A stretch of DNA of 64,000 bases from Longimicrobiales bacterium. Lineage in GTDB: Bacteria > Gemmatimonadota > Gemmatimonadetes > Longimicrobiales > Gaopeijiaceae. Shown here piece after piece: positions 1 through 64,000 of this stretch; position 1 is the first letter of the stretch; the number at the start of each line of letters is the position of its first letter. Position numbers and translations under genes: made by a program. The DNA lies in contig CBDCKR010000002.1 of NCBI GenBank assembly GCA_965218325.1, forward strand, positions 2,339,869 to 2,403,868, given 5' to 3'. Below the pieces are notes generated by a model. The model saw only the letters and a list, made by a program, of their open reading frames with translations. It did not search any database and was not told the DNA's origin.

Positions 1-2
1 GA

Positions 3-239
3 AACCCAAGCGTTTGGGTGAAGGTTGAGGGATCTGGAAACGGCGGTTGGGGTATCTCGTTCGGTGCTTATCTGAATCGCAGCCAATCCAGTATCGGAAC
101 CTATCTGACGTGGCGAAGGGACTACCGCGAAAACGGCAGAATCTTTGCTGAGATCGTTGGTGCTTTGGACGGTAACGAGGAACTGGAAAGCGCGCTCGAC
201 GGATGGAAGCGTTGGTCCAACTCCACAGGACTGACCTGA
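3..239 (+). pseudogene. 3' end of unidentified gene entering from left edge, truncated by an IS3 fragment
   Basis: Frame is open from the window edge (..GNGGWGISFGAYLNRSQSSIGTYLTWRRDY..). Its TGA (237-239) lies inside the IS terminal repeat TGACCTGAC. Confidence 0.3.
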
Positions 240-424
240 CCCCCTGAAACGAGACCAGGTGCAATGTTAGGATCGACCTGGTCTGAAGCTTTTCAGCGAA
301 GAGGTCAGGATGGGAAAGAAGCGACACACTCCGGAGCAGATCATCACTGCACTGCGGGAGGCAGAGGTCAGTCTGGCCCGCGGCAAATCCGTGAAGCTGA
401 TCAGCCGGGAGCTCGGCATCACCG
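233..424 (+). mobile_element. ~190 bp left-end fragment of the IS3-family element found complete at 34912..36182 (inverted orientation)
   Basis: Near-identical to the reverse complement of 35990-36182, including terminus TGACCTGACCCCCTGAAACGAGACC and the first 38 orfA codons (MGKKRHTPEQIITALREAEV..LGIT). Homology stops at ~424. Confidence 0.85.
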
Positions 425-648
425 GCTCGAGCGAGCCCGACGCTGGGATCCGCGAGGAACTGGCCCGGATCGAGCGGGCGATCCTTCAGGGCGCGGTGCA
501 GATCCTGGAGGAGTTCGGAGGCCTGCAGGCCGCCATGAAGCGTAGCGTCGTGCTCGAGAAGCAGGTGCACCGCCAGCCCGAACCCGGGTCCATCCGGCGG
601 GCCAGCACCTGGCGGACGGTGCGTCTCGCGGGGGCGCGCTACCGATGA
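425..648 (+). pseudogene. Copy A of a conserved ~70-aa C-terminal coding fragment (family also at 11641..11862 and 19797..20126)
   Basis: IREELARIERAILQG..GGLQAAMKRSVVLEK..STWRTVRLAG aligns with EIVRIEQAIRAKDDRVLKEYGDLQACLKRIVELK..ATWRSRRLPGG. It is fused in frame to the IS3 orfA fragment. Confidence 0.5.
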
Positions 649-946
649 CCGGCGCGCGACTTACGGCCGCACTGGAGTGCGCAAACGACGCGGGGGGCCG
701 ATGCGCACTTTGGCCCTCCGGCGATGCGCACGCGTTTTTACGGAGTAAGCCACGACACGGCCACGTCTTGCGCCCTTCGCGGCCGGGTCGGTCAGCGCCG
801 CACGGGCAGCACTGACCGGGACGGGAGCGACCCCCCAGTCCGAGGGCCTGGTACGGGCGCGGGGCCGAGTGTGTTTTCACACCCTCGGCCCCTGCCCTCC
901 AGGGGTCGCTCCCGGTCCAGGTATCCCTTTCGGGAAGGCAAACGCC
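649..946 (+). repeat. Structured repeat copy A (candidate ncRNA or recombination site)
   Basis: Outer stem GGGAGCGACCCC (823-834) / GGGGTCGCTCCC (902-913) encloses hairpin GGGGCCGAG.GTGTG-TTTT-CACACCCTCGGCCCC. Followed by TCCAGGTATCCCTTTCGGGAAGGC. Same architecture as copies B and C. Confidence 0.5.
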
Positions 947-1450
947 ACGGCAGTCCTCGCGGCCTTGGCAAACGAGGTCTCCCTCCGGGCGTCCATGGCG
1001 GTGCTCCGGGCCGGGCAGGAGTCCCGCCCGATGTGCAGGGGGTTCCTGGTTACCCCAGCTTAGTCGCTCGCGCTACATTCTAATCCGTTCGCTGGCTGAA
1101 ACACCGGCAGAGCAATCTTGCCTGCTTCCACGTTCGCCAGGATGATCTCGACCTTCATTTCGTTGGCTCTTCCCTCCGTACCCTCATCAGCAACGTTTGC
1201 GTTGCTGGTCAGAAATACCGTATTGGCACATTGCGATGCCGTCGGGAGGGGGCGTCCATTCCATCGGAGTAGGCACCGGCGAGTAGGCGGCGATCATCTT
1301 TGATCGCCAGTCCGGACGGCCTCCTCGTGGGGCACCCTCTGCTTACGGACGATCTCAAGGATCGCGGCCTGTCGCCGGCGCTTGCCCCCGGAGGTCACCG
1401 GTTACCGTCTCCCGCGTGCTTCGGGCACAGCGCAGGCGGTTGTTCTCCCG

Positions 1451-4114
1451 TCAGAAGTCGTACCGCACCCGAAACAGGAGCAGCCTGCCGACTTCCGGAG
1501 CTCCCACAAACTCGCGGTGCAGATTGTTGAGGATGTTGTTCGCGGTGAGCGACACCTGGGTGCTCGGCTGGAAGGGCAGCCGATAGCCAAGGCCCGCGTC
1601 CACAATCGCGTAACCGTCCACATTGCCGATGTAGACGCCGGAATTTATGGGGAAGCCGTCGGTGACCCGGACCCGCCCCTGCACCGAAAAGCCGGAGGCC
1701 TGGTCGTCGAAGGTGAGCCCCAGGGACCCCTTGTGGCTCGGTGCGTTCAGCGCGATGTCGTTGGTGCTGGTGCAGTCGCCGTCCTCGTTGAAGTCGAAGC
1801 ACTCGTCGCTCTGGTGGGAGTAGTTTGCGGTGATGCTCAAACGGTCGGAGGCCAAGATTTCGGCGGACAGATCGACGCCGAAGAAGTCGACTTCACCGAA
1901 GTTGCGGTAGGTGACGAGAAGGTCGCCGTTGTCCACCTGATCGGGCACCACGGTCCCCAGTGGAAGGGCGGCCGCCGTTCCCACGATCGTGGCAACGTCC
2001 TGGGCCGACAACAGTCCCGCCTGGATGAGTGGCGCCAGGCGCCCGGTGACGAAGGCCTGAAGGCTCGCCGGGTCGAAGAAGACGTTGGGAGTGATGACCC
2101 GAAGCGGACCGACGAAGTTCTCGACGCGTGAGTAGTAGGCGTCCGCGGCCAGCAGGACCCGGTCTCCGAGCAGCCCCTTGTATCCCACTTCGAAGGTGTT
2201 GTTGATGGTCGAGGTGAGGTCCGCGATGCCGTCGATGGCCGTTTCGCCGTCCGGGAAGGGATTGCCGCCGGTCGCGGCCGCGGCCTGGTCGAGGGTGCGG
2301 AAGACGGTCCCGATCGCCGGATCCCCGGGCAACGCACCCGGCATCTTCAGGAAGTCGACGACCAGGGCCAGCCTGGGGTCGAGGCTCGGGAGGAGCGCAA
2401 GGATGCCCTCCCACAGGACCAGCGCGTTCGCGGGGATCTGCCCTGGGGCGAAGGGCGAGCGCATGCAGTAACCCATGTGCCCCCCGGGGCACTGGGCCGA
2501 GAAGGTAAAGCCGCCGTCGGGTACGCCCAGGGCGCGAATGTTGTAGCTGAGGGGCAGCGGATCGAGTGGTATCTGCGCCGCCACGATGTCCAGGAAGAGG
2601 TTGGTCGACGTCGGGGTGGCAAAGGCGCGGTTGAAGGTCAGGCGGAAGTTCTGGGTCTCGGTGGGCTTGAAGACGAACGCCGCTCGGGGCGAGATGTTCA
2701 CGTCCGTGAGGCGGTCGTGGTCGTCGACGCGGATCGCCGCCACGAGGTCGACCTTGTCGCCGAGGGAGGTCTCGGAGTGAAGGTACGTCCCTATCTCGGT
2801 GATGATGTCGTCGTCCTCGTTGCGCCCGAAGATCGTGCCCCCGCTGCGCGGCTCGGTCCTCTGCCAGTCGACGCCGTAGGTGAAACTCTGCCAGGAGCCC
2901 AGGTCGAAACCGTACTGGAACTGCAAAGCCATCGTGCGCGACTGGTCGACGACGGGATCGTTGGTGCGGAGCAGGAAGGTCCCTTCGTCGGCATCGGTCT
3001 GGTTCAGGAATGCCTGAGCGAAGAGCCTGCCTTTGGAAAGCCGGACCTGCCCGTAGTTGTAGCCCCAACCATCCACCTGGCTGGCGCCGATGCCGGTCAT
3101 CTCTACCCCGCTGCCGATCGTGGACGTCCCGCCGTTAATGACCAGATCGCCGTCGTCGCCAAAACGGAAGTCCATGCGGGCGTCCGCGCTGTACCGCTCG
3201 ACGGAGTAGTCCCTGCCTACGACTTCCAGGGGATCGACGTATTCCCAATCGTTACCCCGCGCGTACTGGCCGGAGAACTTGAGGCCGAAGCGGTCGGAAA
3301 CCGAGTGAGCGCTTCGGAACTGACCGTGGAAGAACGAACGTTCTCCACCAGCCAGCGAGATCGAGGTGCCCGGCTTGTCGATCGGCGAGGGCGTGATCAT
3401 GTGCATGACCCCGTTCGCCGCGTTGGGTCCATAGAGGGCCGCGCCCGGCCCCAGAGAGACTTCGATCCGGTCGATGTCAAGGTCGTTCGTCGGGAACATC
3501 GAGTACGCATTGAACCGCAGAGACGGGATGCGGGCGTACCGGTTGTCGATGATTGTGAGTAGCGCACCCGAGAAGACGTTGTTGAAACCGCGCGCGACGA
3601 GGGTCCCCGAACCGATCCCCGTCTGGGCGGCATCGATGCCGGCTACGGTTCTCACGTGGTCGGCGACGGTGGTGGCTGCGGTTCTGGCGATTTCCGAGGA
3701 GGACACGGTCGCGATCGAGGCCGGGGCGTCCAGCGCCTTTTCCTGGCGCCGCGAGGCCGTAATCACGATGGGGTTGAGGACAAGGGCCTGCGAGCGCATG
3801 GTGATCATCACCTCCGTGCTCTCCCCGGCTCCTACGCTGACCCTGTCGACGCGCGTCGTCTCGTGACCAATGAATGTGACGACCACCGAGTGGGTGCCGG
3901 GGGCCACCGCAAGCGTGAACCGGCCGGCGTCGTTCGTGCCCTGCGGCCCACCCTGTCCGAGCGCCTCGACGGCGGCACCCGAAAGGGATTCTCCCGTCTC
4001 GGCATCGGTCACCTGACCGGTGATGGTGCCCTGCTGCGCCTGGACCGGAGCGGCCCACACGGTGGCCGCCACTGCGAGTCCCAAGAGTCCGGACAACCTT
4101 GCTCTCGAATCCAT
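1451..4114 (-). CDS. TonB-dependent outer-membrane receptor with N-terminal carboxypeptidase-regulatory-like domain
   Basis: Signal peptide MDSRARLSGLLGLAVAATVWAAPVQAQQ; CarbopepD_reg-like TITGQVTDAETGESLSGAAVE; plug region (DAPASIATVS..RGFNN..); long beta-barrel ending ..LLLFRVRYDF. Start set at the ATG at 4114 inside the longer ORF. Confidence 0.9.
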   Translation of the reverse strand: MDSRARLSGLLGLAVAATVWAAPVQAQQGTITGQVTDAETGESLSGAAVEALGQGGPQGTNDAGRFTLAVAPGTHSVVVTFIGHETTRVDRVSVGAGESTEVMITMRSQALVLNPIVITASRRQEKALDAPASIATVSSSEIARTAATTVADHVRTVAGIDAAQTGIGSGTLVARGFNNVFSGALLTIIDNRYARIPSLRFNAYSMFPTNDLDIDRIEVSLGPGAALYGPNAANGVMHMITPSPIDKPGTSISLAGGERSFFHGQFRSAHSVSDRFGLKFSGQYARGNDWEYVDPLEVVGRDYSVERYSADARMDFRFGDDGDLVINGGTSTIGSGVEMTGIGASQVDGWGYNYGQVRLSKGRLFAQAFLNQTDADEGTFLLRTNDPVVDQSRTMALQFQYGFDLGSWQSFTYGVDWQRTEPRSGGTIFGRNEDDDIITEIGTYLHSETSLGDKVDLVAAIRVDDHDRLTDVNISPRAAFVFKPTETQNFRLTFNRAFATPTSTNLFLDIVAAQIPLDPLPLSYNIRALGVPDGGFTFSAQCPGGHMGYCMRSPFAPGQIPANALVLWEGILALLPSLDPRLALVVDFLKMPGALPGDPAIGTVFRTLDQAAAATGGNPFPDGETAIDGIADLTSTINNTFEVGYKGLLGDRVLLAADAYYSRVENFVGPLRVITPNVFFDPASLQAFVTGRLAPLIQAGLLSAQDVATIVGTAAALPLGTVVPDQVDNGDLLVTYRNFGEVDFFGVDLSAEILASDRLSITANYSHQSDECFDFNEDGDCTSTNDIALNAPSHKGSLGLTFDDQASGFSVQGRVRVTDGFPINSGVYIGNVDGYAIVDAGLGYRLPFQPSTQVSLTANNILNNLHREFVGAPEVGRLLLFRVRYDF

Positions 4115-4257
4115 GAAACCCCATCGCCTTGGGAATGAACTTCCCGTCGTAGACCACTTCCGCCGGTTGCGGTGCCAACTGCCCCAATATTGGGGCTTGC
4201 CGCAGCGGAAAGGTAATCTCGGACCGGGGGGGTGGCAGGAGCAAGGCAAGTTCACCG

Positions 4258-4592
4258 GGCAAGCTGATGACCTACGTCGGGCTGGTGCCAAGCGAGGAGT
4301 CGAGCGGGGGCATGAGGCGGCAGGGCTCGATCACGAAGGTGGGTTACAGCTGGGTCCGGCATGTGGTGCCGCAGTCGCCTGGAGCTACCGCTTCCGCATC
4401 GGCAACGGGCCGGTGCTGGAGCGTCGCCAGGAGGGCCAGCCGCCGGATGCCGTCGTCCAGAGCTGGAAGGCGCAGCACGGGCTCCACCAGATGTTCAAGC
4501 GGCTGGCGTTGAGAAAGAACAGCCAGATCGGGGCCGTGACGATGGCACGGGAACCGGTCGGATTCGCCTGGGCGCCGCCTGAGCAAGCATAG
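4258..4592 (+). pseudogene. IS110-family transposase C-terminal remnant (frameshifted)
   Basis: LMTYVGLVPSEESSGGMRRQGSITKVG.., then in another frame AAVAWSYRFR..RRQEGQPPDAVVQSWKAQHGLHQMFKRLALRKNSQIGAVTMAREPVGFAW. This is typical of the IS110 Transposase_20 region. Confidence 0.6.
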
Positions 4593-4644
4593 ACCCTACC
4601 GCTTCCGCCGACTTGCGGTACGTCCGTTCTACGAGCCAGCACGG

Positions 4645-4836
4645 TCAATGCCGCTTCTCCTCGAAGCATTCACGGCAGAGAAGGTGCTTGTTGCCGACCT
4701 CGTCGGCCCCGCCCTTGTGCAGCGGCTTGATATACTCGACCACCCATCCATCCAGAACTCGAACGTCCTGCTGCACCTGCCCGCCAGGAAGGGCGGATGC
4801 GGCGTGTGGCAGATACCGGGCCGGGTGCACTGACAT
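4645..4836 (-). CDS. Small ORF with degenerate HNH-like C-terminus
   Basis: ..EYIKPLHKGGADEVGNKHLLCRECFEEKRH resembles the DHIxPxxxGG..N.xxLC..CH..K motif, but D-H is replaced by E-Y. Confidence 0.2.
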   Translation of the reverse strand: MSVHPARYLPHAASALPGGQVQQDVRVLDGWVVEYIKPLHKGGADEVGNKHLLCRECFEEKRH

Positions 4837-5040
4837 CGTCCCGTCGGCCGGTCGAACACCTCGCGGCGGTCGCTGAGCTCCCTCGGAAATGTCCCCATCG
4901 CCTGCTCCCCTCACCGACTATCGGGGCGGAACAGAGTGCGGGATGGCACGCGGCCACGCAAGGCCGTGGGAGTGCTAAGGGTACCGGACCGGTTTTCACC
5001 CGTTCGCATGGGAGAGCAGCTTACCCAATGTGCAACATTC

Positions 5041-5125
5041 GGGGCTGGCAAGGGGTGGCTCCGCCCCCTTCGATCCCCCGGACGCCCGCGCTCCGGCGGA
5101 GTTCGCGGGCGGGGGGCTCGCCCCC
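5041..5125 (-). repeat. GC-rich REP-like repeat, copy a (reverse orientation)
   Basis: GGGGCTGGCAAGGGGTGGCTCCGCCCCCTTCGATCCCCCGGACGCCCGCGCTCCGGCGG is the reverse complement of the core shared by 7941..8037 and 12346..12438. Confidence 0.7.
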
Positions 5126-5263
5126 CGTCCCTCTTGCCGGTGCGTCCTGAGTCGCGCGCCACACGAAGGACATATGGCGGCAGGCAGCTGCTGGGGTCGG
5201 TTGAGGGGACGCGGACTAGGAGAGGCCGCTAGTACACCGGTACAGAAGTTCGATGACGTATAC

Positions 5264-6139
5264 TCATGCGGCATGGTCAAGTGAGGGCGTCGCGGACCCG
5301 GGCGTGCGGGCCATGAGACGGGTGAGGTCCTGTCGGGTGAACTTCCATTGGAAGGGGGAGGCGATCTGCTGGTAGTGCTGCTGAAAGCCGAGGATACGGT
5401 CGGCGACCTCGTCTTGGGAAGTGAAGTGAGCGGGCGTAAGGGCCTTGCGCTGCAGGATCGAGAAGTAGATCTCGATCTGGTTGATCCAGCTCGCGTGCGT
5501 GGGCAGGTGCACCAGGGTGAGATTGTGGAACTGTGCCTGGAGACGGTCGGCGGCACGCTGGCCGCGGTGGATGGTGCCGCCGTCGACGATCCAGAAGACG
5601 CGCTTGGCCGAATGATAGGGTTCTCGGGCCATCACTTTGGCGACGAGCGCGTCGAAGGCGACGATGGAGATCTTGCTGACGACTTCGCCGAAGAGCCGGG
5701 CGCGGTGCACGTCCCAGGCGGCGATGTACGCACAGACGCCATGACGCCGGTACTCGTGCTCGACGCGAGTGACGCGGCCCGGGGCCGGTGGGGTGATCGG
5801 GTGAAGCCGACTCCGGATCGGGATCTGCGTCTTCTCGTCGGCACTGATGACGAATTCGCCCCCGGTGAGCGCACGGCCGTTCCAGCGCCGGTGGTAGAGG
5901 TCGAGGACGCGTCCCGCCTTGGTCGCGAACTCCGGATCGCGCGGGAAGATCCAACTCCGCCGACTCCAGGGACGCAGCGCATCCTCATGCAGCCACCGCC
6001 AGATGGTGACCCCGCTGATGTTGGCGACGATCCCCGCGGCCAGCACATGGCGGCGCAGCTCCGAGCGACTGAAGCGCGACAAGGGCAGCCCCAGCTTGGC
6101 GGGGAGTTCACACGCCAGGGCCTTCACTTCAGCGACCAC
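5264..6139 (-). CDS. IS630 transposase orf2 (DDE domain)
   Basis: ..FVISADEKTQIPI..EYRRHGVCAYIAAWDV..VFWIVDGGTIHRG..LVHLPTHASWINQIEIYFS.. Confidence 0.85.
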   Translation of the reverse strand: MVAEVKALACELPAKLGLPLSRFSRSELRRHVLAAGIVANISGVTIWRWLHEDALRPWSRRSWIFPRDPEFATKAGRVLDLYHRRWNGRALTGGEFVISADEKTQIPIRSRLHPITPPAPGRVTRVEHEYRRHGVCAYIAAWDVHRARLFGEVVSKISIVAFDALVAKVMAREPYHSAKRVFWIVDGGTIHRGQRAADRLQAQFHNLTLVHLPTHASWINQIEIYFSILQRKALTPAHFTSQDEVADRILGFQQHYQQIASPFQWKFTRQDLTRLMARTPGSATPSLDHAA

Positions 6140-6416
6140 CCGAGGGGGAAAAGGCCAGCGGGCGACCGCCGCGCGACCGGTCCTCGAGTCCCGCGAGTCG
6201 TTCGAGGAAGAAGCGCTTTCGCCACTTGCTCACGACAGGCCGGGGCATGTCGAGGCGCTCTCCGATCTCCTTGTTCTCGAGTCCCTCGGCGGCCAGCAGC
6301 ACGATCTTGGCGCGCATCACGTCACGGTACGGTAACGTATATCGACGGGTTCTGGCCTCCAGCACACTATGCTCCTTGGGGGTCAACGCGATGACGTACG
6401 GGCTGGATCTGGGCAT
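6129..6416 (-). CDS. IS630 transposase orf1 (HTH)
   Basis: ..RAKIVLLAAEGLENKEIGERLDMPRPVVSKWRKRFFLERLAGLEDRSRGGRP. Overlaps orf2 by 11 nt (frameshift-type arrangement). Confidence 0.85.
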   Translation of the reverse strand: MPRSSPYVIALTPKEHSVLEARTRRYTLPYRDVMRAKIVLLAAEGLENKEIGERLDMPRPVVSKWRKRFFLERLAGLEDRSRGGRPLAFSPSGGR

Positions 6417-6688
6417 TTCTCGCCTCCTTGGTCAGATCCAAAGATGGCGACTCACGCCCGCAAGTGCCAGTCTATATATACGTCATTGTATTTATGTCCA
6501 CGTGTACTAGAGGTCTCGTCGGCCAAATCAATGGGGAACTCGCCGAGGACACACGAGCAAAGTCTGCGCTCCGAACAGCCCTGCAGGCTCACCGTGGAAA
6601 ACCAGGCAATGTTGATCCCAAAGCGCTGGCCGCGTAGTGGTCGGACCGCACCGACGCGGCGCATGTCAATATCCGTCGGGACGATCCC

Positions 6689-7549
6689 TCAATCGCTGAG
6701 CAACAGGTACTTCAAGCCGAGCATCATAGACCAGGGATTTATGCGACTGATTTCGGTGTCGTTCATTATAGGAAGCGGATGCACCTCGTAAGGACTCGTG
6801 TCCTCAAGGTCGTCGACCCAGCTGTAGGACGCCTTCAGGCCGAGCAGGAGCTTGTCGCCCAAACGATAGTCGGCACCGGCAAAGAGCTGCTTCGCAAGCC
6901 CGCTGTCGGACAGATCGACGTCCTGTCGGCTGTTGTACTCCGCCGCGGGACGACCATCGCACGGCGGATTGATGCAGGAATATTCGCTGCTGAAATACAG
7001 CCCGGACAATTCGATGAAGGACAGGCCCAGTCCGGCGCCCAAGTAAGGCATGATCCGGTTTTCTGCGAACGCGAAGTCGTGATAGGCGTTCAGGGACAGC
7101 GTGCGCGCGGCCAAGGCATCGACCCTGGTGGTGTTGGTCGACGTATAGTTGCTGTTTTCGTTAGGCAGGATCGGAGATCCATCGAGAAAGGTAATGTCGG
7201 TGAACTCTTGCTCGACGTTGTTCGATCGCTGGGAGACCGACACCTCCAGGCGCACCTCGCCGAAATTTCGACCGAAGGCGACTTCAAAGGCAGTACCGAG
7301 ATCCGAGGGAAGGTCGTAAAACCAGCGGTAGCCATCGGGCGTGCCGCTGCAAAGGTCATTCGGGTAACAGATATTGTCCCGGTTATGGCCCGCCTGCTTC
7401 ATGACGGGATTCCAGTTCGTCCCGCCGCTCGCGCTCACGTACCACCCGTAAGACCCCGGCTGTTGACCCGCACCTTGTTCCGCTTGGCCGAGCAGGGTGC
7501 AGATCGCAAGCGTGGCTCCGAAGGCGTGTAACTGCCAGGACAAAGGCAT
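6689..7549 (-). CDS. Outer-membrane beta-barrel protein (OmpA-like/opacity-type barrel)
   Basis: AGGTG RBS plus ATG at 7549. Signal peptide MPLSWQLHAFGATLAICTLLGQA. Alternating beta-strand pattern. C-terminal ..MMLGLKYLL. Confidence 0.7.
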   Translation of the reverse strand: MPLSWQLHAFGATLAICTLLGQAEQGAGQQPGSYGWYVSASGGTNWNPVMKQAGHNRDNICYPNDLCSGTPDGYRWFYDLPSDLGTAFEVAFGRNFGEVRLEVSVSQRSNNVEQEFTDITFLDGSPILPNENSNYTSTNTTRVDALAARTLSLNAYHDFAFAENRIMPYLGAGLGLSFIELSGLYFSSEYSCINPPCDGRPAAEYNSRQDVDLSDSGLAKQLFAGADYRLGDKLLLGLKASYSWVDDLEDTSPYEVHPLPIMNDTEISRINPWSMMLGLKYLLLSD

Positions 7550-7940
7550 TTGAGTCACCTCCAGTTGAGTCCGATGGCCTTCGTTTGAGGATACCACCTC
7601 CCAAGGACCCCGATCAACGGATCCCACACTATCGAGCCGATAACGGGAGATTCCAATCGCCCCACGCGGGGGGTAGCCCGGGGAATGACCCGCCTCCGAG
7701 TGGCAGATTCATGTTGACGAGCACATGGCTGATCCCCACCACGGCGGCGGCGCTGGCAAGGCCGAGCTGGTCTTGGCTCCTCCCCTAGACTAGGGGAGGG
7801 AGCTCAGGAGTTGATTCAGGGCATCCTGGAGGAAGCGGAGAGCGGCACGCCAGCGACCGCGGCCTTGGCCCGCCAGTCGGTGAGCTCAGCCGGCGATCCG
7901 TGGGCGGAGGCGGTGACCGTGCGGCGATCAGCCGTCAGGA

Positions 7941-8037
7941 CGCGCTCCGCCGGAGGGCGGACCTCCGGGGGATCGAAGGGGGCGGAGCACCCTCGCTAGC
8001 CCCTGCCGGGGACCCGCGAAGCGTGGCCCCAAAGGGT
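7941..8037 (+). repeat. GC-rich REP-like repeat, copy b
   Basis: ..CTCCGCCGGAGGGCGGACCTCCGGGGGATCGAAGGGGGCGGAGCACCCTCGCTAGCCCCTGCCGGGGACCCGCGAAGCGTGGCCCCAAAGGGTA. About 90% identical to 12346..12438. Confidence 0.75.
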
Positions 8038-8058
8038 AAGCGGAACACGGGTGGCGCG

Positions 8059-8156
8059 AATCACGGCAGAATATCGTCTAAAGTCAACCAGGACTGCACG
8101 ATCTGCGTTTCTTGCCGTTCGACCATACCTGAGTCCACCGCACTGGAATGGCGGGG
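8059..8156 (-). repeat. Hairpin repeat family, copy 1
   Basis: AATCACGGCAGAATATCGTCTAAAGTCAACCAGGACTGCACGATCTGCGTTTCTTGCCGT plus ~40 nt of subterminal homology. Arms ACGGCA..GATCG / CGATC..TTGCCGT can pair. Confidence 0.7.
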
Positions 8157-8511
8157 AAATCGCATCAAATCGCGGGAACCCCGGTCGGCTCGAACTGCTA
8201 ACGGTACCTGCCCCGGGCCGCCTCCCTCCGTTTAACGATTCGGGGGGCCGACCACGCGTCCTTCCAGGCCCTTGCCGTCCTCCGAAGTCACGGCATCATA
8301 GGCGATGTGGTCTGCTCCCACAGCCCGCTGCCGGATCTCTTCGGCCAGAATGATCGCGGCCGCCATTCGTGTTGCTATTAGTCCGACCGGCTCGGAGCGA
8401 AAGCGAGTGCCAATTGCCTCCCGTTGGCAACCACTAACTGATGACACGGTGCCTTTCTTCGTGCCTGAGTGAATTCTCCAACACATACACCTCGACATGT
8501 CGCCTATAGGC

Positions 8512-8946
8512 CGCGTAACCGAGGCCTCCCCGTAGCTCACGCCGTCCGCCTCAAGCTCGACCAGCGCCTCCCCCAGCCGGTCGGACTCGGTCGCGGCGGC
8601 GGAGTCGACCATCGCGGCCGCCGTGCCCTCGGTCTCCTGCACGTGCGCCATCATCGAGTAGCGCCTAGCGAAATAGTGGCGCTGCGCGCCACGGATCCGG
8701 CGCCGGGCCGCCTCCATCGCCCACGGACGCCACTCGAGCGACACCGTCATCGCCGCGTCCAGGCAGTAGAGCTCCCGGAGCAGGTTCGCATGCGCCTGCC
8801 CGGGCGGAGAGAGGAGCGAGTACAGGATCACTGGCTCCCCGTCGAGGCGGAGGTGAGAGCGCTCGGCCTCGAGTTCCGAGAGGGCCAGCCGCCAGTTCAT
8901 CCCGCTCCCCGTCGCGCCGTCCCACACCGTGCCCGGGCGGTTGATC
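8512..8946 (-). pseudogene. trbE: trbE/virB4 internal fragment (continues the 5' fragment at 22026..22643)
   Basis: ..INRPGTVWDGATGSGMNWRLALSELEAERSHLRLDGEPVILYSLLSPPGQ..SLEWRPWAMEAARRRIRGAQRHYF.. matches the TrbE/VirB4 N-terminal region. Homology ends at an AT-richer junction at ~8510. Confidence 0.65.
8938..8946. repeat. 9-bp direct repeat CGGTTGATC (left copy) flanking the 13 kb insertion in trbE
   Basis: Identical 9-mer at 22026..22034. Joining the two copies restores a continuous TrbE reading frame (..LLSELINR|PGTVWDG..). Confidence 0.7.
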
Positions 8947-9222
8947 TGCTGTCTGTCCTGTCCCTATGTCATCATAAGTATATGATCTATAGTGAGTTAT
9001 GGATGCAGTAGTTTCTGGTCCGACTCGTTTCTATCGTATGTGATCCCGTATAATTAGCGGGCGATTACACGGGAGCTTACGGTACGTTCGCGGAACCCGT
9101 GACGAGTGGACCGTAGCGGAGGTTCCCGGAGGAGGCGAAGGAGCGAACCTTGCGGGAGGGCGGGTTGTCGATGGCCCCTGTCCTCTCGCATTGCGAACGA
9201 TTCAGATGGTTATCGTCTCAGA

Positions 9223-9450
9223 TCACTCGGCACTGCTACGGCTCGCGGCGATCTGTTCTCGGATCCACGCATCCACCTCGGACTCGATCCAGCCGACGGC
9301 GCGCGCGCCTAGCCGGATCGGTTGGGGAAAGCTCCCGTCGGCCACCCGCACGTAGATCGTGCTCCGCGCCAGCCCGGTGCGGGCCTGCACTCGAGGTAAC
9401 CTCAGGACGCGCGCGGGCGCGTCCATGCCCTGTTCCATTGCTCTCGTCAT
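9223..9450 (-). CDS. alpA: AlpA-family transcriptional regulator / excisionase
   Basis: GGAGG RBS plus ATG at 9450. ..VLRLPRVQARTGLARSTIYVRVADGSFPQPIRLGARAVGWIESEVDAWI.. is the classic AlpA/MerR-like HTH. Confidence 0.8.
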   Translation of the reverse strand: MTRAMEQGMDAPARVLRLPRVQARTGLARSTIYVRVADGSFPQPIRLGARAVGWIESEVDAWIREQIAASRSSAE

Positions 9451-9739
9451 CGGTCTGCCTCCGTTCTGTTCGGTGAAGAATTCCGGGGCGCGTTGCCCCG
9501 GGGGAGGGAACAGGGGCCACATGGGCCCGGCGGCAGGCTTCGATGAACACGGGGACCTGACAGGCCATCGCCAGTCTCGGGGGAGCGGCCAGGACGGAGC
9601 TGACGCACCGGGTTGGGATCTCCCACCGCCTGCAGGCCGAACGTCGACGGCTTCACGCCCGTGCGCTCGAGGGTTGCATCCACTCGCGATTCGAAGTGCC
9701 TCGTCAGCGTCTCCATGGCAGTTGGGGTCGAGACCCGGC

Positions 9740-11640
9740 ATGTGAGGACCCGCTCATGCACTGCGGTGGACTGAAGCCGGCTCAGGAAGTTCCGGCCCAT
9801 ATCGCGCTCCATCCCACGCCTGAGCTCACGGCCCGCGAACCGGCCCCGGAAGCCCGAGGCTCTGGACGCCTCCAGACGCGCCTCCACCTGCTCCATCACG
9901 TGGAGCGCCGTGGCCCGCCCGAACCGCGCCAGCAGCGCGCGCGGCAGCGGGTCCCGGTTCTTGATCGTCCCGGTCGCCGTTCCGTCCGTGATCCGTGCGC
10001 CGGAGGCGTTGGACAGCGTCAGCGTCACCGTTTCCTCGCCCTCGTCGTGATCGTCGTCAAGCACCGCGACCGAGACGCTCTTCGACTGCTCGCCCGCCGC
10101 GAAGCGGAGCGTGCCGCTCGTGGCGGTGTAGTCCGCGCCCGCCGTGGCCGTGCCGTTCGATGTGGCGTAGTCCACCGTCACCGTGCCGCTCGCGGCGCGG
10201 TCCAGCGTGACCGCGAAGGCCAGCGCCGCGTGCGTGTTCTCGTCCACCCGCGCATCGGCGACCGCGATCCCCGCCGGGCCGTTGACCGTCGCCGACACGC
10301 TGCTCTCAAGACCGCGCCCGTCCGAGGTCTCCACCGCCCCGGCGGGCAGCCTGATGGATACAGCTCCGTTGCCGGACGGCTCAACCGTGATCGTCCAGCC
10401 CTGACTGCTGCCCTGCTGCTTGCGCTGCGCATTGCGTACATCGCCACCCGTCACCGCGAACGCCGCGTCCCGCAACGTCTTGAAGCTCAGCCCCGCCACG
10501 TCCTCGCTGAACGTCAGCCCGAACGTGAAGCGCTCCCCGGTGTGCTCACCCGGCACGCCGCTGAAACTCGCCGTCAGCGGATCGGAGGGCGGATCTCCCT
10601 CGCTGGCCGACGGTCCCTTCACCGTCGCCGACGGGGTGTTGGTCAGCGCCCGCGGCGTGTCCTCGCGGGTGCAGACGGCCCCGGTCGTGCCGCAGTCGCG
10701 GCCCCGGGGGAGCGTGATCGTCACGTTGTCCGCGCCCGATGGCTCGACCGTGATCTCCCACAGGTCGTGGCGCCCGTCGACGCGCCGTGCGCCGGTGACC
10801 GCGCCGCCCGTCGTCGTGAAGGACTCGTCGCGCAGCGTCTGGTAGCTGATCCCGATGTCCTCGCTGAAGGCGACCCGGACGCTGAAGGCGCTCTGCCCGT
10901 CGTGCGCCTCGGGCACGCCCTCGAAGCTCGCCGTGAGCGGTTCGGTGTTGCGGATTAAGCCCGTCGCCTGCGTGTCGGGGAGCGTCGCGCCCGTGGCATT
11001 GCTGAAGTTCAGATAGAACGTTTCGCCATTGTCACTCACCGCGTCGTCGATGATCCCGACAGCCACGATCTTCTTGGTCTCGCCCGGCGCGAAGGTGAGC
11101 GTGCCGCTCGTGGCGTCGTAGTCCTGACCTGCCCGTGCTCTCCTTGTCCCCGACGGGCGGTCCGCGGTCGCGTAATCCACCGTCACCGTGCCGGAAGACG
11201 GCGGATCGAGTTCCACCCCGAACGCCATGGGGCTGCGCCCCTCGTACCCGCTGCCGTCTCGCACCCTGAGTACTGAGGGGGCGGTCGAGAGGCCGCAGTC
11301 CACGGCGTTGGCCGACCCCACGGCCGGACAGTCGATCCGCAGGAACGTCTTGCCGGACGCCAACCACTCGTCGCCGACCACCTCAAGGGTGTAGGTGAAC
11401 GCAACGTCGTGGTCACTTTGGTTGTTGTTGTCGCTGGTGGAGGTCGGGTGTTGGACCGTGTACCTGTTGCCCCGGCTCAGCGGGTCGCCGAACCTGGTCT
11501 CCAGGTCACTGAGCGCCCAGGTCGTGTTACGCCTGCCACCCGACACCGTAACCCCGTACCCATCCGGCTGGTCCGGCAACGGCGTGCCGTCGATTGTGAT
11601 GTCGTTCCAGGTGATCTTGACGTTCCCGGCGCGGTAGCGT
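9740..11640 (-). pseudogene. Calx-beta repeat surface protein fragment, truncated at both ends
   Basis: Calx-beta motifs (GETKKIVAVGIIDDAVSDNGETFYLNFSNATGATL; GEQSKSVSVAVLDDDHDEGEETVTLTLSNASGARI). Two ~105-aa internal repeats (PLTASF.GVP..H.G..F.F...FSED..). No signal peptide or credible start. The tail is out of character after ~9740. Confidence 0.65.
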
Positions 11641-11862
11641 TTGGCGAACACGCTGGACCACGAAATCGGCCGCGAGATCGTCCGAATCGAGCAGGCCATC
11701 CGCGCCAAGGATGACCGGGTGCTCAAAGAGTATGGCGACCTGCAGGCCTGCCTCAAGCGGATCGTCGAGCTGAAGGACCTCCACCGATCCTCGACTCCAG
11801 GAACGATGATCCACGGCTTCGCGACATGGCGCTCGAGACGGCTCCCTGGAGGCGGATTTTGA
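11641..11862 (+). pseudogene. Copy B of the conserved ~70-aa C-terminal coding fragment
   Basis: ..DHEIGREIVRIEQAIRAKDDRVLKEYGDLQACLKRIVELKDLHRSSTPGTMIHGFATWRSRRLPGGGF*. About 60% identical to the C-terminus of the 19797..20126 ORF. Confidence 0.55.
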
Positions 11863-12166
11863 ACGCGGATCGGCGAGGGTGGGTGCTGATCGGCGAGTGC
11901 ACATCAGACAACGGGGTGCATGTGCACCGAAACGCCATTTCGATGTGCGCGCCAGCGCTCCCGTATGTGGCTGGCTGTCTTACAGTTGCGGCACGGCCGC
12001 CGGAGCGGCGACGCCGCTCCGGAGCTTTCGGCCGAAGAAGGGAGCGACCCCCCGGATTCGATGCCTCGATCGGCATCGCGGAGGGTTGGCATGTGCACAC
12101 GCATGCCACCCTCCGCCGGGGGTCGCTCCCCTCCAGCAATCCCTAGCGGGAAGGCCATCAAGCGCC
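11863..12166 (+). repeat. Structured repeat copy B (candidate ncRNA or recombination site)
   Basis: Hairpin GTGCACAT(11897)..ATGTGCAC(11927). Outer stem GGGAGCGACCCCCC(12040)/GGGGGTCGCTCCC(12130) encloses GGAGGGTTGGCATGTGCACACGCATGCCACCCTCC. Tail TCCAGCAATCCCTAGCGGGAAGGCC. Confidence 0.55.
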
Positions 12167-12345
12167 GCTGCGAGCGCGGCGTATCAACGAATCCGGCCGC
12201 CAGTCGCGGCTTTTCACCAGCTAGGTGGCTCGGCAAGTCGTCCCAGTGAGGTCGGCGTCGGCGCTCGACCAAGCCCGAAACTGCCCCGAGGTGGTTGAGG
12301 TTGCCGCCGATGCGCGCGACCTGCCGGCCGCGTGCGCGCCATGGC

Positions 12346-12438
12346 CTGCCGGAGCGCGGGCGTCCAGGGGATCGAAGGGGGCGGAGCCACCCTCGCCAGC
12401 CCCTGCCGGGGACCCGCGAAGCGTGGCCCCAAAGGGTA
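12346..12438 (+). repeat. GC-rich REP-like repeat, copy c
   Basis: CCGGAGCGCGGGCGTCCAGGGGATCGAAGGGGGCGGAGCCACCCTCGCCAGCCCCTGCCGGGGACCCGCGAAGCGTGGCCCCAAAGGGTA. Confidence 0.75.
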
Positions 12439-12811
12439 GGCTGGCTTGACCACCTTAGAGTGGCTCAAGCCAGCGCTGACGGACCTCCGTCACGCACCTC
12501 CAGGCACCGCCCGGAACAGCGTCCACCGGGCCGTTGCGGGCAAGCTCCTCCGCCTCGTTGCCACCAGTCTCGCGGGCGGCGAGGGCGAGTCCGTTCGCCT
12601 TGGCGATGGCGGCGACCTCTCCCGCGCCCCGCTTTCGTACCCCTCAGGGACGGGAGTTCGTCGATCTTGGGCGATCCTACGGCCCGGCAAGGCGCTTTGA
12701 AGGGCGAGGAGCAGCGCTATTCGCCCGAAAAGCAACGCAGAACGCAGCGTCCCGGCCCGGATGCATCGCCGGTCGAATGCCGAGAGGGTTTCTTCCACGG
12801 GCTGCCAGGAT

Positions 12812-13303
12812 TCATGACCCATGCACATGCGCGTGGACGGGAGTCGTCACGAAGTCGGGATGTCCGGACCCGATGGTACCATGCATGAGCTTGAAAGTCA
12901 CTCCCGTTTCACCCTCCGCGACGCCGTGTAGATGGCCACCGAACTCTCCCGGCGTATCCTGTTCGAACTCGGCAATCGATTCATCTTCGATATCCACCTC
13001 CAGGTAGAGCTCCTGGCCGAGAGTGATCGCATCGCCGTCATGATCGACAAATCGCACCGCGATGTGGGGCGTCTCCTCACCTGCATCGACCTCCATCTCG
13101 CCGACCCATCTCTGAGTCTCCCCATCGTAGGTGGCGATCACGAGGCCGCCCATGACCAGCTCGACTCCCTCGGGTTCCGCATGTTCCTCTTCGACCTCGG
13201 TCATCGACTCGCTGCAGCCGGCAAGCGTCAGGGCGAGAATGGCCGCCAATGCGGCCAGCGGGCTTCTGTAGCTCTTCGTGTTCATCTGTATTCTCGTGTT
13301 CAT
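12812..13303 (-). CDS. His-rich lipoprotein, possibly metal-binding
   Basis: AAGGAG RBS 7 nt before the ATG at 13303. Lipobox LALTLAGC. C-terminal HLHGVAEGE..KLMHGTIGSGHPDFVTTPVHAHVHGS. Confidence 0.6.
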   Translation of the reverse strand: MNTRIQMNTKSYRSPLAALAAILALTLAGCSESMTEVEEEHAEPEGVELVMGGLVIATYDGETQRWVGEMEVDAGEETPHIAVRFVDHDGDAITLGQELYLEVDIEDESIAEFEQDTPGEFGGHLHGVAEGETGVTFKLMHGTIGSGHPDFVTTPVHAHVHGS

Positions 13304-13313
13304 CTGTATTCTC
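13278..13313. repeat. Perfect 18-bp tandem duplication spanning the lipoprotein start codon
   Basis: GTGTTCATCTGTATTCTC occurs twice (13278-13295, 13296-13313). This duplicates the ATG and gives MNTRIQ-MNTKSY. Confidence 0.9.
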
Positions 13314-13503
13314 CTTCGATAGCTCTTGAGTTTTTCATTGTGTCGGTCAGCACCACGCCCTCGATCTCGCCTTCGTGCTCCGGCTCCTGCGATGATGCGG
13401 GTGCCGATAGCGCGGCGAGTCCGGCGATGGTTATGACGACGCCGGTACGGAGCAAGTCGAGCAGCGTTTTCTTCAATGGATGGCGGATTCGCTTTGGACG
13501 CAC
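13300..13503 (-). CDS. Small hypothetical exported protein
   Basis: ORF with hydrophobic segment VVITIAGLAALSAPASS. Its stop overlaps the start of the downstream lipoprotein gene. Confidence 0.3.
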   Translation of the reverse strand: MRPKRIRHPLKKTLLDLLRTGVVITIAGLAALSAPASSQEPEHEGEIEGVVLTDTMKNSRAIEGEYR

Positions 13504-13587
13504 GGTTCACGGATACGGGCCACCCGCGATAGGGTGACCAGACCGTGAAAGGACGGAAGGAGCGGGGCGCGGGCGCCCCGAGGCGCG

Positions 13588-13950
13588 TCAAGCGGTGGGC
13601 GGAGCCCTGGGAAAGACCGAACCGACCAGGACCCGCGCGATGGGGACTCGGTCAGCGTCTCGGTTCGCCTCGGGTAGTCGGAGGGGAGGCTCGCCTACCT
13701 GGGAAAGCGTGATCCCTTCCGAGACCCTGGCCTTGGAGAGCGATCGCACCACTTGGCAGAAGAAGTGCCCGTGATCGACGGCACAATCTGAATTTTCCGG
13801 CGATTCGATATGAACCGGTGACCCGAATAGCTCGATGTCGAGGATCGCATCGGCGGGACTCAGGCTGGCCGAAACGCCGATCTGAAGCGTGGCGATGCAC
13901 GAAATGCCCACCCGGCGCAGGTCCCATCTGCTCGATTGCCGGAAGAACAA
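13588..13950 (-). CDS. Hypothetical protein with Cys/His cluster
   Basis: ORF ..VHIESPENSDCAVDHGHFFCQVV.., upstream of the His-rich lipoprotein. No family recognised. Confidence 0.3.
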   Translation of the reverse strand: MFFRQSSRWDLRRVGISCIATLQIGVSASLSPADAILDIELFGSPVHIESPENSDCAVDHGHFFCQVVRSLSKARVSEGITLSQVGEPPLRLPEANRDADRVPIARVLVGSVFPRAPPTA

Positions 13951-14053
13951 GTGCCGCCGCCTTCAGAGTTTGAGAAGCGCGAGAACCTACGAAAATTAAA
14001 GCCGCTTTTCCTCGGTCGTCAAGTGCTCGAAGGCCACAAAGCCCGCGCACTCA

Positions 14054-14127
14054 TGGGCCCAGAGAGACTTGAACCCCCGACCGTCGGATTATGAGTCCGC
14101 TGCTCTAACCGCCTGAGCTATGGGCCC
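14054..14127 (-). tRNA. tRNA with CAT anticodon (Met, or Ile2 if lysidine-modified)
   Basis: GGGCCCATAGCTCAGGCGGTTAGAGCAGCGGACTCATAATCCGACGGTCGGGGGTTCAAGTCTCTCTGGGCCCA. The acceptor, D, anticodon (CTCATAA loop) and T arms (GGTTCAAGT) all pair. CCA is not encoded. Confidence 0.9.
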
Positions 14128-14159
14128 ATCTTAACGGTAACCGAAAGGTGAGCCGCCTG

Positions 14160-14795
14160 CTACAGGGTGCCGAACAGACGGTCGCCCCCGTCCCCGAGGC
14201 CTGGAAGGATGTAGCCACGCTTGTTGAGCCTGCGGTCGAGTGCCGCAGCGAATATGGGCACGTCAGGGTGCTCCATAGCCAGGCGGCCGGCTCCCTCGGG
14301 CGCCGCAATCAGACACATCAGTGCGATGTCGTGCGCCCCGCGTGCCTTCAGATCCGCGATAGAGGCACAGGCAGTGCCACCGGTTCCAAGCATCGGATCC
14401 ACCAGCAGAAAGCTGCACCGTTCGGCGTCGGGGGGCAGTTTTCCGTAGTAGCGCACGGGCTGCAGCGTCTCTTCGTTCCGATAGAAGCCCAGATGGCCCA
14501 CCCGCGCTCCCGGAATCAGCCGCAGCACTCCCTCGACCATGCCCAGCCCCGCCCTCAGGATCGGGACGACGACGATCCGGTCTTCGCGGATACGACGCGC
14601 CCGCGTCTCTTCGAGTGGTGTCGAGAAGGCCACCTCTTCGCCCCTCAGTCCTCGCAGGGCCTGGAAGGTCATCAGCAGCGTGATCTCCTCGACGAGTTCC
14701 CGCATCCGCTTCTGCCCGGTGCTCCGGTCCCGCACAAAGGACAGCTTGTGTTCGATGAGCGGATGCTCGACCACCTCGATTGTCAGCTCAGCCAT
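14160..14795 (-). CDS. upp: Uracil phosphoribosyltransferase
   Basis: ..VEHPLIEHKLSFVRD..VVVPILRAGLGM..LLVDPMLGTGGTA..YILPGLGDGGDRLFGT. Confidence 0.9.
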   Translation of the reverse strand: MAELTIEVVEHPLIEHKLSFVRDRSTGQKRMRELVEEITLLMTFQALRGLRGEEVAFSTPLEETRARRIREDRIVVVPILRAGLGMVEGVLRLIPGARVGHLGFYRNEETLQPVRYYGKLPPDAERCSFLLVDPMLGTGGTACASIADLKARGAHDIALMCLIAAPEGAGRLAMEHPDVPIFAAALDRRLNKRGYILPGLGDGGDRLFGTL

Positions 14796-14805
14796 TCCAT
14801 CTCCT

Positions 14806-15528
14806 CTAGCGACGCGACCGGCCGCGGCCCCCTCGCCGGATCAGGGCGCGCGCCTCCGCAAGTTCCGATGTGTGCGCCGGCCTCCAGATGCCGGGCTTCA
14901 GTTTTCCCAGACGGAAGGGGCCGAAGCGCGTGCGTACGAGTTCCACCACCGGATGCCCCACCGCCTTCAGCAGCCGCCGCACCTCCCGCTTTCGGCCTTC
15001 CGCCAGGACCAGCCTCACACCCCAATCCTCTGCGCCGAATCGGACCTTGCGGACCGACCTGGGCCGCGCAAAGCCGTCTTCCAGCTCGATGCCATGCCTC
15101 AGCGACCGCAGCCCCCGGGCTGTTATCTGCCCGGCCACCATCTCGACGCCCCCGCTGGGATGAGCCAACGCGAACCCCATGTCCCCGTCGTTGGTGAGGA
15201 GCAGCAGCCCCGAAGTATCGCGATCGAGTCGACCCACGTAGCGCAGCGATCGTGCCGAGTTGGGGCGGAGGGCGTAGATCGTCTCGCCGCCGTGAGGATC
15301 GCCACGGGTGCAGAGAACTCCACGCGGCTTGTGGAAGACGATCCACCGCCGCGGCGCGACTTCCACCACACGCCCATCCAGCATCACGGTGTCGACGCCC
15401 GGGGTCACGAGCGTCCCCATGACGGTGACTGGCACGCCGTTTACCGCGATCCGGCCATCGCGCATCAGGACTTCGGCCTGACGGCGCGACGCCGCCCCTG
15501 CCCGGGAGATGTACTTCTGGACCCGCAT
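14806..15528 (-). CDS. rluB: Pseudouridine synthase, RsuA/RluB family (S4 domain plus catalytic domain)
   Basis: MRVQKYISRAGAASRRQAEVLMRDGRIAVNG.. (S4 domain) and ..YVGRLDRDTSGLLLLTNDG.. (catalytic Asp motif). Start is the internal ATG at 15528. Confidence 0.85.
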   Translation of the reverse strand: MRVQKYISRAGAASRRQAEVLMRDGRIAVNGVPVTVMGTLVTPGVDTVMLDGRVVEVAPRRWIVFHKPRGVLCTRGDPHGGETIYALRPNSARSLRYVGRLDRDTSGLLLLTNDGDMGFALAHPSGGVEMVAGQITARGLRSLRHGIELEDGFARPRSVRKVRFGAEDWGVRLVLAEGRKREVRRLLKAVGHPVVELVRTRFGPFRLGKLKPGIWRPAHTSELAEARALIRRGGRGRSRR

Positions 15529-15541
15529 GGGGGCGGAGGCC

Positions 15542-16095
15542 CTACCCTTTCGCACTCGCAGGTTCCCCAAGCGGTGTCCCTTCGCGGAGCACGACCGGCA
15601 GCTCCTCGGGACGCGGCAGGTCGTCGAGCGAGGCAAACCCGAAGTGCTCCATGAACCGGCCGGTGGTCCCGTAGAGGACCGGGCGCCCAACCCCGTCCCC
15701 GCGCCCCACCGCCTCGATCAGGCCGCGATCGAGCAGTGTACGGATCACCCCCGTGGAATTGACGCCCCGGATGTACTCCATCTCCACCCGGCTGATCGGC
15801 TGTCTGTAGGCCACGATCGCCAGGGCCTCGAGCGCGGGGCCCGAAAGGCGCGATGTCTTCGGCACCGTATCGAAGCGTTCCAGATAGGGCGCGAACTCCG
15901 GCCGCGTCATGAGCCGTCGGCCACCTCACGCAGTTCGAAGGCTCGGCCAGACCGGTCGTATTCGCCCTGAAGGGCCGCGAGGGCCGCCTCGACCCGGTCC
16001 TCGTCCAGCGTCTCGTCAGCCCGCGCGATGTCGCCGGGCGCGAGCGGCGCGTCACTCGCAAAGAGGATCGCTTCCACGATGCTGGCGTCGTTCAT
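15542..16095 (-). CDS. scpB: Segregation and condensation protein B, interrupted by a frameshift at ~15907-15910
   Basis: N-terminal part MNDASIVEAILFASDAPL..FELREVADGS* (15907..16095). C-terminal part MTRPEFAPYLERF..LEALAIVAYRQPISRVEMEYIRGVNS.. (15542..15910) is in another frame. Confidence 0.75.
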
Positions 16096-16230
16096 CCCGG
16101 CGCCCCTTGATGTTGTTCGGGAGCAGCTGGGCCGCCGTCGGTGCCGGAAGCACCAGCCACGTCGGGATCGCCACCGCCCACCCCTGCGTTCGGCCCGCGA
16201 TAGATCCACAGCGGCGCGAACGGCTCCGTC
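16092..16230 (-). pseudogene. scpA: Possible scpA 3' remnant
   Basis: ..AAVLGFVNSILRARVTAATMRSTEPFAPLWIYRG resembles the ScpA C-terminus. No FEGPLDLL-type N-terminus is found upstream in any frame. Confidence 0.3.
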
Positions 16231-16910
16231 GACCTCATCGTCGCCGCGGTGACGCGGGCGCGCAGGATCGAGTTCACGAAACCCAGGACCGCTGCCGGGG
16301 CGCGCTGATCGGCGCAGGCTCCTAGGAGGCGGATAGATGTCGCAGCGCGTTGCGCACAGGGGCTCGGCGGTATGCAACCGGAAGTCGCGCTTGTTCCTGT
16401 CGCCGTTGAACCGCTGGCCCGGGACCGAGCGGAAGCCCTCGTCCCCCTCTTCGCTACTCCGCTAGATGAAGTGCCGAACCAGCTCATCAGGCGCCGTCCT
16501 CAGACGGTGGTCGTGGAGGCGAAGTGCCGGACGGTCCTGCCGGTGTCTGCCGGGGGGACCGTGCGCAGGTTGGTGTAAGGCGAGGTCAACTCTCTCGTGG
16601 CCAGCGAACCGAGCGACTCGGCCCTTGAGGGGTGCGGGTTCAGTCCGTTTGTTCATGGGGTAATAATAGCAGGGAAGGCGCCAGCAAGCCCGGCTAAGGG
16701 CGAGGGGAGACGTACCGGGCATTCGGAGGGACGGTCTGCCGGTCCTCGCCCCCGGAAGGCTTAGGCCGCGAGGGCAAGATCGGAGTTCGGGAGACCAGTC
16801 GGTTGCGGAACTGGTGGCATGAGGCGTACCGAACGGCTCGAAGGATCCATCCGAAGTCCTCGAACGGCGTCGAAATCAACCGTCCGGTTTCCCGCCTTTC
16901 ACTACTATAT

Positions 16911-17007
16911 TCCGGCCATTTCGGGACGGTTCATTCGGATGTCTTCCAACGGCAAGAGTGGCAGATCGTGCAACCCTGATTGAACTTACGTGATTTTTGC
17001 CGTGATT
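16911..17007 (+). repeat. Hairpin repeat family, copy 2
   Basis: ..ACGGCAAGAGTGGCAGATCGTGCAACCCTGATTGAACTTACGTGATTTTTGCCGTGATT is the reverse complement of copies 1 and 3. It supplies the TTG 'start' of the truncated 16980 ORF. Confidence 0.7.
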
Positions 17008-19205
17008 CATACCGCCCGCAATCTGCCGGGCCGGCATCAGGCTCCGCGGTGGTGACGGTGACGCAGTCGGTGGCCTCGGTGGAGGTGTCGCCGTCCGTGG
17101 ACGAGCTGACCGCGTTGGGTCAGACCGTTCAGCTGACGGCAGAGGCGTTCGACGAGAACGGCTATGCGGTGGCAGGCGCCGAATTCTCGTGGGAGTCCAG
17201 TGATGCTGCGGTGGCAACGGTTGACGCTGGGGGTCTGGTGACGGCGGTCGCCGAAGGGGTGGCAACGATTACGGCGTCCGCCGGGTCGGCATCAGGCTCC
17301 ACGGTAGTGACGGTGATGCAATCGGTGGCCTCGGTGGAGGTGTCGCCCTCTGCACAGACGATTGGGTTGGGCAGTACGCTGCAGCTGACGGCGGAGGTGT
17401 TCGACGAGAACGGGGATGCCGTGGCGGGAGCGGAGTTCTCGTGGGAGTCCAGTGACGCCGCAGTGGCAGCGGTGGACGCCGGGGGTCTGGTGACGGGGGT
17501 CGCCGAAGGAGTGGCCACGATTACGGCGAGCGCGGGCGAGGCGTCAGGCTCGGCGGTGGTGACGGTGATGCAGCCGGTGGCCTCGGTGGAGGTGTCGCCG
17601 TCCGCAGAGACGATTGGGTTGGGCAGTACGCTACAGCTGACGGCGGAGGCGTTCGACGAGAATGGGGAGGCGGTGGCAGGAGCGGAGTTCTCGTGGGAGT
17701 CCAGTGACGCCGCGGTGGCGACGGTGGACGGCTCGGGTCTCGTTACGGCGGTGGGCAACGGGGAAGTGACGATCACGGCTAGTGCGGGAGAGGGCGAAGG
17801 GTCCGCAGTGGTGACGGTGGTCGAGAATCCGGACCGTGCGGCGCTGGTCGCGCTCTACAACGCGACGAACGGGCCGAACTGGACCAACAATGACAACTGG
17901 CTGGCCGACGTGCCGCTGGAGGAGTGGTACGGGGTGGTGACGGGCAGTGACGGGCGTGTTACACGACTCTCTCTGTGGGAGAACAATCTCACCGGCCCGA
18001 TCCCGCCCGAACTCGGCAACCTGACCCTACTGACAGATTTGGAACTGGCGAGCAACGACCTCTCCGGTCCCATTCCGCCCGAACTCGGCAACCTGACGAG
18101 CCTGTGGTGGCTAAACCTCCGCAGTAACGACCTTTCCGGCCCAATCCCGCCGGAGTTGGCCAATCTGTCGAACCCGGGGATGGCGATTCTCTTGCCCGGT
18201 GGCGTTTGCGTTCCCGACGATCTCTTGGCATGGGCGGTTGAGCTACGTGTTTCCGTGTTCCGGTGCAGCTCCGGGGGGCGGCTGTTGCCCAGTGCGCTGA
18301 TACGCGAGGACGGGAACGGCCTGTCGCTCGCGTTGCCGGACGATCTCCGCGAACCGTCGGCGCTGACCGTCTCCGACCCCTCGGTTGTGGCCGCCTCCGT
18401 CTCCGGCGGCTGGCTTGAGCTTGTCCCCCTCGGCCGCGGGTCCGCGGAGGTGGAGGTGGTGCCGTCCGGCGGGGGAGCCCCCGCGAACGCCAGGGTTGTG
18501 GTGCGCGCGGCCGTCGGGACGTTCGGCATCGACATCGTCATGGAACGGCCCGCCCCGGTGACCTACGAAAAGGCCCTGACGGCGGCCGCGGACTGGTGGT
18601 CCTCCGTGCTCGACGGAACGGAGTGGCCCGACCGGCGGCCCACATGCCTCAATGATCGGGCAACGGCGCTGGCGGATGAATTGCTGATCCATGCCCGGAT
18701 CGACCCTGAATCGGCGGGTGGGTGGGCCGACACATGTTTCAGGAGCGACGGGAATCAAGCGGCCCTCGACCCTGGTGGTGGGGTCATTGCAGCGGCCCCG
18801 GGCAATGCCCAGTCACTACTGGCACGGCATGAGATCGGCCACCTTCTCGGACTGGTGTTTTGGGGGCCGGAATCGGGGCTGGCGACGAAGGGGGAAGAAT
18901 ACCTCTACTTCACGGGTCCACAGGCGGTGAAGGCGTTCCGCGAGCGCGGCGGAGATCCCGACCTGACCGGAGTGCCGTTCGATGGAAACGGTCATTGGGT
19001 TAGGGGCGTGGTGGAGGATTTTATGGGCGGAGGGGCGGACGACGGGACGATCTCGGCCGCTGCCCTGGCGGACGCGGGCTACACCGTGGACATGACGAAG
19101 GCAAAGGACCCGCCGTACTGGCCCGACAACGCGCAAGCGGTTGGCGGTCACGCGAACGACGTTGTGCGGGTGGGCAGGCCCGGAGGAGCTGGCCCGCCGC
19201 GATGA
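16980..19205 (+). CDS. Surface protein with Big_2 Ig-like repeats, leucine-rich repeats and a C-terminal HExxH zincin domain; 5'-truncated
   Basis: At least 3.5 Big_2 units (VVTVMQ.VASVEVSP..LQLTAEAFDENG..FSWESSDAAVA..GLVT..EGVATITAS). Plant-type LRRs (N.LSGPIPPELGNLT.L). HEIGHLLG. No signal peptide; the frame opens inside a repeat unit. Confidence 0.75.
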   Translation: MNLRDFCRDSYRPQSAGPASGSAVVTVTQSVASVEVSPSVDELTALGQTVQLTAEAFDENGYAVAGAEFSWESSDAAVATVDAGGLVTAVAEGVATITASAGSASGSTVVTVMQSVASVEVSPSAQTIGLGSTLQLTAEVFDENGDAVAGAEFSWESSDAAVAAVDAGGLVTGVAEGVATITASAGEASGSAVVTVMQPVASVEVSPSAETIGLGSTLQLTAEAFDENGEAVAGAEFSWESSDAAVATVDGSGLVTAVGNGEVTITASAGEGEGSAVVTVVENPDRAALVALYNATNGPNWTNNDNWLADVPLEEWYGVVTGSDGRVTRLSLWENNLTGPIPPELGNLTLLTDLELASNDLSGPIPPELGNLTSLWWLNLRSNDLSGPIPPELANLSNPGMAILLPGGVCVPDDLLAWAVELRVSVFRCSSGGRLLPSALIREDGNGLSLALPDDLREPSALTVSDPSVVAASVSGGWLELVPLGRGSAEVEVVPSGGGAPANARVVVRAAVGTFGIDIVMERPAPVTYEKALTAAADWWSSVLDGTEWPDRRPTCLNDRATALADELLIHARIDPESAGGWADTCFRSDGNQAALDPGGGVIAAAPGNAQSLLARHEIGHLLGLVFWGPESGLATKGEEYLYFTGPQAVKAFRERGGDPDLTGVPFDGNGHWVRGVVEDFMGGGADDGTISAAALADAGYTVDMTKAKDPPYWPDNAQAVGGHANDVVRVGRPGGAGPPR
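17049..17807 (+). repeat. Three tandem 252-255 bp DNA repeats encoding Big_2 domains
   Basis: Unit starts at GT(G/A)GTGACGGTG (17049, 17304, 17556, 17808). High nucleotide identity between units. Confidence 0.85.
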
Positions 19206-19490
19206 ACGTCCCGCTACGGGCCGGGGAGGAACTTGACGCAAGAGCCGAGCGTCCCTTCAAGTCATCGCCGCCGAAGCGACAGGAGATGGCCACACCTCGG
19301 GCAAGGAGCAGGAGATGACGAAAGCCGATCTCGTGAGCAGGTCGCCGGCCGGAAGCCGACAAGTCGTGGCCGACACTGCAACGAAGCGGCCAGCCGTTCC
19401 CCGCAAGGGAACACGGCCCGCGATCGTTCGTCGGGACGCCACCGATCCCTTGCCCGGCGCATCGGCGAACTCTCATCGACGCCTCCCAAA

Positions 19491-19796
19491 GGCGCTTGAC
19501 GGCCTTCCCGCCAGGGATTGCTGGAAGGGAGCGACCCGCGAGCGGAGGGTGGCATGGCCGTGCACATGCCAACCCTCCGCGGTGCCGATCGGGGCATGCC
19601 GATCGGGTGGGTCGCTCCCTCTTATCCCCGAGACCCTCGGGAACGAGCTGCCGCGCAAGCGGCCCGCCCGTAACCGCAATACGGCCAACGACATAAGAAG
19701 GAGCTCGTGCTTGCCGGGAAACGGCCTTCCGGCGCACATGCACCCATTTGTCAGATGTGCGCTCCCCGTACGGCGCGGATCCTCGCCGATCAGCGT
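19491..19796 (-). repeat. Structured repeat copy C (candidate ncRNA or recombination site)
   Basis: The reverse complement aligns along the whole of copy B. Hairpin GCGCACAT/ATGTGCGC (19742-19772). Outer stem at 19527-19539 / 19604-19619 encloses GGAGGGTTGGCATGTGCACGGCCATGCCACCCTCC. Confidence 0.55.
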
Positions 19797-20640
19797 TCAT
19801 GACCACCCTCCGGGGAGGCGGGTCGAGCGCCAGGTGGCGAAGCAATCGATCGTCGCTGGGGAGCGAAGCGTGCGCTGCATCTCCTTCAGCTCGACGATCC
19901 GCTCAAGCCCGGTCTGGAGATCCCCGTACTCGTCGAGCGTGCGGTCATCCCCCTCGAGGATGGCACGCCCGATCCGGGCGATCTCGCGCCTGGCCGCCTG
20001 AACCGAGTAGGACGAGCCGGAGGAGTCGGATGCGCGGGCACGCACCCAGTGCTCGAGGATCGTCCGGGCGCGCCGGAGCTCCCTCACCGTGCGGACGACG
20101 GCGACGCGACCCCGACGGCTCGGCACCGCTTCGTGAGCGCCTTCCAGAGGCTGCCGTGGGCTGCGCCCCAGGAGCGGAGCGGCTTGGCGGTCTCGTATCC
20201 CGGATCGACGAAGACGAAGAGGGCGTGCTCGGCCTCGAGCGCGACCGGCAGGATGCGGCGCTTGATGCGGAGCGCCTTGAGCGATTCAGCGGCTGAGACC
20301 GGGCTCGGGGCCGTCAGCGTGTCCATGCCGGCTACATCGAGGAGCCCGTTTCGTGCAGTGTCAAGCATGGGAAGAGAGGGGATATTCCAAGAGATACAAC
20401 CACGTCCCACAGCCGGACCGGGCTCCGCCAGCGCCCGCTCGAGCTGCTCCCAGAGGGGATGAGGAGAACCTCGATCCCGGCCGGTTGAATTGCGTTCGAT
20501 CCGCGACAGCTCGGTAACCGCGGCACGCCCCGGAGCCTGGCCGAGGATGAACGTGAAGCCACGGCCTGGCTCACGCCTGCCGCTGACTCGGACTCTCGTC
20601 CAACCTGATGCGGGTTAGACGATGCGCGGTGGTTCAAACA
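19797..20640 (-). pseudogene. Longest member of the fragment family: multi-frameshifted gene with a possible XRE-like HTH N-terminus and the conserved C-terminal domain
   Basis: Three overlapping frames: ..VTELSRIERN.. / ..AESLKALRIKRRILPVALEAEHALFVFVDPGYETAKPL.. / ..ARREIARIGRAILEGDDRTLDEYGDLQTGLERIVELKEMQ..FATWRSTRLPGGWS*. Lies directly downstream of int. Confidence 0.4.
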
Positions 20641-20672
20641 GACGCTTCGGCTGCATGGTCGGATCGGAACGA

Positions 20673-21920
20673 TCAGTGATCTGCCGTAGGCTCCTTACTC
20701 AGATACGCAGCCCAATTGTCCATCAGGACGCGCCTGCGCTCGAACAGGTCGGAACGCGCATAGGCAGCTTCCACCTTGTTACGAACCGCATGAGCCAACG
20801 CGGCCTCGGCGACTTCACGCGGTGCGTTGGAACACTCGCCGCACCAGTCCCTGAAGCTCGACCGGAAGCCGTGCGGCACGGCCGCGATACCCAGGTCTCG
20901 AAGCAGCGTGGAGAGTCTGCTGTGGGCAGATGCGCGGCCCTCCGGCGACGGGAAAACGAGACCGCTGCCGCCCCCGAGCGTCCGCGCCTCGCTCAGTATC
21001 TCCACAGCGCGCCCGGACAGCGGCACCCTGTGGGGGCGATGGGCCTTCGTGCGTTCGGCGGGAACCGTCCACTCTCGAGCCTCCAGGTCGATTTCATCCC
21101 AGTGCGCCAAGCGAACCTCTCCCGAGCGGGCCGCCGTCAACACCAGGAACTCGAAGGCGAGTTTCGTGGCCGGGTAAGCGTGCGACTTCCGTACCGTCTC
21201 CATCGCGCCCGTGACCTTCGAGTGATGCAACGCGCGCATGTGCCGGACTACGGCTCGTTGTCGGCCAAGCGCTTGACCGAGCACATCGCTGGCGGGGTTG
21301 TCCGGCCGAAGCCCCATCGCCACCGCCCACTTCATCACCGCCCCGATGCGCTGGCGCACCCGCCGGGCAGTCACCTGCTTGTCGTGCCAGATCGGTGTCA
21401 GCACTGCCAGGATGTCGGCTGTCGTTATCTCCCCAACCGGTCGATGGCCCAGCTGTGGGAACGCATAGACGCGCAGGCTGGAGACCCAGTCCTTTGCATG
21501 CCTGGCGCTGCGCCAGCCCGGCCGCAGCTGTTCCAGAACGCGGGCGGTCGCTTCGGCGAACGTGGGCATGTCCCGGACCTTGTGCCGCTCGGTACGCGGA
21601 TCGCCGCCCGAGCGCGCGATCTTGCGGTTCATGAATGCCTTCTCGCGGGCCTCGGCCAGCGATACCAGCTGGTAGCCCCCGAGCCCCAGCGTGCGGTTTC
21701 GACCCTGGATCCGCAGACGCTGCTCCCATCGGCGCGCGCCGGATCGGTCCACGCGCAGATAGAGGCCGTTCCCATCGCAGTAGTATCCGGGCTTGGCGCT
21801 GCGCACGAAGGCCGCGCTGAGTGCGTTATGCGGTCGCCTGCCTCGGTGTTTGGGCAAATCCAATTCGGGAGTCCCCGTACAAAGTATCGTATGTTGTATA
21901 CGGGAACATAGTGGACACAC
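20673..21920 (-). CDS. int: Tyrosine recombinase, P4-like integrase with N-terminal arm-binding domain
   Basis: ..SAKPGYYCDGNGLYLRVDRSGARRWEQRLRIQGRNRTLGLGGYQLVSLAEAREKA.. (DUF4102-type arm-binding domain). ..LTAARSGEVRLAHW..HGFRSSFRDW..VEAAYARSD. The exact start is uncertain. Confidence 0.9.
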   Translation of the reverse strand: MCPLCSRIQHTILCTGTPELDLPKHRGRRPHNALSAAFVRSAKPGYYCDGNGLYLRVDRSGARRWEQRLRIQGRNRTLGLGGYQLVSLAEAREKAFMNRKIARSGGDPRTERHKVRDMPTFAEATARVLEQLRPGWRSARHAKDWVSSLRVYAFPQLGHRPVGEITTADILAVLTPIWHDKQVTARRVRQRIGAVMKWAVAMGLRPDNPASDVLGQALGRQRAVVRHMRALHHSKVTGAMETVRKSHAYPATKLAFEFLVLTAARSGEVRLAHWDEIDLEAREWTVPAERTKAHRPHRVPLSGRAVEILSEARTLGGGSGLVFPSPEGRASAHSRLSTLLRDLGIAAVPHGFRSSFRDWCGECSNAPREVAEAALAHAVRNKVEAAYARSDLFERRRVLMDNWAAYLSKEPTADH

Positions 21921-22025
21921 AGCGACAGTGCAACCGGGAGTGTCTTACATAACTCACTGTAATAACTATAGTTAAAGAACCTTATCAGACACATATGGAT
22001 TGTATTGGAATCTATATGTAGCAGA

Positions 22026-22643
22026 CGGTTGATCAGCTCGGAGAGGAGCCGGGAAGCCTCGGCGGCCCCGAGCATCTCGATCGGCGTGTGCTCCCCTACG
22101 AGCGCCCGGCCCGCGTCCACCAGAGCCCGGAAGCGGGCAGCGGCCCCCTCGATCTCGGAACCGAGGTAGGTCGGCGCGCTCGCCCTCCTGCGCTTCCACC
22201 ACTGCGTGAGACGGGACGCTCGTCCCGACGCGGGCCCGTCCGCCACCGTCCGTAGCCTGGGATTGTGCGCCCAGACCAGGTAGGCCTCGAGCTGCTGCAC
22301 GCGGCCTGCCAGAAACGCGCGGCGCTTCCGCTGCGAGACCGCTACGATGCCGGAGCCGTCGGCGTCCCCGCCCTCGGGTGCCCTCGGCCGGCGGAGCATA
22401 TAGAAGTAGAGGCGTGTGTCGGCGTCGAGGCCCGAGAGGAGGCGCTGCCAGCGGCCGAGCACGCGGTCGATCTGCTCGGGCGAACGCCCGTCGACCACCG
22501 GCGGGCACGAGCCGGCCTGCGGCGATCAGCTCGCCGGAGCGGGTCAGGCACGTGCGGCCGTCCTCGAGCCAGCCCCAGTAGGGGAGCTCGTCGGCCAGCG
22601 AACCGGCCGCCTCGTGGTCCTGGAGCTCCGCGGAGATCCTCAC
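22026..22643 (-). pseudogene. trbE: trbE/virB4 5' fragment (frameshift near 22500, then interrupted by the 13 kb element)
   Basis: GTG at 22643 overlaps the trbD stop (GTGA). ..LADELPYWGWLEDGRTCLTRSGELIAAG.., then in another frame ..VDGRSPEQIDRVLGRWQRLLSGLDADTRLYFYMLRR..EASRLLSELINR. Confidence 0.65.
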
Positions 22644-22942
22644 TGCCCGCTCCGGATCACGAGATGCCAGGGCACCTCGGCCCACTTGCCCGGGTCGAAG
22701 CGCGCCGGGTAGCGCGTCCCGGCCCGGAGCACCGCGAGCATGTCAGGGTCCCTCCGGCCGGCCAGCCAACCGGCCGCGTAGCCCACAGCGAAGACCACGC
22801 CGCCCGTCACGAGCGAGTTCATCGCGTTCCACATCGCGAGCCCGAGCGTCGCGACGAGCAGGAACCCCCTACGCTCCACGCCCAGGATCGTGAGCGGTCG
22901 GTTGAGGGCCGGATAGCCGGCCCAGCGCCTCAGACCCCTCAT
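22640..22942 (-). CDS. trbD: Conjugal transfer protein TrbD (VirB3-like)
   Basis: MRGLRRWAGYPALNRPLTILGVERRGFLLVATLGLAMWN..DPDMLAVL. The start overlaps the trbC stop. Confidence 0.75.
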   Translation of the reverse strand: MRGLRRWAGYPALNRPLTILGVERRGFLLVATLGLAMWNAMNSLVTGGVVFAVGYAAGWLAGRRDPDMLAVLRAGTRYPARFDPGKWAEVPWHLVIRSGQ

Positions 22943-23235
22943 CAGAAGAGCCAGGCCAGGAAGTTCGCCGCGCCCATCGCCATCCCCAGCCCGAAGATGA
23001 TCCCGGCCAGCGTCCGCTTGCTCCCGCCCTCGCCGAACGCGAACATCAGCCCGCCTACCACGATCGCGATCAGAGACAGCCCCCGAGCGATCGGACCCGT
23101 GAACTGCACCTGCAGCTCGTTCACCGCCTCCACCCACGGGCTCGTCCCCTGCGCCCAGAACAGCCCGGGGGACAGCAACCACAGCGTTAGCGTGGTCCAG
23201 GCCGCCGCTCGTACCGTCCTTAACAAAGGTTGCAT
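22942..23235 (-). CDS. trbC: Conjugal transfer pilin TrbC (VirB2-like)
   Basis: Signal-like N-terminus. ..VNELQVQFTGPIARGLSLIAIVVGGLMFAFGEGGSKRTLAGIIFGLGMAMGAANFLAWLF. Confidence 0.75.
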   Translation of the reverse strand: MQPLLRTVRAAAWTTLTLWLLSPGLFWAQGTSPWVEAVNELQVQFTGPIARGLSLIAIVVGGLMFAFGEGGSKRTLAGIIFGLGMAMGAANFLAWLF

Positions 23236-23440
23236 CGTCTTCGAATCTTGGAGGTGACCGAGGTCCTGGGCTTACCGCAAACGGCTTGCCTTATTTCACG
23301 GCGGCGTGATACTAGGACCGAGACTTCGGAGGTCGGCCAGCTTTCCGGAGCGATAATCTGCCGCCGATTTGGCCGCTAAAGGGTTGAGCCTGCCGTGGAC
23401 AAGGAGATCCCGGCGGCCACCAGTGTGAGCATCATCGTAC

Positions 23441-23960
23441 GTGACACGGACATCGACAGGAGCTGCCAGAGTGGAGCGGACTGAGCCCCGGCTTGTTGTC
23501 ATTGACTGCGAGACGACCGGGTTCAGCCGGTACGATCGCATCGTCGAGCTCGCGGCGGTCACGCTGGACCCCCGGACGTTGGAACCGGTCGACGAGTACG
23601 ACACACTTGTCAACCCGGAGCGCGATCTCGGACCGGTCGGTGTACACGGCATTACGGCGTCGATGGTGGAGGCTGCGCCCGTGTTCGGCGAGATCGCATC
23701 TGCAGTTGCGCGCAGGATTGATGGTGCGACTCTCGTCGCGCACAACCTGCCATTCGATACACGGATGCTTGCGTGTGAATTCAAACGACTCGGAGCGGCT
23801 TTTGATGCCGGCACTGGTCTGTGCACACTCAGAGCCACGGGAGACAAGCTCAGTATCGCGTGCGCCCGATTCGGCATTGCATTGAACCTGCAACATCGGG
23901 CGCTCACCGACGCCCGGGCTACCGCCGAACTCGCGCACTGGTTTCGCCGCCGACATGCGG
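23441..23960 (+). CDS. DEDDh 3'-5' exonuclease (DnaQ/epsilon-like); probably the N-terminal part of a fusion with the next ORF
   Basis: Exo I VVIDCETTG, Exo II LVAHNLPFDTRML, Exo III HRALTDARATAEL. The annotated frame runs on as low-complexity sequence to 24142. Confidence 0.8.
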
Positions 23961-24662
23961 CAGGACACCAGAGCAGCGACGGTCGGCTACTTCGCAGACA
24001 CTCCGAGCCCACGAACGCTGCGACGAGAAGCAACAGGGGCCGCAGTCAGCGACCTGGCCCGCGTCGTCTCCGACGCATACTACCCGTATTCCGACGAAGT
24101 GCTGCTGCAGTACCTCGACGCACTCGACTGGGTGCTCGATGATCGCCACATCGACGAGCGGGAGCACGCCGAGCTCGTCGAGTTGGCCAATAGCCTTGAG
24201 ATCTCCCACCAGCAACGGGCTGAAGCGCACCGCTCGTACATGACGTCGATCATCGCTGCGGCGAAACGTGACAGCATCATCACCGAAGCGGAGCAGCGCC
24301 TCATCAAGCAGGTGGCCGATGCACTCGAGCTCTCGGATGTCGCCATGCCCGAGGTCACAAAGCTTCCGCCCGCCAGCAACCTTCGCCAGGGGATGCATGT
24401 CTGCTTCACTGGCGAGGCCATCGTAGGGGGACGGCCGATTGCCCGACAGGTGCTGGAACGACACGCCGCGTGCGCCGGCTTGCAACCCGTGCGATCGGTC
24501 ACCAAAAGGGGATGCGATTTTCTTGTTGCGGCCGACTCCTCGAGCCAGTCCGGCAAAGCGCGCACGGCGCGACGCTACGGCGTGCCAGTGATGGCCGTAG
24601 CCGATTTCCTCGAGCAGGTCGGGGCTGACACTACAGCCGCGCTGGAGGGTTGGCCGCAGTGA
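23955..24662 (+). CDS. TerB-like plus BRCT domain protein (or the C-terminal part of the exonuclease after a frameshift)
   Basis: ..DDRHIDEREHAELVELANSLEIS..SIITEAEQRLIKQVADALELS (TerB-like repeats). C-terminal BRCT GMHVCFTGEA..VTKRGCDFLVAADSSSQSGKARTARRYGVPVMAVADFL. This frame is open from 23886. Confidence 0.7.
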   Translation: MRQDTRAATVGYFADTPSPRTLRREATGAAVSDLARVVSDAYYPYSDEVLLQYLDALDWVLDDRHIDEREHAELVELANSLEISHQQRAEAHRSYMTSIIAAAKRDSIITEAEQRLIKQVADALELSDVAMPEVTKLPPASNLRQGMHVCFTGEAIVGGRPIARQVLERHAACAGLQPVRSVTKRGCDFLVAADSSSQSGKARTARRYGVPVMAVADFLEQVGADTTAALEGWPQ

Positions 24663-24959
24663 GGGCACGGCCTGACAATCTCACGGGCTCAGCAATCACG
24701 ACGTCCAAAGGTATGAGGACGCTCCGCGCGGCCTCCGGATTTGCGGTGGGTACCTACGCCCAGTTCTCCGCCAGCACGCTCAACGATCTTGAGCTCAGCG
24801 ACGATTTTCTGGTTCGGCTCCAGGAGATCATGAACAGCCTCGGCAAGCTCTGGGGTCGGGCGGCGCCGTTTGCCCCGGCCCTCGGGAACGCGATCCGTGT
24901 CGCCAAGGCTGTACAGAGATGGTAATGACCTGACACTCGGCCCTCGCCGGAGCTGCGTC

Positions 24960-25155
24960 TAAGGCTGCGTTCTTGTTGGCGTCCTCCTTCTTGGCCTTTG
25001 CGGCCTTCCTGGCGGCCGGGAGACCGGCCTTGAAGACCTGATAGGGCGTGCGGCCCTCCATGCCTCGGCCGCGGTGTGTCGCTTTCGGTTGTAGGTCTCG
25101 AGGTAGGCCTCCAGGTCGGTCTGCATCTCCTCGACGGTCTCGTACCAGGTGGTGC
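24960..25155 (-). pseudogene. rve-type (DDE) transposase C-terminal remnant, frameshifted
   Basis: ..TWYETVEEMQTDLEAYLETYNRKR / ..RGRGMEGRTPYQVFKAGL.., typical of the integrase-core C-terminus. Confidence 0.5.
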
Positions 25156-25299
25156 GGCACCTGAGGCGGTTCTATCTCTGACGCCGTACCCTCTGTAGCA
25201 CTGCTCGCACCATTGCGAGCCGTTCACTCGTGGTCGTTCACCGCACTCTTCGCACGGCTCCGTCCAGCCGCAGCGGCACTTGAGCGGGCCAGGGTTCAC

Positions 25300-25464
25300 G
25301 TGGCCCGCTACCAGACCAGCCTGGATCTCTTCTGGCTCCGGGACAAGAGCCTGACCGACCTCGAAACCTCCCTCGGCCGGACGAGCTCGCTGAGGAGATC
25401 ATCGAGAACCTAGCAGCCGGCCTCGACAAGCTTCCGGGAGGTTCTGCCGGGGCTCGGGAGCTGA
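25300..25464 (+). pseudogene. hsdM: Type I R-M methyltransferase (HsdM) extreme 3' remnant, two frameshifts
   Basis: ..ARYQTSLDLFWLRDKSLTDLE / NLPRPDELAEEIIENLAAGLD / FREVLPGLGS* matches the characteristic HsdM C-terminal tail (..LDIFWL.D.SL...NLP.P..LA.EI.E.L..AL..F..I). Confidence 0.55.
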
Positions 25465-25528
25465 GCAGTAGCCGTCCAGGTTGCAGCATACACGCGAGTC
25501 TCTCCGGATGCGACGCAACTCCGCCGCC

Positions 25529-27508
25529 TTACCATGTGGCGATCTCTTCGGCCGTGGCTGAGATGACTGCCCTCGCGAGTCCAGTCTGAGAGCGGATGAT
25601 CCCGAGGTTCTGCCATGCCACGAGGAACTTCGTGGCCAAATAGTCGCGGCTGTCTCCGCTGTGACCTTGAAGAACCTCAATTGCAGCATCGCGCGCCGCC
25701 GTCATACCCGCTGTGCACGCGTAGTTGATGTGGCATTGAAAGAAATCTGGGAAGCCGTCACGGAGAGCCTCAAACGTAGCCCGGTCGATGGAAAGCGCCT
25801 TTTGAAACGCCACGCTCGATGCGTCATCCTCAAACTGGCGGACCGCTCTCAGGTAGAGTGCGAGTTCGAACCTCACCAGGTCTACTGCGGGATGGCCGGG
25901 TCCTAACGCTTCATAGTCGATTAGGTGGACTTCGCTTTCGCCCCGGATTAGCACGTTTCGTAGATGGACATCCCCGTGCACGACGGCCGACCTCTCCATG
26001 CTCCGGAAGCGCTCCGCGGCCGCCTTCCGCGCTCTTATAGCGCAATCACCTAAGCCCCAGAGGAAACCGTCGCGCTCAAGTGCTTCCAGGTGTGTAGCGG
26101 GGGGGTTGACGAAGGATTCGAGATCGATACTTGGCGGGGGCGTGTACTTGTTAAGCTTTGCCAGGGTTTGGGCAACGCGCGCCAGCGCCCGCGCTAAGAA
26201 CAGCCGATCCTCCTCCACCCCATCCGGATGACTCTGCATCCACTGTCTATCCCAGAGCTTGCCCAATCGCTCCTCAAGGGACTCGGCCGGAAGTGAAGGG
26301 TTCCCGTCACCACTGACTAGGCCGAAGAGGATGACTGCGGCCTTCCCGTGAAAGTGACACTCAGGTCTCAGTGCATCGTTCCAGGGCCGTACAAACGTCC
26401 GGACCCGCCGCATCTCATCTAGCGCGAGGCGTTTAGACGTGATCTTGGCCACGAATGGCGGAGTCTCACCGCACATGACGGTTGCCAGCCTTGCTTCGGA
26501 AAGCCCTCCCGGTAGAAAGCGAACGGTTAGCGGCCTCGAATCCAATTCCGGATCGAAGCCCTCTGCCCGCACTCGGGCTCGTGCTGCCGCGACGAGCAGG
26601 TGAGCTTCGTCTGAGGTCAGATCACCTAGGACGAAAGACGCGGATTCATGAGATTGCAGCAGCTTCGCCGCATTCCGGAAGAAGGACAGCTCAGCGTCCC
26701 GGATCGTCCTATTCGTCCGAAACGAGATTGTGTCGTGTGAAACAGGGGTGCCGAGCTGTCGCACCGTCTTGATGATTTGAGACGCGCCGTCGCGGGAAAG
26801 CTGTAGCCCGGCAGCTTCGTGCACGCGAATCGCAATGAAGCTGGAATAACCCGCGAGGGTCTTGAAGAGGGCATTCTGGGCTGTCGCATCGAGGAGCGTG
26901 AGTCCTGACTCGTCGATCGCGCACCCACAGACATCGGTACTTGTAGCCAGCACCTTTGCTAGGTCAGCGGGGGTCTCGACGACCACAGGGTCCAACCCCT
27001 TTCTCTGAAGCAGCCTTCGGTTAGCGTGCTGATGATCGGGATGGCACAGCAGCAGGACCGTTGAATAGGCCAGCCGTTCCTCGGCTGTTTCAAGGCTCCC
27101 TTGGCCACGACGGTCCGGTGCTACAACTGGAGACGGAGCCTCCGTTGTCTCTTGCGCCGCAAGTGTTGGTGTTCCCCGCTGGGACCCATAGACTTCCAGC
27201 CGGGCGCTGGCGGGAATGACGTTGGCAACGGTCGCGCGCAAATGAGCCGGGAATCCACGCGCCATTTGAGCAAGCGGCGAAAGCTGGTCTCGACGTAGCT
27301 GGAGACCCCGCAGCAGCGTCCCCAGGCGCTTCGCTTGAGTGCGCTTAGAAAGAAGGGGATTCCGGCTGAGAGCATCCGATACGTCACGCACGAGCTGCAC
27401 GGCAGAGTCTCCAGTCGGGACCTGCCAGCGCCCCAACGCGAGCGCGTCCTGAGCAATCCGATCAGCGTTGGCCGCGACACCCTCGATGAACTCATCGCGC
27501 GTCATCAC
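25529..27508 (-). CDS. Multidomain protein: helical N-terminus, REC-like (flavodoxin-fold) domain, C-terminal APH/protein-kinase-like phosphotransferase domain
   Basis: REC-like: VLLLCHPD..DPVVVET..VCGCAIDES..SFIAIRV. Kinase N-lobe: FLPGGLSEARLATV..PFVAKIT..DEMRRV. Catalytic loop VVHGDVHLRNVLI and IDYE. GTG 27508 / ATG 27505 overlaps the ATPase stop. Confidence 0.75.
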   Translation of the reverse strand: MMTRDEFIEGVAANADRIAQDALALGRWQVPTGDSAVQLVRDVSDALSRNPLLSKRTQAKRLGTLLRGLQLRRDQLSPLAQMARGFPAHLRATVANVIPASARLEVYGSQRGTPTLAAQETTEAPSPVVAPDRRGQGSLETAEERLAYSTVLLLCHPDHQHANRRLLQRKGLDPVVVETPADLAKVLATSTDVCGCAIDESGLTLLDATAQNALFKTLAGYSSFIAIRVHEAAGLQLSRDGASQIIKTVRQLGTPVSHDTISFRTNRTIRDAELSFFRNAAKLLQSHESASFVLGDLTSDEAHLLVAAARARVRAEGFDPELDSRPLTVRFLPGGLSEARLATVMCGETPPFVAKITSKRLALDEMRRVRTFVRPWNDALRPECHFHGKAAVILFGLVSGDGNPSLPAESLEERLGKLWDRQWMQSHPDGVEEDRLFLARALARVAQTLAKLNKYTPPPSIDLESFVNPPATHLEALERDGFLWGLGDCAIRARKAAAERFRSMERSAVVHGDVHLRNVLIRGESEVHLIDYEALGPGHPAVDLVRFELALYLRAVRQFEDDASSVAFQKALSIDRATFEALRDGFPDFFQCHINYACTAGMTAARDAAIEVLQGHSGDSRDYLATKFLVAWQNLGIIRSQTGLARAVISATAEEIATW

Positions 27509-29442
27509 GTCTCCGCGTTCACTGTCTCCGCTATCTCGCCATCCGACCCAGCCAAGAGTTCGCCATAGTGGCGTTCGCGCTCAACGAATGCTTCTGCCCC
27601 TCCCTCCAGGAGGTCGAGAATCTCCTGTTTCCGGATGTCCACACTCCCAGTCAGTGCGGGCGCCGCCTTCGTCGGGCCTTCCATGCTCATCACTACGATT
27701 TTCTCTGCTTCACCCAGCACGGGAATGTTCGCATTGTGAGTGACAAATATCAGTTGCCGCTTGGACTTTAGCTGGCGTAACGTGGTGATCAACGAGTTGA
27801 AGACGAAGCTATTGTCCAAATCGTCCTCCGGCTGGTCGAACAGCAGAGGATAAGGCAGAGGCCGAAGAATGATCGGTAAGAGAGCTGTCGCCCGCTGACC
27901 CTTGGAGAGCGTCTCGACCGGCTTGGGTTCCCCCTCATCAAAGAGGGTGACCTCCAAGCGAGCCGCCGGAAGTTCTGTCTCAACGTCATACAAGTCGCGA
28001 TGATCGCCGAGGTGCGCGATGACCCGCGTCATCTGCCCCAGATCGCGCCCGAGAAGGTCCGCGAGTCGCTGCGCATCCCCTGTCTCAGTCAAGTCGATCA
28101 GCGTGCTAGGTTCAATGCGGTCTGCGATTGAGCGTGCTACCTCTTCTTGCGACCGGATCCGGGAACCAGTAAGAAACGCACTCAGGCGCCCAGCGTACGT
28201 GCGGCTGTTCCACGATGATCCCAGCGTGAGTTGGACGGTATCACCGTGCTCGCGGTTGATCGAATCGATCTCAGCGATTCGCAACTCGTAAAGTTGGTCA
28301 TCAATCCGCTGCAGTTCGCCACGCAGGTTCGTCCGTTCCTTCAGAAGACGCGACTCCTCCACCCGTGCCGCTTCTGCCTGCGTCTTCAGCTGTTCCAGAT
28401 GTTCCACCTGTCGCTTCAGGACGTGCTGCTGCTTGAGCGACTCATTCACGGCTTGCTCCTGCTGCCGTAACTGATAGTACAGCTCGCTCGCTTCCTCGAA
28501 GCGCCTATCGAGAGCATCGATGAGCGGCGCCAGGCGTACCGAATCTACCTTCTGGGCCACCGTCATGACTTCGCCAACGGCGGCAGCTAGGTCCATCAGC
28601 GGAGCCGTCTCGTCTCGCAAGGCGCTTTCCGTATCCGCCGTGACTGATGCTATAGACTCGGCAATTCGGCGGGCTGGCCCCCGAACACGTTCGAGACGAT
28701 CCGCAAGACCTTCCCGCTCGACCTCTACGCCCCTTACTGCTTCTAGCATTTTCTGTCGGCGCTCGTGGCTTTGGCGTTCCGCTTCTAACTCTGGACTCGC
28801 AGTAGGGGCTTCCTTCGTAAGACTATCGAGCTGACTCCGGGCTGCGTCTAGTTGGGTGATCTCGTGATCCAAGGTGGAGAGCTGCCCCCGGATCTTTCGG
28901 AGGCCAGGCCCAAGGTACCTCAGCCTCTCAGCTGTCTTCTGTCGTTCCGCATTCAGCTCTGCCACTTGGTTTCTGTGCGGACGGTCGATCAACGCAAGAC
29001 GTAACTTGTCATTGTCGTCCTCTGCGAGCCGTTGAAGGTCTCCCTGAGAAAAAATCTCGATGTCCCGAAGGAGGTCACGGTTCGTGTGTTCCCGAACTCC
29101 ATCTACGAAGATTCGCGGTTCGCCACCGACTTCGCGTTCGAGCGTGACCTCCTGCTGCGAACTGCTATCGGCAGTCTCAAGCGCACACCGCACGCTACCC
29201 GCGCGTAGCGTGTTCTTGATGATCCCGTATGTTGGCCACCTCGGCTCACCGTCGTCGTCCTCCCCGATGAGCGTGGCAACCCGGACCTCTTCCAACTCGA
29301 ACGCAAAGCGGATGCTCTCGATGAGTGTGGACTTGCATGTGCCCCGGGCACCGATGATGCAGGTGAGGCCACGCCCGAGGTCAACGGGACAGTCCTCCAA
29401 AAACCCCGACGAGGTTGATACCGCCTTCAGGTAGGTGCTCAT
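27505..29442 (-). CDS. SMC/ABC-type ATPase with long coiled-coil insert (TrlF-like AAA ATPase signature)
   Basis: Walker A GARGTCKSTLIES. About 330 aa of heptad-rich coiled coil. Signature LSKGQRATALL. Walker B LLFDQPEDDLDN. QLIFVTHNANIPVLGEAEKIVVM. Confidence 0.8.
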   Translation of the reverse strand: MSTYLKAVSTSSGFLEDCPVDLGRGLTCIIGARGTCKSTLIESIRFAFELEEVRVATLIGEDDDGEPRWPTYGIIKNTLRAGSVRCALETADSSSQQEVTLEREVGGEPRIFVDGVREHTNRDLLRDIEIFSQGDLQRLAEDDNDKLRLALIDRPHRNQVAELNAERQKTAERLRYLGPGLRKIRGQLSTLDHEITQLDAARSQLDSLTKEAPTASPELEAERQSHERRQKMLEAVRGVEVEREGLADRLERVRGPARRIAESIASVTADTESALRDETAPLMDLAAAVGEVMTVAQKVDSVRLAPLIDALDRRFEEASELYYQLRQQEQAVNESLKQQHVLKRQVEHLEQLKTQAEAARVEESRLLKERTNLRGELQRIDDQLYELRIAEIDSINREHGDTVQLTLGSSWNSRTYAGRLSAFLTGSRIRSQEEVARSIADRIEPSTLIDLTETGDAQRLADLLGRDLGQMTRVIAHLGDHRDLYDVETELPAARLEVTLFDEGEPKPVETLSKGQRATALLPIILRPLPYPLLFDQPEDDLDNSFVFNSLITTLRQLKSKRQLIFVTHNANIPVLGEAEKIVVMSMEGPTKAAPALTGSVDIRKQEILDLLEGGAEAFVERERHYGELLAGSDGEIAETVNAET

Positions 29443-29474
29443 AGCAGGTCACCGGGCAATTGGGCTTTGGCTTC

Positions 29475-29504
29475 TTGTTCGCAGCAAGGTATTAGTATTA
29501 TAAT
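29475..29504 (+). promoter_or_regulatory. Putative sigma70-type promoter giving a (near-)leaderless mRNA for the 29513 gene
   Basis: TTGTTC (29475-29480), 18-nt spacer, perfect TATAAT (29499-29504). The ATG at 29513 lies only 8 nt past the -10 box. No RBS. AT-rich divergent intergenic region. Confidence 0.4.
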
Positions 29505-29512
29505 CTCGTTCA

Positions 29513-30082
29513 ATGGATGAGATCAAGAGACCACGCGACTATAGCGTCCTGCTCAGGAAGCCGGGAGACGGGCCGGACGCCTGGGGAACGTCGGCCGGCA
29601 TCAACGTCTTCTCGAGACTCAATGCCGAGCTGGTCCGGCTCACGGACAGCACCGTCGTTGTACTCGACTACTCAGGCGTCGAGCGGACGGATGTGAGCTT
29701 TCAACGAGAGGGGGTAGTCGAGACGGTGAAAAAGCATCGTCCCCGGCTCCTCTTCATCGCCTCTAACGTGGGTGACGAAGACGTGCTCGCGAATCTGGGC
29801 GCGGCACTGGAGGCTCGCGGCGAAACTCTGCTCGTCCGGCAGCGGGGGGAGCCGCCGCGTATTCTCGGCCGCCGATTGGCCAAGGAGCACGAGGATACTC
29901 TTTGGGCGGTCCACGAGCATCCTGGGTTCACATCAACTCAGCTGACTGTCCCACCGTATGGACTCGAAGGGTCTACGGCCTCTGCACGGCTGACAGCACT
30001 CTGGAAGGCGGGGTTGCTGGGCCGCATCCAAGGAGCCTCTCCGAGCGGTGGCCGAGAGTACCGGTACTATCCGATCCGTTGA
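29513..30082 (+). CDS. STAS-like (DUF4325-type) domain fused to a winged-helix DNA-binding domain
   Basis: ..VVVLDYSGVERTDVSFQREGVVETV.. (STAS-like). C-terminal ..WAVHEHPGFTSTQLT..ASARLTALWKAGLLGRIQ..REYRYYP (MarR-like wHTH). Confidence 0.55.
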   Translation: MDEIKRPRDYSVLLRKPGDGPDAWGTSAGINVFSRLNAELVRLTDSTVVVLDYSGVERTDVSFQREGVVETVKKHRPRLLFIASNVGDEDVLANLGAALEARGETLLVRQRGEPPRILGRRLAKEHEDTLWAVHEHPGFTSTQLTVPPYGLEGSTASARLTALWKAGLLGRIQGASPSGGREYRYYPIR

Positions 30083-30532
30083 CGCGTACGGCAGACCCTG
30101 GACTTTCCTCGTCCTTGGCAAGGCTTTGCATGACCTCATCGACCTGCGACGGCGATACGGATCATTCCCCACGCGCCGTCTCGGCCATGCGCAGCAGGAT
30201 GTCACCGGCGATGCCGAGGTGGCGCACTCGCTGCTCGCCCTCCAGTTGCGCAAGAGGCTGCCGTTCGAGGCCGTACCTGTTCACGGGCCCATCGTCCTGC
30301 CGGCCCCGCCCGGAACGGGCAAGACCACCCTGGCGCGAGGGTTGGCGAACACGGTCGCCGAAGCGCTTGAGGGGGCGAAAGCGCATTTCATCCAGATCGA
30401 TCCGCACCCCTGGCTACCGCGGCCCTGGGGAGGAGCCAGAAGGAAGTCGCCGAGCTCCTCCACCAGATCATCAGTAAGACTTCGTCGCTCGACTTCCCCT
30501 ATGCTTTCTACAAACGGAGGTGCACCCCATGA
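30048..30532 (+). pseudogene. Truncated and frameshifted AAA+ ATPase (Walker A only, TRIP13/Pch2-like spacing)
   Basis: ..VHGPIVLPAPPGTGKTTLARGLANTVAEAL..HFIQIDPH, then in the +1-shifted frame PLATAALGRSQKEVAELLHQII..RRCTP*. Its TGA overlaps the Ubl ATG (ATGA). No Walker B. Confidence 0.55.
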
Positions 30533-30777
30533 ATGGTGACACGCAAATTTTCGTGAGCGGTCGCGAGTACAAGGTCCCTGGCAATGTCGTCAGCTACGAG
30601 CAGGTCGTGAAGATCTGGAACCAGCTGCACGAGGCGGAGAACAAGCACATCATCGGCACGCCCGGCATCGACTACGAAGACAGCTTGAAAGGCGAGGACG
30701 GTATTCTCCTTCCGGGCAAGGACGTTCAAGTCAAGGACGGCACGAGCTTTTCGGTAGATCCCGAGCATGTCTCCTAA
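30529..30777 (+). CDS. Single-domain multiubiquitin-family ubiquitin-like protein
   Basis: GGAGG RBS. MNGDTQIFVSGREYKVPGNVVSYEQVV..LLPGKDVQVKDGTSFSVDPEHVS fits the multiubiquitin beta-grasp pattern. Overlaps the E1 gene by 11 nt. Confidence 0.65.
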   Translation: MNGDTQIFVSGREYKVPGNVVSYEQVVKIWNQLHEAENKHIIGTPGIDYEDSLKGEDGILLPGKDVQVKDGTSFSVDPEHVS

Positions 30778-31969
30778 GGATCGCCTCTCCGCGTTCGCGG
30801 AGCAGGCCGGGTTTACCGTCAGGGTCGAATCCGACGTTGTCCTGGCCGTCCAGGTTCCTTGTCTCCTTGCAGATGGGGTTGTGGGCACTTGCACTATTGA
30901 GAAGTCCTACGACCCGGCGAGCGAGAAACCGAATGACCGGATAGGCGGCGCAGCCCATGCGGTGCGGATCACCACTGACGAAGAGCACGACGGGCGTGTG
31001 TACCACGCGGATGGGAACCCTATTGAGAGCCGCATCGACGGCGACGGAAAAACCTGGTCGAACATCTCCATCCGGAAAGGTAGCCAAGGCAGCCCGGAGG
31101 AGGACGAGTCGGTGAGCGACTTGATCCACCGCTATGCGAAGCAGATCGTCGGGGCCGTGTCGGCGGCTGGCTACTCCGAAACCGCTTCTCTCGCGATGCG
31201 GGGTCCGTTCAAGATACCCAACACTTTCGAGGCACGGGCGGCGATAGGCCCGGTTCAGGATCGAATCCGCGATCAGCGGATTGCGATCATCGGCCTAGGC
31301 GGAACGGGCGCCTACGTCCTGGATCTTGTTGCCAAGACGCCCGTGATGGAAATTCATCTTTTGGATTCCGACGACGTTAACTGGCACAACTTCATGCGGG
31401 CGCCCGGCGCACCTACTGCCGAGGAGATTGAGTCGCGTCGCAAGGAGCCTCTTCGCAAAGTGGACTACTACCACTCCAAGTACGCTTCCCTCCGGGAAGG
31501 CATTTACCCCCACGCTGTCCGGGTGGATAGCCCGTCCAAGTTCGCCGCGTTTCTATCAGCTCATCCCATTGACTATGGCTTCGTGTGTATCGACCAACTG
31601 ACTGACAGCGATTCGCCGCGTCAGGATGTCGTCTACGCTGCGCTCTCGGAGGCGAGCGTTCCGTTCATAGATTCCGGTGTAAGCATCACGCTGGACAACC
31701 GCGCCATTGGGGGCGCTGTCACCACGAGCGCCTACTCTGGAGGCTCGCTGGCGTGGCAGGATGCCATACCGAATGCCAGAGTTCACGGCGATCGTCCCCG
31801 CTATCGCAACGTTCAACTGCCGGAAGTGAACGCGTTGGCGGCAGCGCTTGCGGTGATGGAGTGGCGGCGGCGCACCGGGCAGTATGTCTCAGAGTCCACT
31901 TCGTTCCTCCATAAGTTCCGGCTCGAGGCGCCGCGCATTGTCCCACAGCGGACTGACTCACAGGAGTGA
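30767..31969 (+). CDS. ThiF/E1-like adenylyltransferase with a ~130-aa N-terminal extra domain (possibly E2-like)
   Basis: Rossmann motif RIAIIGLGGTGAYVLDLVAKTPVMEIHLLDSDDV..NFMR, FVCIDQ, PFIDSG. The N-terminal domain is ..VQVPCLLADGVVGTCTIEKS..GRVYHADGNPIESRIDGDG.. Confidence 0.75.
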   Translation: MSPKDRLSAFAEQAGFTVRVESDVVLAVQVPCLLADGVVGTCTIEKSYDPASEKPNDRIGGAAHAVRITTDEEHDGRVYHADGNPIESRIDGDGKTWSNISIRKGSQGSPEEDESVSDLIHRYAKQIVGAVSAAGYSETASLAMRGPFKIPNTFEARAAIGPVQDRIRDQRIAIIGLGGTGAYVLDLVAKTPVMEIHLLDSDDVNWHNFMRAPGAPTAEEIESRRKEPLRKVDYYHSKYASLREGIYPHAVRVDSPSKFAAFLSAHPIDYGFVCIDQLTDSDSPRQDVVYAALSEASVPFIDSGVSITLDNRAIGGAVTTSAYSGGSLAWQDAIPNARVHGDRPRYRNVQLPEVNALAAALAVMEWRRRTGQYVSESTSFLHKFRLEAPRIVPQRTDSQE

Positions 31970-32391
31970 GGCCGGTGAGACTCCGCCCCTTCTTCGTAGA
32001 CGTATTGCCCGATTTTGACGCAATCAAAGCCGGTGAGCTCTGGATTAGCCACAGATACCGGACTGTCAACTTGCGCTGCCCCTGCGGTTGTGGCGATCTG
32101 ACCGTCCTGTCTCTCCACCCAAGTCGGTGGCACGTTCATTTCGATGGCAAGTCGGTCTCTCTGGACGGTCCTACGGGTGGGTCCGTGTGGGCCAATTCCG
32201 GCTGCGGCAGCCACTACTTCATAAGGAACAACGCCGTCATTTGGGCACGTAGAATCGATCCAGGCCGTCATTTGGAGTATGCCCAAGTCGAGCGGACCCG
32301 GCTGATTGCGTCTCACCGGAGCCGTCTGGCGTGGCGCTCCTGGCTCAAACGTGTATGCCGCTGTCTTTCGCTACGGAGTTGGCGTAAGTAG
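31966..32391 (+). CDS. DUF6527-family Zn-ribbon-like protein
   Basis: ..GELWISHRYRTVNLRCPCGCGDLTVLSLHP..WANSGCGSHYFIRNNAVIW.. The GTG start overlaps the E1 stop (GTGA). Confidence 0.6.
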   Translation: MRPVRLRPFFVDVLPDFDAIKAGELWISHRYRTVNLRCPCGCGDLTVLSLHPSRWHVHFDGKSVSLDGPTGGSVWANSGCGSHYFIRNNAVIWARRIDPGRHLEYAQVERTRLIASHRSRLAWRSWLKRVCRCLSLRSWRK

Positions 32392-32528
32392 AGCTCGAGC
32401 GGGCGAGGAGACCAGCCTGCTGAAGCGTCCAGTGGCCAGCCCGCCCTCCCGGGGGTCACTCCAGGCGTCGGTCCCGTCTCAATGGTCGCCGTGGGAAGCC
32501 TGTCGAGTGCCGCTGAGAGCGCGGCGGC

Positions 32529-32650
32529 TCACAAGATCAGTCCGGCGTCCAAGTCTCGGCTCTCGCCAGCCAGGTAGGCAGCCCAGTCGTCCATGAGTCC
32601 CCGCCGGCGCTCGAACAGATCCGTGCGCCGATAGGCCGCCTCGGCACAGT
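32529..32650 (-). pseudogene. Tyrosine integrase C-terminal remnant
   Basis: ..AEAAYRRTDLFERRRGLMDDWAAYLAGES..* parallels the C-terminus of int at 20673 (VEAAYARSDLFERRRVLMDNWAAYL). It is cut off at hairpin repeat copy 3. Confidence 0.65.
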
Positions 32651-32661
32651 ACAGATGACGT

Positions 32662-32722
32662 AATTCACGGCAAGTGATCGTCTAAATTCGACTAGGACTG
32701 CACGATCTGCCGCACTTGCCGT
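32662..32722 (-). repeat. Hairpin repeat family, copy 3
   Basis: AATTCACGGCAAGTGATCGTCTAAATTCGACTAGGACTGCACGATCTGCCGCACTTGCCGT. Confidence 0.7.
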
Positions 32723-32749
32723 CCGACGATATCAGCAACCTGCCTTGAG

Positions 32750-33200
32750 TTGAGTTCCTCACGCTGGCTGTTGCAGCGTGTTCATCGGTAAACAACGATG
32801 GACGTTGACGCCCTTGCCATTGCCCGCTGCAGTGCGCCGGGCCGCGTGCACGCGGCGGCATAGACGGGATGAGGAGGGATAGCTCCAGTGTCGTTGTCTC
32901 CTGCGTTGGGATCGCTCCCAGCATCGAGTAGTGCGCGGTAATGCCCGGGAACACCCGCACTCATGCTGCTTCGCGAGAGAGTTCCCAGCAGTCAACGCAC
33001 GCGATGAGCGGAACTCGGCTCCCCGCACCACCGCACTTCCGGCAGGCTCTGCCCGGCACAACCTGCATTTGGCCGATGTGATTCGGGGAGTTTAGGAAAT
33101 CGGCCACCGTCTCGTCCCCACACGACGATAGTCAGCCGAGATGGATCTGGAAACGGACGTCCAACTGGTACCGAGGGCCACTTGAGACGACCGGTCGGTC
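32750..33200 (-). pseudogene. Possible decayed ankyrin-repeat gene
   Basis: Fragments such as ..GHYRALLDAGSDPNAGDNDTGAIPPHP.. resemble the ankyrin consensus (..LLDAGADPNA.D..G.TPLH), but they are spread over several frames. Confidence 0.25.
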
Positions 33201-33215
33201 CGCTTTTCCTGTCCG

Positions 33216-33944
33216 TCAATAGTCACTCCAATAGACCTCGGTCGCGAGATATTCGAACAGCACAGACCTGACGAGGTTCCCGCCGCATTGCTCCACGTGA
33301 AAGCGGTAGACACCGTCCTGTACGATGACCCAGCCATCACTCATGTCCTGCCCCGTGACGACACGCGTCATCATCCGGCTACCCAATTCGGCGGGCCACG
33401 GCGCCAGTGCTCCGGCCCTGCCGACAGTATCGAATTCCTCGCGCTCCGCCACCGTCATCGAGACCAGAGGCAGTGTCCAGACATGCTCCGGCTCGGTCAG
33501 CATCGGTTCTCCGCATTCGTAGAACGTGTGGCCGCGCGCGTTCTTGACGACGATACGCTCTACCCTCTTCGTTTCAGGCTTCCAGACGTAGCGCGTCTCG
33601 CCGCCGATGGTCTGGTATTCCGTCTTCGATCGCTCGATCCTGGCGCGCAGTCCCCGGTGGCGTCGTAAAGCACGCGCGACCTTTTTGTCCGTGTGTTGCT
33701 CCGGGTTTGTCGAACCGACGAGCACACAGTATAGGCACAGCGACAGGTATTCCTCGTCCGGTGAAAGACCGTTGTTGCAGGTGGTACAGATTGCGATGAC
33801 GGGGAGGTTGTCCGGGTAGGGCTTACGCAAGAGACCCTTGGACGGAACGTGATCCCTGCTGGTGTCTACTTCGCCGATCCCTGCGCCGCACTGAATACAC
33901 CACGATTTTTGCCGTTCGTCGACGTATTAGTTGATGTAGTCCAT
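33216..33944 (-). pseudogene. HNH endonuclease-domain protein with an in-frame TAA at codon 6
   Basis: GAGG RBS plus ATG at 33944: MDYIN-TAA(33927-33929)-YVDERQKSWCIQCGAGIGEVDTSRDHVPSKG..NLPVIAICTTCNNGLSPDEEYL (HNH motif), then a ~170-aa C-terminal domain. The only downstream start is a TTG at 33830, inside the HNH motif. Confidence 0.65.
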
Positions 33945-33953
33945 CTGCCTGCC

Positions 33954-34634
33954 TCAGGTCTCTATGCGGCAGTCCAGCTTGACCGCTTCCATGCGCACGC
34001 CGGAAAGCGTCGCGATGCGCTTGCGCGCCCGATCCATGACATCGGCGATCGTTTGCGGCTCCGGCGTGGCGGGAGCGCCGACCGCTTCGCCATCCTCCTC
34101 CTCCGCGGCCGGTTCGGCCTCGGTCTCCGCGATCAGCCTTTCGAGCGGGAAGGCGGCGATCGGCGGATACACCGCCGCGAGCCCCGCGCCGGCGCTGGCC
34201 GGGAGACCCCGGTCGTCTTCGTCGAGACCCAGCCACATCCCGAAATCGTCTCGCACCGTCTGCCTGGCGCCGATCCTGGCCGCGCGGGACTCGTCGAACC
34301 GCTTTCGAACTTCCTCTGCGTCGAACCTGTAGACCTCGACGTTCCGCGGATCGTCGCGATCATCCACCGCGGCGACGATGACGATGTCCACGTCATCAAG
34401 CGTTTTCCATTCCGTTCCCTTCTTCAGAGGCTGGAAAGCGAACCACCTGTCCTTCGTAGTGCGGATAGAGACGCGCTTGTGTCGCCCGCTTTCCTCAACC
34501 TCCCAGACATTGGACCGGCCTCGGCCCGGCACCCGCTTGGGTGCGAATCCTGCATCCCCCAGTGCGCGCGTCGCCGCGCCCACTAGTATGCTCCATGTCC
34601 GAGATTCAGACATTTCGTTGAATCGGTTCGACAT
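33954..34634 (-). CDS. Hypothetical protein; N-terminal half possibly PD-(D/E)xK-like, acidic C-terminal tail
   Basis: ATG at 34634. ..ALGDAGF..SNVWEVEESGRHKRVSIRTTKD..VDIVIVAAVDD.. 19 nt upstream of the HNH gene. Confidence 0.4.
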   Translation of the reverse strand: MSNRFNEMSESRTWSILVGAATRALGDAGFAPKRVPGRGRSNVWEVEESGRHKRVSIRTTKDRWFAFQPLKKGTEWKTLDDVDIVIVAAVDDRDDPRNVEVYRFDAEEVRKRFDESRAARIGARQTVRDDFGMWLGLDEDDRGLPASAGAGLAAVYPPIAAFPLERLIAETEAEPAAEEEDGEAVGAPATPEPQTIADVMDRARKRIATLSGVRMEAVKLDCRIET

Positions 34635-34940
34635 AGTGCGCGCTCCAGTGTATGTAGTTGTTGACGTATCCACACACTATATATAATAGAATGAGACCTT
34701 ATGCAAGTGAATATCAGACGGTTTGGCACACTTCGAAACGAATAGCGCACATCGCCTAGGGGTTGATGACAAAAAAGGAGAGTTGCCGCGTCCCTGCGTC
34801 GGCTGCAGCGAGGCCGTATGTCAGACTAAACTGTGGCTAGGTCCAGCTGATGAGGCCTTTGGCGAGACGCACGGTGATGGTCTCGATCCCCACAGAGCAC
34901 AGGCGCCCCACTGACCTGCCCCCAAGAGTGGTACCACATC

Positions 34941-35838
34941 CTATGTTAGTCCCAGCACCTGTGGAGGGCCGTGAAGGACGGGCATCCTCAGGAACCAGGG
35001 CGACGGCTTAATCGCCTCAGGGGCCGGGGGAAAGCCGCCGCAGGCGCTGTGGGGTCGGACGGTATTGTACTCGCGCCTCCATTGCTCGACCAGCACGGCC
35101 GCCTCCGCCAACGAGTAGAAGATCTCCCCGTTCAACAGCTCGTCCCTGAGCTTGCCGTTGAAGCTCTCGTTGTAGCCGTTCTCCCACGGGCTGCCCGGCT
35201 CGATAAAGAGCATCTCGACGCCCACGCGCCCCAACCACCGCCGCACGAGCTTCGCGGTGAACTCCGGTCCGTTGTCCCGACCTCAGATACTCGGGAGGCC
35301 CGTGTCGGACGAACAGATCGGCCAGCACCTCGAGCACGTCGTGCGAGCGGATCTTGCGAGCCACCACGATCGCCAGGCACTCCCTCGTGTGCTCGTCCAG
35401 CACTGTCAGCAGCTTCAGCGCACGCCCGTCGTGCGTCCTCGAGGCCACGAAGTCGTACGACCAGACGTGGCCCCGATACAGCGGCCTCAGCCGGATGCAC
35501 GATCCGTCGTTGAGCCACAGCCGACCTCGCTTCGGCTGCCGCTGCGGGACCTTCAGCCCCTCCTGCCTCCAGATCCGCTCCACCCGCTTGTGGTTCACCC
35601 CCCAGCCCTCGATGCGGAGCATGTCCGTGACGCGTCGGTAGCCGTAGCGGCCGAATCGACTCGCAAGTCGCACGATATCACCTCGGAGCGCCCCCTCGTC
35701 ACTCGCCACTTTCCTCGCCCGGCGCTGGGTCGTGCGTGGCTGCCCGAGCACCCGGCACGCTCTCCTCTCCGACGCCCCGAGCTGCTGACGTACACGCACC
35801 ACACAACGTCGTCGGCGCTCGGGGCTCAGAAGTTTCCC
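34941..35838 (-). pseudogene. IS3 transposase OrfB (rve/DDE), disrupted by a 1-nt insertion near 35270
   Basis: ..HVWSYDFVASRTHDGRALKLLTVLDEHTRECL..HGPPEYLRS, then a frame change to ..MLFIEPGSPWENGYNESFNGKLRDELL..YNTVRPHS. TCGGGACAAC is found where TCGGACAAC (S-D-N) is expected. Confidence 0.85.
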
Positions 35839-36104
35839 TCGGCCGCTTCCTCCAGGATCAGCTTGTCCAGTGTCAAGTCCGCCACTGCTCGCTTCAGGCG
35901 CCCGTTCTCGCGCTCGAGCTCCTTCAGGCGCCGTGCCTGGCTCACCTTCATCCCGCCGTACTCCCGCCTCCACCGGTAGTACGTCTGCTCGGTGATGCCC
36001 AGCTCCCGGCTGATCAGCTTCACGGATTTGCCGCGGGCCAGACCCACCTCTGCCTCCCGCAGTGCAGTGATGATCTGCTCCGGAGTGTGTCGCTTCCTTC
36101 CCAT
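35826..36104 (-). CDS. IS3 transposase OrfA (HTH)
   Basis: MGRKRHTPEQIITALREAEVGLARGKSVKLISRELGITEQTYYRWRREYGG..LKELERENGRLKRAVADL. Confidence 0.9.
   Translation of the reverse strand: MGRKRHTPEQIITALREAEVGLARGKSVKLISRELGITEQTYYRWRREYGGMKVSQARRLKELERENGRLKRAVADLTLDKLILEEAAEGNF
35832..35838 (-). promoter_or_regulatory. Programmed -1 frameshift heptamer G GGA AAC at the orfA/orfB junction
   Basis: GGGAAAC lies 6 nt before the orfA stop. The -1 frame reads GKLLSPERRRRCVV.. into orfB. Confidence 0.6.
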
Positions 36105-36174
36105 CCTGACCTCCTCGCTGAAAAGCTTCAGACCAGGTCGATCCTAACATTGCACCTGGTCTCGTTTCAGGGGG

Positions 36175-36459
36175 TCAGGTCAGCTGGGCGGGTGGGTCGC
36201 GTCGCTCTCTCACTTGGTCGAAGTACCACTCCCGCGTCTTGTCACATCGGGCTAGGTCCCGAGTATCGCTAGCAGAGATCCGAAGCTGACGTGGGATATG
36301 GTGGTTGCCTTCTTTCAGACTATGGGAATATCCAAAATGCGTCTCAAGGATGCCGTCGACATAGATCTTGACCTTCATATGCTTGCTGCCTGATGTCGTA
36401 GCAGCCTTAAGCTTGGTCGCGATCTTTTCGGCTTCGCGTCTGGTGATGTCAATCATCAA
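36175..36459 (-). CDS. Small protein, weakly HicA-like toxin candidate; 3' end abuts and overlaps the IS3 terminus
   Basis: ..GSKHMKVKIYVDGILETHFGYSHSLKEGNHHIPRQLRIS.. The last codons (36175-36182) are IS sequence. 11-nt overlap with the upstream ORF. Confidence 0.3.
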   Translation of the reverse strand: MMIDITRREAEKIATKLKAATTSGSKHMKVKIYVDGILETHFGYSHSLKEGNHHIPRQLRISASDTRDLARCDKTREWYFDQVRERRDPPAQLT

Positions 36460-36841
36460 CGCGACGGATGTATTTTCGGAGCACGGTCAGCTGGCGGGCG
36501 GGGTCTCTCCCGAGCGTTTCTTGGGGCTCGTCCAGGAGGTCTCCGAACAGGTCCACCATCCAATGCACCAACAGCTCATGGGCGTCTTCCCGGCTGCCTC
36601 CTGCAATGGACACGTCGGCCTCTTCAAAGCTGGCGACTACAGACCCGCCCAATTCCTCATAGGCCACTGGAATGGGCCTCAGCAGCTCAAACCGATGGTC
36701 AGGAAGCTCTTGGATGGCGTCAAGGGTAGCTTGTCGGATCAGGCCGGAGATACCCACATATGCCCACGTGGTGGTGTAGGATGGGGTAGTCCGATGGAAA
36801 GGGTCGCCGCTCCATACGACGCTCGTCTCCGTATTTAGCAA
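36449..36841 (-). CDS. Hypothetical protein, possible antitoxin partner (HicB-like pattern)
   Basis: ..VAYEELGGSVVASFEEADVSIAGGSREDAHELLVHWMVDLF.. Overlaps the downstream small ORF. Confidence 0.3.
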   Translation of the reverse strand: MLNTETSVVWSGDPFHRTTPSYTTTWAYVGISGLIRQATLDAIQELPDHRFELLRPIPVAYEELGGSVVASFEEADVSIAGGSREDAHELLVHWMVDLFGDLLDEPQETLGRDPARQLTVLRKYIRRVDD

Positions 36842-36884
36842 CCTGTTGACCGGTTTTTGAGGTGGTGCTGCCGTGTTGTCATTC

Positions 36885-37091
36885 TTAGTATGCAGAGATG
36901 AGGGTGGACGTCGATGTTCGTACTGAGATCTCCCCGCTACCTGTCATGACTGGGCGGCCGTCGTCGTCTCGCTCGATCTCTATTTTTCCCACGACGAGCC
37001 TTACGCGTACCGTGATGCCATCCCTGGTTCGGTACTCATTCCATTCCTCCGAGATCGTCTCAAACGGCTCACGCTTGAAGTTCGTCGTCAT
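36885..37091 (-). CDS. Small hypothetical protein
   Basis: 68-aa ORF in a lower-GC segment (MTTNFKREPFETISEEWNEYRTRDGITVRVRLVVGKIEIE..). No family recognised. Confidence 0.3.
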   Translation of the reverse strand: MTTNFKREPFETISEEWNEYRTRDGITVRVRLVVGKIEIERDDDGRPVMTGSGEISVRTSTSTLISAY

Positions 37092-37393
37092 GGTATCCTG
37101 GCGGGCTGAGGGTCTCTCAAATCACCCCCTCTGGGCAAGAATCCTCACGGTGGGCGCACGCCCGTTAAGGGCATATGCTCCGTTGCGGGTCCTAGGCTAT
37201 AGCAATTAGGGTTGACAGGGGTCAAGTACACATGGTAGTAGCATGTGCTCCATGTCAAGGTGTTTCTCGCGGCGGAACCGCTCTCAGCCCCTCCCCTCCA
37301 CGTACTCCCTGAATACGGCCCTTGAGGCCCGGGCTAGTGTCCTGTTTGATAAATAGGCTTGTATAATAGAAAGTGAGCCGTAGATTGTAGTCT

Positions 37394-37561
37394 ATGGCCA
37401 GACCGCCGAAGGAAACGGTTGTTAGCAAGCGGGACCGGGAGGAGCTCGAAGGGTGGTTGCGAGCAGGCAACACGCCCAAGAAGCTTGCCGAGCGCGCACA
37501 GATTCTTCTGGGATTCGCCGACGGAGAGACCTCCACCGAGATCGCCGAGCGGCTGGGTCTA
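37394..37561 (+). pseudogene. IS630-family orf1 N-terminal (HTH) fragment
   Basis: MARPPKETVVSKRDREELEGWLRAGNTPKKLAERAQILLGFADGETSTEIAERLGL. Runs in frame straight into the IS110 fragment. Confidence 0.6.
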
Positions 37562-38030
37562 ATGGAAGAGGTTAGCCTCATCGGGATCGATCTGGCAAAG
37601 CGCAGCTTTCAGGTGCACGGGGCGAGGGCGGACGGGTCGGTGGCGTACCGCAGGAAGCTGAGCCGCGGGAAGCTGCTGAGCTTTCTGGCCTCGCAGCCGC
37701 CGTGCACGGTGGCGATGGAGGCCTGCGCCGGCGCCCACTACTGGGGCCGACAGATCGTGGCGCTCGGCCACGAAGTGAGGCTGGTCCCCCCGATCTACGT
37801 GAAGCCCTTCGTCAAGCGTAGCAAGAACGACGCAGCCGACGCGGAGGCGATCACGGAAACGGCGCAGCGACCGACCATGCACTTCGTGGCGGTCAAGACC
37901 GAGGCACAGCAGGCGCAGGGGATGCTCTTTCGCACGCGCGACCTGCTGGTGCGCCAGCGCACGCAGACGATCAACGCGCTTCGGGGTCACCTGGCCGAGT
38001 ACGGCGTCGTGGCTCCGCAGGGCAGGGCAG
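37562..38030 (+). pseudogene. IS110-family transposase N-terminal fragment (DEDD domain), 3'-truncated
   Basis: MEEVSLIGIDLAKRSFQVHGA..CTVAMEACAGAHYWGRQ..LVPPIYVKPFVKRSKNDAADAEAI..LVRQRTQTINALRGHLAEYGVV. The C-terminal domain is missing. Confidence 0.75.
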
Positions 38031-38084
38031 TGATTTCGCGACCTGTGACGACGGCGGGGATTCCCGCCATCCGACCCCCTTTTT

Positions 38085-38181
38085 CCCGCTATCGCGACAC
38101 GGTGACATCAGGTGCGGCCCAACGGCAAGAGTGGCAGATCGTGCAGCCCTGATTGAACTTACGTGATCTCCTGCCGTGATT
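38085..38181 (+). repeat. Hairpin repeat family, copy 4
   Basis: ..ACGGCAAGAGTGGCAGATCGTGCAGCCCTGATTGAACTTACGTGATCTCCTGCCGTGATT. About 90% identical to copy 2. Confidence 0.7.
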
Positions 38182-38219
38182 CGGACCTTGGTCACTCCGC
38201 CTACGAGGCGGACGGTTCT

Positions 38220-38819
38220 CTAACGGATCTCGGGTCCGTCCTGTCGATCATCGGCGACGAACCGGTCGCGGGCCGGCATCATGACCGCAGGCAGGGTCTC
38301 GGCATCCATCACCGCGTCATCCGACACGATACCGTTCAGGTTGAGGAGGTAGGCGACGACCGCGTACGTCTCGTCTGCGGTGAGGATTCCGGGGGTGAGC
38401 TGGGGCATCGCTCTCCGGATGTAGTCGTACAAGGTCGTTGCGTACGGCCAATAGCCGCCAATAGTGCGGGCCCCCGGCCACTCCTCCCACGGGGCCGTGC
38501 CTACCAAGACATCGTAGGGGCCCTCGGTCCCGGTCGGTCCGTGGCACACGGCACAATGGGCCTCATACACGACCTCCCCTTCCGCCACCGTCCCGCTCCC
38601 CTCGGGGAGCCCTTCCCCGTCCGGCTTGACGTCGATATCCCAGAGAGAGATGCGCTCCTCCGAGGCCTCCGAACCGAACGAGAAGCGCTCGGGTGCCTCC
38701 GAGTGAAGCGGATACGGGGTTCCCACCCTCGTTTCGAGGGTCGGCGCCCCGTTCCCCGATCCAACGATCTCGCAAGCGACTAGGATCAGCGACACCCCAG
38801 CAGCGACTACGCTCTTCAC
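38220..38819 (-). CDS. sorB: Monoheme cytochrome c subunit of sulfite dehydrogenase (SorB-like), lipoprotein-type signal
   Basis: GTG at 38819 overlaps the sorA stop (GTGA). LILVAC lipobox. Heme motif CAVCHG. Confidence 0.7.
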   Translation of the reverse strand: MKSVVAAGVSLILVACEIVGSGNGAPTLETRVGTPYPLHSEAPERFSFGSEASEERISLWDIDVKPDGEGLPEGSGTVAEGEVVYEAHCAVCHGPTGTEGPYDVLVGTAPWEEWPGARTIGGYWPYATTLYDYIRRAMPQLTPGILTADETYAVVAYLLNLNGIVSDDAVMDAETLPAVMMPARDRFVADDRQDGPEIR

Positions 38820-40072
38820 ACGAGATCTCCCAGTCCGAATGACACCTCTCCGGTCGATGCGACCTTCCAAGCGCGCTGATGATTGTGATGATAGGACGTC
38901 CGCTCTCCCCGAGCATCCCAGAGTTGGTGCACCGTAGGCTGCACGTACCCCGTCTCATCCGTGGCGCGGCTCAGGATCAGTGCCTCATCGCCATTCCATG
39001 CCCAGAGGTGCCGGAATCGGACAGTCGACTTCGGCAGGACCGGCTGCTGGAGCTCGGCGTCAGCCCAGCTGCGGCCTCCATCCGTGCTGACCTCGACGCG
39101 GGTGATGCGGCCACGACCGGTCCACGCGAGACCCTTGATCTCCCACCACCCGCGATCCGGCAGGACGTAGGGGTACGACGGGAAGGTGATGACCGACTTG
39201 GCATCCATTACGAAGCTGAACTGGCGGGCCGTGCCACCACGCAGCGGATCCGTGTACTTCGACGTCTCGTCCCGGGTCATCGTCGGCCGATCCGTGATCT
39301 CGAGGCGGCGAAGCCACTTCACGCTGATGTTCCCCTCCCAGCCCGGCAGAAAGAGACGCAGCGGATACCCCTGTTCGGGCCGGATCGCTTCTCCGTTTTG
39401 CCCGTAGGCAAGGAGTGCATCGTCCATCGCCTTGTCCAGCGGCACGCTCCGGGACATGAGGGCCGCGTCCCCGCTTTCGGCCAGGATCCAACTTGCCCCC
39501 GGGCGCACTCCGAGCTCCCGCAGCACCCATGCGAGCGGGACGCCGGTCCACTCACTCGTGCTGAGAAGACCGTCGAGCGCCTGGACCGTGACTTCGGTGG
39601 GCATCCGATCGCGATTGTAGGCCCCTCCTCCGTTGCCGGAGCACTCCAGAAAGTAGATCTGAGAGACGCTCGGGTAGCGCTTCAGGTCGGCAATCCGGAA
39701 CACCATGGGACGATCGACCATGCCATGAATCAGGAGCTCGTGGTCTTCAGCGACAATGTTGGGGACGCCCGCGTGGTGCCGTTCGAAGTGCAGATCGGCA
39801 GGGGTGATGATCCCGTTCAGATCCTGCAGTGGGGTACGCGACGAGCTGGACGGCTCCCGATTCCGGACGAGCCGCCGCAGCTGCTCACCGGGGGCTCTCA
39901 CGCCGACTTCGGAGGTCGGACGTCCGGGCGCCTTGCTCGGATCGGGCGGACTCGCGGGGGCTTCCTGGGCCCCCAGCCTCATCGCATCCGCTTGCGTCCG
40001 GAGCAGGCCCGCCGCGACTACGCCAGAGGTGGTCGTGAGCCAGGCGCGTCGAGACAGCTTGGATCGGTCCAT
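38816..40072 (-). CDS. sorA: Sulfite oxidase-family molybdopterin oxidoreductase (SorA/SoxC-like), Tat signal
   Basis: MDRSKLSRRAWLTTTSGVVAAGLL (twin-arginine). ..HFERHHAGVP..YFLECSGNGG..GYPLRLFLPGWEGNISVKWLRRLE.. plus a dimerisation domain. Confidence 0.85.
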   Translation of the reverse strand: MDRSKLSRRAWLTTTSGVVAAGLLRTQADAMRLGAQEAPASPPDPSKAPGRPTSEVGVRAPGEQLRRLVRNREPSSSSRTPLQDLNGIITPADLHFERHHAGVPNIVAEDHELLIHGMVDRPMVFRIADLKRYPSVSQIYFLECSGNGGGAYNRDRMPTEVTVQALDGLLSTSEWTGVPLAWVLRELGVRPGASWILAESGDAALMSRSVPLDKAMDDALLAYGQNGEAIRPEQGYPLRLFLPGWEGNISVKWLRRLEITDRPTMTRDETSKYTDPLRGGTARQFSFVMDAKSVITFPSYPYVLPDRGWWEIKGLAWTGRGRITRVEVSTDGGRSWADAELQQPVLPKSTVRFRHLWAWNGDEALILSRATDETGYVQPTVHQLWDARGERTSYHHNHQRAWKVASTGEVSFGLGDLV

Positions 40073-40434
40073 GTGCAGGCTCCGTGGTCCCTTCAGGTGT
40101 AGGAGAATCGCCCAAACCTGCGACAAGAACCGTCCAGGGACAAGAAAGATGTACGGACCGTAGCGTCCACCCCCCACCCCGCTTTCCTACGAGCCGAGGA
40201 AGCACGGTCCGAAGCGCACCGACGCCCAAGCGTGCGGAGAACGCTGCCTACCCTCAGGGCAGCGCGCCACCCCCCTGACTCTACCGGAAAAGCGTGTGAA
40301 CAGCCGAAACAGAACCTATACAGCCGATTCGATCATCGCGACGACGCACCTGGACGCCACGTTCTCGCCCGCTGACTGTCATACTACTCTTATCTGCGAC
40401 GCAGTTCTGGAGGCGTCCGACGCGGAGATTGCCG

Positions 40435-41964
40435 ATGCGCGCCAAGCTCGGTCATAACAATGCCCAGTTCCTGGGCTTCGACGTCCACCGCTCCGTCTTC
40501 GTCATCTCCAGCCTCACCATCATCGCGTTCGTAGCCGGAGTGCTCGCGTTCCGGAACGAGGCCGCGGGCGCCTTCGAAGCGTTGTACGCCTGGCTAACCT
40601 CCACGTTCGACTGGGTGTTCATGGCCGCTGGCAACGTCTTCGTCCTCTTCTGCTTGCTGCTGCTCGTGACGCCCCTCGGTCGCGTCCGCCTGGGTGGTCC
40701 GGACGCCGAGCCGGACTACAGCACCTGGTCGTGGTTCGCCATGGTGTTTGCGGCTGGCATCGGCATCGGCTTGATGTTCTTCGGCGTGGCGGAACCGGTC
40801 GAGCACTTCCGGAATCCGCCGCTCGGTGTCGACCCTGCGGACACCGCCGCCGCGCACCGGCTGGCCATCGTCTCCGCGATCTTTCACTGGGGCGTGCATC
40901 CGTGGGCCATGTTCGCGGTCGTCGCGCTCGCGCTTGCCTTCGCCGCCTACAACCTCGGGTTGCCGCTGACTCTGCGGTCAGCGTTCTACCCGGTTCTGGG
41001 CGACGCAGTGTGGGGCGGTTTCGGCGACGTCATCGACATCCTCGCCGTGTTCGCCACGCTGTTCGGGTTGGCGACCTCGCTCGGCCTGGGCGCCGAGCAG
41101 ATTGTGGCAGGATTGGATTTTCTGTTCGGCGTGCCGGCGACCGACACGACCATGGTACTGGTGATCGCCGCCATCACGTCCGTCGCAATGGCGTCGGTGG
41201 TCGCGGGAATGGACAAGGGCATCAAGCGCCTGAGCCAAGCCAACCTGCTCCTGGCCCTGCTCCTACTTGCCTTCGTGCTGGCGGTCGGGCCGACCCTCGA
41301 CCTGTTCGTTGGGTTCGTCGCTAGCCTCGGCCACTATCTCGCGGCGCTCGGACCGCTCAGCAACTGGGTGGGCCGCGACGATGTCGATTTCGTGCACGGC
41401 TGGACCACTTTCTTCTGGGCGTGGTGGCTCTCCTGGTCACCCTTCGTCGGCATGTTCATCGCCCAGATCTCGCGAGGCCGCACGGTGCGCGGCCTCGTCG
41501 GCTGCATGCTGGTCGTCCCGGTGGTGATCTCCGCGCTCTGGATGAACGTGTTCGGCGCGACCGCGCTGTCGCACTATCTCGACGGAGGCCATACCGAAGT
41601 CATCGATGCGGTGCAGGCGCAGCGGCCGGAGCTGGCCCTGTTCAGGATGCTGGAGGTGCTACCGCTCGGCGGCATTACCTCGTGCATCGGCATCGTCCTA
41701 GTGGTCGTCTTCTTCGTCACCTCCTCCGATTCCGGATCGCTGGTGATCGACACTATCACCGCTGGCGGCAAGCTCGACGCGCCGATCAGACAGCGCGTCT
41801 TCTGGTGCGCGTTCGAAGGCATCGTCGCGATCACCCTGCTGCTCGGCGGCGGGCTGGTGGCGCTGCAGACGGCCGCTCTCACCACCGGGTTCCCCATCTC
41901 GCTCGTGCTGATCGCGATGTGCTACAGTACCTGGAAGGGGCTGCGCGCCGTCCGGCGAGACTGA
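40435..41964 (+). CDS. BCCT-family (betaine/carnitine/choline) transporter
   Basis: Twelve hydrophobic segments. Signature WTTFFWAWWLSWSPFVGMFIAQISRGRTVR. Confidence 0.9.
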   Translation: MRAKLGHNNAQFLGFDVHRSVFVISSLTIIAFVAGVLAFRNEAAGAFEALYAWLTSTFDWVFMAAGNVFVLFCLLLLVTPLGRVRLGGPDAEPDYSTWSWFAMVFAAGIGIGLMFFGVAEPVEHFRNPPLGVDPADTAAAHRLAIVSAIFHWGVHPWAMFAVVALALAFAAYNLGLPLTLRSAFYPVLGDAVWGGFGDVIDILAVFATLFGLATSLGLGAEQIVAGLDFLFGVPATDTTMVLVIAAITSVAMASVVAGMDKGIKRLSQANLLLALLLLAFVLAVGPTLDLFVGFVASLGHYLAALGPLSNWVGRDDVDFVHGWTTFFWAWWLSWSPFVGMFIAQISRGRTVRGLVGCMLVVPVVISALWMNVFGATALSHYLDGGHTEVIDAVQAQRPELALFRMLEVLPLGGITSCIGIVLVVVFFVTSSDSGSLVIDTITAGGKLDAPIRQRVFWCAFEGIVAITLLLGGGLVALQTAALTTGFPISLVLIAMCYSTWKGLRAVRRD

Positions 41965-43280
41965 GGTAGTGGAGGCGGCCTATGGGCGTACCGGCATGTT
42001 CGAGCGCCGGCGTCGAGGTCGGGCCCCCCTCTGGGTTCAGTCCCAGCCGCCGTCGGAGTACAAAGACGACTGCGGCCGATCGCCGATCCTTGCGCCGCTG
42101 TCGACCCAGACGGTGCGGTCGACGCCAGCCGCCCCGGCAACGCCCACCAAGACGACCGTCGTGGATGGACCTGCCGACGCCTTCTTGAAGGCACTCGCGA
42201 GCGCGTGGGTGCAAGTACAGGAGACGTGGTCGCGGTGTGCGTCGCCACGGAGGTCCGACCGGTTCCTCCTCACCAGTCTTCCCGTGTCTTCTCCAACCGC
42301 GTCCGCAAGCTTGTCGGCTTGGACATCACCTGCGGCGGTGAGGGTCTTCGCCTGGCACCAAATCGCATGATTGCCGCGACCTCGACGCCATGGGGTCGGC
42401 TTCTTCGTCTAGAATTACGGCACCCGTTGGCGCGCTCAATGCGCGATTTCGCGTCAACCGCACTGGCCAAGCGATGCGACGGTCGGCGGCACTCCCGCGG
42501 AATCGACCGCCTCCCTCTTATGGTAGGGGGCAAGCCGGTCAATCTCCACGATCGTATCCGGTCAGCTCCCGCACCCACCGGTACGCATTCGCCTGGGACA
42601 TCAGCCGCCCGGGCACCCGTCACCACGCGCACACGGGTTTCGAGCCTTTCCGCCTCTGCGGTGAGAGCGGGATCTCAGGTCGCGGGCCGGTGCTGGCAAG
42701 TTGGCCGGACGCGGTGCCGTCCCAAGGGCGTTACTACGACCGATAGCCGCCGCACCTGTGGCCGCCCGAGAGGAGCCTCCGCGTTGTGGCAGCCCACCCT
42801 AGGCCGTTACCGTAAGCCATGCCCACACGAAGGGCCGCACAGATGCGCCGCTCCGGCGCCACAGGCGGAGGGCTGCCATGACCCGCGGCGCCGCCACCGG
42901 CGTCCGGCCAGGAATCCACCCGCAACTTCGAAGCGGGCGTGCTCTCCGCGGCTGGAGAATCATGCGGAACCCCTCGACCCAGGGGGGCGACTCCCGTTCG
43001 GTCACCAGGAGCCGGACGCCCACGACAGCTTGGGCCACTCCGACCTCGACGGCTGCATCAACGTCAGCAGCACCCTCTTGGAAAACCACAAGAATTCACC
43101 GTCGACGCCGCAGTCTATCGTCTCGACGGTATGGCGTCCTCGGGCCCGGAAACTCCTAGCCCCCGTGCCGCCAGCGCCTTGGTCCTGCACCCGGCAGCTC
43201 GTGCCGCCATCAGCTTGCCGGAGCCTGCCAAGGTCAGGCGTCTGCCTAGTCTCCTAGCCAGTAGATCGGACTTACTCAAC

Positions 43281-44429
43281 ATGAAACCACTCTACGTTGC
43301 CTGCGTCGCGGCCATCGGCTTGCCCGCTTGTGGCGATGAGACTGCCCCGACTTCCACTGTGGAACCCGGCGATGCCGCCGTGAAAGTTGGATTCCTGGTT
43401 TCGGGCGACCGGATCACGTATCCGAACGGAGCCAGGATTGCGGTGGACGAAGTCAACGAGCGCGGGGGGTTGCTGGGTCGCTCCGTCGAACTGGTCATCC
43501 AGATGGACCTGCAGGAGGCTGCGGCTGCGGTGCAGGCCGCAGAGACCATGATTCTCACCGATGAGGTGGTTGCCCTCATTGGCCCCAACCGCTCGTCGCA
43601 CGCCATCGAGGTAGCGGCCGTGGCCCAGAGCCATGGCGTGCCGATGGTTACGACGGCGGCCACCAACCCAGCCGTGACAGCAGCCGGCAACCTTGTCTTC
43701 ATGGCCGCGTTCACCGACCAGTTTCAGGGGCACGTCATGGCGCAATTTGCCGCGGAGACCCTCGGGGTGACCGCAGCCGCTGTCCTGACGCAGCGCGGGG
43801 AAGTCTATAGCGAGGGGATCGGCGAATTCTTCATCGACCATTTCGGCGGCCTTGGAGGGATGATCGTCGCCGACGAGTCCTACGAGGGCGGTGCGACGGT
43901 TTTTGCCGCGCAATTGACGCGCATCGCGGCGGCTACTCCTGGGGCCATGTTTCTCCCGGGTCTGCCGACAGAAGTCGCGCTCCTGACCACGCAAGCGCGT
44001 GCCCTTCCGCTGCGAGACGCGGCCGGGGAACCGACGCTCTTTCTCGGAGCGGATGCGTGGGACAATCCGACGCTGCTGGACAATGAAGAAGCCGACATCG
44101 ATGGCAGCTTCTTCAGCAGCCACTTTTCGCCGGACACGAACGAGCCAAGCGCACGCGCATTCGTCGATACGTATCAGGGTCTGTACGGGGCTGTCCCCAC
44201 CGGCGGTGATGCGGTGAGCTACGATGCGGTCCGGTTGCTCTTGGAAGCCGCAGAGCGAGCGGGCAGTCTCGACGCAAACGCCGTGCGCCAGGAACTGCTA
44301 GCTACCGAAGGATACGCCGGGGCAACCCACATCGCCCACTACAACGAACATCGCCATCCGACCAAGAGCGCGGTCATTATGACCATCGAGAACGGCGTGA
44401 AGAAGTTTCTTCAGCACGTGGATCCGTAA
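43281..44429 (+). CDS. ABC transporter substrate-binding lipoprotein, LivK/branched-chain amino-acid-binding family
   Basis: MKPLYVACVAAIGLPAC lipobox. ..VKVGFLVSGD..ALIGPNRSSHAIEVAAVAQSHGVPMVT.. Start is the internal ATG at 43281. Confidence 0.8.
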   Translation: MKPLYVACVAAIGLPACGDETAPTSTVEPGDAAVKVGFLVSGDRITYPNGARIAVDEVNERGGLLGRSVELVIQMDLQEAAAAVQAAETMILTDEVVALIGPNRSSHAIEVAAVAQSHGVPMVTTAATNPAVTAAGNLVFMAAFTDQFQGHVMAQFAAETLGVTAAAVLTQRGEVYSEGIGEFFIDHFGGLGGMIVADESYEGGATVFAAQLTRIAAATPGAMFLPGLPTEVALLTTQARALPLRDAAGEPTLFLGADAWDNPTLLDNEEADIDGSFFSSHFSPDTNEPSARAFVDTYQGLYGAVPTGGDAVSYDAVRLLLEAAERAGSLDANAVRQELLATEGYAGATHIAHYNEHRHPTKSAVIMTIENGVKKFLQHVDP

Positions 44430-45305
44430 GGAGGCGGGCCGGCCCTGACCGCGGGATCTGAGGGACCCGGAGCCGCTCCTCTGCAGGCCTGCCGCCCAGA
44501 GCCTGGGTCGAACTGGGTCTGAGTACGGGTTACGGACCCCCCCAAGGGGGCGCTCCCCACCTGCTCAGGGACGTGCGCGAAGGAAGAACCCTCAGAGACG
44601 GAAAGCCCGTCTCAACTCATCAGCCCAAGGAAGCCGCCTGAGACGTTTACACCCCTAGTTGACCCGACCTCAATTTCCGGTTGCCCCTGACATACGCCAC
44701 AGACATTTCGCGACTCGGCCAAGGGGACCTACTTCAACGCAATCGCCGGGTCGGTACGGGGTGGACGAGGGAGGTAGCGGCCGATGTCGCCCTTCACCCG
44801 CGCATCATGCTCTCGGCAGGGTGTCTGCTTCAGAAAGTCCACGCGCCAGGTGTCGCCGAAGGACGGTAGGGGGTTCAAGATTGCAGCTCCGGGCGGACAG
44901 CTACGACTGGCGATCCGAAACGGGCCCGGTTATCGGGGGCCTATCCAACGCACAGCGCCCGTCGTCGCTCGTCTCGACCCGGCCGTGACCCACAACCCCC
45001 GCAGCGCCCCCGGCCTGGGGCCATCGCGGTCGGACTCGGGACGCCGTTCCTCCGGTTCGAGTCGTCCCAGGCCCGCGACACTGAGCTAAGCGCGGTCTGG
45101 TGCTTCCCGGCCATCAGCGCGATCACGGCGACCAACGCCCGAGCGAGCGCCATCGCAAACAGCGCTCTTTGCCATTCCCTCTTCCGTGTTCAGTTGGTCG
45201 TTCACGATGATCGCCTCCCGCGATCGTGCCGTGTCGCTCTCCCACTGGGGCTTCGTCTAGATTGGCATCAGGCAACCGCCCAATCTTCCCGAGACAGGAT
45301 TGAAC

Positions 45306-46001
45306 ATGCACGGCCCGCCGGGACGAAGACGACCTGTAGGCGAAACCACCAACCCTCAGCGACCCGGCGAGTGGTTGCGATCGGGCAAATGGTTGGCCGG
45401 GGTATGCGGCGGCGCGATCGCCTTCCCCTTCGCGGTGATGCTTCACGAACTCGGACACTTTGGGGCATTCACCGCGTTCGGGTTTCCCGATCCGGTCCTG
45501 CGGTTCGCCTCTGCCAGCTGGTCCGGTTCCGGGGAGTTCGGCAGGCTCATACGGGCGGGAGACGTGGAGGCTGCGGCGGCGCTTGTTCAACCGTGGCAAG
45601 TGGCGGTCGGCGTCGCTGCAGGAGCGATTGTCACCTATCTCACAGTCATCGCCTGCGTGCTTGCGGTCCGCCGATTCGGCCCCGGCCCCCTTTCTCTGGT
45701 TCTCGGAATCGGGTTGGTGTCCCCCGCGCGCTGGCTGGGGGCGATTCCCCTTCTTGCCCTGAAGCTCAGCGGCAGGCGATTCACATCGCACACGGACGAA
45801 GGGTGGCTGGCGGTGCTCACGGGAATCCCCGAGTCCCTTCTCTTCCTGCTCGGCCTCGCCTGTCTCCTGCTCGGATACTGGTTTCTGGTGACCGCCATCC
45901 CTCGTGACCAGAGGGTGCGGGTGGTCGTCCCGACCTTGCTCGGCGTGGTTCTAGGTGGCCTCCTGTGGGTCCTGTGGCTGGGGCCCCTGCTTCTTCCGTG
46001 A
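45306..46001 (+). CDS. Integral membrane protein with HExxH motif (putative zinc metalloprotease)
   Basis: ..AFPFAVMLHELGHFGAFTAFG.. followed by about 5 hydrophobic helices. Confidence 0.5.
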   Translation: MHGPPGRRRPVGETTNPQRPGEWLRSGKWLAGVCGGAIAFPFAVMLHELGHFGAFTAFGFPDPVLRFASASWSGSGEFGRLIRAGDVEAAAALVQPWQVAVGVAAGAIVTYLTVIACVLAVRRFGPGPLSLVLGIGLVSPARWLGAIPLLALKLSGRRFTSHTDEGWLAVLTGIPESLLFLLGLACLLLGYWFLVTAIPRDQRVRVVVPTLLGVVLGGLLWVLWLGPLLLP

Positions 46002-46896
46002 AGACCAGTGGACCTGGCGGTTCTGCATTGGCAGGACCGCCGACATGGCAACATAGAATCCGGGAGCATGGAGACTCCCCCGACCGCAGACCACCTCTGT
46101 GACTGCAGAGCCGGCCGCTGTCTCTGGACATGCGTCGTGCTATCCGCGTGGATGACACTGGCTGCTCAGCGCGCCTCGGTCCTGGCCTGGACGGCGCCGC
46201 ACATCCCGACCGACCACCGGAAGCCACACTGTCCGGCCTCCGTGCGGGTCTGGCTCGTATTTTCGTGGGCCGCGAGAGCGTGGAACGCGGAGGCACGCTC
46301 CCGCCACCTTTCCCAGTAAGCTGTTGCAATACCATAGGTTACGTGGAACAGTGGAAGTTTATTATCACCTTGCATATGAAATGTCACACGAGAGAACGCA
46401 CATGGCTGGAAGATCTCAGGTGCCCCTCTGGCAAGCTTTGGACGTGATGTCGATGGACGGTTGATCGTCAGTTTCAATGAAGCGATTGGGGCCGGCCAGG
46501 GAACCGTCGTCGGAACGGCGAGCTTCTGGTCTCAGCAAATGATGCACAAGCAACAGCTGGACGCTATGCGAACATCGAGGGGCTTACGGTAGCCCTGCTC
46601 CGGTTTACGGGCGTCATTACCGTGGCGACGATGCTCAATACTCATCGCGGCAGTTATCGCAGTGAGCGCTTTCTTCACCTAGGAGCGGCCCTGCCAGAGG
46701 GTGGATTTTGCCCCCCAGCGCTACGCCTGGCATGGATGTCCGATCAATGGACGCATCGTGGGCGTAGAATGAAGAACCGGACGAGACCGAGAAATCCTAT
46801 CTCCTGCCCGCCCCCTCGCCCGGCGCGTGGAGCCGCTCGTCTCAACCGGACACCGAGTGAACCGGTTCCGATTTCTTGGACAAGGGGGCGGCCTAA

Positions 46897-47791
46897 TCAT
46901 GCCGCCTTGCGGGTGAGCTCCTCGCGGGCCTGGGCCGGGGTCCGGTAGGCGTGCCGCTCTAAGAGCCATCCGTGGTTGTAGGATTCGATGAACTGGCCGA
47001 TCTCGTGTCTGGCTTCCTCGAGGCTCTCGAAGTCGTGGAGGTAGAGGCACTCCTCCTTGAGCGTGCGGATGAAGCGCTCCGCGACACCGTTGCACTCCGG
47101 CTCCCCCACATAGGCCGCGGTCGACCGTATCCCGAGCCATCGGAGCTCGGCCTGGAACTGGTGGGCCGTGTACTGCGGACCCCAGTCATGGCGTAGTCCG
47201 AGTCCGAGCGCGATCCTGGGCGCGTAGACGGCCATATGGGTCCGCACGCCCTGGCGGACCGGCTCGAGGGCCGCCCACCGGTCTCCCTTCTTGGCCACAT
47301 GCCATCCCACGACGTCGCTGACACAGTGATCGACTGCCATGAAGAACCAGCACCAGCCGTCCGCCTTCGTGTAGAACCGTGTGGCATCGGTGCCCCACAT
47401 CGGTGCCCCACAGCTCGTTGGGCGCATCGGTCGTGATCCGGCCGCTGTGGCTCCGGTCTCCTCGCGGGTGCCCGCGGCGCACCGGCGCCAACAGCCCGTT
47501 CTCCCGCATCAGCCTCAGCACACGGTTCTTGCCCACACCAATCCCTTTCGGCCTCAGGCGGGCTCTCACCTTCCTGTGCCCCTCGCCCAGGAAGTCGCTC
47601 TCCCGAAGGACCTTGCGGATCTCAGTCACCAACTCCTCGTCCGTGATCTCCGTCTTCGGGCCCCGCTTCTTCGGCTCCCCAACCTCAGAGCCCAGCCCTC
47701 GAGCCCGCACCGTGTAGACCGTCGATCGTGCCACCCGCCACACCTCGCAGACCATCGTCAGAGGGTAGCGTCGTCCCGTCCCCGAACTCAC
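46897..47791 (-). pseudogene. IS3-family transposase OrfB (rve), frameshifted by a 13-bp tandem duplication
   Basis: ..ITTDAPNELWGTD | ATRFYTKADGWCWFFMAVDHCVSDVVGW..HDWGPQYTA..PECNGVAERFIRTLKEE..YNHGWLLERH. Confidence 0.8.
47385..47410. repeat. 13-bp tandem duplication CATCGGTGCCCCA x2 inside orfB
   Basis: Direct reading at 47385-47397 and 47398-47410. It duplicates the WGTD codons and shifts the frame. Confidence 0.9.
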
Positions 47792-48153
47792 TCGCTTCCG
47801 CGCCTCAAGAGCTTCCTCAGCTCTTGCCCGTGCCCCCTTTTTTCGAGGAGCTCTGTCGCCAGCTCCATTCGCATCGTCAGCTCACCCAACTTCGCCCGCG
47901 TACGCATCAGCTCCCGCTCCGCCGGATCACCCCTCCGTCGCTTCAGCCCCTGCTGGCCTCTCTCCAAGAACACTCGGCGCCACTCTTCCAGATCCACCGG
48001 CGAAACCTGAAGCTCACGGCTCACTTCCCCCAAGTCTTCTCCCCGAAGCAGCCGCAGCACCACCTCCACCTTCCGCCGCGTACTCCATCGCTCCGGCAGC
48101 TCCTCCCCTCCACGACCTTCGGTCGCTTCCCTCTCCCTGCTCTCCCGGGACAT
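47788..48153 (-). CDS. IS3-family transposase OrfA
   Basis: ..RKVEVVLRLLRGEDLGEVSRELQVSPVDLEEWRRVFLERGQQGLKRR.. plus a leucine-zipper-like tail. Confidence 0.75.
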   Translation of the reverse strand: MSRESREREATEGRGGEELPERWSTRRKVEVVLRLLRGEDLGEVSRELQVSPVDLEEWRRVFLERGQQGLKRRRGDPAERELMRTRAKLGELTMRMELATELLEKRGHGQELRKLLRRGSE

Positions 48154-48205
48154 ATCCTCTCCCCCTCTCTCTGGACCCCAACTCTTCTTGCCAATCTACT
48201 GTCCA

Positions 48206-48539
48206 GATAAATCGGGGGCGGTAAACGAGCGGCTTGCTGACGGCTATCGTGTGGGTCGTTTCGCGAGTTTCGAGCGAGTAGCCCAGCGCAAGATCGCTCA
48301 ATTGGACGCCGCCGAGACGCTCGACTTCCTTCGAGTGCCGCCCGGGAACCGGCTCGAGGCGCTGCAGGGGCGGCCGTAGCGGCTCATACCGCATCCGGAT
48401 CAACGACCAATGGCGGCTCTGTTTCCGCTTCGTCGACGGAGACGCCTATGACGCCGAGATTGTGGACTATCACTACTGCCATGCGAGGAGGTGTTCGCCA
48501 TGGCCCGGCTGGAGCCGATCCACCCAGGCGAGGTTCTGA
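48206..48539 (+). pseudogene. higB: HigB-type (RelE/ParE superfamily) toxin, 5'-truncated by the IS and frameshifted
   Basis: ..FERVAQRKIAQLDAAETLDFLRVPPGNRLEALQG, then frame +1 ..RSGSYRIRINDQWRLCFRFVDGDAYDAEIVDYHY.. Confidence 0.65.
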
Positions 48540-48792
48540 AGCACGAGTTCATGGACCCCTTCGGGTTGTCCGCCCCGGCGCTGGCGAAGGCGGTTGGCGT
48601 GACGCCAGAGCGCATCAACGAGATTGTCGTGGCGGCCGGGGCATCACGGCGGAAACCGCGCTGCGTCTGGCGCGGTATTTCGGCACCGATGCTCGGAGTT
48701 GGATGCACCTTCAGGGCCGCTACGAACTCGAAATCGCGGCGCGGGACAAGGCCGACGCCTTGCGCGCCATACGACCGCGCGAAGTGGCGTGA
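48500..48792 (+). pseudogene. higA: HigA-type HTH antitoxin, frameshift near 48630
   Basis: MARLEPIHPGEVLKHEFMDPFGLSAPALAKAVGVTPERINEIV, then ..GRGITAETALRLARYFGTDARSWMHLQGRYELEIA.. in another frame. Confidence 0.65.
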
Positions 48793-48958
48793 GCGTGGAC
48801 GTTCCAGGCCCGACACTGAAGCGCTCCCGCCCTGCGGTGTGCATGCCCTGATCGCCAGATTCCCTATCAATACACCTTGGTCCTTTGGCGTCCCGGGCGT
48901 TCGCCCGGCTGCACGCTTTGCTCTTGCTCCACGGGGAAGCGGTTGCGATAGTCGGGGC

Positions 48959-49348
48959 ATGGAGACGAGGGGATTCATCCACCGCCGCGGTTTCTGGCTG
49001 CTCGCGCTGCTGTGGCTGCCGGCCGGTGTCATGGCGACTGCGGCGGTGCGCTTCGGACCGGGGACGGGATCGGTGCCGCCCGGCATGTGGGTGATGGTGA
49101 TGCTGATGTCGGCGGGATCGCTGGTGTTCGTCGCGCCCTGCGGTCTGCCGCTGGCGCTGGGTTGTCGGCGGCTGTGGCATCTGGGCTACCGCCGCGGCGC
49201 CTGGTGGGCGGGCATCGGGCTAGGTGCGGTCACGGTGGCGGCGTCGCTGTTGGCGGGGCTGCTCGGGCCGCTGGCGATCGCGGTCTATGCGGCCGTGATC
49301 AGCCTGCCGGTGTGGATCGCTTGGTGGTGGTTGGCGCGCCGGAGTTGA
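48959..49348 (+). CDS. Small integral membrane protein
   Basis: METRGFIHRRGFWLLALLWLPAGV.. Four hydrophobic segments. Confidence 0.4.
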   Translation: METRGFIHRRGFWLLALLWLPAGVMATAAVRFGPGTGSVPPGMWVMVMLMSAGSLVFVAPCGLPLALGCRRLWHLGYRRGAWWAGIGLGAVTVAASLLAGLLGPLAIAVYAAVISLPVWIAWWWLARRS

Positions 49349-49399
49349 TAACTGACGACCCCTGGCCAGGAGCGCAGCAGGACGCGGCACACGGGCTCC

Positions 49400-49590
49400 C
49401 GGCCCGCACGGAAGCTTAACGTGTTCCTCCCGATCTCGTAGCACTGCTGCCGGCGGTAGCCCACGATCTTGCACGCCTTGCTCACCTTGCCGCGCTCCTG
49501 GGCCAGCTGCAACAGACTCAGCTTGCGGCGCTCTCTCTTCCCCTCTGGACGGTGGCTATCTTCTCTCCCGTGTTTGCGGCGAATCTGAAG
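49400..49590 (-). pseudogene. rve-type transposase N-terminal HTH remnant
   Basis: ..RRKLSLLQLAQERGKVSKACKIVGYRRQQCYEIGRN.. Homology then stops. Confidence 0.45.
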
Positions 49591-49691
49591 CGACGCTAGG
49601 AGGTAGGCTCGTGATCGAAGTTGCTGGACGTAAGTTGGCTTTGGGCGTTGGCCAGGGAGTTCGACCGTGTCCGTTGCGCGCGGTGGGACTG

Positions 49692-50873
49692 ATGGTCACG
49701 GTGTTGCCGACGCTGGTGGCATGCGCAACTCAAGCCCAGCAGGGCCCTCCCAGGCCCTCGGCGCCCGTGCCTGTGAGTCCGACGGTGCAGGTTCCCCTCA
49801 CGGCCGACTCCCACCTCCATATCGTGGACTTCTTACAGAACGGCGAATACCTCGTCGATGGGAGGCTGGTCTACAGCTCTCCGGCCAACACTCTGCCCGC
49901 CGGCGAACGGGGCCGGCGTATCGAGGCGGTGCTGTGGGCCATGGACCAGGCCAACGTGAGCCACGCGGTCATCACGGGTATGCCGTTTCTCAAGAAATGG
50001 GCGGTGGGTGACCCCGCCCGGCCAGCGTATTACCTGGATAGCAGTTCCCACGTCGTGCGAGCGCGAGACACCGATTACGTCCTAGCACTAGCCATCGAAG
50101 ACTACCGTCGAGTACACGGGGCGGCGGCTCAGCTCGAACGGCTGTTCCCGCTTGTCTCCGGGTTCGACGGGACGGACCTCGGTGCGGTGGACATGATCAT
50201 AAAGCGCATTAAGGAGTTCCCCGGTGTGTTCAAGGGAATCGGCGAGGTGATGTCTCGCCATGACGACTTGACCAACCTGACGACCGGTGAGCGTCCTCAC
50301 GCGGATCACCCGGCGCTGTTCCGCATCTTCGACTTCGCTGGCCGAGTCGGCCTGCCCGTGAGCATTCACCACAACGTTGCCGCCATCTCACCGCAAGGAG
50401 AGGCGAGGGACGCCGACTATCTTCCGGAGCTGCTGAATGCGTTCAACGAGTTCCCCAACACGACCTTCATCTGGTGCCATGCCGGCATCAGCCGTCGCAT
50501 AGTCGTCGATTCTCTTCCAGTGGTTCTGGCGTCGGTGCTCGCGACTCACAGAAACCACGTCTACATCGACCTATCCTGGGTGGTCTACGAGGACTACGTG
50601 CTAGAGGACCTGAGTGCGTGGACGGAATTGATCGAGCAATACCCCGACAACTTCATGATTGGATCAGACGCGGTTGGGCGCTACGAAGGGTACGAGGATA
50701 CTATTCGCCAGTACGATCGGCTCCTATCGAGATTGACCACTGGCGCTGCAGAGAAAGTGGCCCGGGACAACCTCCTGCGAATCATGCCAGCGGACGGGAC
50801 CACCCTGGACCCCGGTTACGTCTATCCAGAAGAGGCCTACGCACGGAGAGGGAGTCCCGACCGGTCCCGGTAA
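49692..50873 (+). CDS. Amidohydrolase-family metal-dependent hydrolase (TIM barrel), lipoprotein-type signal
   Basis: MVTVLPTLVAC.. DSHLHIVDF (HxH). ..PVSIHHN..WCHAGISRR..IGSDA. Confidence 0.7.
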   Translation: MVTVLPTLVACATQAQQGPPRPSAPVPVSPTVQVPLTADSHLHIVDFLQNGEYLVDGRLVYSSPANTLPAGERGRRIEAVLWAMDQANVSHAVITGMPFLKKWAVGDPARPAYYLDSSSHVVRARDTDYVLALAIEDYRRVHGAAAQLERLFPLVSGFDGTDLGAVDMIIKRIKEFPGVFKGIGEVMSRHDDLTNLTTGERPHADHPALFRIFDFAGRVGLPVSIHHNVAAISPQGEARDADYLPELLNAFNEFPNTTFIWCHAGISRRIVVDSLPVVLASVLATHRNHVYIDLSWVVYEDYVLEDLSAWTELIEQYPDNFMIGSDAVGRYEGYEDTIRQYDRLLSRLTTGAAEKVARDNLLRIMPADGTTLDPGYVYPEEAYARRGSPDRSR

Positions 50874-51689
50874 ACACGTGTAGGACATGACGCCTTCCAA
50901 GCCGCTGCGGGACTTGGGCTGCGTTACTACCGGCCAGTGGACGCGACGATCACGAGATCGGACACGGCGTTAGGCACGGACGCGGTGGTGGGCTCCGCCG
51001 CTTCGGGAACCAGCAGCGAGTCGGTGCGGCTGACCGCGCTGTCAAACCCCGCAACCTCCCCCACCGTCCTCGTTCGCCCAAAATGGCTGCTGACGGCAAG
51101 GGTCAAGGCGGCACTACGACGCCGGGCCGAGCCCGAGTCCTTCGTGTTGGGCGAGCTGCTTGCCCAGGTCTGGAGCCGGCACGCCGGGAGCGATTCCGAG
51201 CCGGTGTGCGTGCGGCGCGCCACGAGGGGAGGTGGGGTCGCGCACCAGGCTGGCCCAGGGCCGCACTACCCTCCCACTCCCACGCCCCGCGCGCGGGACT
51301 TCCGGTCTGCGGGGGGGGGATCAACGTTCTTCCCGATCACCGGCTCGGTGGTCGAAGCGAAGCGCGGGCATCGTCGCCGAAGCTGTCCCTCCCGGGGATC
51401 AGGGTCCCAGCCAAAGGCCGCAACCAGGGCCATTGACGGCGAGCGGCGAGGAGCCGTACCTTCGCCAGCGACGCCAACTCATCGAGACCGGTCGAGGGAC
51501 AGGCCCGACGACACCGGGGCAACCTGCGGAAGATGGCTCTTTCGCTGATGTGCCAACTCCTGCGATGGGAAGTATTTCCATCGGGAAGATGAGCCGCCCG
51601 CCGCGTTGGTAATCGCGGAGCCGAAGCATCTAACGGGCGACGATTCTCCGGGAGTCCGATGAGGAAAACGGACACTCGGAGAGAAACGT

Positions 51690-52697
51690 ATGGCTCCCCT
51701 CGGTACGGTTCAGCCGGCCCACATCACCTCCTCTGTTCTTGATCGGGGCGAGGTGTCTGCGGTCATCCGCTTCGAGCACCTGGGTGCTCACTGTGTGCGA
51801 ATTCCCTACCAGGTGGAGGGACCCCCGGACGCGCAGTGTACGGTGGCTATGGGCGGGATCTCGGCGGGGCGCACCCTCGGTTGGTGGCCGGGTGTGGCTG
51901 GCGCCGGGTGTGCGTTGGACCCGCAACATCGCCGCCTCGTCGGCATGGACTTCCTGGGAGGCGATCCGGATACGGGCCCCGAGGGTAGCGTCACGACCCA
52001 CGACCAGGCTCGAGCGCTGGTGTCGCTGCTCGATCACCTTGGCGTGGACCACGCGGATCTCGTCGGGGCCTCGTACGGAGGCATGGTGGCCCTGGCCTTC
52101 GCGGAACTCTTCCCGGACAGGGTTCGCCGCCTTGTGGTTCTTTGCGCCGCGCACCGGAGCCATCCGATGGCGACGGCACTGCGCTCGGTCCAAAGGTCGC
52201 TGGTGCGCTTCGGCGTCGAATCGAGCCAGCCAGCCCGAGGTCTTTCGCTGGCCCGCGCTCTCGCCATGACGACCTACCGTAGCGCCCGCGAATTCGACGA
52301 GCGGTTCTCGTCGGAGGCGCTGGCAGGAGAAGGGGGAGGGGCCAGCGAAGGTGCTCCAGAGGTGCGATTCCGCTTTCCCGTGGAGGAATATCTCGCTTCC
52401 CGAGGTGCGGCCTTTTCGGACCAGTTCGACTCCGGGCGCTATCTCTGTCTCTCGGAGTCCACCGACCTGCACCGCACATGTCAGACTCGGCTTCCCGATT
52501 CCACGCTGCTGGTCTCGGTCGACAGCGACACTCTGGTGCCGCCGTCGCTGGTGGGCGAACTGGCCAGCGCGACCGGAGCGGCCCACGCGACCCTTTCATC
52601 TCCCTTCGGCCACGACGCCTTCCTGAAGGAGGTCGAGGTTGTGTCAGCGCTCCTGGTGCGCATCCTGGATGTGGAAGACCCCGAGGTGGTTCGATGA
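51690..52697 (+). CDS. metX: Homoserine O-acetyltransferase
   Basis: alpha/beta hydrolase. ..LVGASYGGMVALAFAELFPDRV..MTTYRSAREFDERF..PFGHDAFL. Confidence 0.8.
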   Translation: MAPLGTVQPAHITSSVLDRGEVSAVIRFEHLGAHCVRIPYQVEGPPDAQCTVAMGGISAGRTLGWWPGVAGAGCALDPQHRRLVGMDFLGGDPDTGPEGSVTTHDQARALVSLLDHLGVDHADLVGASYGGMVALAFAELFPDRVRRLVVLCAAHRSHPMATALRSVQRSLVRFGVESSQPARGLSLARALAMTTYRSAREFDERFSSEALAGEGGGASEGAPEVRFRFPVEEYLASRGAAFSDQFDSGRYLCLSESTDLHRTCQTRLPDSTLLVSVDSDTLVPPSLVGELASATGAAHATLSSPFGHDAFLKEVEVVSALLVRILDVEDPEVVR

Positions 52698-53902
52698 TTG
52701 CCGTCACGCCGGACTCCGCCAGCACCGCTTCCCGCGCCCAGACCCGCTCGGTCCAGGCGGGCGTCGGAACGGACCAGGCTCACCGTGCGGTCATGCCGCC
52801 GATCTACTTGTCCTCCAACTTCGTTTTCGACGCGCCGGGCGTGTGTGGACGGTACGACTATACGCGTAGCGGAAACCCCACCCGCGACCTTTGCGCCGAG
52901 GCGATTGCGGCCTTGGAGGGGGGCGTCGGCGGCGTGGTGGTTTCCTCCGGAATGGCTGCCGTGGCGATGGTCACGCGGCTCCTCGTCGCTGGCGATGTTC
53001 TGGTTGCGCCGCACGACTGTTACGGTGGCACACAGCGGCTCTTCGTGGCCGAAAGCCACAGGGGCAACTACTCGGTGCACTTCGTCGACCAACAGGATCC
53101 CGGCACGCGGGATGCCGTGCGCGCACTCAGACCCCGCATGATCTGGTTGGAAACGCCGAGCAATCCGATGCTGCGCATTACGGACATTGCTGCATGGGCT
53201 CGGTTGGCCCGGGAAATCGGCGCTGTCTGTGTAGTGGACAATACATTCCTGTCCCCAGTGAACCAGCAGCCACTGCGCCTTGGCGCGGACATCGCCGTTC
53301 ATTCCACGACGAAGTTTCTCAACGGGCACAGCGATGTCGTGGGCGGCGCCATCGTCGCTTCCTCCAACGAGGTCTTGGAGGAGTTGGCCTGGTGGACCAA
53401 CTGCGTGGGGGCCGCCGCGGCCCCCTTTGATTCCTACATGACTCTGAGGGGAATCCGCACCCTTCATGCCCGCATTCGGGTTCACGAAGAAAACACACTT
53501 CGGATCGTCGATGCGTTGACCGATGCACAGAACGACACGGTCAAGGCAGTCCATCATCCGGGCCTGCCGGATCATCTGGGCCACGATATCGCGCTCGCGC
53601 AACAACAGGGCTGGGGAAGCATGGTTTCCTTCGAGCTCAGGAACGGGCGCGCGGCTGTGAATGCGTTCCTGAAGAGCCTGCGTCACTTCGTCCTGGCAGA
53701 GTCACTGGGGGGGGTCGAAAGCCTGGTGGCCCATCCCGCTACCATGACCCACGCCGCCATGAGCCAGGAGGCCCGTGACGTGGCCGGCATCGGGGAAGGC
53801 CTTCTCCGGTTGTCGGTCGGTCTGGAGGCCCCCCATGACCTGGTAGCCGATCTGCAACAGGCGCTCGCTCGAGCCGGGGAAGCGGCGTGCCAGCCAGCGT
53901 GA
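52694..53902 (+). CDS. Cys/Met-metabolism PLP enzyme (cystathionine gamma-synthase / O-acylhomoserine sulfhydrylase)
   Basis: The ATG overlaps the metX stop (ATGA). ..YTRSGNPTR..VHSTTKFLNGHSDVVGG..ESLGGVESL..HPATMTHA. Confidence 0.85.
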   Translation: MIAVTPDSASTASRAQTRSVQAGVGTDQAHRAVMPPIYLSSNFVFDAPGVCGRYDYTRSGNPTRDLCAEAIAALEGGVGGVVVSSGMAAVAMVTRLLVAGDVLVAPHDCYGGTQRLFVAESHRGNYSVHFVDQQDPGTRDAVRALRPRMIWLETPSNPMLRITDIAAWARLAREIGAVCVVDNTFLSPVNQQPLRLGADIAVHSTTKFLNGHSDVVGGAIVASSNEVLEELAWWTNCVGAAAAPFDSYMTLRGIRTLHARIRVHEENTLRIVDALTDAQNDTVKAVHHPGLPDHLGHDIALAQQQGWGSMVSFELRNGRAAVNAFLKSLRHFVLAESLGGVESLVAHPATMTHAAMSQEARDVAGIGEGLLRLSVGLEAPHDLVADLQQALARAGEAACQPA

Positions 53903-54675
53903 CTTCAGGGGTGCAACCGGCTCCGCATGCAACTCCGCCGATTCCTATACTTGTGCTGAAGTTCGGATCTTCGGTGCTATCGGAACCCAGCGGCTTTCGT
54001 ACAGCGGCCCGAGAGATCCGCGCCGAGACCGAGCGGGGCATGCGGGTCGTGGCCGTGGTGTCCGCGATGGGCAACGCGACCAACAGGTTGCTCGCCGCAG
54101 CACAAGCCGTGACGCCGGCCCCCCCGGATGCTCTCGTCGGCCCACTATTGGCGACTGGCGAGGATGCTTCCGTCGCCCTCCTCCTAATCGCCCTGTTTGG
54201 GGCCGGCGTCGACGCAGAGGGAGCGACGGCGTCGCGGATTCCGGTGCGAACGAAAGGCTGCCTTCTGGATGCCGATCCTGTAGAGGTGGATGTCGAGGCA
54301 CTTGTCGAAGTGCTGCGCCGACGACAGGTGTTGGTCGTCCCCGGCTTTGTGGGCGTGGATATGGCTACGGGTGCTCCGTCGCTGCTGGGGAGGGGCGGTT
54401 CGGATCTGACGGCACTGTTTCTGGGGCAGGCGCTGCGAGCCGTCTCCGTGCGGCTGCTGAAGGACGTTGACGGGATCTTTCCGGCAGACCCCAAGCGGGT
54501 GAAGGGTCTCTCCGCCTTCACCCGTGCCAACTGGGAGGCCGCCCGCCGATTTGGTGGCGGCGTGGTGCAGGAGAAGGCCCTCAACTTTGCGAGCCGTCAC
54601 GCCCTGGGATTTCGGGTCGGGGCGGTGGGTGGTGTGGGGACGCGGGTAGGCCCCGCAAACGGGGATGACTGCTAG
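53887..54675 (+). CDS. Aspartate kinase catalytic domain only (no ACT domains)
   Basis: ILVLKFGSSVL..VVAVVSAMGNATNRLL..VVPGFVG..LLGRGGSDLTA..LKDVDGIFPADP. The ORF is only 262 aa. Confidence 0.65.
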   Translation: MPASVTSGVQPAPHATPPIPILVLKFGSSVLSEPSGFRTAAREIRAETERGMRVVAVVSAMGNATNRLLAAAQAVTPAPPDALVGPLLATGEDASVALLLIALFGAGVDAEGATASRIPVRTKGCLLDADPVEVDVEALVEVLRRRQVLVVPGFVGVDMATGAPSLLGRGGSDLTALFLGQALRAVSVRLLKDVDGIFPADPKRVKGLSAFTRANWEAARRFGGGVVQEKALNFASRHALGFRVGAVGGVGTRVGPANGDDC

Positions 54676-55703
54676 TGGCCAGAATCCCCGTTGCTGTCCT
54701 CGGCTCCACCGGTATCGTTGGGCAGCGGCTGATTCGAATGCTGGCTTCCCACCCGATCTTCCGTCTGGCCGAAGTCACGGCGTCGAACCGCCGGACCGGA
54801 CAGCGCTACGGCATGGCGGCGTCATGGTGTATTGGCGGGGATCCGCCGAGGGATGCCAGGGCGCTTGTCCTCCTGGGTTCGCGGGATCGACTTCAGAGTC
54901 GCGTGGTGATGTCGGCGCTGCCTTCGACCGTCGCTGCCGAGGTCGAGGTGAGGCTGGCGGAAGCGGGACATGTAGTGTGCACCAATGCATCCGCGCACCG
55001 CATGCGCCGTGATGTGCCCCTGATCGTGCCCGAGGTGAACGCAGACGCCGCAGAGGGCGTGGTGCGTCAGCGCTGGTCGGAGCGGGGCGGTGCCCTGGTG
55101 GCGAACCCGAACTGCGTAGTGACGGGGCTGGCCGTGGCGCTCGCGCCCATTGAGCGAGCTTTCGGCATCCACTCTGCCACGGTCGTCACCCTGCAGGCGC
55201 TGTCCGGCGCTGGCCGGCGCGGTTTGGCCGCAATGGAAATGGCGGGCAATATCGTCCCCTGGATCAGGGGCGAGGAGGAGAAGATCGGCGACGAGCTCAA
55301 CAAGGTCCTTGGTACCCGCATTCACTCAGCCGTGACGGTGACGAGAGTACCCGTACCCGACGGACATACGGCCCATGTCTTCCTGAAGCTGCGGAACCCC
55401 GCCCCGGCCGCCGAAGTGGAGGGCGTCCTGCGGTCATTCAAGCGCCCGCCCGACCTCGATGGACTCCCGACCTTGCCGGCGCGGCCCCTGAGGGTGCGTG
55501 ATGAGCCGGACCGACCCCAGCCCAGGCTTGATGCGGACGCCGGGCGGGGGATGGCGGTGAGCGTGGGCCGGATCCGGACGTTCCCGCCCTACGATGCGGG
55601 GATGGTGGTCCTTTCGCACAACGCCATCCGTGGGGCTGCCGGGGCTTGCCTGGCCAACGCAGAGCTATGTGTCGCCCGGGGGCTCGTGGCTCATTGCCAG
55701 TAG
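54675..55703 (+). CDS. asd: Aspartate-semialdehyde dehydrogenase
   Basis: IPVAVLGSTGIVGQRL..NPNCVVTGLAVALAPI..LQALSGAG..SHNAIRGAAG. Confidence 0.85.
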   Translation: MARIPVAVLGSTGIVGQRLIRMLASHPIFRLAEVTASNRRTGQRYGMAASWCIGGDPPRDARALVLLGSRDRLQSRVVMSALPSTVAAEVEVRLAEAGHVVCTNASAHRMRRDVPLIVPEVNADAAEGVVRQRWSERGGALVANPNCVVTGLAVALAPIERAFGIHSATVVTLQALSGAGRRGLAAMEMAGNIVPWIRGEEEKIGDELNKVLGTRIHSAVTVTRVPVPDGHTAHVFLKLRNPAPAAEVEGVLRSFKRPPDLDGLPTLPARPLRVRDEPDRPQPRLDADAGRGMAVSVGRIRTFPPYDAGMVVLSHNAIRGAAGACLANAELCVARGLVAHCQ

Positions 55704-55847
55704 GTGGCCAGGAGCACGGGTATGAAGAAGCTCGACGCCCCTTCCTTGCGCCTCCCGGGGCGCGTGTAGGAAATTGATCCGGGCTGATACGCCCCTTTAG
55801 CGCGTCCCAAACAATCCACTGAGTTGGGGTCGACAACCCGCCATGCC

Positions 55848-56788
55848 ATGACCGCCCTCAACCTCGCGATTCTCGGCACCGGGCGCATCGCCGACCAGGC
55901 ACTGGCCCCGGCCCTTACTCTGGCGAGTGGCTTGAGACTCTGGAGCGTGCTGAGCCGCGACGCCGGCCGGGCAACCGAGTTCGCACGCAGACACCAAGCT
56001 GCCGCGTCCCATCCAGCCTACGAGAGTCTCGATGCTCTACTGGCCGATCCGGAGCTCGACGGCGTTGTGATCGCCACGCCCGACGGCTTACACGCTGATC
56101 AAGCGCTCTCCGCGATACGGTCCGGCAAGCACGTTCTGGTCGAAAAGCCGATGGCAACCTCCTCGGCCGATGCCCTTGAGATGGTCTCTGCCGCACGAGA
56201 GGCGGATGTCAGGCTAGGGGTTGCTTACCATCTGCGCTGGCACGGTGGCCACAGAGCGATCCGGGATCTGGTGGGTGAGGGCGCGTTGGGGGAGCTCCGT
56301 CACGTCCGCCTCAGTGGACGTGGCCCGCCCCGGACGACTCGAATTGGAGGGCTCACCCCGAGGTCGGACGCTGGTGGAGCCTGGCTGGCGTGGGGACCCA
56401 CTGTCTTGACCTGATCCGATGGCTGATGGTGCCCTTGTGCGGCGAGGTGACTGAAATCCACGGTGTGATAAGCCGGTCGGTCTGGGAGGGACCGCATGAC
56501 GAGACTGCGATCGTCACCCTGAAGCTCGCGTCGGGGGCCACGGCCGAGTTCTTGTCGTCGGTGCAGTTCGAATCGCCCAGTCGCGTGGAGGTTTATGGCG
56601 TGCGGGGTCATGTGATCGACACCGACACGATGGGCCCTCATGGCACCGGGAGCATCTTGACTCACGAGGGCGAACTCGAGGACTTCGCCGCCGCCATTCG
56701 CGGCGGCCGCGCTCCCGAAGTGGATGGCGTGGAGGGACTTCGGAACGTCGAGCTCTTGGAGAGGGTCGCAGGAGCCAGCGAGGGCTAG
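55848..56788 (+). CDS. Gfo/Idh/MocA-family oxidoreductase with a frameshift at ~56310
   Basis: MTALNLAILGTGRIAD..HVLVEKPMA..LRHVRL, then frame +1 QWTWPAPDDSNWR..GVGTHCLDLIRWL.. Confidence 0.75.
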
Positions 56789-57262
56789 CCAGCATCAACG
56801 AGGCCCTCCCCTCAAGTGCCTCGCCAGCTATCCGGCAACGGCCAGGACAAGGCGGCCGCGGCCGCCCGGCTCGCGTACTTACTCACAGCTATGACCCCAG
56901 CGCGCCTTCCTTCTTGTGGACCGCCACCACAGACTCCATCCTCCAAGAGATTTGGAGTTGCCCCGGCGGTCTCAAGCGGTGAACGCAACAGCCTTGGCGA
57001 AGACTTCTGTCGTTATGTCACCACCGGAGTAGGCGGGTCCCTGGCTTGGATTCGCGCTGCACCGGGCGCGACGGAGAGGCTACGGGTATGGGTTCGCGGG
57101 CCAAGCCCCGCGGGCATGCCGCCTGGAGCCTGGGCCGGATTCGGGCTGACGGCGGGTTTGCGGACCCTCAAGGAGACGCTCCCCACCAAGGAGGGCCCGT
57201 GGGGTGCGTGAAGAAATGCCGCTGGCCCTTGATCTTCAGGGCACCACCCACTTAGGCGTCCC

Positions 57263-57757
57263 TTGAGGTCTCTCTACTACCTGAGCGTCTGGATTCACGT
57301 CCTCGCCGCCCTCTTCTGGCTCGGTGGAATGTGGTTCCTTGCACTCGTAGGAGCTCCGGTCCTCCGCCGGATAGAGTCTGCCGAGCTTCGAAGAGACATC
57401 TTCCGGATGTTGGGGGAGCACTTCCGAAGGCTCGGGTGGGTGGCGATCGGCGTTCTCGTGGCGACGGGCGTCTTGAACCTCTCCATGAGAGGGCTCTTGG
57501 ACGTAGAGATCCTGGCGTCCGGCGCCTTCTGGCGGAGTCGGCTCGGTCAGGCCCTAGGTTGGAAGCTGGCGGGTGTGGCGGCGATGATCGTTGCGGGCGT
57601 CGTTCATGATTTCTACATCGGCCCCGCGGCCTCCCGCCTCGAGCCGGGGTCGCCGGCTCAGGTCAGGGCGCGGAGGAGGGCGGCCTGGCTCGCTCGAGCC
57701 AACGCCGTGCTCGGAATCGGCGTGGTCTACGCCGCCGTCATCCTCACTCGGGGCTAA
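57263..57757 (+). CDS. CopD-like / DUF-type four-helix membrane protein
   Basis: ..LSVWIHVLAALFWLGGMWFLALVG.. Four hydrophobic helices. Confidence 0.4.
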   Translation: MRSLYYLSVWIHVLAALFWLGGMWFLALVGAPVLRRIESAELRRDIFRMLGEHFRRLGWVAIGVLVATGVLNLSMRGLLDVEILASGAFWRSRLGQALGWKLAGVAAMIVAGVVHDFYIGPAASRLEPGSPAQVRARRRAAWLARANAVLGIGVVYAAVILTRG

Positions 57758-57936
57758 GGCCCCTACCCCGCTCCGGTCCCTCGGGGGGTCGGCTTGCGGA
57801 CACGAAGTCGGAGCGCACTGATTCGAGCCTGGATGGTCTTGCATTGGAACGTGCTCCATGGCACCCAGGGCTCGCGCCGTGCGGTGATCAGAGGCCTTCC
57901 AGCCTATCGGGCCGCCCGCAGAAGTGAGAGGAGAGC

Positions 57937-58707
57937 GTGTTCCAATATCTTTCACCGCACTACGACGGAGATCCATTCCGACTATTCGGCACGTCGCACC
58001 TCCTCACGATCGGTGTCATCGTCACCGCCGCCGTTGTGCTTATCCGCTTCGCCCGAGCCGGAGGCGCGGGACGGAGAAGACGCCTCAGGCTCGCTCTTGC
58101 CCTTTCGCTCCTGCTGAATGAGCTCGTCTGGCATCTCTGGAATCTGAGTGCGGGTTGGTGGACCGTCGAGCGGATGCTCCCGCTCCACATGTGCAGCGCC
58201 ATGGTGTGGATCACCGTAGCGGCGCTCCTCCCCGAGAAGCGCGTGATGTATCCCCTGCTCTACTTCTTCGGCACTGCGGGCGCCGCTCAAGCGCTGATTA
58301 CCCCCGATGTGGGAGACTTCGGTTTTCCTCACTATCGCTTCTTTCAAACCATGCTTTCTCACGGCTTGCTTGTGACGGCGGGACTCTGGGTTGTGACGGT
58401 TGAGGGCTGGCGGCCGACGCTCCGATCGCTGGGCGCCGTCCTGCTTGGGCTGAACGCTTACGCCCTCGTCATTCTGTGGGTCAACCTGCGCATCGGGAGC
58501 AACTACCTCTTCGTGGCCGGGAAGCCCGAGAGCGCTTCCTTGATGGACTTCTTTCCGGAGTGGCCCTGGTATTTGTTGCTTCTGGAGGGCCTGGTCCTCG
58601 TCATCTGCACGGCGATGTACCTCCCCTTTCGCGGTCGCCCCAGCCGCAAGCCGACCGCGTCGTTTCCGAGCGAAGCTTCCGAACGAGGCGTTCGTGAACA
58701 ACGCTGA
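57937..58707 (+). CDS. YwaF/TIGR02206-like integral membrane protein
   Basis: ..FRLFGTSHLL..LPLHMCSAMVW..FPHYRFFQTMLSHGLLV.. Confidence 0.55.
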   Translation: MFQYLSPHYDGDPFRLFGTSHLLTIGVIVTAAVVLIRFARAGGAGRRRRLRLALALSLLLNELVWHLWNLSAGWWTVERMLPLHMCSAMVWITVAALLPEKRVMYPLLYFFGTAGAAQALITPDVGDFGFPHYRFFQTMLSHGLLVTAGLWVVTVEGWRPTLRSLGAVLLGLNAYALVILWVNLRIGSNYLFVAGKPESASLMDFFPEWPWYLLLLEGLVLVICTAMYLPFRGRPSRKPTASFPSEASERGVREQR

Positions 58708-58869
58708 GGCGGCGTCCGAGATGGCTGCTCCAACCGTGTAAGCGACGGTCGAGTGCCGCCACGGCTTGATCCCTCGCCCGACCGCCTCACGCCGTCCCCT
58801 GAGGTGCCGAACGCGCTTCTTGCACTCCGCCGCCGGAACCGACCGGAGTCCCGCCAGCCAGGTCGAGCC

Positions 58870-60051
58870 CTAACCGTGCAGCTCGGCTGGCGCCCGTTCC
58901 GCGACGTCCGCGAAGCGGGACCGTCGGAAGGGGTGGAGGGGCAGAGATGGCTCCTGCCCCATCGTAAGCTCGCATGCGAGTTGCCCGGTAATGGGCCCCA
59001 GGCAGAAGCCGTGTCCTGAGAATCCGGCGGCGATGACGAGCCCCTCGACCTCCGAGGATCGCTCGATGACCGGCAGGCCGTCGGGGGTCATGGCGAGGAG
59101 CCCACCCCACACGGCCGCAACGCGCGCTTCCGCGAGCGGCGGGAGAACCGCGACTCCGCGTTCGATGGCTTCTGCCACCATCTGCGCCGGCGGCAGCACG
59201 TGCTCCGGCCGCAGTTGGCCCCTCACCCCGTCCTCGTCACCAGCGGAGGGCCACGCCCAGGGCCCGATCCGAGAGGTCATCCGTATCCGCCCTCCCACTT
59301 CCTGGCGGCCTGCGAAGTCTGCGTTGGCCACGCCGATCACCTGCCGGATCAGCGGAGCGAGCGGCACGGTCTGCACCACAGAGACGTGGGTCACGGACAA
59401 CGCTAGCTCCAGCCCGGCCGCCTCGCAGAGGCCATCGGAGTGCACGCCGGCGGCAATGACGACGGCATCGGCAGCGATGGGGCCAGCAGTGGTCCGCACG
59501 CCACTGACGCGCCCGCCTGTCACGTCAATGCCTGTGACAGCGGTGTCGGTGCGGATGGTCGCCCCATGCCGCGTTGCGGAGGCTGCGTAGCCCTGGACGG
59601 TTGCGATCGGGTTGGCGTGGCCATCGGTCGGGCAATACGCGGCGGCCAGCACGTTCTCCGAGAGCGCCGGCGCCACCTCCCGCACGGACTCGGTACCTTC
59701 GAGGCACCCGAGTTCCAGCCCATGCGCCCGCTGCTCCTCCACAAGGGCACGAATGATGGTCACTTCCTCGGGCGTGCGGGCCAGACGCAGATTGCCCCCC
59801 TGGCGGTACTCGACGTCTGTCGCCAGCTCCTCTGTCAACCCTTCCCATCGACGAACGGCGGCCTTGGCGAGGGGGAGCTCCGCCGGATGCCGCCCCGACT
59901 GACGAACTCCGGCGAGCGTCCATCCGGAAGCCATGCTGGCGAGGGCGCCCTTCTCGATCAGCGTGACGGACACGTCACGGCGGGCCAGCTCGTACGCCGC
60001 TGCCGTGCCGCTGATGCCACCCCCGATGACGACCACGTCCTGGACGTTCAC
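58870..60051 (-). CDS. FAD-dependent oxidoreductase (DAO / glycine-sarcosine oxidase family)
   Basis: MNVQDVVVIGGGISGTAAAYELARRDVSVTLIEKG.. Confidence 0.8.
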   Translation of the reverse strand: MNVQDVVVIGGGISGTAAAYELARRDVSVTLIEKGALASMASGWTLAGVRQSGRHPAELPLAKAAVRRWEGLTEELATDVEYRQGGNLRLARTPEEVTIIRALVEEQRAHGLELGCLEGTESVREVAPALSENVLAAAYCPTDGHANPIATVQGYAASATRHGATIRTDTAVTGIDVTGGRVSGVRTTAGPIAADAVVIAAGVHSDGLCEAAGLELALSVTHVSVVQTVPLAPLIRQVIGVANADFAGRQEVGGRIRMTSRIGPWAWPSAGDEDGVRGQLRPEHVLPPAQMVAEAIERGVAVLPPLAEARVAAVWGGLLAMTPDGLPVIERSSEVEGLVIAAGFSGHGFCLGPITGQLACELTMGQEPSLPLHPFRRSRFADVAERAPAELHG

Positions 60052-60417
60052 AGCCGTCTAGCGCGTTTCACCCGTGGCCTCCCGCTCACCCAGAGGACTC
60101 GGGCAGCGGCCGCATCGGGCCGCGTTCGGGAAGCTCGAGATCGACGCCGCCGGGCGCGGCGAAGCGGACGTGGATGGCTCGGTCGAGATCCTCGCGAGAC
60201 AGCTGCCTCGCTGACCGTGCCCCCGCAGCGTCCCCTCGGATATCCCCGGTACCCGGCAATGACCTCGTTACGGAATTGTCTCCGGCGTGCCCGAGGGACG
60301 CGGAGGTCGGCTCGAGGGAATTGCAAACGGGCCCCGATCCTGGCGTCGGCTTCTCCCGGGCGGGGCGGGACCCACTGCGGGACCCACTGCGGGACCCACT
60401 GCCCGCCCCCAGGGCCG

Positions 60418-62163
60418 TCACGCCTCGTACATCGTGCGCCCTCCCACGACCGTGCGCACGACCTGGATCTCCTTGATCCGTGCAGGATCCGCGTCGTGAG
60501 GATCTTCGGCCAAGATCACGAAGTCCGCGAGCTTGCCCGGGGTGATCGAGCCCTTGAGATCCTCCTCGAAGGAGGCGTACGCTCCGTTCCGGGTGCAGAT
60601 TCGGAGCGCCTCCGCCACGGTGATCCGCTGGTTCGGACCCCACACCCTTCCCCTCGTGTCCGTACGGGTCACCATGCTTTGGATGGCCATCAGCGGCTCG
60701 AACGGACCGGGCACGTAGTCTGACGCCGGGGCCACAGGAATGTCGTGGTCGAGGAAGGAACGGTGGGCGAACATCCGGGTGAGCTTGTCCTCTCCGTACT
60801 CCAGCCACTTGTTGCCGTGATAGTGGACGTACGTATAGAAGGGCGCGGGAATCGCTCCCACTGCACGGATCCGGCGGAGAAGGCTCTCGTTGACCAAGGT
60901 GCAGTGCTCGAGGCGGTGCCTGGGATCGGGCCGCGGAAACTCCTCCTGGACCCGCTCATACGCGTTCAGGACCATGTCGATGGCCACGTCGCCGTTCGCA
61001 TGGATACCTACCTGCCACCCTTGGCGGTGGCCTTCCTCGACGACCTCGAAGATCTCGTCCTGTTCCATGGTGAGAATCCCGTAGTCGTCGGGCCGTCCGA
61101 CGTAGGGTGTGCTCATCGACATTGTCCGCCCCGAAGCCGAGCCGTCGGCCGTGTACTTTACGGCCCCGACGCTGAGCCACTCGTCTCCCAGCCCGGTTCG
61201 GACGCCCGCATCCTTGAGTGGCCCATACGCGTTGCCGTAGCCGCTCGGGAAGAAGTACATCCGATACCGCATCACACCCGCCTGATAGGCGTCCTGGAGG
61301 GCTACGAGATCGTTCCGGCTCCCGCCGGTCCAGTGCACGGACGTGAGGCCCGCCGCTGTCATCATGCCGGACATGTGCGCGATCCCGTCCCGTCGGTTCT
61401 CGCGCGTGATCTCGGGCTCTTCTCCCACGCCGCTGAAGGCCTCCTGCGCCTCCTCCTCGACGAGTCCCGTGAGCTCTCCGTTGACGTCCCGCTCAAAGCG
61501 GCCCCCCGGAGGGTCCTCGACGTCAGCCGTCACCCCCGCCATCTCGATCGCCTTGCTGTTGTACCAGGCGATGTGCCCACCGCGGTGAGACACGCGAACG
61601 GGGTGGTCGACGGCGGCTTCGTCCAGGTCCCAGCGATGAATCCTTCGATAGGCGCCGCCGTCAGGGTCCACCACCTTGGTATCGTCATACTTGAAGGCGT
61701 CAATCCACTGGCCGAGCGGTGTCTCTTGCGCCCTTTCCCTGATCAGGCGCTGGATGTCGGCAATGGTCTCCACCCGGCCCAGGTCGACATGCAAGAGCTC
61801 GAGGACGCCGCCGGGATGGCAGTGGGCGTCGATGAAGCCCGGGGTCACGGTCATCTCCGCGGCATCGATCACCTCGGTGCCGGGCCCCGCCATGGCGCGC
61901 ACGTCGTCGCTCGAGCCGACCGCAATGAAGCGGCCGTGCTTGACCGCGAAGGCTTCTGTTCGAGGACGCTCGTCGTCGATCGTGTGGACCCGCCCGTTCA
62001 CCAGGATGAGGTCGGGCGCTCCCTGGGGGGCGGCCTGCTGCCCCGGGGGGTTTCCGGTAGCTGCGGACGGATCCTTCTTCGACCCTGGCTCGCCCGTGCC
62101 GGCGGCTCCCAGCAGGAAAGCTCCGCCGACTCCCAGAAACTCACCTCGCGTGTAGTCCGTCAT
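60418..62163 (-). CDS. Amidohydrolase-3 family (YtcJ-like) exported metallohydrolase
   Basis: N-terminal signal-like FLGVGGAFLLGAAG. ..GFIDAHCH..IHANGD..SD.. Confidence 0.8.
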   Translation of the reverse strand: MTDYTRGEFLGVGGAFLLGAAGTGEPGSKKDPSAATGNPPGQQAAPQGAPDLILVNGRVHTIDDERPRTEAFAVKHGRFIAVGSSDDVRAMAGPGTEVIDAAEMTVTPGFIDAHCHPGGVLELLHVDLGRVETIADIQRLIRERAQETPLGQWIDAFKYDDTKVVDPDGGAYRRIHRWDLDEAAVDHPVRVSHRGGHIAWYNSKAIEMAGVTADVEDPPGGRFERDVNGELTGLVEEEAQEAFSGVGEEPEITRENRRDGIAHMSGMMTAAGLTSVHWTGGSRNDLVALQDAYQAGVMRYRMYFFPSGYGNAYGPLKDAGVRTGLGDEWLSVGAVKYTADGSASGRTMSMSTPYVGRPDDYGILTMEQDEIFEVVEEGHRQGWQVGIHANGDVAIDMVLNAYERVQEEFPRPDPRHRLEHCTLVNESLLRRIRAVGAIPAPFYTYVHYHGNKWLEYGEDKLTRMFAHRSFLDHDIPVAPASDYVPGPFEPLMAIQSMVTRTDTRGRVWGPNQRITVAEALRICTRNGAYASFEEDLKGSITPGKLADFVILAEDPHDADPARIKEIQVVRTVVGGRTMYEA

Positions 62164-62397
62164 GATTCTGCTCCCGAGATGAAGATGCAGCGCCCCACCG
62201 CTGGCAGCCGTCGAGTGGGTGCGGGGCGACCGGTCAAGCTACGAATCGGGGGACACCGAGGGTAGGGTCGGCTCGGGGGGGTAGCGTCCTAACTCGGCCG
62301 GCACCCGCCCCTGTCCGCGGGGGACGACGGACCCCTGGAGATGAGCCGCGTCGCGGCCTTCTCGTCGGGGCTCTCTCCCGAGCGTCGTCAGGCGTCG

Positions 62398-62772
62398 TCA
62401 GGGAACGATCGTCACGGTCACGGCGGTCATGGTCGTACCCCGTTGGGCATCCACGGCAGAGGCACTCGCCGTGTACGTTCCTGGAGCGGCGTACGCGTGC
62501 GTGGGAGACCCGCTGGACTCGCTGGCTCCGAACGCCTCCACCGAATCTCCCGCGCCGTCCCCATAGTCCAGGACCACTCTCGTGAGGGACGCTCCAGTGG
62601 CCCTGAATTCGAAGACCACGTCCATCCCCACCCCGGTCCTCGGCGGCGTAGCGGTGAGCGAGATCGACACCCCCGGCTGGAACGGATCGTCGGTAGTGCA
62701 GGCCACGGCGAGCAGGGCGCAAAGCAGGAGTGCGACCAGAGGCGCTCGGCGGCACCGGAAGGCGCAGCTCAT
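62398..62772 (-). CDS. PKD-domain lipoprotein
   Basis: Lipobox LLAVAC. ..DYGDGAGD..HAYAAPGTYTASASAVD.. Confidence 0.65.
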   Translation of the reverse strand: MSCAFRCRRAPLVALLLCALLAVACTTDDPFQPGVSISLTATPPRTGVGMDVVFEFRATGASLTRVVLDYGDGAGDSVEAFGASESSGSPTHAYAAPGTYTASASAVDAQRGTTMTAVTVTIVP

Positions 62773-63399
62773 CGGTCGGCACCCGCCCTAGCTGCACGGC
62801 AAGCGTCGAGGAATGAGGCCACCTGGATCGACGCCCCCTCCCTGTCGCCGGGTGACGCGCGTGGGGGCCCGGCCAGCAGCAGGAGGGGAGTGGCTTGCAC
62901 CGACCCTCGGACGCCCGGCATCCGAGCACAGGCTCGTGGCGAGGTTTCCATCATGAGCCGGCTCCTCATGGCCTCTCGCACCCCATCCGTGGGGTTCGTG
63001 GCGGCGGAGGGGTCCCCGGTCTCGGGGCCGCTCTCCGTCGCCATGCCGCTATCGGGCGTGCAGACGCAGCGGACACGAGCATCAGGCAGCGCATGCCGTC
63101 TACATACAGCACGGGACGCACTCCGGAAAGTCGTTCCCGACGGCCGACGAGGCATGGGTGAAGGATCGGGCGAGGTAGAAACGTCGCCTCATGAGGGAGC
63201 ATATCGCGGGAATGGGAATGAGTCCACCAGGGCGCCGTGGGAGACACTGAGGGGTTTGGTACGGGAGCGGGCGGGCCCGGGAGTTCATTCAACGCATCCT
63301 GAACGAGGAGGTTACCGATAGAGTGAACGCCTCCTTCGGACGGCGTCAGGATACGCCGTCGGAGCTGCTGGGGGTGAGAAGTCGGAACGAAAGCGGGCT

Positions 63400-63560
63400 G
63401 TGGACGCGGCTCCGGGCTATCGGACCGGATGCGGCAAGCTGCGGCGGCTGGTGATGCACTCGGGGACGATCGTGGCGAGGCGTCCGAGGGTTCGGGGTCT
63501 CGAGGAGCGGTTCGAGGGCCGAGTGCCGGTGTTGTTTGCGCGGAGGGCGCAACTCGAAGT
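63400..63560 (+). pseudogene. Mutator/IS256-family transposase internal remnant
   Basis: ..GYRTGCGKLRRLVMHSGTIVARRPRVRGLEERFEGRVPVLFARR.. resembles the GYRNG..G.I...PR.RG..F.S..LP.F.RR block. The downstream sequence is degraded. Confidence 0.35.
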
Positions 63561-63824
63561 CCCTCGGCCAAACCCTGTAGGTACAGCTCGCGGGCCGGCT
63601 TCAATCAACCACTTCGCCCGATCCCCATCGGTTCTGTCCGATGCATGCATGCTGCATCGGCCCGGATCTTGTGGTGACGACGCAGTCCTTGATTGGAGCG
63701 TGCCCCACGGCGTGCCGTGTCAGCCCATTGGCGACCGGAGAGTACTCCGTGGTCCTATACTCTACCACTTCATGGAGGAAGCCCGCCCTCCGTCACCGCG
63801 GCTTCCGGACCGGGAGCGACGCCC

Positions 63825-64000
63825 TAGCGTACGTCGGGTCTGATCCTACCCAGCCGAATGAGCAGCTCCTGATAGAGCTCATGGGCGGCGCGGACCCGGG
63901 GCTCGAGAAGCGGACGCTGCCGTTCCCATTGCTCGATCAAGAGCTCGCGCGTCTCCCAGGGCTCCAGGTCCTCGTCGGGGTCGACGGGATCTGAGAGGAA
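63825..64000 (-). CDS. 3' end of an unidentified gene entering from the right edge
   Basis: Open frame ..DPVDPDEDLEPWETRELLIEQWERQRPLLEPRVRAAHELYQELLIRLGRIRPDVR* ending at the TAG at 63825-63827. Confidence 0.3.

Follow-up and report, generated by a model that had tools for sequence, protein, structure and literature searches.

For P4 and CP4-57-type islands, the classical target is a tRNA or tmRNA gene, at its 3' end, a typical but not universal choice. In Firmicutes, integrative mobilisable elements (IMEs) use fixed sites in conserved genes of conjugative elements (ICEs); in the Tn5252-related family, traG, maff2 and snf2 serve as targets (Guedon et al., 2017, PMC5704250; Coluzzi et al., 2017, PMC5357655). 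For the acquisition of chromosomal genes by mobile elements, imprecise excision has been proposed as the way in which tycheposons capture chromosomal flanks (bioRxiv 10.1101/2020.12.28.424599). Site-specific accretion is another means of gene capture (Bellanger et al., 2011, cited in PMC5704250). The locus described here lies in a 64,000-nucleotide stretch of DNA from a Longimicrobiales bacterium (the window; contig CBDCKR010000002.1). Its 13-kb interval 8947-22025 is very probably an integrated copy of an integrative element that carries a captured block of chromosomal genes in its Longimicrobiales host (Table 1).

Table 1. Features of the inserted element and its surroundings, in window coordinates.
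Feature	Position	Strand	Basis or remark
trbE/virB4 continuation, ~140 codons	8520-8937	-	96.5% amino acid identity to L010 TrbE-C, limited to 144 aa
Putative att core CGGTTGATC, left copy	8938-8946		Repeat; homology break to intact trbE
AlpA-proximal att arm, AT-rich	8947-9114		Outermost TCTGCT (+) / AGCAGA (-), the other core-type half-site
AlpA-domain gene, 74 aa	9223-9450	-	PF05930, E = 4e-20
Calx-beta surface-protein gene, cargo	9447-11670	-	Pfam Calx-beta, E = 7e-35; start codon uncertain
Arm 1, last 51 codons of 311-aa ICE gene and region upstream of traG	11669-12174	+	Inverted relative to arm 2
REP-like dispersed repeat	12348-12446		Further copies 5053-5101, 7945-8041
Chromosomal block, probably captured	12821-16230	-	Synteny with native loci L009, L011, L013, L089, L091-L093
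orfY	12821-13342	-	Synteny
TonB-receptor 5' stub	13351-13647	-	~2.2 kb deleted between 13295 and 13350
orfX	13591-13962	-	Synteny
tRNA(CAT)	14053-14128	-	tRNA prediction and synteny
upp	14160-14795	-	Synteny
rluB	14806-15528	-	Synteny
scpB pseudogene	15542-16095	-	Two frames, ~7-nt deletion near 15915-15925
scpA stub, last ~45 codons	16096-16230	-	DNA alignment to L089
Dispersed repeat A	16884-17007		Further copies 8047-8159, 32651-32731, 38083-38183
Big_2 / LRR surface-protein gene, cargo	16980-19205	+	Pfam; internal 252-nt tandem repeats D1/D2
Arm 2, frameshifted fragment of 311-aa ICE gene and downstream hairpin region	19483-20347	-	Inverted repeat with arm 1
P4-like tyrosine integrase, apparently intact	20673-21920	-	Arm-DNA-bind_3, Phage_int_M and Phage_integrase domains
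Integrase-proximal att arm, GC 0.37	21921-22025		Motifs AGTGAGTTAT, ACATACGATA, TATACGGGA; outermost TCTGCT, a core-type half-site
Putative att core CGGTTGATC, right copy	22026-22034		Repeat; homology break to intact trbE
trbE/virB4 5' part, codons 1 to ~205	22035-22643	-	Translation; two-frame match to L010 TrbE-N
trbD (VirB3-like)	22640-22942	-	Coordinates
trbC (VirB2 pilin)	22942-23235	-	Pfam TrbC, E = 1e-15

The element interrupts trbE (VirB4) on the minus strand, where the reading frame ...EASRLLSELINR ends at 22035 and resumes as PGTVWDGATGSG... from 8937, and the 9-bp direct repeat CGGTTGATC flanks the interval. With the interval excised in silico, the two parts form one TrbE/VirB4 frame, which aligns collinearly with intact homologues of 814 aa at 96% identity. 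NCBIfam and PDB matches to TrbE begin at residue 281-325, past the junction at residue 205, and continuity was settled with the intact homologues since profile models could not bridge the junction. Two of these proteins, P0241 (96%) and P0243, span it collinearly; P0243 reads ...EASRLLSELINRPGTVWDGATGSGMNW... with zero residues gained or lost, and the intact homologues read ...LSELINRPG..., with a single copy of the core. At the DNA level, an empty site was found in L094, in which one core copy lies within a complete type IV secretion cluster. The identity block of attL and attR occurs once in this empty attB, and the two copies in the window stand exactly where homology to uninterrupted trbE breaks.

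A first-pass annotation of this DNA had proposed that an inserted element splits trbE, that the frame continues once the interval is removed, that the same 9-bp repeat occurs at both junctions, and that the ends are AT-rich with inverted motifs. All four proposals are confirmed, the split-gene and element reading also against the empty site and independent assemblies. In the window, trbE has two further lesions: a frameshift near 22500 in its 5' part, and the loss, beyond ~8520, of the rest of the gene together with the type IV secretion genes (the alignment to L100 stops at 8523). On the other side, similarity to related conjugative elements ends at ~23242, where the L100 alignment also ends. 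The host ICE in the window is dead, given the frameshifted trbE that breaks off at 8520 and the replacement, at 23242, of the ICE sequence upstream of trbC.

The central block of the element is collinear with a native locus. Longimicrobiales share the conserved order rpsT-M50-scpA-scpB-rluB-upp-tRNA(CAT)-orfX-TonB receptor-orfY, which in L089 and L091-L093 is preceded by pyrR-pyrB-pyrC and followed by sortilin; the native core order is likewise found in L009, L011 and L013. Nucleotide identity of the block is 83% to the closest native locus (L089), so that the donor lineage is not represented among the native loci, and 96-99.6% to sister element copies. Homology to the native locus ends inside scpA (16230) and just after orfY (12821), with both native neighbours missing, while the tRNA(CAT) retains native genes on both sides. 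The scpA stub has only a weak protein match (E = 0.005) and no Pfam match. The interior tRNA(CAT), upp, pseudouridine synthase gene, frameshifted scpB and scpA stub listed in the first-pass annotation are all present, but the list was incomplete, since the block reaches 12821 and includes orfX, the TonB-receptor stub and orfY. The comparison of GC proposed there gives no separation of the block from its flanks (0.651 vs 0.647).

Copies of the block are found in varied surroundings. One and the same Upp protein recurs on 12-13 contigs, and in all 10 inspected contexts its neighbours are integrases, conjugation genes or insertion sequences, with native neighbours in 0/10. The block occurs at 98-99.6% identity in elements at other sites (L106 and L002), adjoins a different integrase lineage in L101, L104 and L105, and in L098 lies inverted with respect to the element ends; the AlpA/Calx-beta segment is inverted in L002. 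Across copies, truncation from the scpA side forms a series (16230, 15547, 15222, 15202, 15056 and 14216), of which the window and L100 hold the longest version. Its behaviour is now that of mobile, redundant cargo. In a scan of one related genome, L010 (MAG CBDCNQ01), only an element-borne upp is among the matches listed; there the element-borne block might conceivably be the sole copy, which would fit relocation rather than duplication.

It is improbable that the block is instead this genome's own native locus, moved between the trbE halves by inversions or double crossovers through inverted repeats. Arms 1 and 2 share inverted repeats I1-I3, and the block lies between the two halves of a 500-nt inverted repeat (11671-12174 and 19483-19988); this, the two inversions in L098 and L002, and the one upp locus from the L010 genome among the matches listed would all suit such a relocation. 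However, the block recurs nearly unchanged at other sites and beside a different integrase lineage, native neighbours are absent from every inspected context of the identical Upp, both borders break away from the native locus, and no DNA can be brought in by inversion through internal repeats. Of the three options in the first-pass annotation, capture of a chromosomal segment is the best supported, by collinearity with the native locus, by the breakpoints and by travel to other sites. Its second option, rearrangement through inverted repeats, stands as a secondary process, as in the 500-nt repeat and the L098 inversion, but leaves the entry of the block unexplained; the third, element-borne paralogues, describes the outcome seen with Upp and is not a rival.

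An earlier ancestor of the element gained at least 5.6 kb of the chromosomal locus, from within scpA to orfY, and the block has since moved and recombined with elements of this kind and is undergoing erosion, mainly from the scpA side. As in tycheposon or accretion capture, core-type genes have become cargo of a mobile integrase element and have then spread and eroded; unlike in those models, the block sits mid-element, 3.9-5.8 kb from either end, and not beside an att site. The block borders retain no diagnostic junction sequence: att-like or repeat signatures were looked for at 16230 and 12821, and none were found. Because no internal att remnant was found, neither imprecise excision nor accretion is demonstrated. 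Weakly suggested as the likeliest routes are recombination, either illegitimate or mediated by repeats, and accretion of two elements that flanked the locus.

Two internal fragments, arms 1 and 2, are homologous to ICE sequences. The 311-aa ICE gene represented in both arms sits between virB8 and traG. Arm 1 is 94% identical to L094 17963-18449 (tblastn 98% over 51 aa), and arm 2 has 73% nucleotide identity to L094 17701-18460 (tblastn 41-59% identity over aa 129-309). The Big_2 / LRR gene is present in L100 too, and the Calx-beta gene is 3'-truncated by a ~1.6 kb deletion at 9760-9766, its version in L099 and L100 being 1073 aa long. Repeat A also occurs in the L089 chromosome and in L095, and the REP-like repeat is common to many related elements. 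An ARAGORN tRNA-Thr call at 10082-10176 was rejected because of its length (95 nt), its position within the Calx-beta ORF and the lack of an Rfam match.

The integrase and the AlpA gene lie just inside opposite ends of the element, as the domains found there confirm for the arrangement first proposed. The integrase (PF13356, E = 3.5e-17; PF22022, E = 5e-28; PF00589, E = 2e-13) combines an N-terminal arm-binding domain (Arm-DNA-bind_3 / DUF4102), a central SAM-like domain and a catalytic domain, as in P4-like (CP4-57 IntA-type) enzymes, and is 97% identical to P0001. Its match to NCBIfam PRK09692 is weak (159 bits against a cut-off of 434 bits). We take R265 (ARSGE), H349 and R352 (HGFRSSF) and Y387 (VEAAYARS) to be the candidate catalytic residues, from their motifs and the R...H-x-x-R...Y pattern of the family. 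By protein alignment, the AlpA gene corresponds to the C-terminal half of a 163-aa AlpA that precedes trbC in the intact ICE family, with 75-77% nucleotide identity to the ICE AlpA genes of L094-L096. The ORF 9223-9741 was rejected as a 172-aa AlpA, as its frame agrees with that of the 163-aa ICE-type protein only over the C-terminal 74 aa. An integrase with Arm-DNA-bind_3, Phage_int_M and catalytic domains together with an AlpA-family protein resembles P4 and CP4-57-type islands, whereas the target here is protein-coding and the tRNA is internal cargo.

The features of the junctions indicate that the 9-bp repeat is the att core of this P4-like tyrosine integrase and not a transposase target duplication. 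Four copies of CGGTTGATC occur in the window against 0.74 expected, a count reached in 0/100 shuffles; its real significance is its position, rather than its count. The rebuilt attP reads AGCAGA-TCAACCG-TCTGCT, a 6-bp inverted pair (AGCAGA/TCTGCT) around the 7-bp spacer TCAACCG. Both ends are poor in GC, at 0.42 (8947-9060) and 0.41 (21850-22025) in a window of 0.647, and they share motifs: AGTGAGTTAT lies at 8991-9000 (+) and 21949-21958 (-), and ACATACGATA and TATACGGGA occur once per end, in direct and inverted orientation, respectively. The integrase-proximal arm is kept in L001-L004, L008 and L095-L106 despite differing flanks, and the AlpA-proximal arm in L001, L004, L006, L010 and L098-L100. 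Similar to prophage-embedded elements with an integrase and AlpA, the element is co-oriented within an essential gene of a possible helper element, its att identity block has a 7-bp crossover at its centre, and motifs are repeated in both attP arms. Unlike in those elements, the candidate helper is conjugative, there is no primase or replication zone, and AlpA lies opposite the integrase.

The conserved ends are joined to different flanks in L002/L003, L004/L005, L008 and L106, and insertion targets in the family include trbE, trbB (L008), an intergenic site and other genes. In L106, the flanking DNA is unrelated, yet the same TGATCAACCG adjoins TCTGCTAC, with the same 10-bp core at a site outside trbE. 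An 11-bp repeat, TGATCCGTCTC, accompanies the related 6.3-kb element L004/L005. In L002/L003, the core position is occupied by the divergent sequence GAACTCCCG; the 21-kb locus of L002 did not yield the far end of its element. It is very improbable that a DDE transposase generated the repeat as a target-site duplication and that the interval is a transposon: 9 bp is a common duplication length and IS630, IS3 and IS110 family insertion sequences lie nearby, but 8947-22025 holds no transposase and no terminal inverted repeats, the same 10 bp flank the independent insertion in L106, the identity block extends to 11-14 bp in sister copies, against 9 bp in the window, and joining the two junctions gives back a dyad-symmetric core around a 7-bp spacer.

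The split trbE recurs in at least seven other independent assemblies, with both junctions in L001/L097, L010, L098, L099 and L100 and at least the integrase junction in L095, L096 and L103. In all of these (L001, L010, L095, L096, L098, L099, L100 and L103) the trbE codon position is identical to that in the window, which is compatible both with a single ancestral insertion and with repeated targeting. An assembly chimera, or trbE pieces from different copies, is scarcely credible, even in a repeat-rich region with several related contigs from low-coverage long-read assemblies, given the same architecture in independent assemblies of different samples (L100, 98.7% over 13.5 kb, matching 9760-23242; L001, L010, L099) and a gap-free match of the joined pieces to one intact protein.

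In the proposed history, the integrase would have recombined attP, with inverted 6-bp core sites around the 7-bp crossover TCAACCG and AT-rich arms with repeated motifs, with a matching site (...GAGCTGATCAACCGTCCGGG...) in trbE/virB4 of a resident ICE with an MPF-T-type secretion system. After the crossover, each junction would have kept one copy of the shared core. We infer this chemistry from the known integrase family, and the repeat and its junctions are read directly from the DNA. The small AlpA protein at the far end would probably be a regulator or an excision factor.

No secretion-system gene lies inside 8947-22025; as in IMEs, the element has a predicted integration/excision module of its own and no type IV secretion system. 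IMEs also have an oriT and/or a relaxase or relaxosome accessory gene, but MobC, NikA, relaxase and TraG had no match in the window; the relatives L098, L103 and L106 carry NikA/MobC genes. The hairpin of the arm comes from DNA upstream of the ICE traG and is a candidate oriT only. The AlpA gene and both inverted-repeat arms are related to the ICE family itself. Because AlpA and two internal fragments are ICE homologues and sister copies carry NikA/MobC, the lineage is best seen as a mobilisable, ICE-embedded element, of which the present copy lacks a mobilisation gene. As with Firmicute IMEs, it is a small integrase element at a fixed position in an ICE conjugation gene, recurs across genomes, would restore the gene on precise excision, and has relatives with mobilisation accessory genes. 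It differs from them in its P4-like tyrosine integrase in place of serine recombinases, in its target (virB4/trbE, or trbB in L008), in its host phylum, Gemmatimonadota, in the absence of a mobilisation gene from the present copy, and in the degraded host ICE.

The locus clearly illustrates two known processes, nested insertion and gene capture, in a phylum that has been little studied. To our knowledge, almost no mobile genetics has been described in the Gemmatimonadota. Three layers are nested, a core-gene block in an integrase element in a conjugative element, backed by an empty site, an att core and decay intermediates. Housekeeping genes and a tRNA beside an integrase may thus be cargo and need not mark a tRNA integration site, and in annotation such element-borne copies should not be counted as core genes of the organism. 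It is possible, though unlikely, that the ELINRP-coding stretch of the ICE's VirB4 is the preferred attB, and that the lineage is a helper-embedded mobilisable element that gates conjugation reversibly, rides the restored pore after excision rebuilds trbE, and spreads a tRNA(CAT)/TonB receptor/upp/rluB module, which, as possibly the sole tRNA and upp copies in some hosts (perhaps the L010 genome), would be hard to lose. If virB4 is deliberately targeted in this way, the helper-embedded idea, known for phage satellites and Firmicute IMEs, would also cover tyrosine-integrase elements of MPF-T conjugative elements.

The TrbE/VirB4 frame of a resident conjugative element (ICE) is interrupted on the minus strand of the window, stopping at ...EASRLLSELINR beside the right copy of the direct repeat CGGTTGATC (22026-22034) and restarting at PGTVWDGATGSG... 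beside the left copy (8938-8946). The first-pass annotation had described this split and the integrase- and AlpA-bearing element behind it, and every item that it listed was found in the window. The GC-rich window (0.647) is from a Longimicrobiales bacterium (Gemmatimonadota), and the closest database relatives, among the matches listed, are Longimicrobiales MAGs. In one of these related loci, L010, joining the two trbE parts gives a single 814-aa ORF, and a protein search with this ORF returned many unbroken VirB4/TrbE proteins of 810-818 aa. P0241 is 96% identical to it over 100% of its length, while P0243 reads ...EASRLLSELINRPGTVWDGATGSGMNW..., the two trbE halves of the window abutted exactly. 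The gene for P0241 lies in L094 within a complete cluster (AlpA-TrbC-VirB3-VirB4-CagX-TrbI-...-TrbL-VirB8-311aa-TraG-TrbB), and the DNA there reads CTCTCCGAACTGATCAACCGTCCGGGCATG, an empty trbE site with one core copy. Both junctions are present in L001/L097, L010 (an NCBI MAG), L098, L099 and L100, which are independent assemblies from several samples, and at least the integrase junction in L095, L096 and L103; L100 is 98.7% identical to window positions 9760-23242. Because of these uninterrupted homologues, the empty site and the recurrence of the same interrupted layout, neither an assembly chimera nor a pairing of pieces from different trbE copies is tenable, the latter since an intact homologue matches the abutted halves.

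As first noted, both ends of the element (8947-22025) are AT-rich and have inverted motifs. GC is 0.42 and 0.41 in the first ~110-170 bp inside the junctions, and three short motifs are each present once per end, AGTGAGTTAT and TATACGGGA inverted and ACATACGATA direct. A tyrosine integrase with all candidate catalytic residues lies just inside one end, and an AlpA-domain ORF inside the other (see table). In minus-strand orientation, the AlpA end terminates ...GGACAGACAGCA / GATCAACCG and the integrase end begins GATCAACCG / TCTGCTACATATAG. Fused, the ends give AGCAGA-TCAACCG-TCTGCT, in which a 7-bp spacer separates two half-sites of 6 bp that are perfect inverted copies of each other, the layout that would be expected of a tyrosine-recombinase attP core; as a general rule, the crossover is 7 bp long and its identity is enforced (PMC10111431). 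The excision circle is predicted to carry attP reading ...GACAGCAGATCAACCGTCTGCTAC..., and trbE repaired by excision to read ...GAGCTGATCAACCGCCCGGG.... Sister copies retain TC after the left repeat and the identity block is therefore 11 bp (GATCAACCGTC), or 14 bp in L098; the window repeat of only 9 bp reflects a later T-to-C change.

Related elements occupy other sites. In L106, the DNA adjoining a 97%-identical integrase end is unrelated and lies ahead of a gene for a molybdopterin enzyme, and the ten bases ahead of TCTGCTAC are again TGATCAACCG. A more distant, compact 6.3-kb element with different cargo in L004/L005 is bounded by TGATCCGTCTC, its integrase being 83% identical to that of the window in protein and ~87% in DNA. 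In L008 (9850-11206; integrase DNA 87% identical), a related element with an end of the same kind interrupts the trbB gene of this ICE family directly after the LNTGHGGSLI codons, and in L002/L003 the core position reads GAACTCCCG, within a membrane-protein gene. Of the 4-5 different sites at which integrases of this family were seen to have inserted, two are conjugation ATPase genes. The integrase clusters P0001 and P0002 comprise 17 and 137 sequences. Target-site duplication could also leave a repeat, but the core recurs elsewhere, spans 11-14 bp in sisters, and no transposase gene or terminal inverted repeats were found within 8947-22025. Given these observations and the dyad in the core, the source of the repeat is site-specific integration at a preferred core, well supported by the sequence, and not target-site duplication.

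In DNA, 75-77% identity links the AlpA region to the 163-aa AlpA gene ahead of trbC in the intact ICE family, with the C-terminal AlpA domain alone still in frame; the element is thus a mosaic clearly akin to the ICE family that it occupies. No relaxase, MobC/NikA or coupling-protein genes were found in the window copy; NikA/MobC-like genes and a relaxase fragment do occur in L098, L103 and L106. A strong hairpin, GCGGAGGGT(T)GGCATG...CATGCCACCCTCCGC, is found in each inverted-repeat arm; it derives from the sequence preceding traG in the ICE and may be a terminator, or else a candidate oriT. A 95-nt tRNA-Thr(cgt) called by ARAGORN inside the Calx-beta ORF (10082-10176, plus strand) has no Rfam tRNA match and is almost certainly a false positive.

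Features of the window and limits of the chromosomal block in related loci (window coordinates unless a locus is named)
Feature	Coordinates	Strand	Remarks
194-nt inverted repeat	231-424 / 35990-36183		97% identical
REP-like repeat, ~95 nt	5053-5101, 7945-8041, 12348-12446
IS630-type transposase gene	5264-6229
Outer-membrane beta-barrel gene	6689-7708
Repeat A, 80-120 nt	8047-8159, 16884-17007, 32651-32731, 38083-38183; L089 2118-2242; L095 11506-11632
AlpA	9223-9450	minus
Calx-beta gene	9447-~11670		3' 1.3 kb gone compared with L099, L100
Arm 1	11669-12174		end of 311-aa ICE gene and region upstream of traG; 94% identity; inverted relative to arm 2
Hairpin, arm 1	12061-12116
Chromosomal block	12821-16230
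tRNA(CAT)	14053-14128	minus
scpA stub	16096-16230		last ~45 codons
~650-bp stretch	16231-16883		match in L100 only
Big_2/LRR surface-protein gene	16980-19205
Arm 2	19483-20347		frameshifted homologue of 311-aa ICE gene between virB8 and traG; aa 129-309, 41-59% identity
Hairpin, arm 2	19542-19597
Integrase	20673-21920	minus	Arm-DNA-bind_3, Phage_int_M, Phage_integrase; R265, H349-x-x-R352, Y387
Lower-GC region (~0.60)	25529-32391
Integrase 3'-end fragments	32511-32645, 41972-42012		same family; 73-79% DNA identity
IS110-family transposase gene	37391-38152	plus	C-terminal domain missing
SAM riboswitch	51476-51595	plus	69 bits
Cys/Met-metabolism PLP enzyme gene	52283-53902
scpA-side block limit	16230		window, L100; longest version
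scpA-side block limit	15547		L001, L010, L099, L103, L106; fused straight to integrase-gene 3' flank at 20559
scpA-side block limit	15222		L098; block inverted relative to element ends
scpA-side block limit	15202		L102
scpA-side block limit	15056		L101, L104, L105; adjoins integrase only 52% identical
scpA-side block limit	14216		L002; upp stub and tRNA all that is left

The interior holds the core-type genes first recognized there: a CAT-anticodon tRNA, upp, rluB, an scpB frameshifted by a ~7-nt deletion and an scpA stub. At seven Longimicrobiales chromosomal loci the native order is (pyrR-pyrB-pyrC-)rpsT-M50 protease-scpA-scpB-rluB-upp-tRNA(CAT)-orfX-TonB-dependent receptor-orfY-(sortilin/BNR protein). 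Alignment of the window with this locus runs from 16230, which is 46 codons short of the scpA end, to the orfY stop at 12821; the native locus closest to it, L089, is 83% identical in DNA. The ~2.2-kb TonB-receptor gene is absent between 13295 and 13350 and retained in L001, L002, L010, L099 and L103. Both neighbours of the native locus are absent. Corrected for its frameshift, ScpB shares 95% identity with an unbroken 186-aa ScpB found in native context. In the tRNA(CAT), the acceptor pairs C4:G69 and C5:G68 and the T-loop TTCAAGT resemble the lysidine-modified tRNA-Ile2 rather than elongator tRNA-Met; relative to chromosomal copies, one T-stem base is altered in element copies (G-C to G-U).

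The exact Upp protein of the window occurs on 12-13 contigs. In all 10 Upp contexts retrieved the gene lies among integrases, trb genes, insertion sequences, restriction/defence genes or mobilisation genes, and in none are the native neighbours (rpsT, M50 and scpA upstream, the sortilin-like gene downstream) present. Block copies are mutually 96-99.6% identical and end at different points on the scpA side, the pattern of a block that was captured once and then spread, recombined between element lineages and eroded, a picture that the scpB pseudogene fits. Among the options of the first-pass annotation (capture, rearrangement through the inverted repeats, or element-borne paralogues), the native synteny and the mobile contexts support a captured chromosomal segment as the best reading, now as multi-copy mobile cargo.

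Regarding the route of capture, no att-like core, insertion-sequence end or repeat was found at block borders 16230 and 12821. Simple imprecise excision does not match the position of the block, 3.9-5.8 kb from either att end. Plausibly, an element on each side of the locus joined the other by accretion and an internal deletion followed, or dispersed repeats may have recombined. A scan of the L010 genome (MAG CBDCNQ01) found at least one upp locus, only the element-borne one among the matches listed; any further copy would be expected to match the scan as well, because the search patterns occur in all native Longimicrobiales Upp sequences. Three observations argue that the block is redundant in its host: the decay of scpB, the loss of rluB and upp in L002, and the presence of the block on as many as four contigs from one sample.

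Around the insertion, only ~1.2 kb and 0.4 kb of the ICE are left. Homology to trbE ends at ~8520, after codon ~345, an additional frameshift lies near 22500, and homology to related ICEs ends at 23242, just upstream of trbC. The remnants are surrounded by dispersed repeats and by pieces of insertion sequences and of other integrase elements. Since the host ICE is reduced to remnants, a role as reversible interrupter of conjugation is moot for the window copy, but may apply in L010, L099 and L100, where downstream secretion genes are present.

This neighbourhood is a graveyard of the element's family: further integrase fragments occur, one (32511-32645) adjoining repeat A, and portions of the L004-type element are recognizable at 5017-5150 and 7835-8041. 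Repeat A, with internal inverted ends ACGGCAAG...CTTGCCGT and no match in Rfam, is often found at breakpoints (truncated trbE, the integrase fragment, the IS110 gene, which terminates at a copy) and may be a MITE or REP-type element. Many related elements also have the REP-like repeat, either immediately after the integrase gene or close to orfY; in the window, the copies at 5053-5101 and 7945-7988 flank the IS630-type and beta-barrel genes in inverted orientation. The 194-nt inverted repeat, made up of the 5' ends of a pair of IS3-family copies (orfA, HTH_Tnp_1), brackets 35.5 kb including the whole studied region, making an inversion or composite structure possible. The lower-GC region encodes TCAD9/APH kinase-like, AAA_21/SMC-like ATPase, ThiF-family and DUF6527 proteins and looks like a conflict or defence island. 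Further away, the SAM riboswitch lies ~700 nt upstream of the PLP enzyme gene.

Firmicute IMEs are a documented case of small integrative elements inserting at fixed sites in the conjugation genes of ICEs, and restoration of the gene on excision has been put forward as a hypothesis (PMC5704250). HE-PICIs are int and alpA elements embedded in, and co-oriented with, helper-prophage genes (PMC10111431), and tycheposons are integrase elements proposed to capture chromosomal flanks (bioRxiv 10.1101/2020.12.28.424599). Among the papers listed in a literature search, none described such elements in Longimicrobiales. The window case unites features of all three systems in a new phylum, its integrase being a P4-like tyrosine integrase and its target virB4.

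What the first reader, a model, noticed from the sequence alone, without database searches (positions are those of the whole stretch)
11641..12166. Three diverged copies of a composite unit: ~70-aa C-terminal coding fragment followed by a ~300-nt element with compensatory base changes
Seen in sequence: units lie at 425-946 (+), 11641-12166 (+) and 19491-20126 (-). All share the order coding tail (..EYGDLQ..L.RIVELK..ATWRS.RLPGG*), then a 5' hairpin, then a long stem GGGAGCGACCCC/GGGGTCGCTCCC enclosing an inner hairpin, then TCCAG..ATCCCT..CGGGAAGGC.

Evidence for covariation:
- The 5' hairpin is GTGCACAT/ATGTGCAC in B and GCGCACAT/ATGTGCGC in C.
- The inner hairpin is GGAGGGTTGGCATG..CATGCCACCCTCC in B and C, but a different self-complementary sequence, GGGGCCGAG.GTGTG..CACACCCTCGGCCCC, in A.

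Copies differ by ~25-40% at the nucleotide level, so they are old paralogues and not recent duplications.

Inference: this is a structured RNA (or DNA recombination site) tied to the 3' end of a gene family. It could be serial att-site remnants of islands that target the 3' end of this gene, or an element-encoded guide/regulatory RNA. I do not recognise the motif.
Basis: partly seen in the sequence, partly recalled or inferred. Interest (0 to 1): 0.75.

Follow-up and report, generated by a model that had tools for sequence, protein, structure and literature searches.

The report
Conjugative-element oriT-like module remnants
The three repeats are decayed leftovers of one module of mobile DNA from Longimicrobiales bacteria: the end of an unannotated DNA-binding protein gene plus a conserved, folded ~290-base non-coding element that most likely is the site where DNA is cut for cell-to-cell transfer.

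Summary
Three diverged copies (65-74% identical) share a C-terminal coding tail followed by a ~290-nt structured element (ELEM).

The tail belongs to a ~310-aa protein (p310) with no Pfam, NCBIfam or PHROG match. It has an N-terminal winged helix. In intact integrative conjugative elements (ICEs), p310 lies between VirB8 and the coupling protein TraG/VirD4, and ELEM is the p310-TraG spacer.

ELEM occurs more than 116 times in GTDB genomes, almost all Longimicrobiales. It also occurs in small units with an integrase but no type IV secretion genes.

Its 118-nt 3' module has an invariant outer stem, two variable hairpins and a mini-hairpin. Covariation is strong: 85% of cells paired against 76% after shuffling, 0/500 shuffles as high. 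Rfam has no match, and no strand asymmetry favours a sense RNA.

Homology ends exactly after GGAAGG in several independent pairs, so the ELEM end is a precise DNA junction.

Best reading (about 0.5): an origin-of-transfer-type site with p310 as its partner. The window copies are remnants in a graveyard of mobile elements. Rivals are an integrase attachment arm and a regulatory RNA.

It is a new variant of a known kind, of moderate interest.

The parts
425..648 (+). Copy A: C-terminal roughly 75 codons of p310. They are fused in frame to the first 38 codons of a truncated IS3 OrfA (ORF 310-648).
   Evidence: Translation. tblastn to p310 aa 228-310. Homology to IS3 copies ends at 424.
649..941 (+). 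Copy A: ELEM of type II inner hairpins. GGAAGG ends at 938. The 3' module is 823-941.
   Evidence: 83.6 bits. L087 carries a different ELEM variant joined to the same flank exactly after GGAAGG.
11641..11863 (+). Copy B: C-terminal roughly 70 codons of p310. DNA homology to the family starts near 11656.
   Evidence: Orthologous B-type units in other genomes have different 5' truncation points.
11864..12157 (+). Copy B: ELEM of type I. GGAAGG ends at 12154. The 3' module is 12040-12157.
   Evidence: 124.6 bits.
12163..12189 (+). Small GC hairpin CGCCGC-TGCGAGC-GCGGCG followed by TATCAACG. The same kind of covarying hairpin plus a GATCAAC-like motif follows ELEM in many copies outside ICEs.
   Evidence: Flank list. 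GATCAACCG is the direct repeat at the split VirB4.
12155..12446 (+). 292-nt flank. At least 98% identical copies occur in five other loci, where a convergent P4-type integrase follows in three (L070, L071, L113). It resembles the region downstream of the integrase in the L001 island.
19797..20380 (-). Copy C: p310 residues from about 120 to 311, with a frameshift and an internal deletion.
19500..19796 (-). Copy C: ELEM of type I. GGAAGG ends at 19503. The 3' module is 19500-19619.
   Evidence: 109.3 bits.
20676..21920 (-). P4-type tyrosine integrase immediately upstream of copy C. A related strain (L008) joins other DNA 117 nt after its stop codon, at 20559.
   Evidence: Pfam Arm-DNA-bind_3, Phage_int_M and Phage_integrase..
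22022..23235 (-). ICE remnant: TrbC, VirB3 and VirB4 aa 1-207, cut off at the integrase.
   Evidence: tblastn with ICE proteins. Junction sequence.
8487..9716 (-). ICE remnant: an AlpA-like gene fragment (9250-9716) and VirB4 aa 204-357 (8487-8945). The VirB4 piece is the other half of the split gene.
226..424 (+). Truncated left end of an IS3-family element, which forms the 5' junction of copy A.

Best explanation
ELEM is the cis-acting DNA-processing site, of origin-of-transfer (oriT) type, of a family of integrative conjugative and mobilizable elements of Longimicrobiales (Gemmatimonadota). p310 is its cognate DNA-binding partner and the candidate relaxosome protein or atypical relaxase.

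Proposed mechanism:
1. p310 binds ELEM through its winged helix. ELEM offers the 5' hairpin, the invariant outer stem GGGAGCGACCC/GGGTCGCTCCC and the conserved tail.
2. One strand is cut and rejoined at or next to the conserved tail TCCA..TCCCT.GCGGGAAGG.
3. The strand is handed to the coupling protein TraG, which is encoded immediately downstream.
4. Small integrase units that carry p310 plus ELEM, or ELEM alone, are mobilised by the ICE machinery.

The three window copies are independent, decayed remnants of such elements in a region packed with mobile-element debris. ELEM is intact in each of them, while p310 has been cut back from its 5' side by IS, integrase-island or deletion events.

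Shown here: the ICE and integrase-unit context, the structure and its covariation, the precise 3' junction, and the absence of any known relaxase.

Inferred: the transfer function, the role of p310, and the position and strand of the nick.
For: - Full-length p310 lies between VirB8 and TraG/VirD4 in type IV secretion operons that also carry VirB11, ArdC and an integrase. ELEM fills the p310-TraG gap and ends 11 nt before the TraG ATG.
- No called ICE gene within 10 kb on either side of p310 has a known relaxase domain. The genes to the left of AlpA differ between ICE copies, so the ICE is about 15 kb without a canonical relaxase.
- The same p310-ELEM pair occurs without any T4SS gene, directly beside a divergently oriented tyrosine integrase of another type (seven loci). 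ELEM alone sits 50-330 nt from such an integrase in about ten more. This is the layout of mobilizable elements.
- p310 has a confident model (pLDDT 85) with a MarR-like winged helix. In three representative proteins it is fused to the ArdC-N ssDNA-binding and MPTase domains of a conjugation protein.
- In the outer stem of the 3' module, one pair never varies and seven more keep the commonest pair in at least 128 of 135 sequences. The tail is nearly invariant too, whereas the inner hairpins covary. That fits sequence-specific protein recognition of a folded or palindromic site.
- Homology ends 0-2 nt after GGAAGG in 10 of 16 flank-cluster pairs whose ELEM tails are at least 95% identical. An ICE-type ELEM (L087, matching L050) and a different type (window A, L106) are joined to one flank at exactly that nucleotide.
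- ELEM is kept intact while p310 is truncated to at least 8 different extents in the B-type units.
- ELEM occurs on long contigs of Acidobacteriota and Dehalococcoidia, which implies transfer between phyla.
Against: - No nick site, transfer or transcript data exist.
- p310 has no recognisable relaxase or HUH motif, and only its winged helix matches solved structures.
- From the outer stem to GGAAGG is about 25 nt and includes a mini-hairpin, which is longer than the roughly 8 nt I recall for classical oriTs (own knowledge).
- The precise junction could equally be made by the neighbouring tyrosine integrases.
- In clean helices, A.C mismatches outnumber G.T on the sense strand (22 against 9 in the two inner hairpins). 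The antisense strand of the 3' module also folds slightly better. The folded strand is therefore undetermined and may be the one that would send ArdC in last, not first.
- GGAAGG could simply be the TraG ribosome-binding site in ICEs.
Confidence: 0.5

Rival explanations
1. ELEM is an attachment-site arm plus core for tyrosine integrases. Its 3' end, or the small GC hairpin just after it, is the crossover site, so ELEM marks the terminus of small integrative elements and serves as a target for incoming islands.
For: - Integrases lie next to ELEM in dozens of loci. Some are divergent and upstream (L120, L122, L026 types). Others are convergent, 111-620 nt downstream (P4 types).
- The 3' junction is precise, with 85 flank clusters among 118 copies.
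- The hairpin after ELEM looks like inverted core-binding sites around a 5-7-nt spacer, followed by a GATCAAC-like motif. That motif is also the direct repeat at the split VirB4 in the window.
Against: - In ICEs ELEM sits inside the T4SS operon, 4-5 kb from the integrase, and is contiguous with TraG in complete chromosomes.
- No consistent direct repeat or GGAAGG motif was found beyond the integrase genes.
- Bases after position +1 are not conserved, so there is no shared overlap region.
- From own knowledge of lambda-type sites, long covarying hairpins are not a feature of attP arms.
Confidence: 0.2
2. ELEM acts as RNA. It would be a structured intergenic leader that controls TraG translation, with the mini-hairpin hiding GGGA of the GGGAAGG ribosome-binding site. 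Alternatively it is a 3'UTR or small RNA of the p310 transcript.
For: - In ICEs ELEM lies between two genes on the same strand, apparently in one operon, so it is probably transcribed.
- GGAAGG lies 11 nt before the TraG ATG, and half of it is paired in the mini-hairpin, which covaries as C-G against U-A (87:28; 99:26).
- Covariation is strong overall.
Against: - Most copies have no TraG and no start codon after GGAAGG, yet they keep the tail.
- Copies without any p310 coding sequence sit beside divergent integrases.
- No sense-strand G.U excess is seen; A.C mismatches are commoner.
- The outer stem is invariant rather than covarying.
- No Rfam family matches at E up to 1.
- No terminator-like or promoter-like site was found.
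Confidence: 0.15
3. ELEM is a single-strand initiation site, single-strand origin or ssDNA promoter, or the replication origin of the excised element with p310 as initiator. It would not be the nick site itself.
For: - About 290 nt of extensive hairpins with covariation, comparable in size to single-strand origins (own knowledge).
- p310 has a winged helix and weak structural resemblance to plasmid replication proteins (E 0.01-0.2).
Against: - No iterons or AT-rich region were seen on reading the sequence.
- The precise junction at the 3' end is not explained.
- The structural matches are weak.
Confidence: 0.1
4. ELEM encodes an element-end RNA, analogous to an omega or bridge RNA, that reads into or pairs with flanking DNA and guides p310 or an integrase to targets.
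For: The structured element ends exactly at an element terminus and begins within about 20 nt of the p310 stop codon. From own knowledge, this resembles the layout of TnpB omega-RNAs.
Against: - p310 has no RuvC, HNH or DEDD domain.
- The longest shared or complementary words between ELEM and its own flank equal those with other copies' flanks (7.0 against 7.0 nt).
- No sense-strand RNA signature is seen.
Confidence: 0.03

Closest known systems
Origins of transfer (oriT) of conjugative plasmids, ICEs and mobilizable islands, such as RP4 and R388 oriT or the oriT mimics of mobilizable genomic islands (own knowledge)
   Same: - A non-coding cis site next to the coupling-protein gene inside a type IV secretion gene cluster.
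- An inverted repeat followed by a conserved single-stranded tail.
- Also carried by small integrase elements that lack their own secretion genes.
- The end of the site behaves as a precise breakage and rejoining point.
   Different: - No relaxase of any known MOB family is present, and the partner protein p310 is unannotated.
- The site is a roughly 290-nt multi-hairpin with a three-way junction, not a short repeat plus nick.
- The nick position and strand are unknown.
attP/attL/attR sites of P4-type and other tyrosine integrases
   Same: - Adjacent to integrase genes.
- Sharp junctions with many different flanks.
- A small inverted repeat plus conserved motif just beyond ELEM.
   Different: - In ICEs the element lies in mid-operon, far from the integrase.
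- No flanking direct repeats could be demonstrated.
- Long covarying hairpins are not typical of such sites.
Integron attC sites (own knowledge)
   Same: - A structured recombination site placed right after an ORF.
- Conserved stem ends with a variable, covarying centre.
- A neighbouring tyrosine recombinase.
   Different: - No cassette arrays.
- The preceding ORF is always the same gene.
- The stem is perfect, without the extrahelical bases of attC.
Single-strand origins and ssDNA promoters of rolling-circle plasmids and plasmid leading regions (own knowledge)
   Same: Similar size and extensive folding with structural conservation.
   Different: No orientation or strand evidence is available, and ELEM additionally has a precise terminal junction.
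Transposon-end guide RNAs (TnpB/IscB omega-RNA, IS110 bridge RNA)
   Same: - A structured element that starts at the 3' end of a gene and ends exactly at an element terminus.
- An IS110-family element does occur in some copies, but as a separate insertion into ELEM.
   Different: - No RNA-guided nuclease or DEDD recombinase is encoded by the unit.
- ELEM shows no complementarity to its flanks.

Membership tests
Origin of transfer (oriT) | Lies within a conjugative or mobilizable element, next to the relaxase or coupling-protein genes | tested here: met
   ELEM lies between p310 and TraG/VirD4 in T4SS operons. It also lies in integrase-only units.
Origin of transfer (oriT) | Inverted repeat adjacent to a conserved nick region | tested here: inconclusive
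   An invariant 11-bp stem and a conserved tail are present. Junctions fall exactly after GGAAGG. No nick has been mapped.
Origin of transfer (oriT) | Cognate relaxase of a known MOB family encoded by the element | tested here: not met
   No relaxase Pfam family appears among the ICE genes. p310 matches no Pfam, NCBIfam or PHROG family or PDB sequence.
Origin of transfer (oriT) | Confers transfer in cis | not testable with these tools
   This needs a mating assay.
Any Rfam RNA family | Covariance-model match | tested here: not met
   No hit over ELEM at the gathering threshold or at E up to 1.
Structured cis-regulatory or small RNA | Strand-specific pairing signature (G.U tolerated, A.C avoided) and defined transcript ends | tested here: not met
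   A.C mismatches are at least as common as G.T on the sense strand. The antisense strand folds as well or better. No promoter or terminator matches. Transcripts cannot be tested here.
Tyrosine-integrase att site | Adjacent integrase gene | tested here: inconclusive
   True for many non-ICE copies. In ICEs the integrase is 4-5 kb away.
Tyrosine-integrase att site | Short core repeated at both ends of the integrated element | tested here: inconclusive
   Only 10-11-nt matches were found, and one of them lies inside the integrase gene. No GGAAGG motif recurs beyond the integrase stops.
Integron attC | Arrays of cassettes, each ORF followed by an attC, beside intI and attI | tested here: not met
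   Units are single and the ORF is always p310.
IS200/IS605 or IS110 guide-RNA ends | TnpB, IscB or DEDD recombinase encoded by the same unit, with the RNA matching target or donor DNA | tested here: not met
   p310 lacks these domains. There is no ELEM-flank complementarity. The IS110 transposase seen in L016 is a separate insertion.

The most novel reading that the evidence does not exclude
p310 is a new kind of DNA-processing enzyme with no HUH or known relaxase fold. It cuts at GGAAGG and can join that end to ectopic sites. Elements of this family would then insert or recombine through their own transfer origin. That would explain why dozens of copies have a nucleotide-exact 3' end but nested, variable 5' ends. 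A still bolder version is that ELEM acts as an element-end RNA that guides this reaction.
Probability: 0.12. Interest if true: 0.8.

Novelty: new variant of a known kind. Interest (0 to 1): 0.5.

Why it matters
Conjugative elements of Gemmatimonadota, and of sponge symbionts in general, are essentially undescribed. Two literature searches found no paper on mobile elements of this group.

Three things follow from this module.
- It defines a family of about 15-kb ICEs that lack any recognisable relaxase, together with small integrase units that share the same two-part module.
- It gives a testable candidate for a new relaxase or relaxosome protein family. That family has 2272 clusters at 50% identity.
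- It gives a testable candidate for a new, unusually large and structured transfer-origin type.

The covariance model is also a practical marker. It can find these elements, their remnants and cross-phylum transfers in metagenomes.

If the precise GGAAGG junction proves to be made by p310, it would add a route by which conjugative DNA enters chromosomes.

Tried and rejected
- **Known RNA family.** Rfam gave nothing over ELEM at the gathering threshold or at E up to 1.
- **Terminator or promoter.** The consensus scans found none.
- **RNA strand signature.** The sense strand shows no G.U excess, and the antisense strand of the 3' module folds better in 90 of 105 copies. A sense RNA is therefore not favoured, though the test is weak.
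- **Guide or bridge-RNA idea.** Shared or complementary words between ELEM and its own flank are no longer than with other copies' flanks.
- **Direct repeats bounding the integrase units.** Only 10-11-nt matches turned up, one of them inside the integrase gene. No GGAAGG core was found beyond the integrase stops.
- **Naming p310.** These all failed:
  - Pfam, NCBIfam, PHROGs and PDB sequence searches;
  - Foldseek against PDB and BFVD, which matched only the winged helix;
  - tblastn against 72,556 plasmids.
- **RNAalifold on plain MAFFT alignments.** It recovered only the outer stem and the mini-hairpin, because the two inner-hairpin types misalign. A hand-drawn structure and a covariance model were needed.
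- **A universal boundary exactly at GGAAGG.** This is only partly true. Many copies outside ICEs share 10-45 further bases (a GC hairpin plus an ATCAAC-like motif), and ICE copies run on into TraG.
- **The cluster of copies holding only the 3' module.** I first read it as a second recombination boundary. In five loci it is explained by insertion of an IS110-family element.
- **Full history of the window (13-kb segment inside the split VirB4).** Not resolved.

Full report
**1. Observation**

The three units exist where stated.
- Copy A has a coding tail at 425-648 and ELEM at 649-938.
- Copy B has a tail at about 11641-11863 and ELEM at 11864-12154.
- Copy C, on the minus strand, has a tail at about 20380-19797 with a frameshift, and ELEM at 19796-19503.

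Pairwise identities are 70% (A-B), 65% (A-C) and 74% (B-C). The quoted hairpin variants are correct. A covariance model of the last 118 nt finds exactly these three sites in the window, at 84-125 bits. The only other matches with E below 0.01 are weak antisense echoes of the same three sites.

**2. The coding tail**

A search with the longest copy (C) returned 102 proteins. The full-length members are about 305-315 aa and have no Pfam domain. I call the family p310.

Contigs that encode full-length members show a type IV secretion operon in this order: AlpA, TrbC, VirB3, VirB4, VirB9, VirB10, an unknown gene, VirB6, VirB8, p310, a 230-300-nt gap, TraG/VirD4, VirB11, a small unknown gene, ArdC and an integrase. 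This is an integrative conjugative element (ICE) of about 15 kb.

ELEM is the p310-TraG gap. Its last bases, GGAAGG, lie 11 nt before the TraG ATG.

No gene of these ICEs has a known relaxase domain. The genes to the left of AlpA differ between copies, so a relaxase is unlikely to be hidden just outside the loci examined.

What is known about p310:
- AlphaFold gives a confident model (pLDDT 85). It has an N-terminal MarR-like winged helix, a middle alpha/beta domain without a solved relative, and a helical C-terminus.
- Profile searches of Pfam, NCBIfam, PHROGs and PDB sequences, and tblastn against PLSDB plasmids, give nothing.
- The family is large, with 2272 representative clusters at E up to 0.001.
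- Three representatives fuse it to the ArdC-N and MPTase domains of a conjugation protein.

**3. Distribution and anatomy of ELEM**

Almost all hits are Longimicrobiales or other Gemmatimonadota, several of them from sponge-derived bins. One contig carries up to 7 copies. A few hits lie on long contigs of Acidobacteriota and Dehalococcoidia.

ELEM is about 290 nt long. Its 5' part contains a hairpin whose arms vary while staying complementary: GTGCACAT, GCGCACAT, GCGTGCAT, CGTGTCCGG, AGTGCGCA and others.

The 118-nt 3' module has these parts:
- an outer stem, GGGAGCGACCC/GGGTCGCTCCC, that is almost invariant on both arms;
- two inner hairpins that occur in several unrelated but self-complementary versions;
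- a single-stranded TCCA segment;
- a mini-hairpin, TCCC/GGGA, that switches to TCCT/AGGA;
- the terminal AGG.

On the 135 distinct sequences aligned by the model:
- 85.2% of cells pair, against 75.9% after shuffling and 40-54% with slid partners;
- 29 of 38 pairs have double-sided changes;
- no shuffle in 500 reaches the observed values.

The alignment was fitted to the structure, so these figures lean towards it. The independent listing of arm variants and single-sequence folds agree with it.

Rfam has no match.

The pairing shows no sense-strand RNA signature. In helices with at most two non-Watson-Crick cells, A.C mismatches (22) outnumber G.T (9) in the two inner hairpins. The antisense strand of the 3' module has the lower folding energy in 90 of 105 copies. 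Over the last 300 nt, which take in all of ELEM, the two strands are equal.

**4. Contexts**

Profile coordinates of 123 copies give this breakdown:
- about a quarter have a full p310 gene;
- about 37 have p310 cut back to many different points;
- about 34 begin within roughly 20-70 nt of the stop codon, so they are ELEM with little or no coding sequence;
- 19 keep only the 3' module or less, several of these being cut by the edge of the fetched block.

Five of the 3'-module-only copies are explained by an IS110-family insertion sequence that sits exactly at the 5' arm of the outer stem.

Thirteen copies lie in ICE context.

Many others sit beside tyrosine integrases:
- A second integrase type (L120, L122 and L026 types) lies divergently, 225-391 nt upstream of full-length p310, in seven loci.
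- The same type lies 50-330 nt upstream of ELEM alone in about ten loci.
- P4-type integrases lie convergently, 111-620 nt downstream, in about a dozen loci.

So p310 plus ELEM is a two-part module shared by ICEs and by small integrase units that have no secretion genes. ELEM can persist without p310.

**5. The 3' end is a precise junction**

After GGAAGG the 118 usable copies fall into 85 flank clusters.

Among 16 pairs of flank clusters whose last 60 nt of ELEM are at least 95% identical, identity stops 0-2 nt after GGAAGG in 10.

The clearest case involves copy A. Window A and L106 carry a type II ELEM. L087 carries an ICE-type p310-ELEM nearly identical to that of ICE L050. All three are joined to the same flank, CAAACGCCACGG.., exactly after GGAAGG, whereas L050 continues into TraG.

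The boundary is not universal. Many copies outside ICEs share a further GC hairpin and a GATCAAC-like motif.

**6. The window**

The first 23 kb are a graveyard of mobile-element debris.
- TrbC, VirB3 and VirB4 aa 1-207 (23235-22022, minus strand) end at a P4-type integrase (21920-20676). Copy C follows the integrase.
- The rest of VirB4 (aa 204-357) lies at 8945-8487, behind an AlpA fragment.
- Both VirB4 junctions carry the 13-bp repeat GATCAACCGyCyG.
- The segment between the two junctions holds copies B and C, tRNA-Met and a pseudouridine synthase.

Copy A is fused to a truncated IS3 left end.

Close relatives of this strain differ here. L008 lacks 15548-20558 and L005 lacks 14217-19723.

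B-type units in ten loci share ELEM plus a 292-nt flank. They have at least eight different 5' truncation points, each next to different DNA.

The three copies are therefore independent remnants, not duplications within this window.

**7. Explanation**

The best-supported reading is that ELEM is the cis-acting DNA-processing site of this element family, of oriT type, with p310 as its partner. The arguments for it are:
- the position next to the coupling-protein gene;
- the lack of any other relaxase candidate;
- the presence of the same module in integrase-only units;
- retention of ELEM while p310 decays;
- sequence-invariant stem arms and tail, which suggest protein recognition, flanking freely covarying hairpins;
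- nucleotide-exact junctions at the conserved tail, as expected for a cut-and-rejoin site;
- the ArdC fusions;
- occurrence in other phyla.

Function, nick position, strand and the catalytic role of p310 are all inferred. I put this reading at about 0.5.

**8. Rivals**

- **Integrase attachment arm and core (0.2).** This explains the integrase adjacency and the sharp ends. It does not explain the mid-operon position in ICEs, and no bounding repeats were found.
- **RNA leader, 3'UTR or small RNA (0.15).** This fits the operon position and the partial burial of the GGGAAGG ribosome-binding site. It does not fit the many copies that keep the tail without TraG, and there is no strand signature.
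- **Single-strand origin or replication origin (0.1).**
- **Element-end guide RNA (0.03).** The only test I could run was negative.

**9. Comparison and novelty**

The module works most like a relaxase-oriT mobilisation module. It fails one membership criterion, the presence of a known MOB relaxase, and the decisive criteria (nick, transfer in cis) cannot be tested here.

I found no description of these elements. Two literature searches returned nothing on mobile elements of this group.

I rate it a new variant of a known kind, of moderate interest. It offers a candidate new relaxosome protein family, an unusually large structured transfer-origin type, and a useful marker for ICEs and their debris in Gemmatimonadota.

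Noticed in passing
L016:3870-5415 (IS ORF 4034-5068 +); also L013, L028, L078, L116: An IS110-family insertion sequence (DEDD_Tnp_IS110 plus Transposase_20) sits at exactly the same position, the 5' arm of the ELEM outer stem (..GAC|AAGCGACCCC). It does so in five loci that carry different ELEM variants, so ELEM appears to be its specific target.
   Followed up: partly
window 22022-22643 (-) and 8487-8945 (-): VirB4 is split into aa 1-207 and aa 204-357, with a 13-bp direct repeat GATCAACCGyCyG at both junctions. The 13 kb between the halves starts with a P4-type integrase. It also contains tRNA-Met, a pseudouridine synthase and copies B and C.
   Followed up: partly
L001:6286-6304 and 9535-9553; L001:11973; L123:about 2633-2790; L048; L050: P4-type integrase islands interrupt ICE genes at recurrent places. 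One sits in VirB8 at aa 65, flanked by the 19-bp repeat CCGTGGCCTACGAGGCCGC. Others sit in TraG at about aa 270-280, in at least four loci.
   Followed up: partly
window 15548-20558 and 14217-19723: Closely related strains differ here. L008 lacks the first segment and L005 lacks the second. The L005 junction lies immediately after an internal CCGGAAGGC in the 5' part of ELEM C, the same heptamer that ends ELEM.
   Followed up: partly
L010:241-579; L021:3243-3589; L069:7093-7439: Pairs of ELEM 3' modules face each other tail to tail, with only 107-110 nt between their GGAAGG ends. Many wider convergent pairs also exist.
   Followed up: no
window 310-648 (+): An intact 112-codon ORF fuses the N-terminal helix-turn-helix of an IS3 OrfA in frame to the last roughly 75 residues of p310.
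   Followed up: no
P0127, P0133, P0170 (representative proteins): The p310 domain is fused to the ArdC-N ssDNA-binding domain and a zincin-like MPTase domain.
   Followed up: partly
L041, L054, L072: ELEM copies lie on long contigs assigned to Vicinamibacterales, another Acidobacteriota genome and Dehalococcoidia. This suggests transfer between phyla.
   Followed up: no
window 51476-51595 (+): A SAM-I riboswitch (Rfam RF00162, 69.4 bits).
   Followed up: no
window 10082-10176 (+): ARAGORN calls a 95-nt tRNA-Thr inside the Calx-beta ORF, but Rfam does not confirm it, so it is probably a false positive. tRNA-Met at 14053-14128 (-) is confirmed by both tools.
   Followed up: no
window 32553-32645 (-): An isolated fragment of about 30 codons from the C-terminus of a P4-type integrase. 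It may mark another island border.
   Followed up: no
window 5264-6139 (-), 1451-4291 (-), 12812-13591 (-): A DDE_3 transposase and a TonB-dependent receptor lie in this region. An ORF spans a 2.1-kb deletion relative to L005, L008 and L049; in L005 that extra DNA is a TonB-dependent receptor gene.
   Followed up: no

What the first reader, a model, noticed from the sequence alone, without database searches (positions are those of the whole stretch)
25529..29442. Translationally coupled SMC/ABC-type ATPase plus REC-like/APH-fold kinase: candidate uncharacterised two-gene immune module
Seen in sequence, for the 645-aa ATPase: GARGTCKST Walker A, a ~330-aa coiled coil, LSKGQRA signature, LLFDQPEDDLDN Walker B and FVTHNANIPV. 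Its stop overlaps the start (GTGATGA) of a 659-aa protein.

That protein's C-terminal ~330 aa carry kinase-like motifs: GGLSEARL, FVAKI, HGDVHLRNVLI, IDYE. Its middle resembles a receiver domain (VLLLCHPD..VVVET..CAIDES..FIAIRV).

The pair sits on a decayed conjugative element between an hsdM remnant, an exonuclease-BRCT gene and a ubiquitin-like operon, which is classic defence-island context.

Inference: I cannot match this ATPase plus kinase-fold pairing to a named defence system (Septu, Gabija, PARIS, Lamassu, Wadjet, Pgl/BREX and TerY-P all differ in partner or motifs).
Basis: partly seen in the sequence, partly recalled or inferred. Interest (0 to 1): 0.85.

Follow-up and report, generated by a model that had tools for sequence, protein, structure and literature searches.

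The report
Sensor ATPase, kinase and CapS repressor

Summary
Window 27505-29442(-) encodes a 645-aa SMC-like ABC ATPase. Its stop overlaps the start of a 658/659-aa protein (25529-27505/8, -) made of a helical N-domain, a receiver-fold domain and an APH/TCAD9-fold kinase. The kinase catalytic residues are essentially invariant in 106 divergent relatives.

In all 14 kinase-bearing loci fetched via a kinase or ATPase homologue (11 distinct after duplicates), the ATPase gene or its remnant lies immediately upstream. Neighbours are type I R-M, BREX, Abi genes and transposases.

- **ATPase family.** The ATPase is a TrlF/Ppl-family module without that family's N-terminal PHP domain.
- **Third gene.** The divergent 189-aa gene (29513-30082) is a CapS homologue, a STAS-wHTH repressor (Chambers et al., EMBO J 2026), and keeps the phospho-acceptor serine (Ser62). 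Published CapS always follows the GHKL kinase CapK. Here CapK is absent and the ATPase-kinase pair takes its place. A clade of CapS proteins co-diversifies with the pair. A conserved inverted repeat lies inside the pair's predicted promoter.

In the window and in L033, capS heads a ubiquitin-like (Bub-type) operon.

Best reading: a Ppl-type sensor ATPase drives a kinase, CapS represses the pair, and the kinase probably phosphorylates CapS. No phosphorylation or defence has been tested. I rate it a new variant of known kinds, interest about 0.68.

The parts
27505..29442 (-). SMC-like ABC ATPase (645 aa). It is a TrlF/Ppl-family ATPase module without the PHP domain. Motifs: Walker A G31-T39, Q-loop Q133, signature S513-Q516, Walker B D536 followed by Q537, H-loop H569.
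25529..27505 (-). Three-domain kinase protein (658 aa from ATG 27505; 659 aa from the alternative GTG at 27508). Its start overlaps the ATPase stop codon.
27185..27508 (-). N-terminal all-helical domain of the kinase protein (res 1-108). It has no family match and is absent from the 507-aa L004 homologue.
26639..27061 (-). Receiver-fold (beta-alpha)5 domain (res 150-290). It is CheY-like in fold only, and the acceptor-position Asp199 is not conserved across the family.
25529..26530 (-). APH/TCAD9-fold kinase domain (res about 327-659). Residues: Gly-loop G334-G335-x-S337, K355, E365, H511-G-D513-x-H-x-x-N518, D531.
29513..30082 (+). capS-like gene (189 aa): N-terminal STAS domain with phospho-acceptor motif D60-V-S62, and a C-terminal MarR-type winged helix. 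It is divergent from the ATPase gene.
29497..29526 (-). Predicted sigma-70-type promoter of the ATPase-kinase operon (TTGATC-18-TATAAT, 10 of 12 matches). It is the only such site in 25300-30600.
29503..29523 (.). Inverted repeat ATCTCAT-N7-ACGAGAT (perfect ATGAGAT in L013-L016). It lies between the -35 and -10 hexamers and spans the capS start codon. Candidate CapS operator; half-site centres are 14 bp apart.
30048..30539 (+). Truncated AAA+ gene fragment (Walker A only, then out-of-frame sequence) between capS and the Bub-type operon.
30520..32391 (+). Bub-type ubiquitination-like operon co-directional with capS: Multi_ubiq 30520-30777, ThiF E1 30767-31969, DUF6527/BubE 31966-32391. Candidate CapS-controlled cargo.
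25300..25457 (+). Remnant of the C-terminal ~52 residues of a type I R-M HsdM, just downstream of the kinase gene.

Best explanation
This is a mobile defence-island cassette built from three parts.

1. **Sensor ATPase.** An SMC-like ABC ATPase of the TrlF/Ppl family has lost, or never had, that family's fused PHP phosphoesterase domain. By analogy with other SMC/Rad50-like defence ATPases it most likely acts as the sensor, probably of a DNA-related cue (inferred).
2. **Output kinase.** The translationally coupled downstream gene supplies the output instead of PHP. It is a catalytically competent APH/TCAD9-fold kinase preceded by a helical domain and a pseudo-receiver domain. The fold and the catalytic residues are shown; the substrate is inferred.
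3. **CapS repressor.** In 5 of the 11 distinct assessable kinase-anchored loci, including this window, a divergent CapS-type STAS-wHTH repressor completes the unit. It has no CapK kinase, but it keeps the serine that CapK phosphorylates in the published system.

CapS therefore most likely represses both divergent transcription units (inferred).

The APH-fold kinase is the only kinase in cis. It is the prime candidate to phosphorylate CapS Ser62, which would break the CapS dimer and de-repress the cassette (inferred). In this window and in L033 that would also de-repress the Bub-type ubiquitination-like operon downstream of capS. On this reading the pair is a non-homologous substitute for CapK.

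In loci without capS, the same sensor-kinase pair presumably acts on other targets.
For: Pair conservation:
- In all 14 kinase-bearing loci fetched via a kinase or ATPase homologue (11 distinct), the ATPase or its remnant lies immediately upstream, down to 47% ATPase and 31% kinase identity. L033, found via CapS, is the same.
- The junction is overlapping or tight in most loci.

ATPase family:
- NCBIfam TrlF E=6e-79, matching model positions 297-944 only.
- A true PHP-bearing TrlF protein from a P2-like phage hotspot aligns end to end with it and shares the DQPEDxLD Walker B.

Kinase activity:
- In 106 representatives (median 28% identity): K355 104/106, E365 106/106, D513 106/106, N518 105/106, D531 106/106.

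CapS identity:
- The profile matches solved CapS structures 9Z72 (E=7e-22) and 9Z71 (E=3e-17) over the full length.
- Ser62 aligns with the mutated S58A and with the phospho-Ser54 position.
- The AF2 model has pLDDT 91.5 with STAS topology plus a MarR-like wHTH.

Partner switch:
- CapS neighbours are either a co-directional CapK (L018-L022, L024-L030, L032) or the divergent ATPase(-kinase) with no CapK (window, L013-L016, L023, L033).
- ATPase-associated CapS proteins form essentially one clade.
- CapS and ATPase identities co-vary across shared contigs.
- Ser62 is kept in 30 of 31 members of the CapK-less clade.

Operator:
- The inverted repeat is conserved while the surrounding intergenic DNA diverges.
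- It lies between the -35 and -10 hexamers of the only predicted promoter.
- Its half-site centres are 14 bp apart, as in the published 'wide' CapS palindrome.

Wiring:
- The layout kinase<-ATPase | capS->Ubl/E1 operon recurs in L033 at 54/40/63% identity with a different Ubl cargo.
- In L013-L016, capS has no co-directional operon, so the pair is the only cis target.
Against: - No experiment or complex prediction links the kinase to CapS.
- The pair occurs without capS in 6 of the 11 distinct assessable kinase-anchored loci (L001/L010, L003, L004/L005, L011, L012, L017; L002/L009 not counted), so CapS cannot be its only or obligatory substrate.
- APH-fold kinases often phosphorylate small molecules. 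The nearest sequence matches are weak and mixed: lanthipeptide-synthetase kinase domains, APH and ACAD10/11.
- The Ppl/TrlF analogy, where a fused effector is replaced, fits 'kinase as immune effector' at least as well as 'kinase as regulator'.
- An unlinked CapK elsewhere in the genome could serve CapS. Only 64 kb of the host was seen.
- Many of the CapS-ATPase association labels rest on matching contig lengths, not on inspected DNA. One labelled protein (P0194) falls in the CapK clade. The tree is NJ without support values.
- The operator in the window has one mismatch, and L033 has a different palindrome.
- The sensor role of the ATPase and its cue are pure analogy.
- The kinase C-lobe model is of low confidence.
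Confidence: 0.45

Rival explanations
1. The pair is an autonomous two-gene anti-phage (abortive-infection-type) system. The Ppl-type ATPase senses infection, and the kinase is the toxic effector that phosphorylates host or phage proteins, in the manner of Stk2. CapS, where present, is only a transcriptional brake on a toxic operon and answers to another kinase or signal.
For: - The pair is complete without capS in about half of the loci.
- In the TrlF/Ppl family the ATPase is fused to an effector (PHP), so the kinase occupies an effector position.
- In L013-L016, capS has nothing else to regulate in cis.
- The pair sits beside R-M, BREX and Abi genes.
Against: - CapS in the CapK-less clade keeps its phospho-acceptor serine (30/31), yet has no cognate GHKL kinase in cis.
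- The layout with the pair upstream of capS and a Ubl operon recurs in the window and L033, exactly where CapK would be.
- No defence or toxicity data exist for any member.
Confidence: 0.3
2. The kinase phosphorylates a small molecule or a nucleic-acid end rather than a protein, as aminoglycoside/choline/homoserine-type kinases or polynucleotide kinases do. The SMC-like ATPase would tether the DNA substrate. The module would then modify or repair DNA or nucleotides during conflict.
For: - Pfam APH, EcKL and Kdo-type matches.
- PDB matches include APH and the ACAD10/11 kinase domain.
- Kaur et al. 2020 proposed low-molecular-weight substrates for the APH-like kinases of ternary systems.
Against: - The best NCBIfam and PDB matches also include peptide Ser/Thr kinases of lanthipeptide synthetases and a 'serine/threonine protein kinase'.
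- No metabolic or nucleotide-modifying genes are conserved nearby.
- This does not explain the orphan CapS with an intact phospho-site.
Confidence: 0.1
3. The pair is a housekeeping or stress DNA-repair-signalling module (a RecN/Rad50-like ATPase with a regulatory kinase) unrelated to phage or plasmid conflict. Its defence-island location is hitch-hiking.
For: - In Oryzomonas japonica (L003) the neighbours are mostly housekeeping genes.
- JGI annotators call relatives 'DNA repair ATPase RecN'.
- CapK/CapS circuits respond to DNA damage and may serve general stress responses.
Against: - The distribution is patchy across phyla: Gemmatimonadota, Rhodothermales, a gammaproteobacterial MAG and Geobacterales.
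- Decayed copies exist (L002/L009).
- It sits on an integrase-bounded low-GC island here.
- R-M, BREX, Abi and transposase neighbours recur.
- The closest ATPase relatives are phage-hotspot defence proteins.
Confidence: 0.07

Closest known systems
TrlF / Spaf_1101 / Ppl family of PHP-ATPase proteins. Ppl is a validated single-gene anti-phage protein of P2-like prophage hotspots (validation from my own knowledge of Rousset et al. 2022; the ppl defence system and its PHP domain are mentioned in the text).
   Same: The ATPase module is homologous end to end. It shares Walker A IIGxRGTxKSTLI, the long helical insert, the LSxGQ signature, the unusual Walker B D-Q-P-E-D-x-L-D (Gln where ABC ATPases have the catalytic Glu), VTHNxNI and the C-terminal LEGGxxAF. 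Both are found in mobile or defence contexts.
   Different: There is no PHP domain: the match starts at model position 297 of 944, and Pfam finds no PHP. Scores fall below both curated cut-offs. The family here has a conserved, translationally coupled kinase gene, which Ppl/TrlF proteins lack.
CapK-CapS regulators of immune operons (Chambers et al., EMBO J 2026, PMC13373217)
   Same: - The 189-aa gene is a CapS homologue with STAS-wHTH architecture.
- It keeps the phospho-acceptor serine.
- A palindrome overlaps a promoter with 14-bp half-site spacing.
- It sits upstream of a Bub-type operon and next to R-M/BREX systems.
   Different: - CapK (HTH-STAS-GHKL kinase) is absent from the window and from all pair-containing loci.
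- Its place is taken by a divergently transcribed ABC ATPase plus an APH-fold kinase with no detectable homology to CapK.
- The paper searched from capK and reports every capK followed by capS. It does not describe CapK-less CapS.
- In four loci capS has no downstream operon.
SMC-like-ATPase-plus-effector defence systems (Lamassu LmuB+LmuA, Gabija GajA, PARIS AriA, MADS mad3)
   Same: The general logic is an ABC/SMC-type ATPase paired with a separate output protein. There are weak PADLOC matches to LmuB, AriA, GajA and mad3.
   Different: The matches are marginal and partial (E 1e-5 to 1e-14, mostly Walker or signature regions). None of these systems has an APH-fold kinase partner, and the kinase protein hits no PADLOC model.
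TCAD9 kinase domains of vWA-MoxR-VMAP ternary conflict systems (Kaur et al. 2020, PMC7159879)
   Same: This is the best Pfam match of the kinase domain (PF19974, above the gathering score). It is an active APH-superfamily kinase used in a conflict system.
   Different: No vWA, MoxR or VMAP genes occur in any of the inspected neighbourhoods. The N-terminal helical and receiver-fold domains and the ATPase partner are specific to this family.

Membership tests
Ppl / TrlF PHP-ATPase family | N-terminal PHP (polymerase/histidinol-phosphatase) domain fused to the ATPase | tested here: not met
   The TrlF model match covers positions 297-944 only. Pfam finds no PHP. A true member from Yersinia phage has PHP at res 11-126.
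Ppl / TrlF PHP-ATPase family | ATPase module homologous over its full length, with the family motifs | tested here: met
   TrlF E=6e-79 over res 9-627. BLASTP against phage TrlF gives 5-626 vs 263-870, E=1e-31, with shared DQPEDxLD, VTHNxNI and LEGGxxAF.
Ppl / TrlF PHP-ATPase family | Score at or above the curated NCBIfam cut-off | tested here: not met
   TrlF 266.8 bits against 350. Spaf_1101 133.6 against 475. Ppl 109.3 against 1000.
CapK-CapS regulatory pair | CapS: STAS domain followed by wHTH, homologous to solved CapS | tested here: met
   The A2 profile matches 9Z72 at E=7e-22 and 9Z71 at E=3e-17, both full length. The AF2 model has pLDDT 91.5 with STAS topology. The wHTH matches MarR/PadR with prob 1.0.
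CapK-CapS regulatory pair | Conserved phospho-acceptor serine on STAS helix 2 | tested here: met
   Ser62 aligns with V. cholerae S58 (Ala in the S58A crystal) and with E. roggenkampii S54. It is conserved 30/31 in the ATPase-associated clade and 35/35 in the CapK clade.
CapK-CapS regulatory pair | CapK (HTH-STAS-GHKL kinase) encoded immediately upstream of capS | tested here: not met
   tblastn with a CapK from L018 finds nothing in the window or in L001-L017. The same query finds CapK in 12 of 13 metagenome CapS loci.
CapK-CapS regulatory pair | Palindromic CapS operator overlapping a promoter | tested here: inconclusive
   A conserved inverted repeat lies between the -35 and -10 hexamers of the predicted promoter, with 14-bp half-site spacing. 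Binding was not tested. The half-site sequence differs from the published TTAA, and the window copy has one mismatch.
CapK-CapS regulatory pair | capS lies upstream of an immune or stress operon | tested here: met
   In the window, capS is followed by an AAA+ fragment and Multi_ubiq/E1/BubE. In L033 it is followed by a Multi_ubiq-like gene and JAB-ThiF. This is not the case in L013-L016.
CapK-CapS regulatory pair | The kinase phosphorylates CapS in response to ssDNA or DNA damage | not testable with these tools
   This needs biochemistry or complex prediction.
CheY-like receiver (REC) domain | (beta-alpha)5 flavodoxin-like fold | tested here: met
   AF2 res 150-290, pLDDT 85-92. Foldseek matches 3i42, 2b4a, 3grc and 2qxy at TM 0.62-0.66, prob 1.0.
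CheY-like receiver (REC) domain | Conserved phospho-acceptor Asp, acidic pocket, Thr/Ser and Lys | tested here: not met
   D199 is kept in 58/106 and D158 in 36/106 representatives. I see no conserved Thr/Ser after beta-4 or Lys after beta-5 in the A1 alignment (my reading). There is no Pfam Response_reg hit even at E<=10.
Protein-kinase-like superfamily (APH / TCAD9) | Gly-rich loop, beta-3 Lys, alpha-C Glu, HxDxxxxN catalytic loop and Mg-binding Asp | tested here: met
   TCAD9 45.6 bits (cut-off 40) and APH 39.6 bits (cut-off 23.2). The residues are invariant in A1 and at least 104/106 in divergent representatives.
vWA-MoxR-VMAP ternary system (the context in which TCAD9 was defined) | Neighbouring vWA, MoxR and VMAP genes | tested here: not met
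   None appear in the Pfam-annotated neighbourhoods of L001-L005, L015-L017 and L033.
Named defence systems in PADLOC-DB 2.0 | Both proteins match the models of one system | tested here: not met
   The kinase protein has no hits at E<=0.01. The ATPase has only partial hits: Ppl C-terminus 2e-24, mad3 7e-14, AriA, PDC-M49A, LmuB.

The most novel reading that the evidence does not exclude
The SMC-like ATPase plus APH-fold kinase is an independently evolved, non-homologous replacement for the GHKL kinase CapK. On this reading, a Rad50/SMC-type sensor detects a DNA-borne danger signal and licenses a eukaryotic-like-fold kinase to phosphorylate the STAS domain of CapS at Ser62. That would switch on ubiquitin-like (Bub) and other immune operons. 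It would be a second signalling route into the CapS switch, and the first case of a Ppl-type defence ATPase used as a transcriptional sensor rather than a nuclease regulator.
Probability: 0.33. Interest if true: 0.8.

Novelty: new variant of a known kind. Interest (0 to 1): 0.68.

Why it matters
**CapS has a second partner.** CapS was published in 2026 as the obligate partner of CapK. These data show a whole clade of CapS proteins with an intact phospho-site, no CapK, and a co-inherited ATPase-kinase pair. That makes a clear hypothesis testable with a few constructs: partner swapping at the sensor-kinase level of an immune transcription switch.

**Ppl/TrlF modularity.** The Ppl/TrlF ATPase module can be uncoupled from its PHP effector and paired with a kinase. 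This is informative for how Ppl-type systems sense infection, which is still unknown. The family-wide Gln at the catalytic-Glu position suggests a slow-hydrolysing switch.

**An unannotated family.** About 380 clusters (at 50% identity) of this three-domain kinase exist, almost all in uncultured bacteria, and none is annotated beyond 'phosphotransferase'. It is a sizeable unexplored signalling family.

**Practical use.** It would add a kinase-based induction module for Bub, CBASS and similar systems to the catalogue used by defence-finder tools.

Tried and rejected
- **Literature on names.** Searches for 'TrlF' returned only spectroscopy (TRLFS) papers and unrelated hits. 'TCAD' returned semiconductor papers. 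The two biological TCAD9 mentions are a figure legend and an exclusion list.
- **Defence-discovery papers.** The component-modularity preprint and DefensePredictor contain no ATPase plus APH-kinase system.
- **Sequence search of PDB.** The kinase gave only marginal catalytic-loop matches.
- **Foldseek on the full kinase model.** It gave no kinase-domain hit, because the C-lobe is poorly modelled (pLDDT<50 for res 398-557).
- **hhalign.** The kinase alignment against CheY, and against CapK, gave no signal.
- **Annotated collections.** The kinase has no tblastn hit in 72,556 plasmids. The ATPase has only distant C-terminal-half hits in phages.
- **Window's own protein.** An exact-match look-up was not on record, and the cluster look-up gave no names or organism.
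- **Longer family members.** Checked for Rosetta-stone fusions; there are no extra Pfam domains.
- **Exact palindrome search.** It failed in the window because the window copy has one mismatch. The half-site alone is not over-represented in the window.
- **PDC-M49.** Rejected as an identity: the ATPase matches only 57 C-terminal residues and the kinase does not match at all.
- **L017 upstream ORF.** The 182-aa ORF at the capS position looks like a spurious GC-rich frame and is not a CapS homologue.
- **Window AAA+ fragment.** tblastn did not link it to the L019 Trip13-like gene.

Full report
**1. The observation**

Both ORFs are present on the minus strand.

In an alignment of 29 homologues (44-89% identity) the following are invariant:
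- Walker A: G31-x-R-G-T-C-K37-S-T
- Q-loop: Q133
- Signature: S513-K-G-Q516
- Walker B: D536
- H-loop: T568-H569-N570

The residue after the Walker B Asp is a nearly invariant Gln (D-Q-P-E), where ABC ATPases normally have the catalytic Glu.

The segment of roughly 330 residues between the two halves of the head matches the coiled-coil portions of SMC/Rad50 models.

The junction reads ACG-TGA-TGA-C. Homologues begin at MTRDEF and the database copy has 658 aa. The real start is therefore probably the ATG at 27505, giving TGATG, a 1-nt overlap. The GTG at 27508 would give a 4-nt overlap. Either way the genes are coupled.

**2. The kinase protein**

Pfam gives TCAD9 (45.6 bits, cut-off 40) and APH (39.6 bits, cut-off 23.2) for the C-terminal third.

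In 25 close homologues the Gly-loop, K355, E365, H511-G-D513-x-H-x-x-N518 and D531 are invariant. In 106 full-length representatives of 50%-identity clusters (22-56% identical to the window, median 28%) these residues are kept as follows:

| Residue | Kept |
|---|---|
| K355 | 104/106 |
| E365 | 106/106 |
| D513 | 106/106 |
| N518 | 105/106 |
| D531 | 106/106 |

It is an active kinase family, not a pseudokinase.

The AF2 model (pLDDT 64.6 overall) is confident for two regions:
- a helical N-domain (res 1-108)
- a (beta-alpha)5 domain (res 150-290, pLDDT 85-92)

The second domain matches stand-alone CheY-like receivers in Foldseek (TM 0.62-0.66, prob 1.0). However:
- No sequence-level receiver signal exists.
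- The Asp at the acceptor position (D199) is kept in only 58/106 relatives, and D158 in 36/106.

I read it as a pseudo-receiver, probably a regulatory or interaction domain.

The family is sizeable. The profile search found 380 cluster representatives at E<=1e-3 and 185 at E<=1e-30. Most are 640-690 aa, so the three-domain architecture is conserved.

**3. The pair is conserved and mobile**

The kinase and ATPase hit lists share many contig lengths.

I fetched 14 kinase-bearing loci via a kinase or ATPase homologue. These are 11 distinct loci once duplicate records (L001=L010, L002=L009, L004~L005) are merged. In every one the ATPase gene or its remnant lies directly upstream. L033, found via CapS, shows the same arrangement. 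This holds down to 47% ATPase and 31% kinase identity in Oryzomonas japonica.

One lineage (L002/L009) has an internally deleted ATPase, that is, a decaying copy.

Hosts are scattered: Gemmatimonadales, Longimicrobiales, Rhodothermales, a gammaproteobacterial MAG and Geobacterales.

Neighbours include:
- type I R-M hsdRSM, AbiJ and PhdYeFM (L015, L016)
- AbiEii and a transposase (L017)
- a DruA-like transposase and an Eco57I-type methylase (L001)
- BREX BrxL (L013)

In the window the pair lies on a low-GC island of roughly 18 kb (0.60 against 0.65-0.67). The island is bounded by a tyrosine integrase and IS elements, and it carries TrbC/VirB2 and VirB3 remnants.

The kinase protein has no PADLOC match, and the ATPase has only partial ones.

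**4. What the ATPase is**

NCBIfam places it next to the TrlF family (E=6e-79, 266.8 bits, cut-off 350), Spaf_1101 and the anti-phage protein Ppl. The match covers only model positions 297-944.

I tested what the missing part is. A relative sits in the gpA-portal hotspot of the P2-like Yersinia phage vB_YenM_42.18. It is a true TrlF member (464.8 bits) with an N-terminal PHP domain. Its residues 263-870 align with residues 5-626 of the window ATPase, including the D-Q-P-E-D-x-L-D Walker B.

The window protein is therefore a TrlF/Ppl-type ATPase module without the PHP effector. The kinase gene occupies the position of an output domain supplied in trans.

**5. The third gene changes the picture**

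The divergent 189-aa ORF (29513-30082) has no Pfam match, but it has 65 homologues. Its AF2 model is excellent (pLDDT 91.5). It has an N-terminal beta-beta-alpha-beta-alpha-beta-alpha-beta STAS-type topology and a C-terminal MarR/PadR-type winged helix.

A profile of the family matches PDB 9Z72/9Z73 (E=7e-22) and 9Z71 (E=3e-17) over their full length. These are CapS from V. cholerae (S58A mutant) and from E. roggenkampii. They come from Chambers et al., EMBO J 2026 (PMC13373217).

In that work:
- The GHKL kinase CapK, activated by ssDNA, phosphorylates CapS Ser54.
- Phosphorylation breaks the CapS dimer and de-represses transcription.

In the HMMER alignment, Ser62 of the window protein falls on the Ala of S58A and on the second Ser of 'TDSSF' in 9Z71. 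It is therefore the phospho-acceptor equivalent.

**6. CapS without CapK**

The paper reports that all 443 capK genes are followed by capS. Here the converse fails. tblastn with a CapK from L018 finds nothing in the window or in any pair-containing locus. The same query finds CapK directly upstream of capS in 12 of 13 CapS loci fetched from metagenomes, and in L018 and L019.

The remaining locus, L023, has the divergent ATPase instead. The arrangements are:

| Loci | Arrangement |
|---|---|
| L018 | CapK-CapS-small gene-Multi_ubiq/E1/BubE |
| L019 | CapK-CapS-small gene-type III CBASS |
| Window, L013-L016, L023, L033 | capS divergent from the ATPase(-kinase) |

At least 13 further CapS homologues share contig lengths with ATPase or kinase hits. 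I verified one of these, and it held (L033).

Supporting patterns:
- In an NJ tree of 66 CapS proteins, the ATPase-associated ones form essentially one clade and the CapK-associated ones the other. There is one exception, P0194.
- CapS, ATPase and kinase identities to the window fall together across shared contigs: 89/88/81, 81/78/66, 80/75/66, and 63/54/40 in L033.
- The phospho-motif D-V-S-F-Q-R-E is kept in 30/31 members of the CapK-less clade.

**7. Regulatory anatomy**

The 70-bp capS-ATPase intergenic region contains the only sigma-70-like promoter predicted in 25300-30600. It is TTGATC-18-TATAAT on the minus strand, facing the ATPase.

Between its hexamers, and spanning the capS start codon, lies the inverted repeat ATCTCAT-N7-ATGAGAT. 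It is perfect in L013-L016 and has one mismatch in the window. It is conserved while the flanking intergenic DNA diverges.

Its half-site centres are 14 bp apart, the same as in the published 'wide' CapS palindrome TTAA-N10-TTAA, which also overlaps a promoter. This is a prediction, not a demonstrated operator. L033 has a different palindrome.

**8. Wiring**

In the window, capS is followed co-directionally by a truncated AAA+ fragment and a Multi_ubiq/ThiF-E1/DUF6527(BubE) operon.

L033 is only 54/40/63% identical (ATPase/kinase/CapS). It has the same layout with a different ubiquitin-like cargo: a weak Multi_ubiq match, a 151-aa protein and a JAB-ThiF fusion. The pair thus sits exactly where CapK would be.

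In L013-L016, capS is convergent with brxL, hsdM or an AbiJ gene and has no downstream operon. There the pair is its only cis target.

In 6 of the 11 distinct assessable kinase-anchored loci the pair has no capS at all. L008 is cut at the contig end and cannot be assessed.

**9. Interpretation**

Shown:
- a conserved coupled ATPase-kinase operon
- TrlF/Ppl-type ATPase without PHP
- an active APH-fold kinase
- a CapS homologue with an intact phospho-site and no CapK
- co-inheritance of a CapS clade with the pair
- a conserved palindrome inside the pair's promoter

Inferred:
- The ATPase senses a DNA-related cue.
- CapS represses the cassette.
- The kinase phosphorylates CapS Ser62, and so substitutes for CapK.

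I put 0.45 on this integrated model. I put 0.30 on the rival in which the pair is a self-contained kinase-effector defence system and CapS is only a brake. Smaller weights go to small-molecule or nucleic-acid kinase and housekeeping readings. The first two are not mutually exclusive, because the kinase may have CapS and other substrates.

**10. Novelty**

I found no description of this pairing in PADLOC 2.0, Pfam, NCBIfam or the searchable literature. The components belong to known kinds: Ppl/TrlF ATPases, CapS repressors and APH/TCAD9 kinases. I therefore rate it a new variant of known kinds rather than categorically new.

It is worth following up because the central hypothesis is sharp and cheap to test.

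Noticed in passing
window 23441-24662 (+): A PDC-S48-type candidate defence gene (DEDDh exonuclease + TerB-like + BRCT-like C-terminus) is split into two overlapping ORFs in different frames. ORF 23441-24142 matches PADLOC model positions 5-217 and ORF 23955-24662 matches 193-405 of 411. It is probably a frameshifted pseudogene or a sequencing error.
   Followed up: partly
window 27833-27835 (ATPase Q537); L034 2246-4864: The whole TrlF/Ppl-type ATPase family, including a PHP-bearing phage member, has Gln instead of the canonical catalytic Glu after the Walker B Asp (D-Q-P-E-D-x-L-D). In other ABC ATPases an E-to-Q change traps the ATP-bound state, so these proteins may be slow-hydrolysing switches.
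   Followed up: partly
L006 5477-7387; L007 2277-4187: An ATPase homologue (51% identical) occurs alone, without a kinase gene. It sits in a phage-like gene string (PDDEXK/RecE-like, SSB, VapE, Dam methylase) and is followed by small unknown ORFs. It could be a phage-borne version or a decoy.
   Followed up: no
window 30048-30539 (+): This is a truncated AAA+ gene (Walker A GTGKT, then out-of-frame sequence) between capS and the Multi_ubiq gene. In L019 a full Trip13-like AAA+ gene follows capS at the head of a type III CBASS operon, so this may be a relic of cargo replacement. tblastn did not confirm homology.
   Followed up: partly
L018 9646-9837; L019 9742-9927: A conserved small gene of about 62 aa (weak Pfam YjzC match, Gly/Pro-rich) lies directly after capS in canonical CapK-CapS loci with different cargos (Bub and CBASS). 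It is absent from the window. The CapS paper mentions YegP-like genes after capS, not this one.
   Followed up: no
L002 8487-9985 / L009 6490-7979: In a Longimicrobiales MAG the ATPase gene has an internal deletion (residues ~54-192 missing, called as 93-aa and 346-aa ORFs) while the kinase gene is intact. This is a decaying copy of the module.
   Followed up: partly
L013 2791-5313 and L014 2760-5282: A BREX brxL gene ends convergently right next to capS. In L015 and L016, type I R-M genes lie beside capS (hsdM directly in L015; an AbiJ gene intervenes in L016). This echoes the published finding that ~20% of capK-capS pairs lie just downstream of an R-M system, although the orientation is different here.
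   Followed up: partly
window 20673-23235 and 34941-38152: The island boundaries are as follows. A tyrosine integrase is at 20673-21920. TrbC/VirB2 (22942-23235) and VirB3-like (22640-23182) remnants are present without the rest of a T4SS. IS3-family fragments are at 34941-36104 and an IS110 transposase is at 37394-38152. Core genes flank both sides (TonB receptor, Big_2/LRR protein, Mo-oxidoreductase, BCCT transporter).
   Followed up: partly
window 10082-10176 (+): ARAGORN calls a 95-nt tRNA-Thr(CGT) inside a 769-aa Calx-beta ORF on the opposite strand (9447-11756). It is probably a false positive. tRNA-Met at 14053-14128 looks normal but is about 6.5 kb from the integrase.
   Followed up: no
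L004 10356-11879; L005 3688-5211: One sub-lineage has a 507-aa kinase protein that lacks the N-terminal helical domain. It is separated from the ATPase gene by about 500 nt and followed by a weak M48-peptidase-like gene. The helical domain is therefore dispensable in some members.
   Followed up: no
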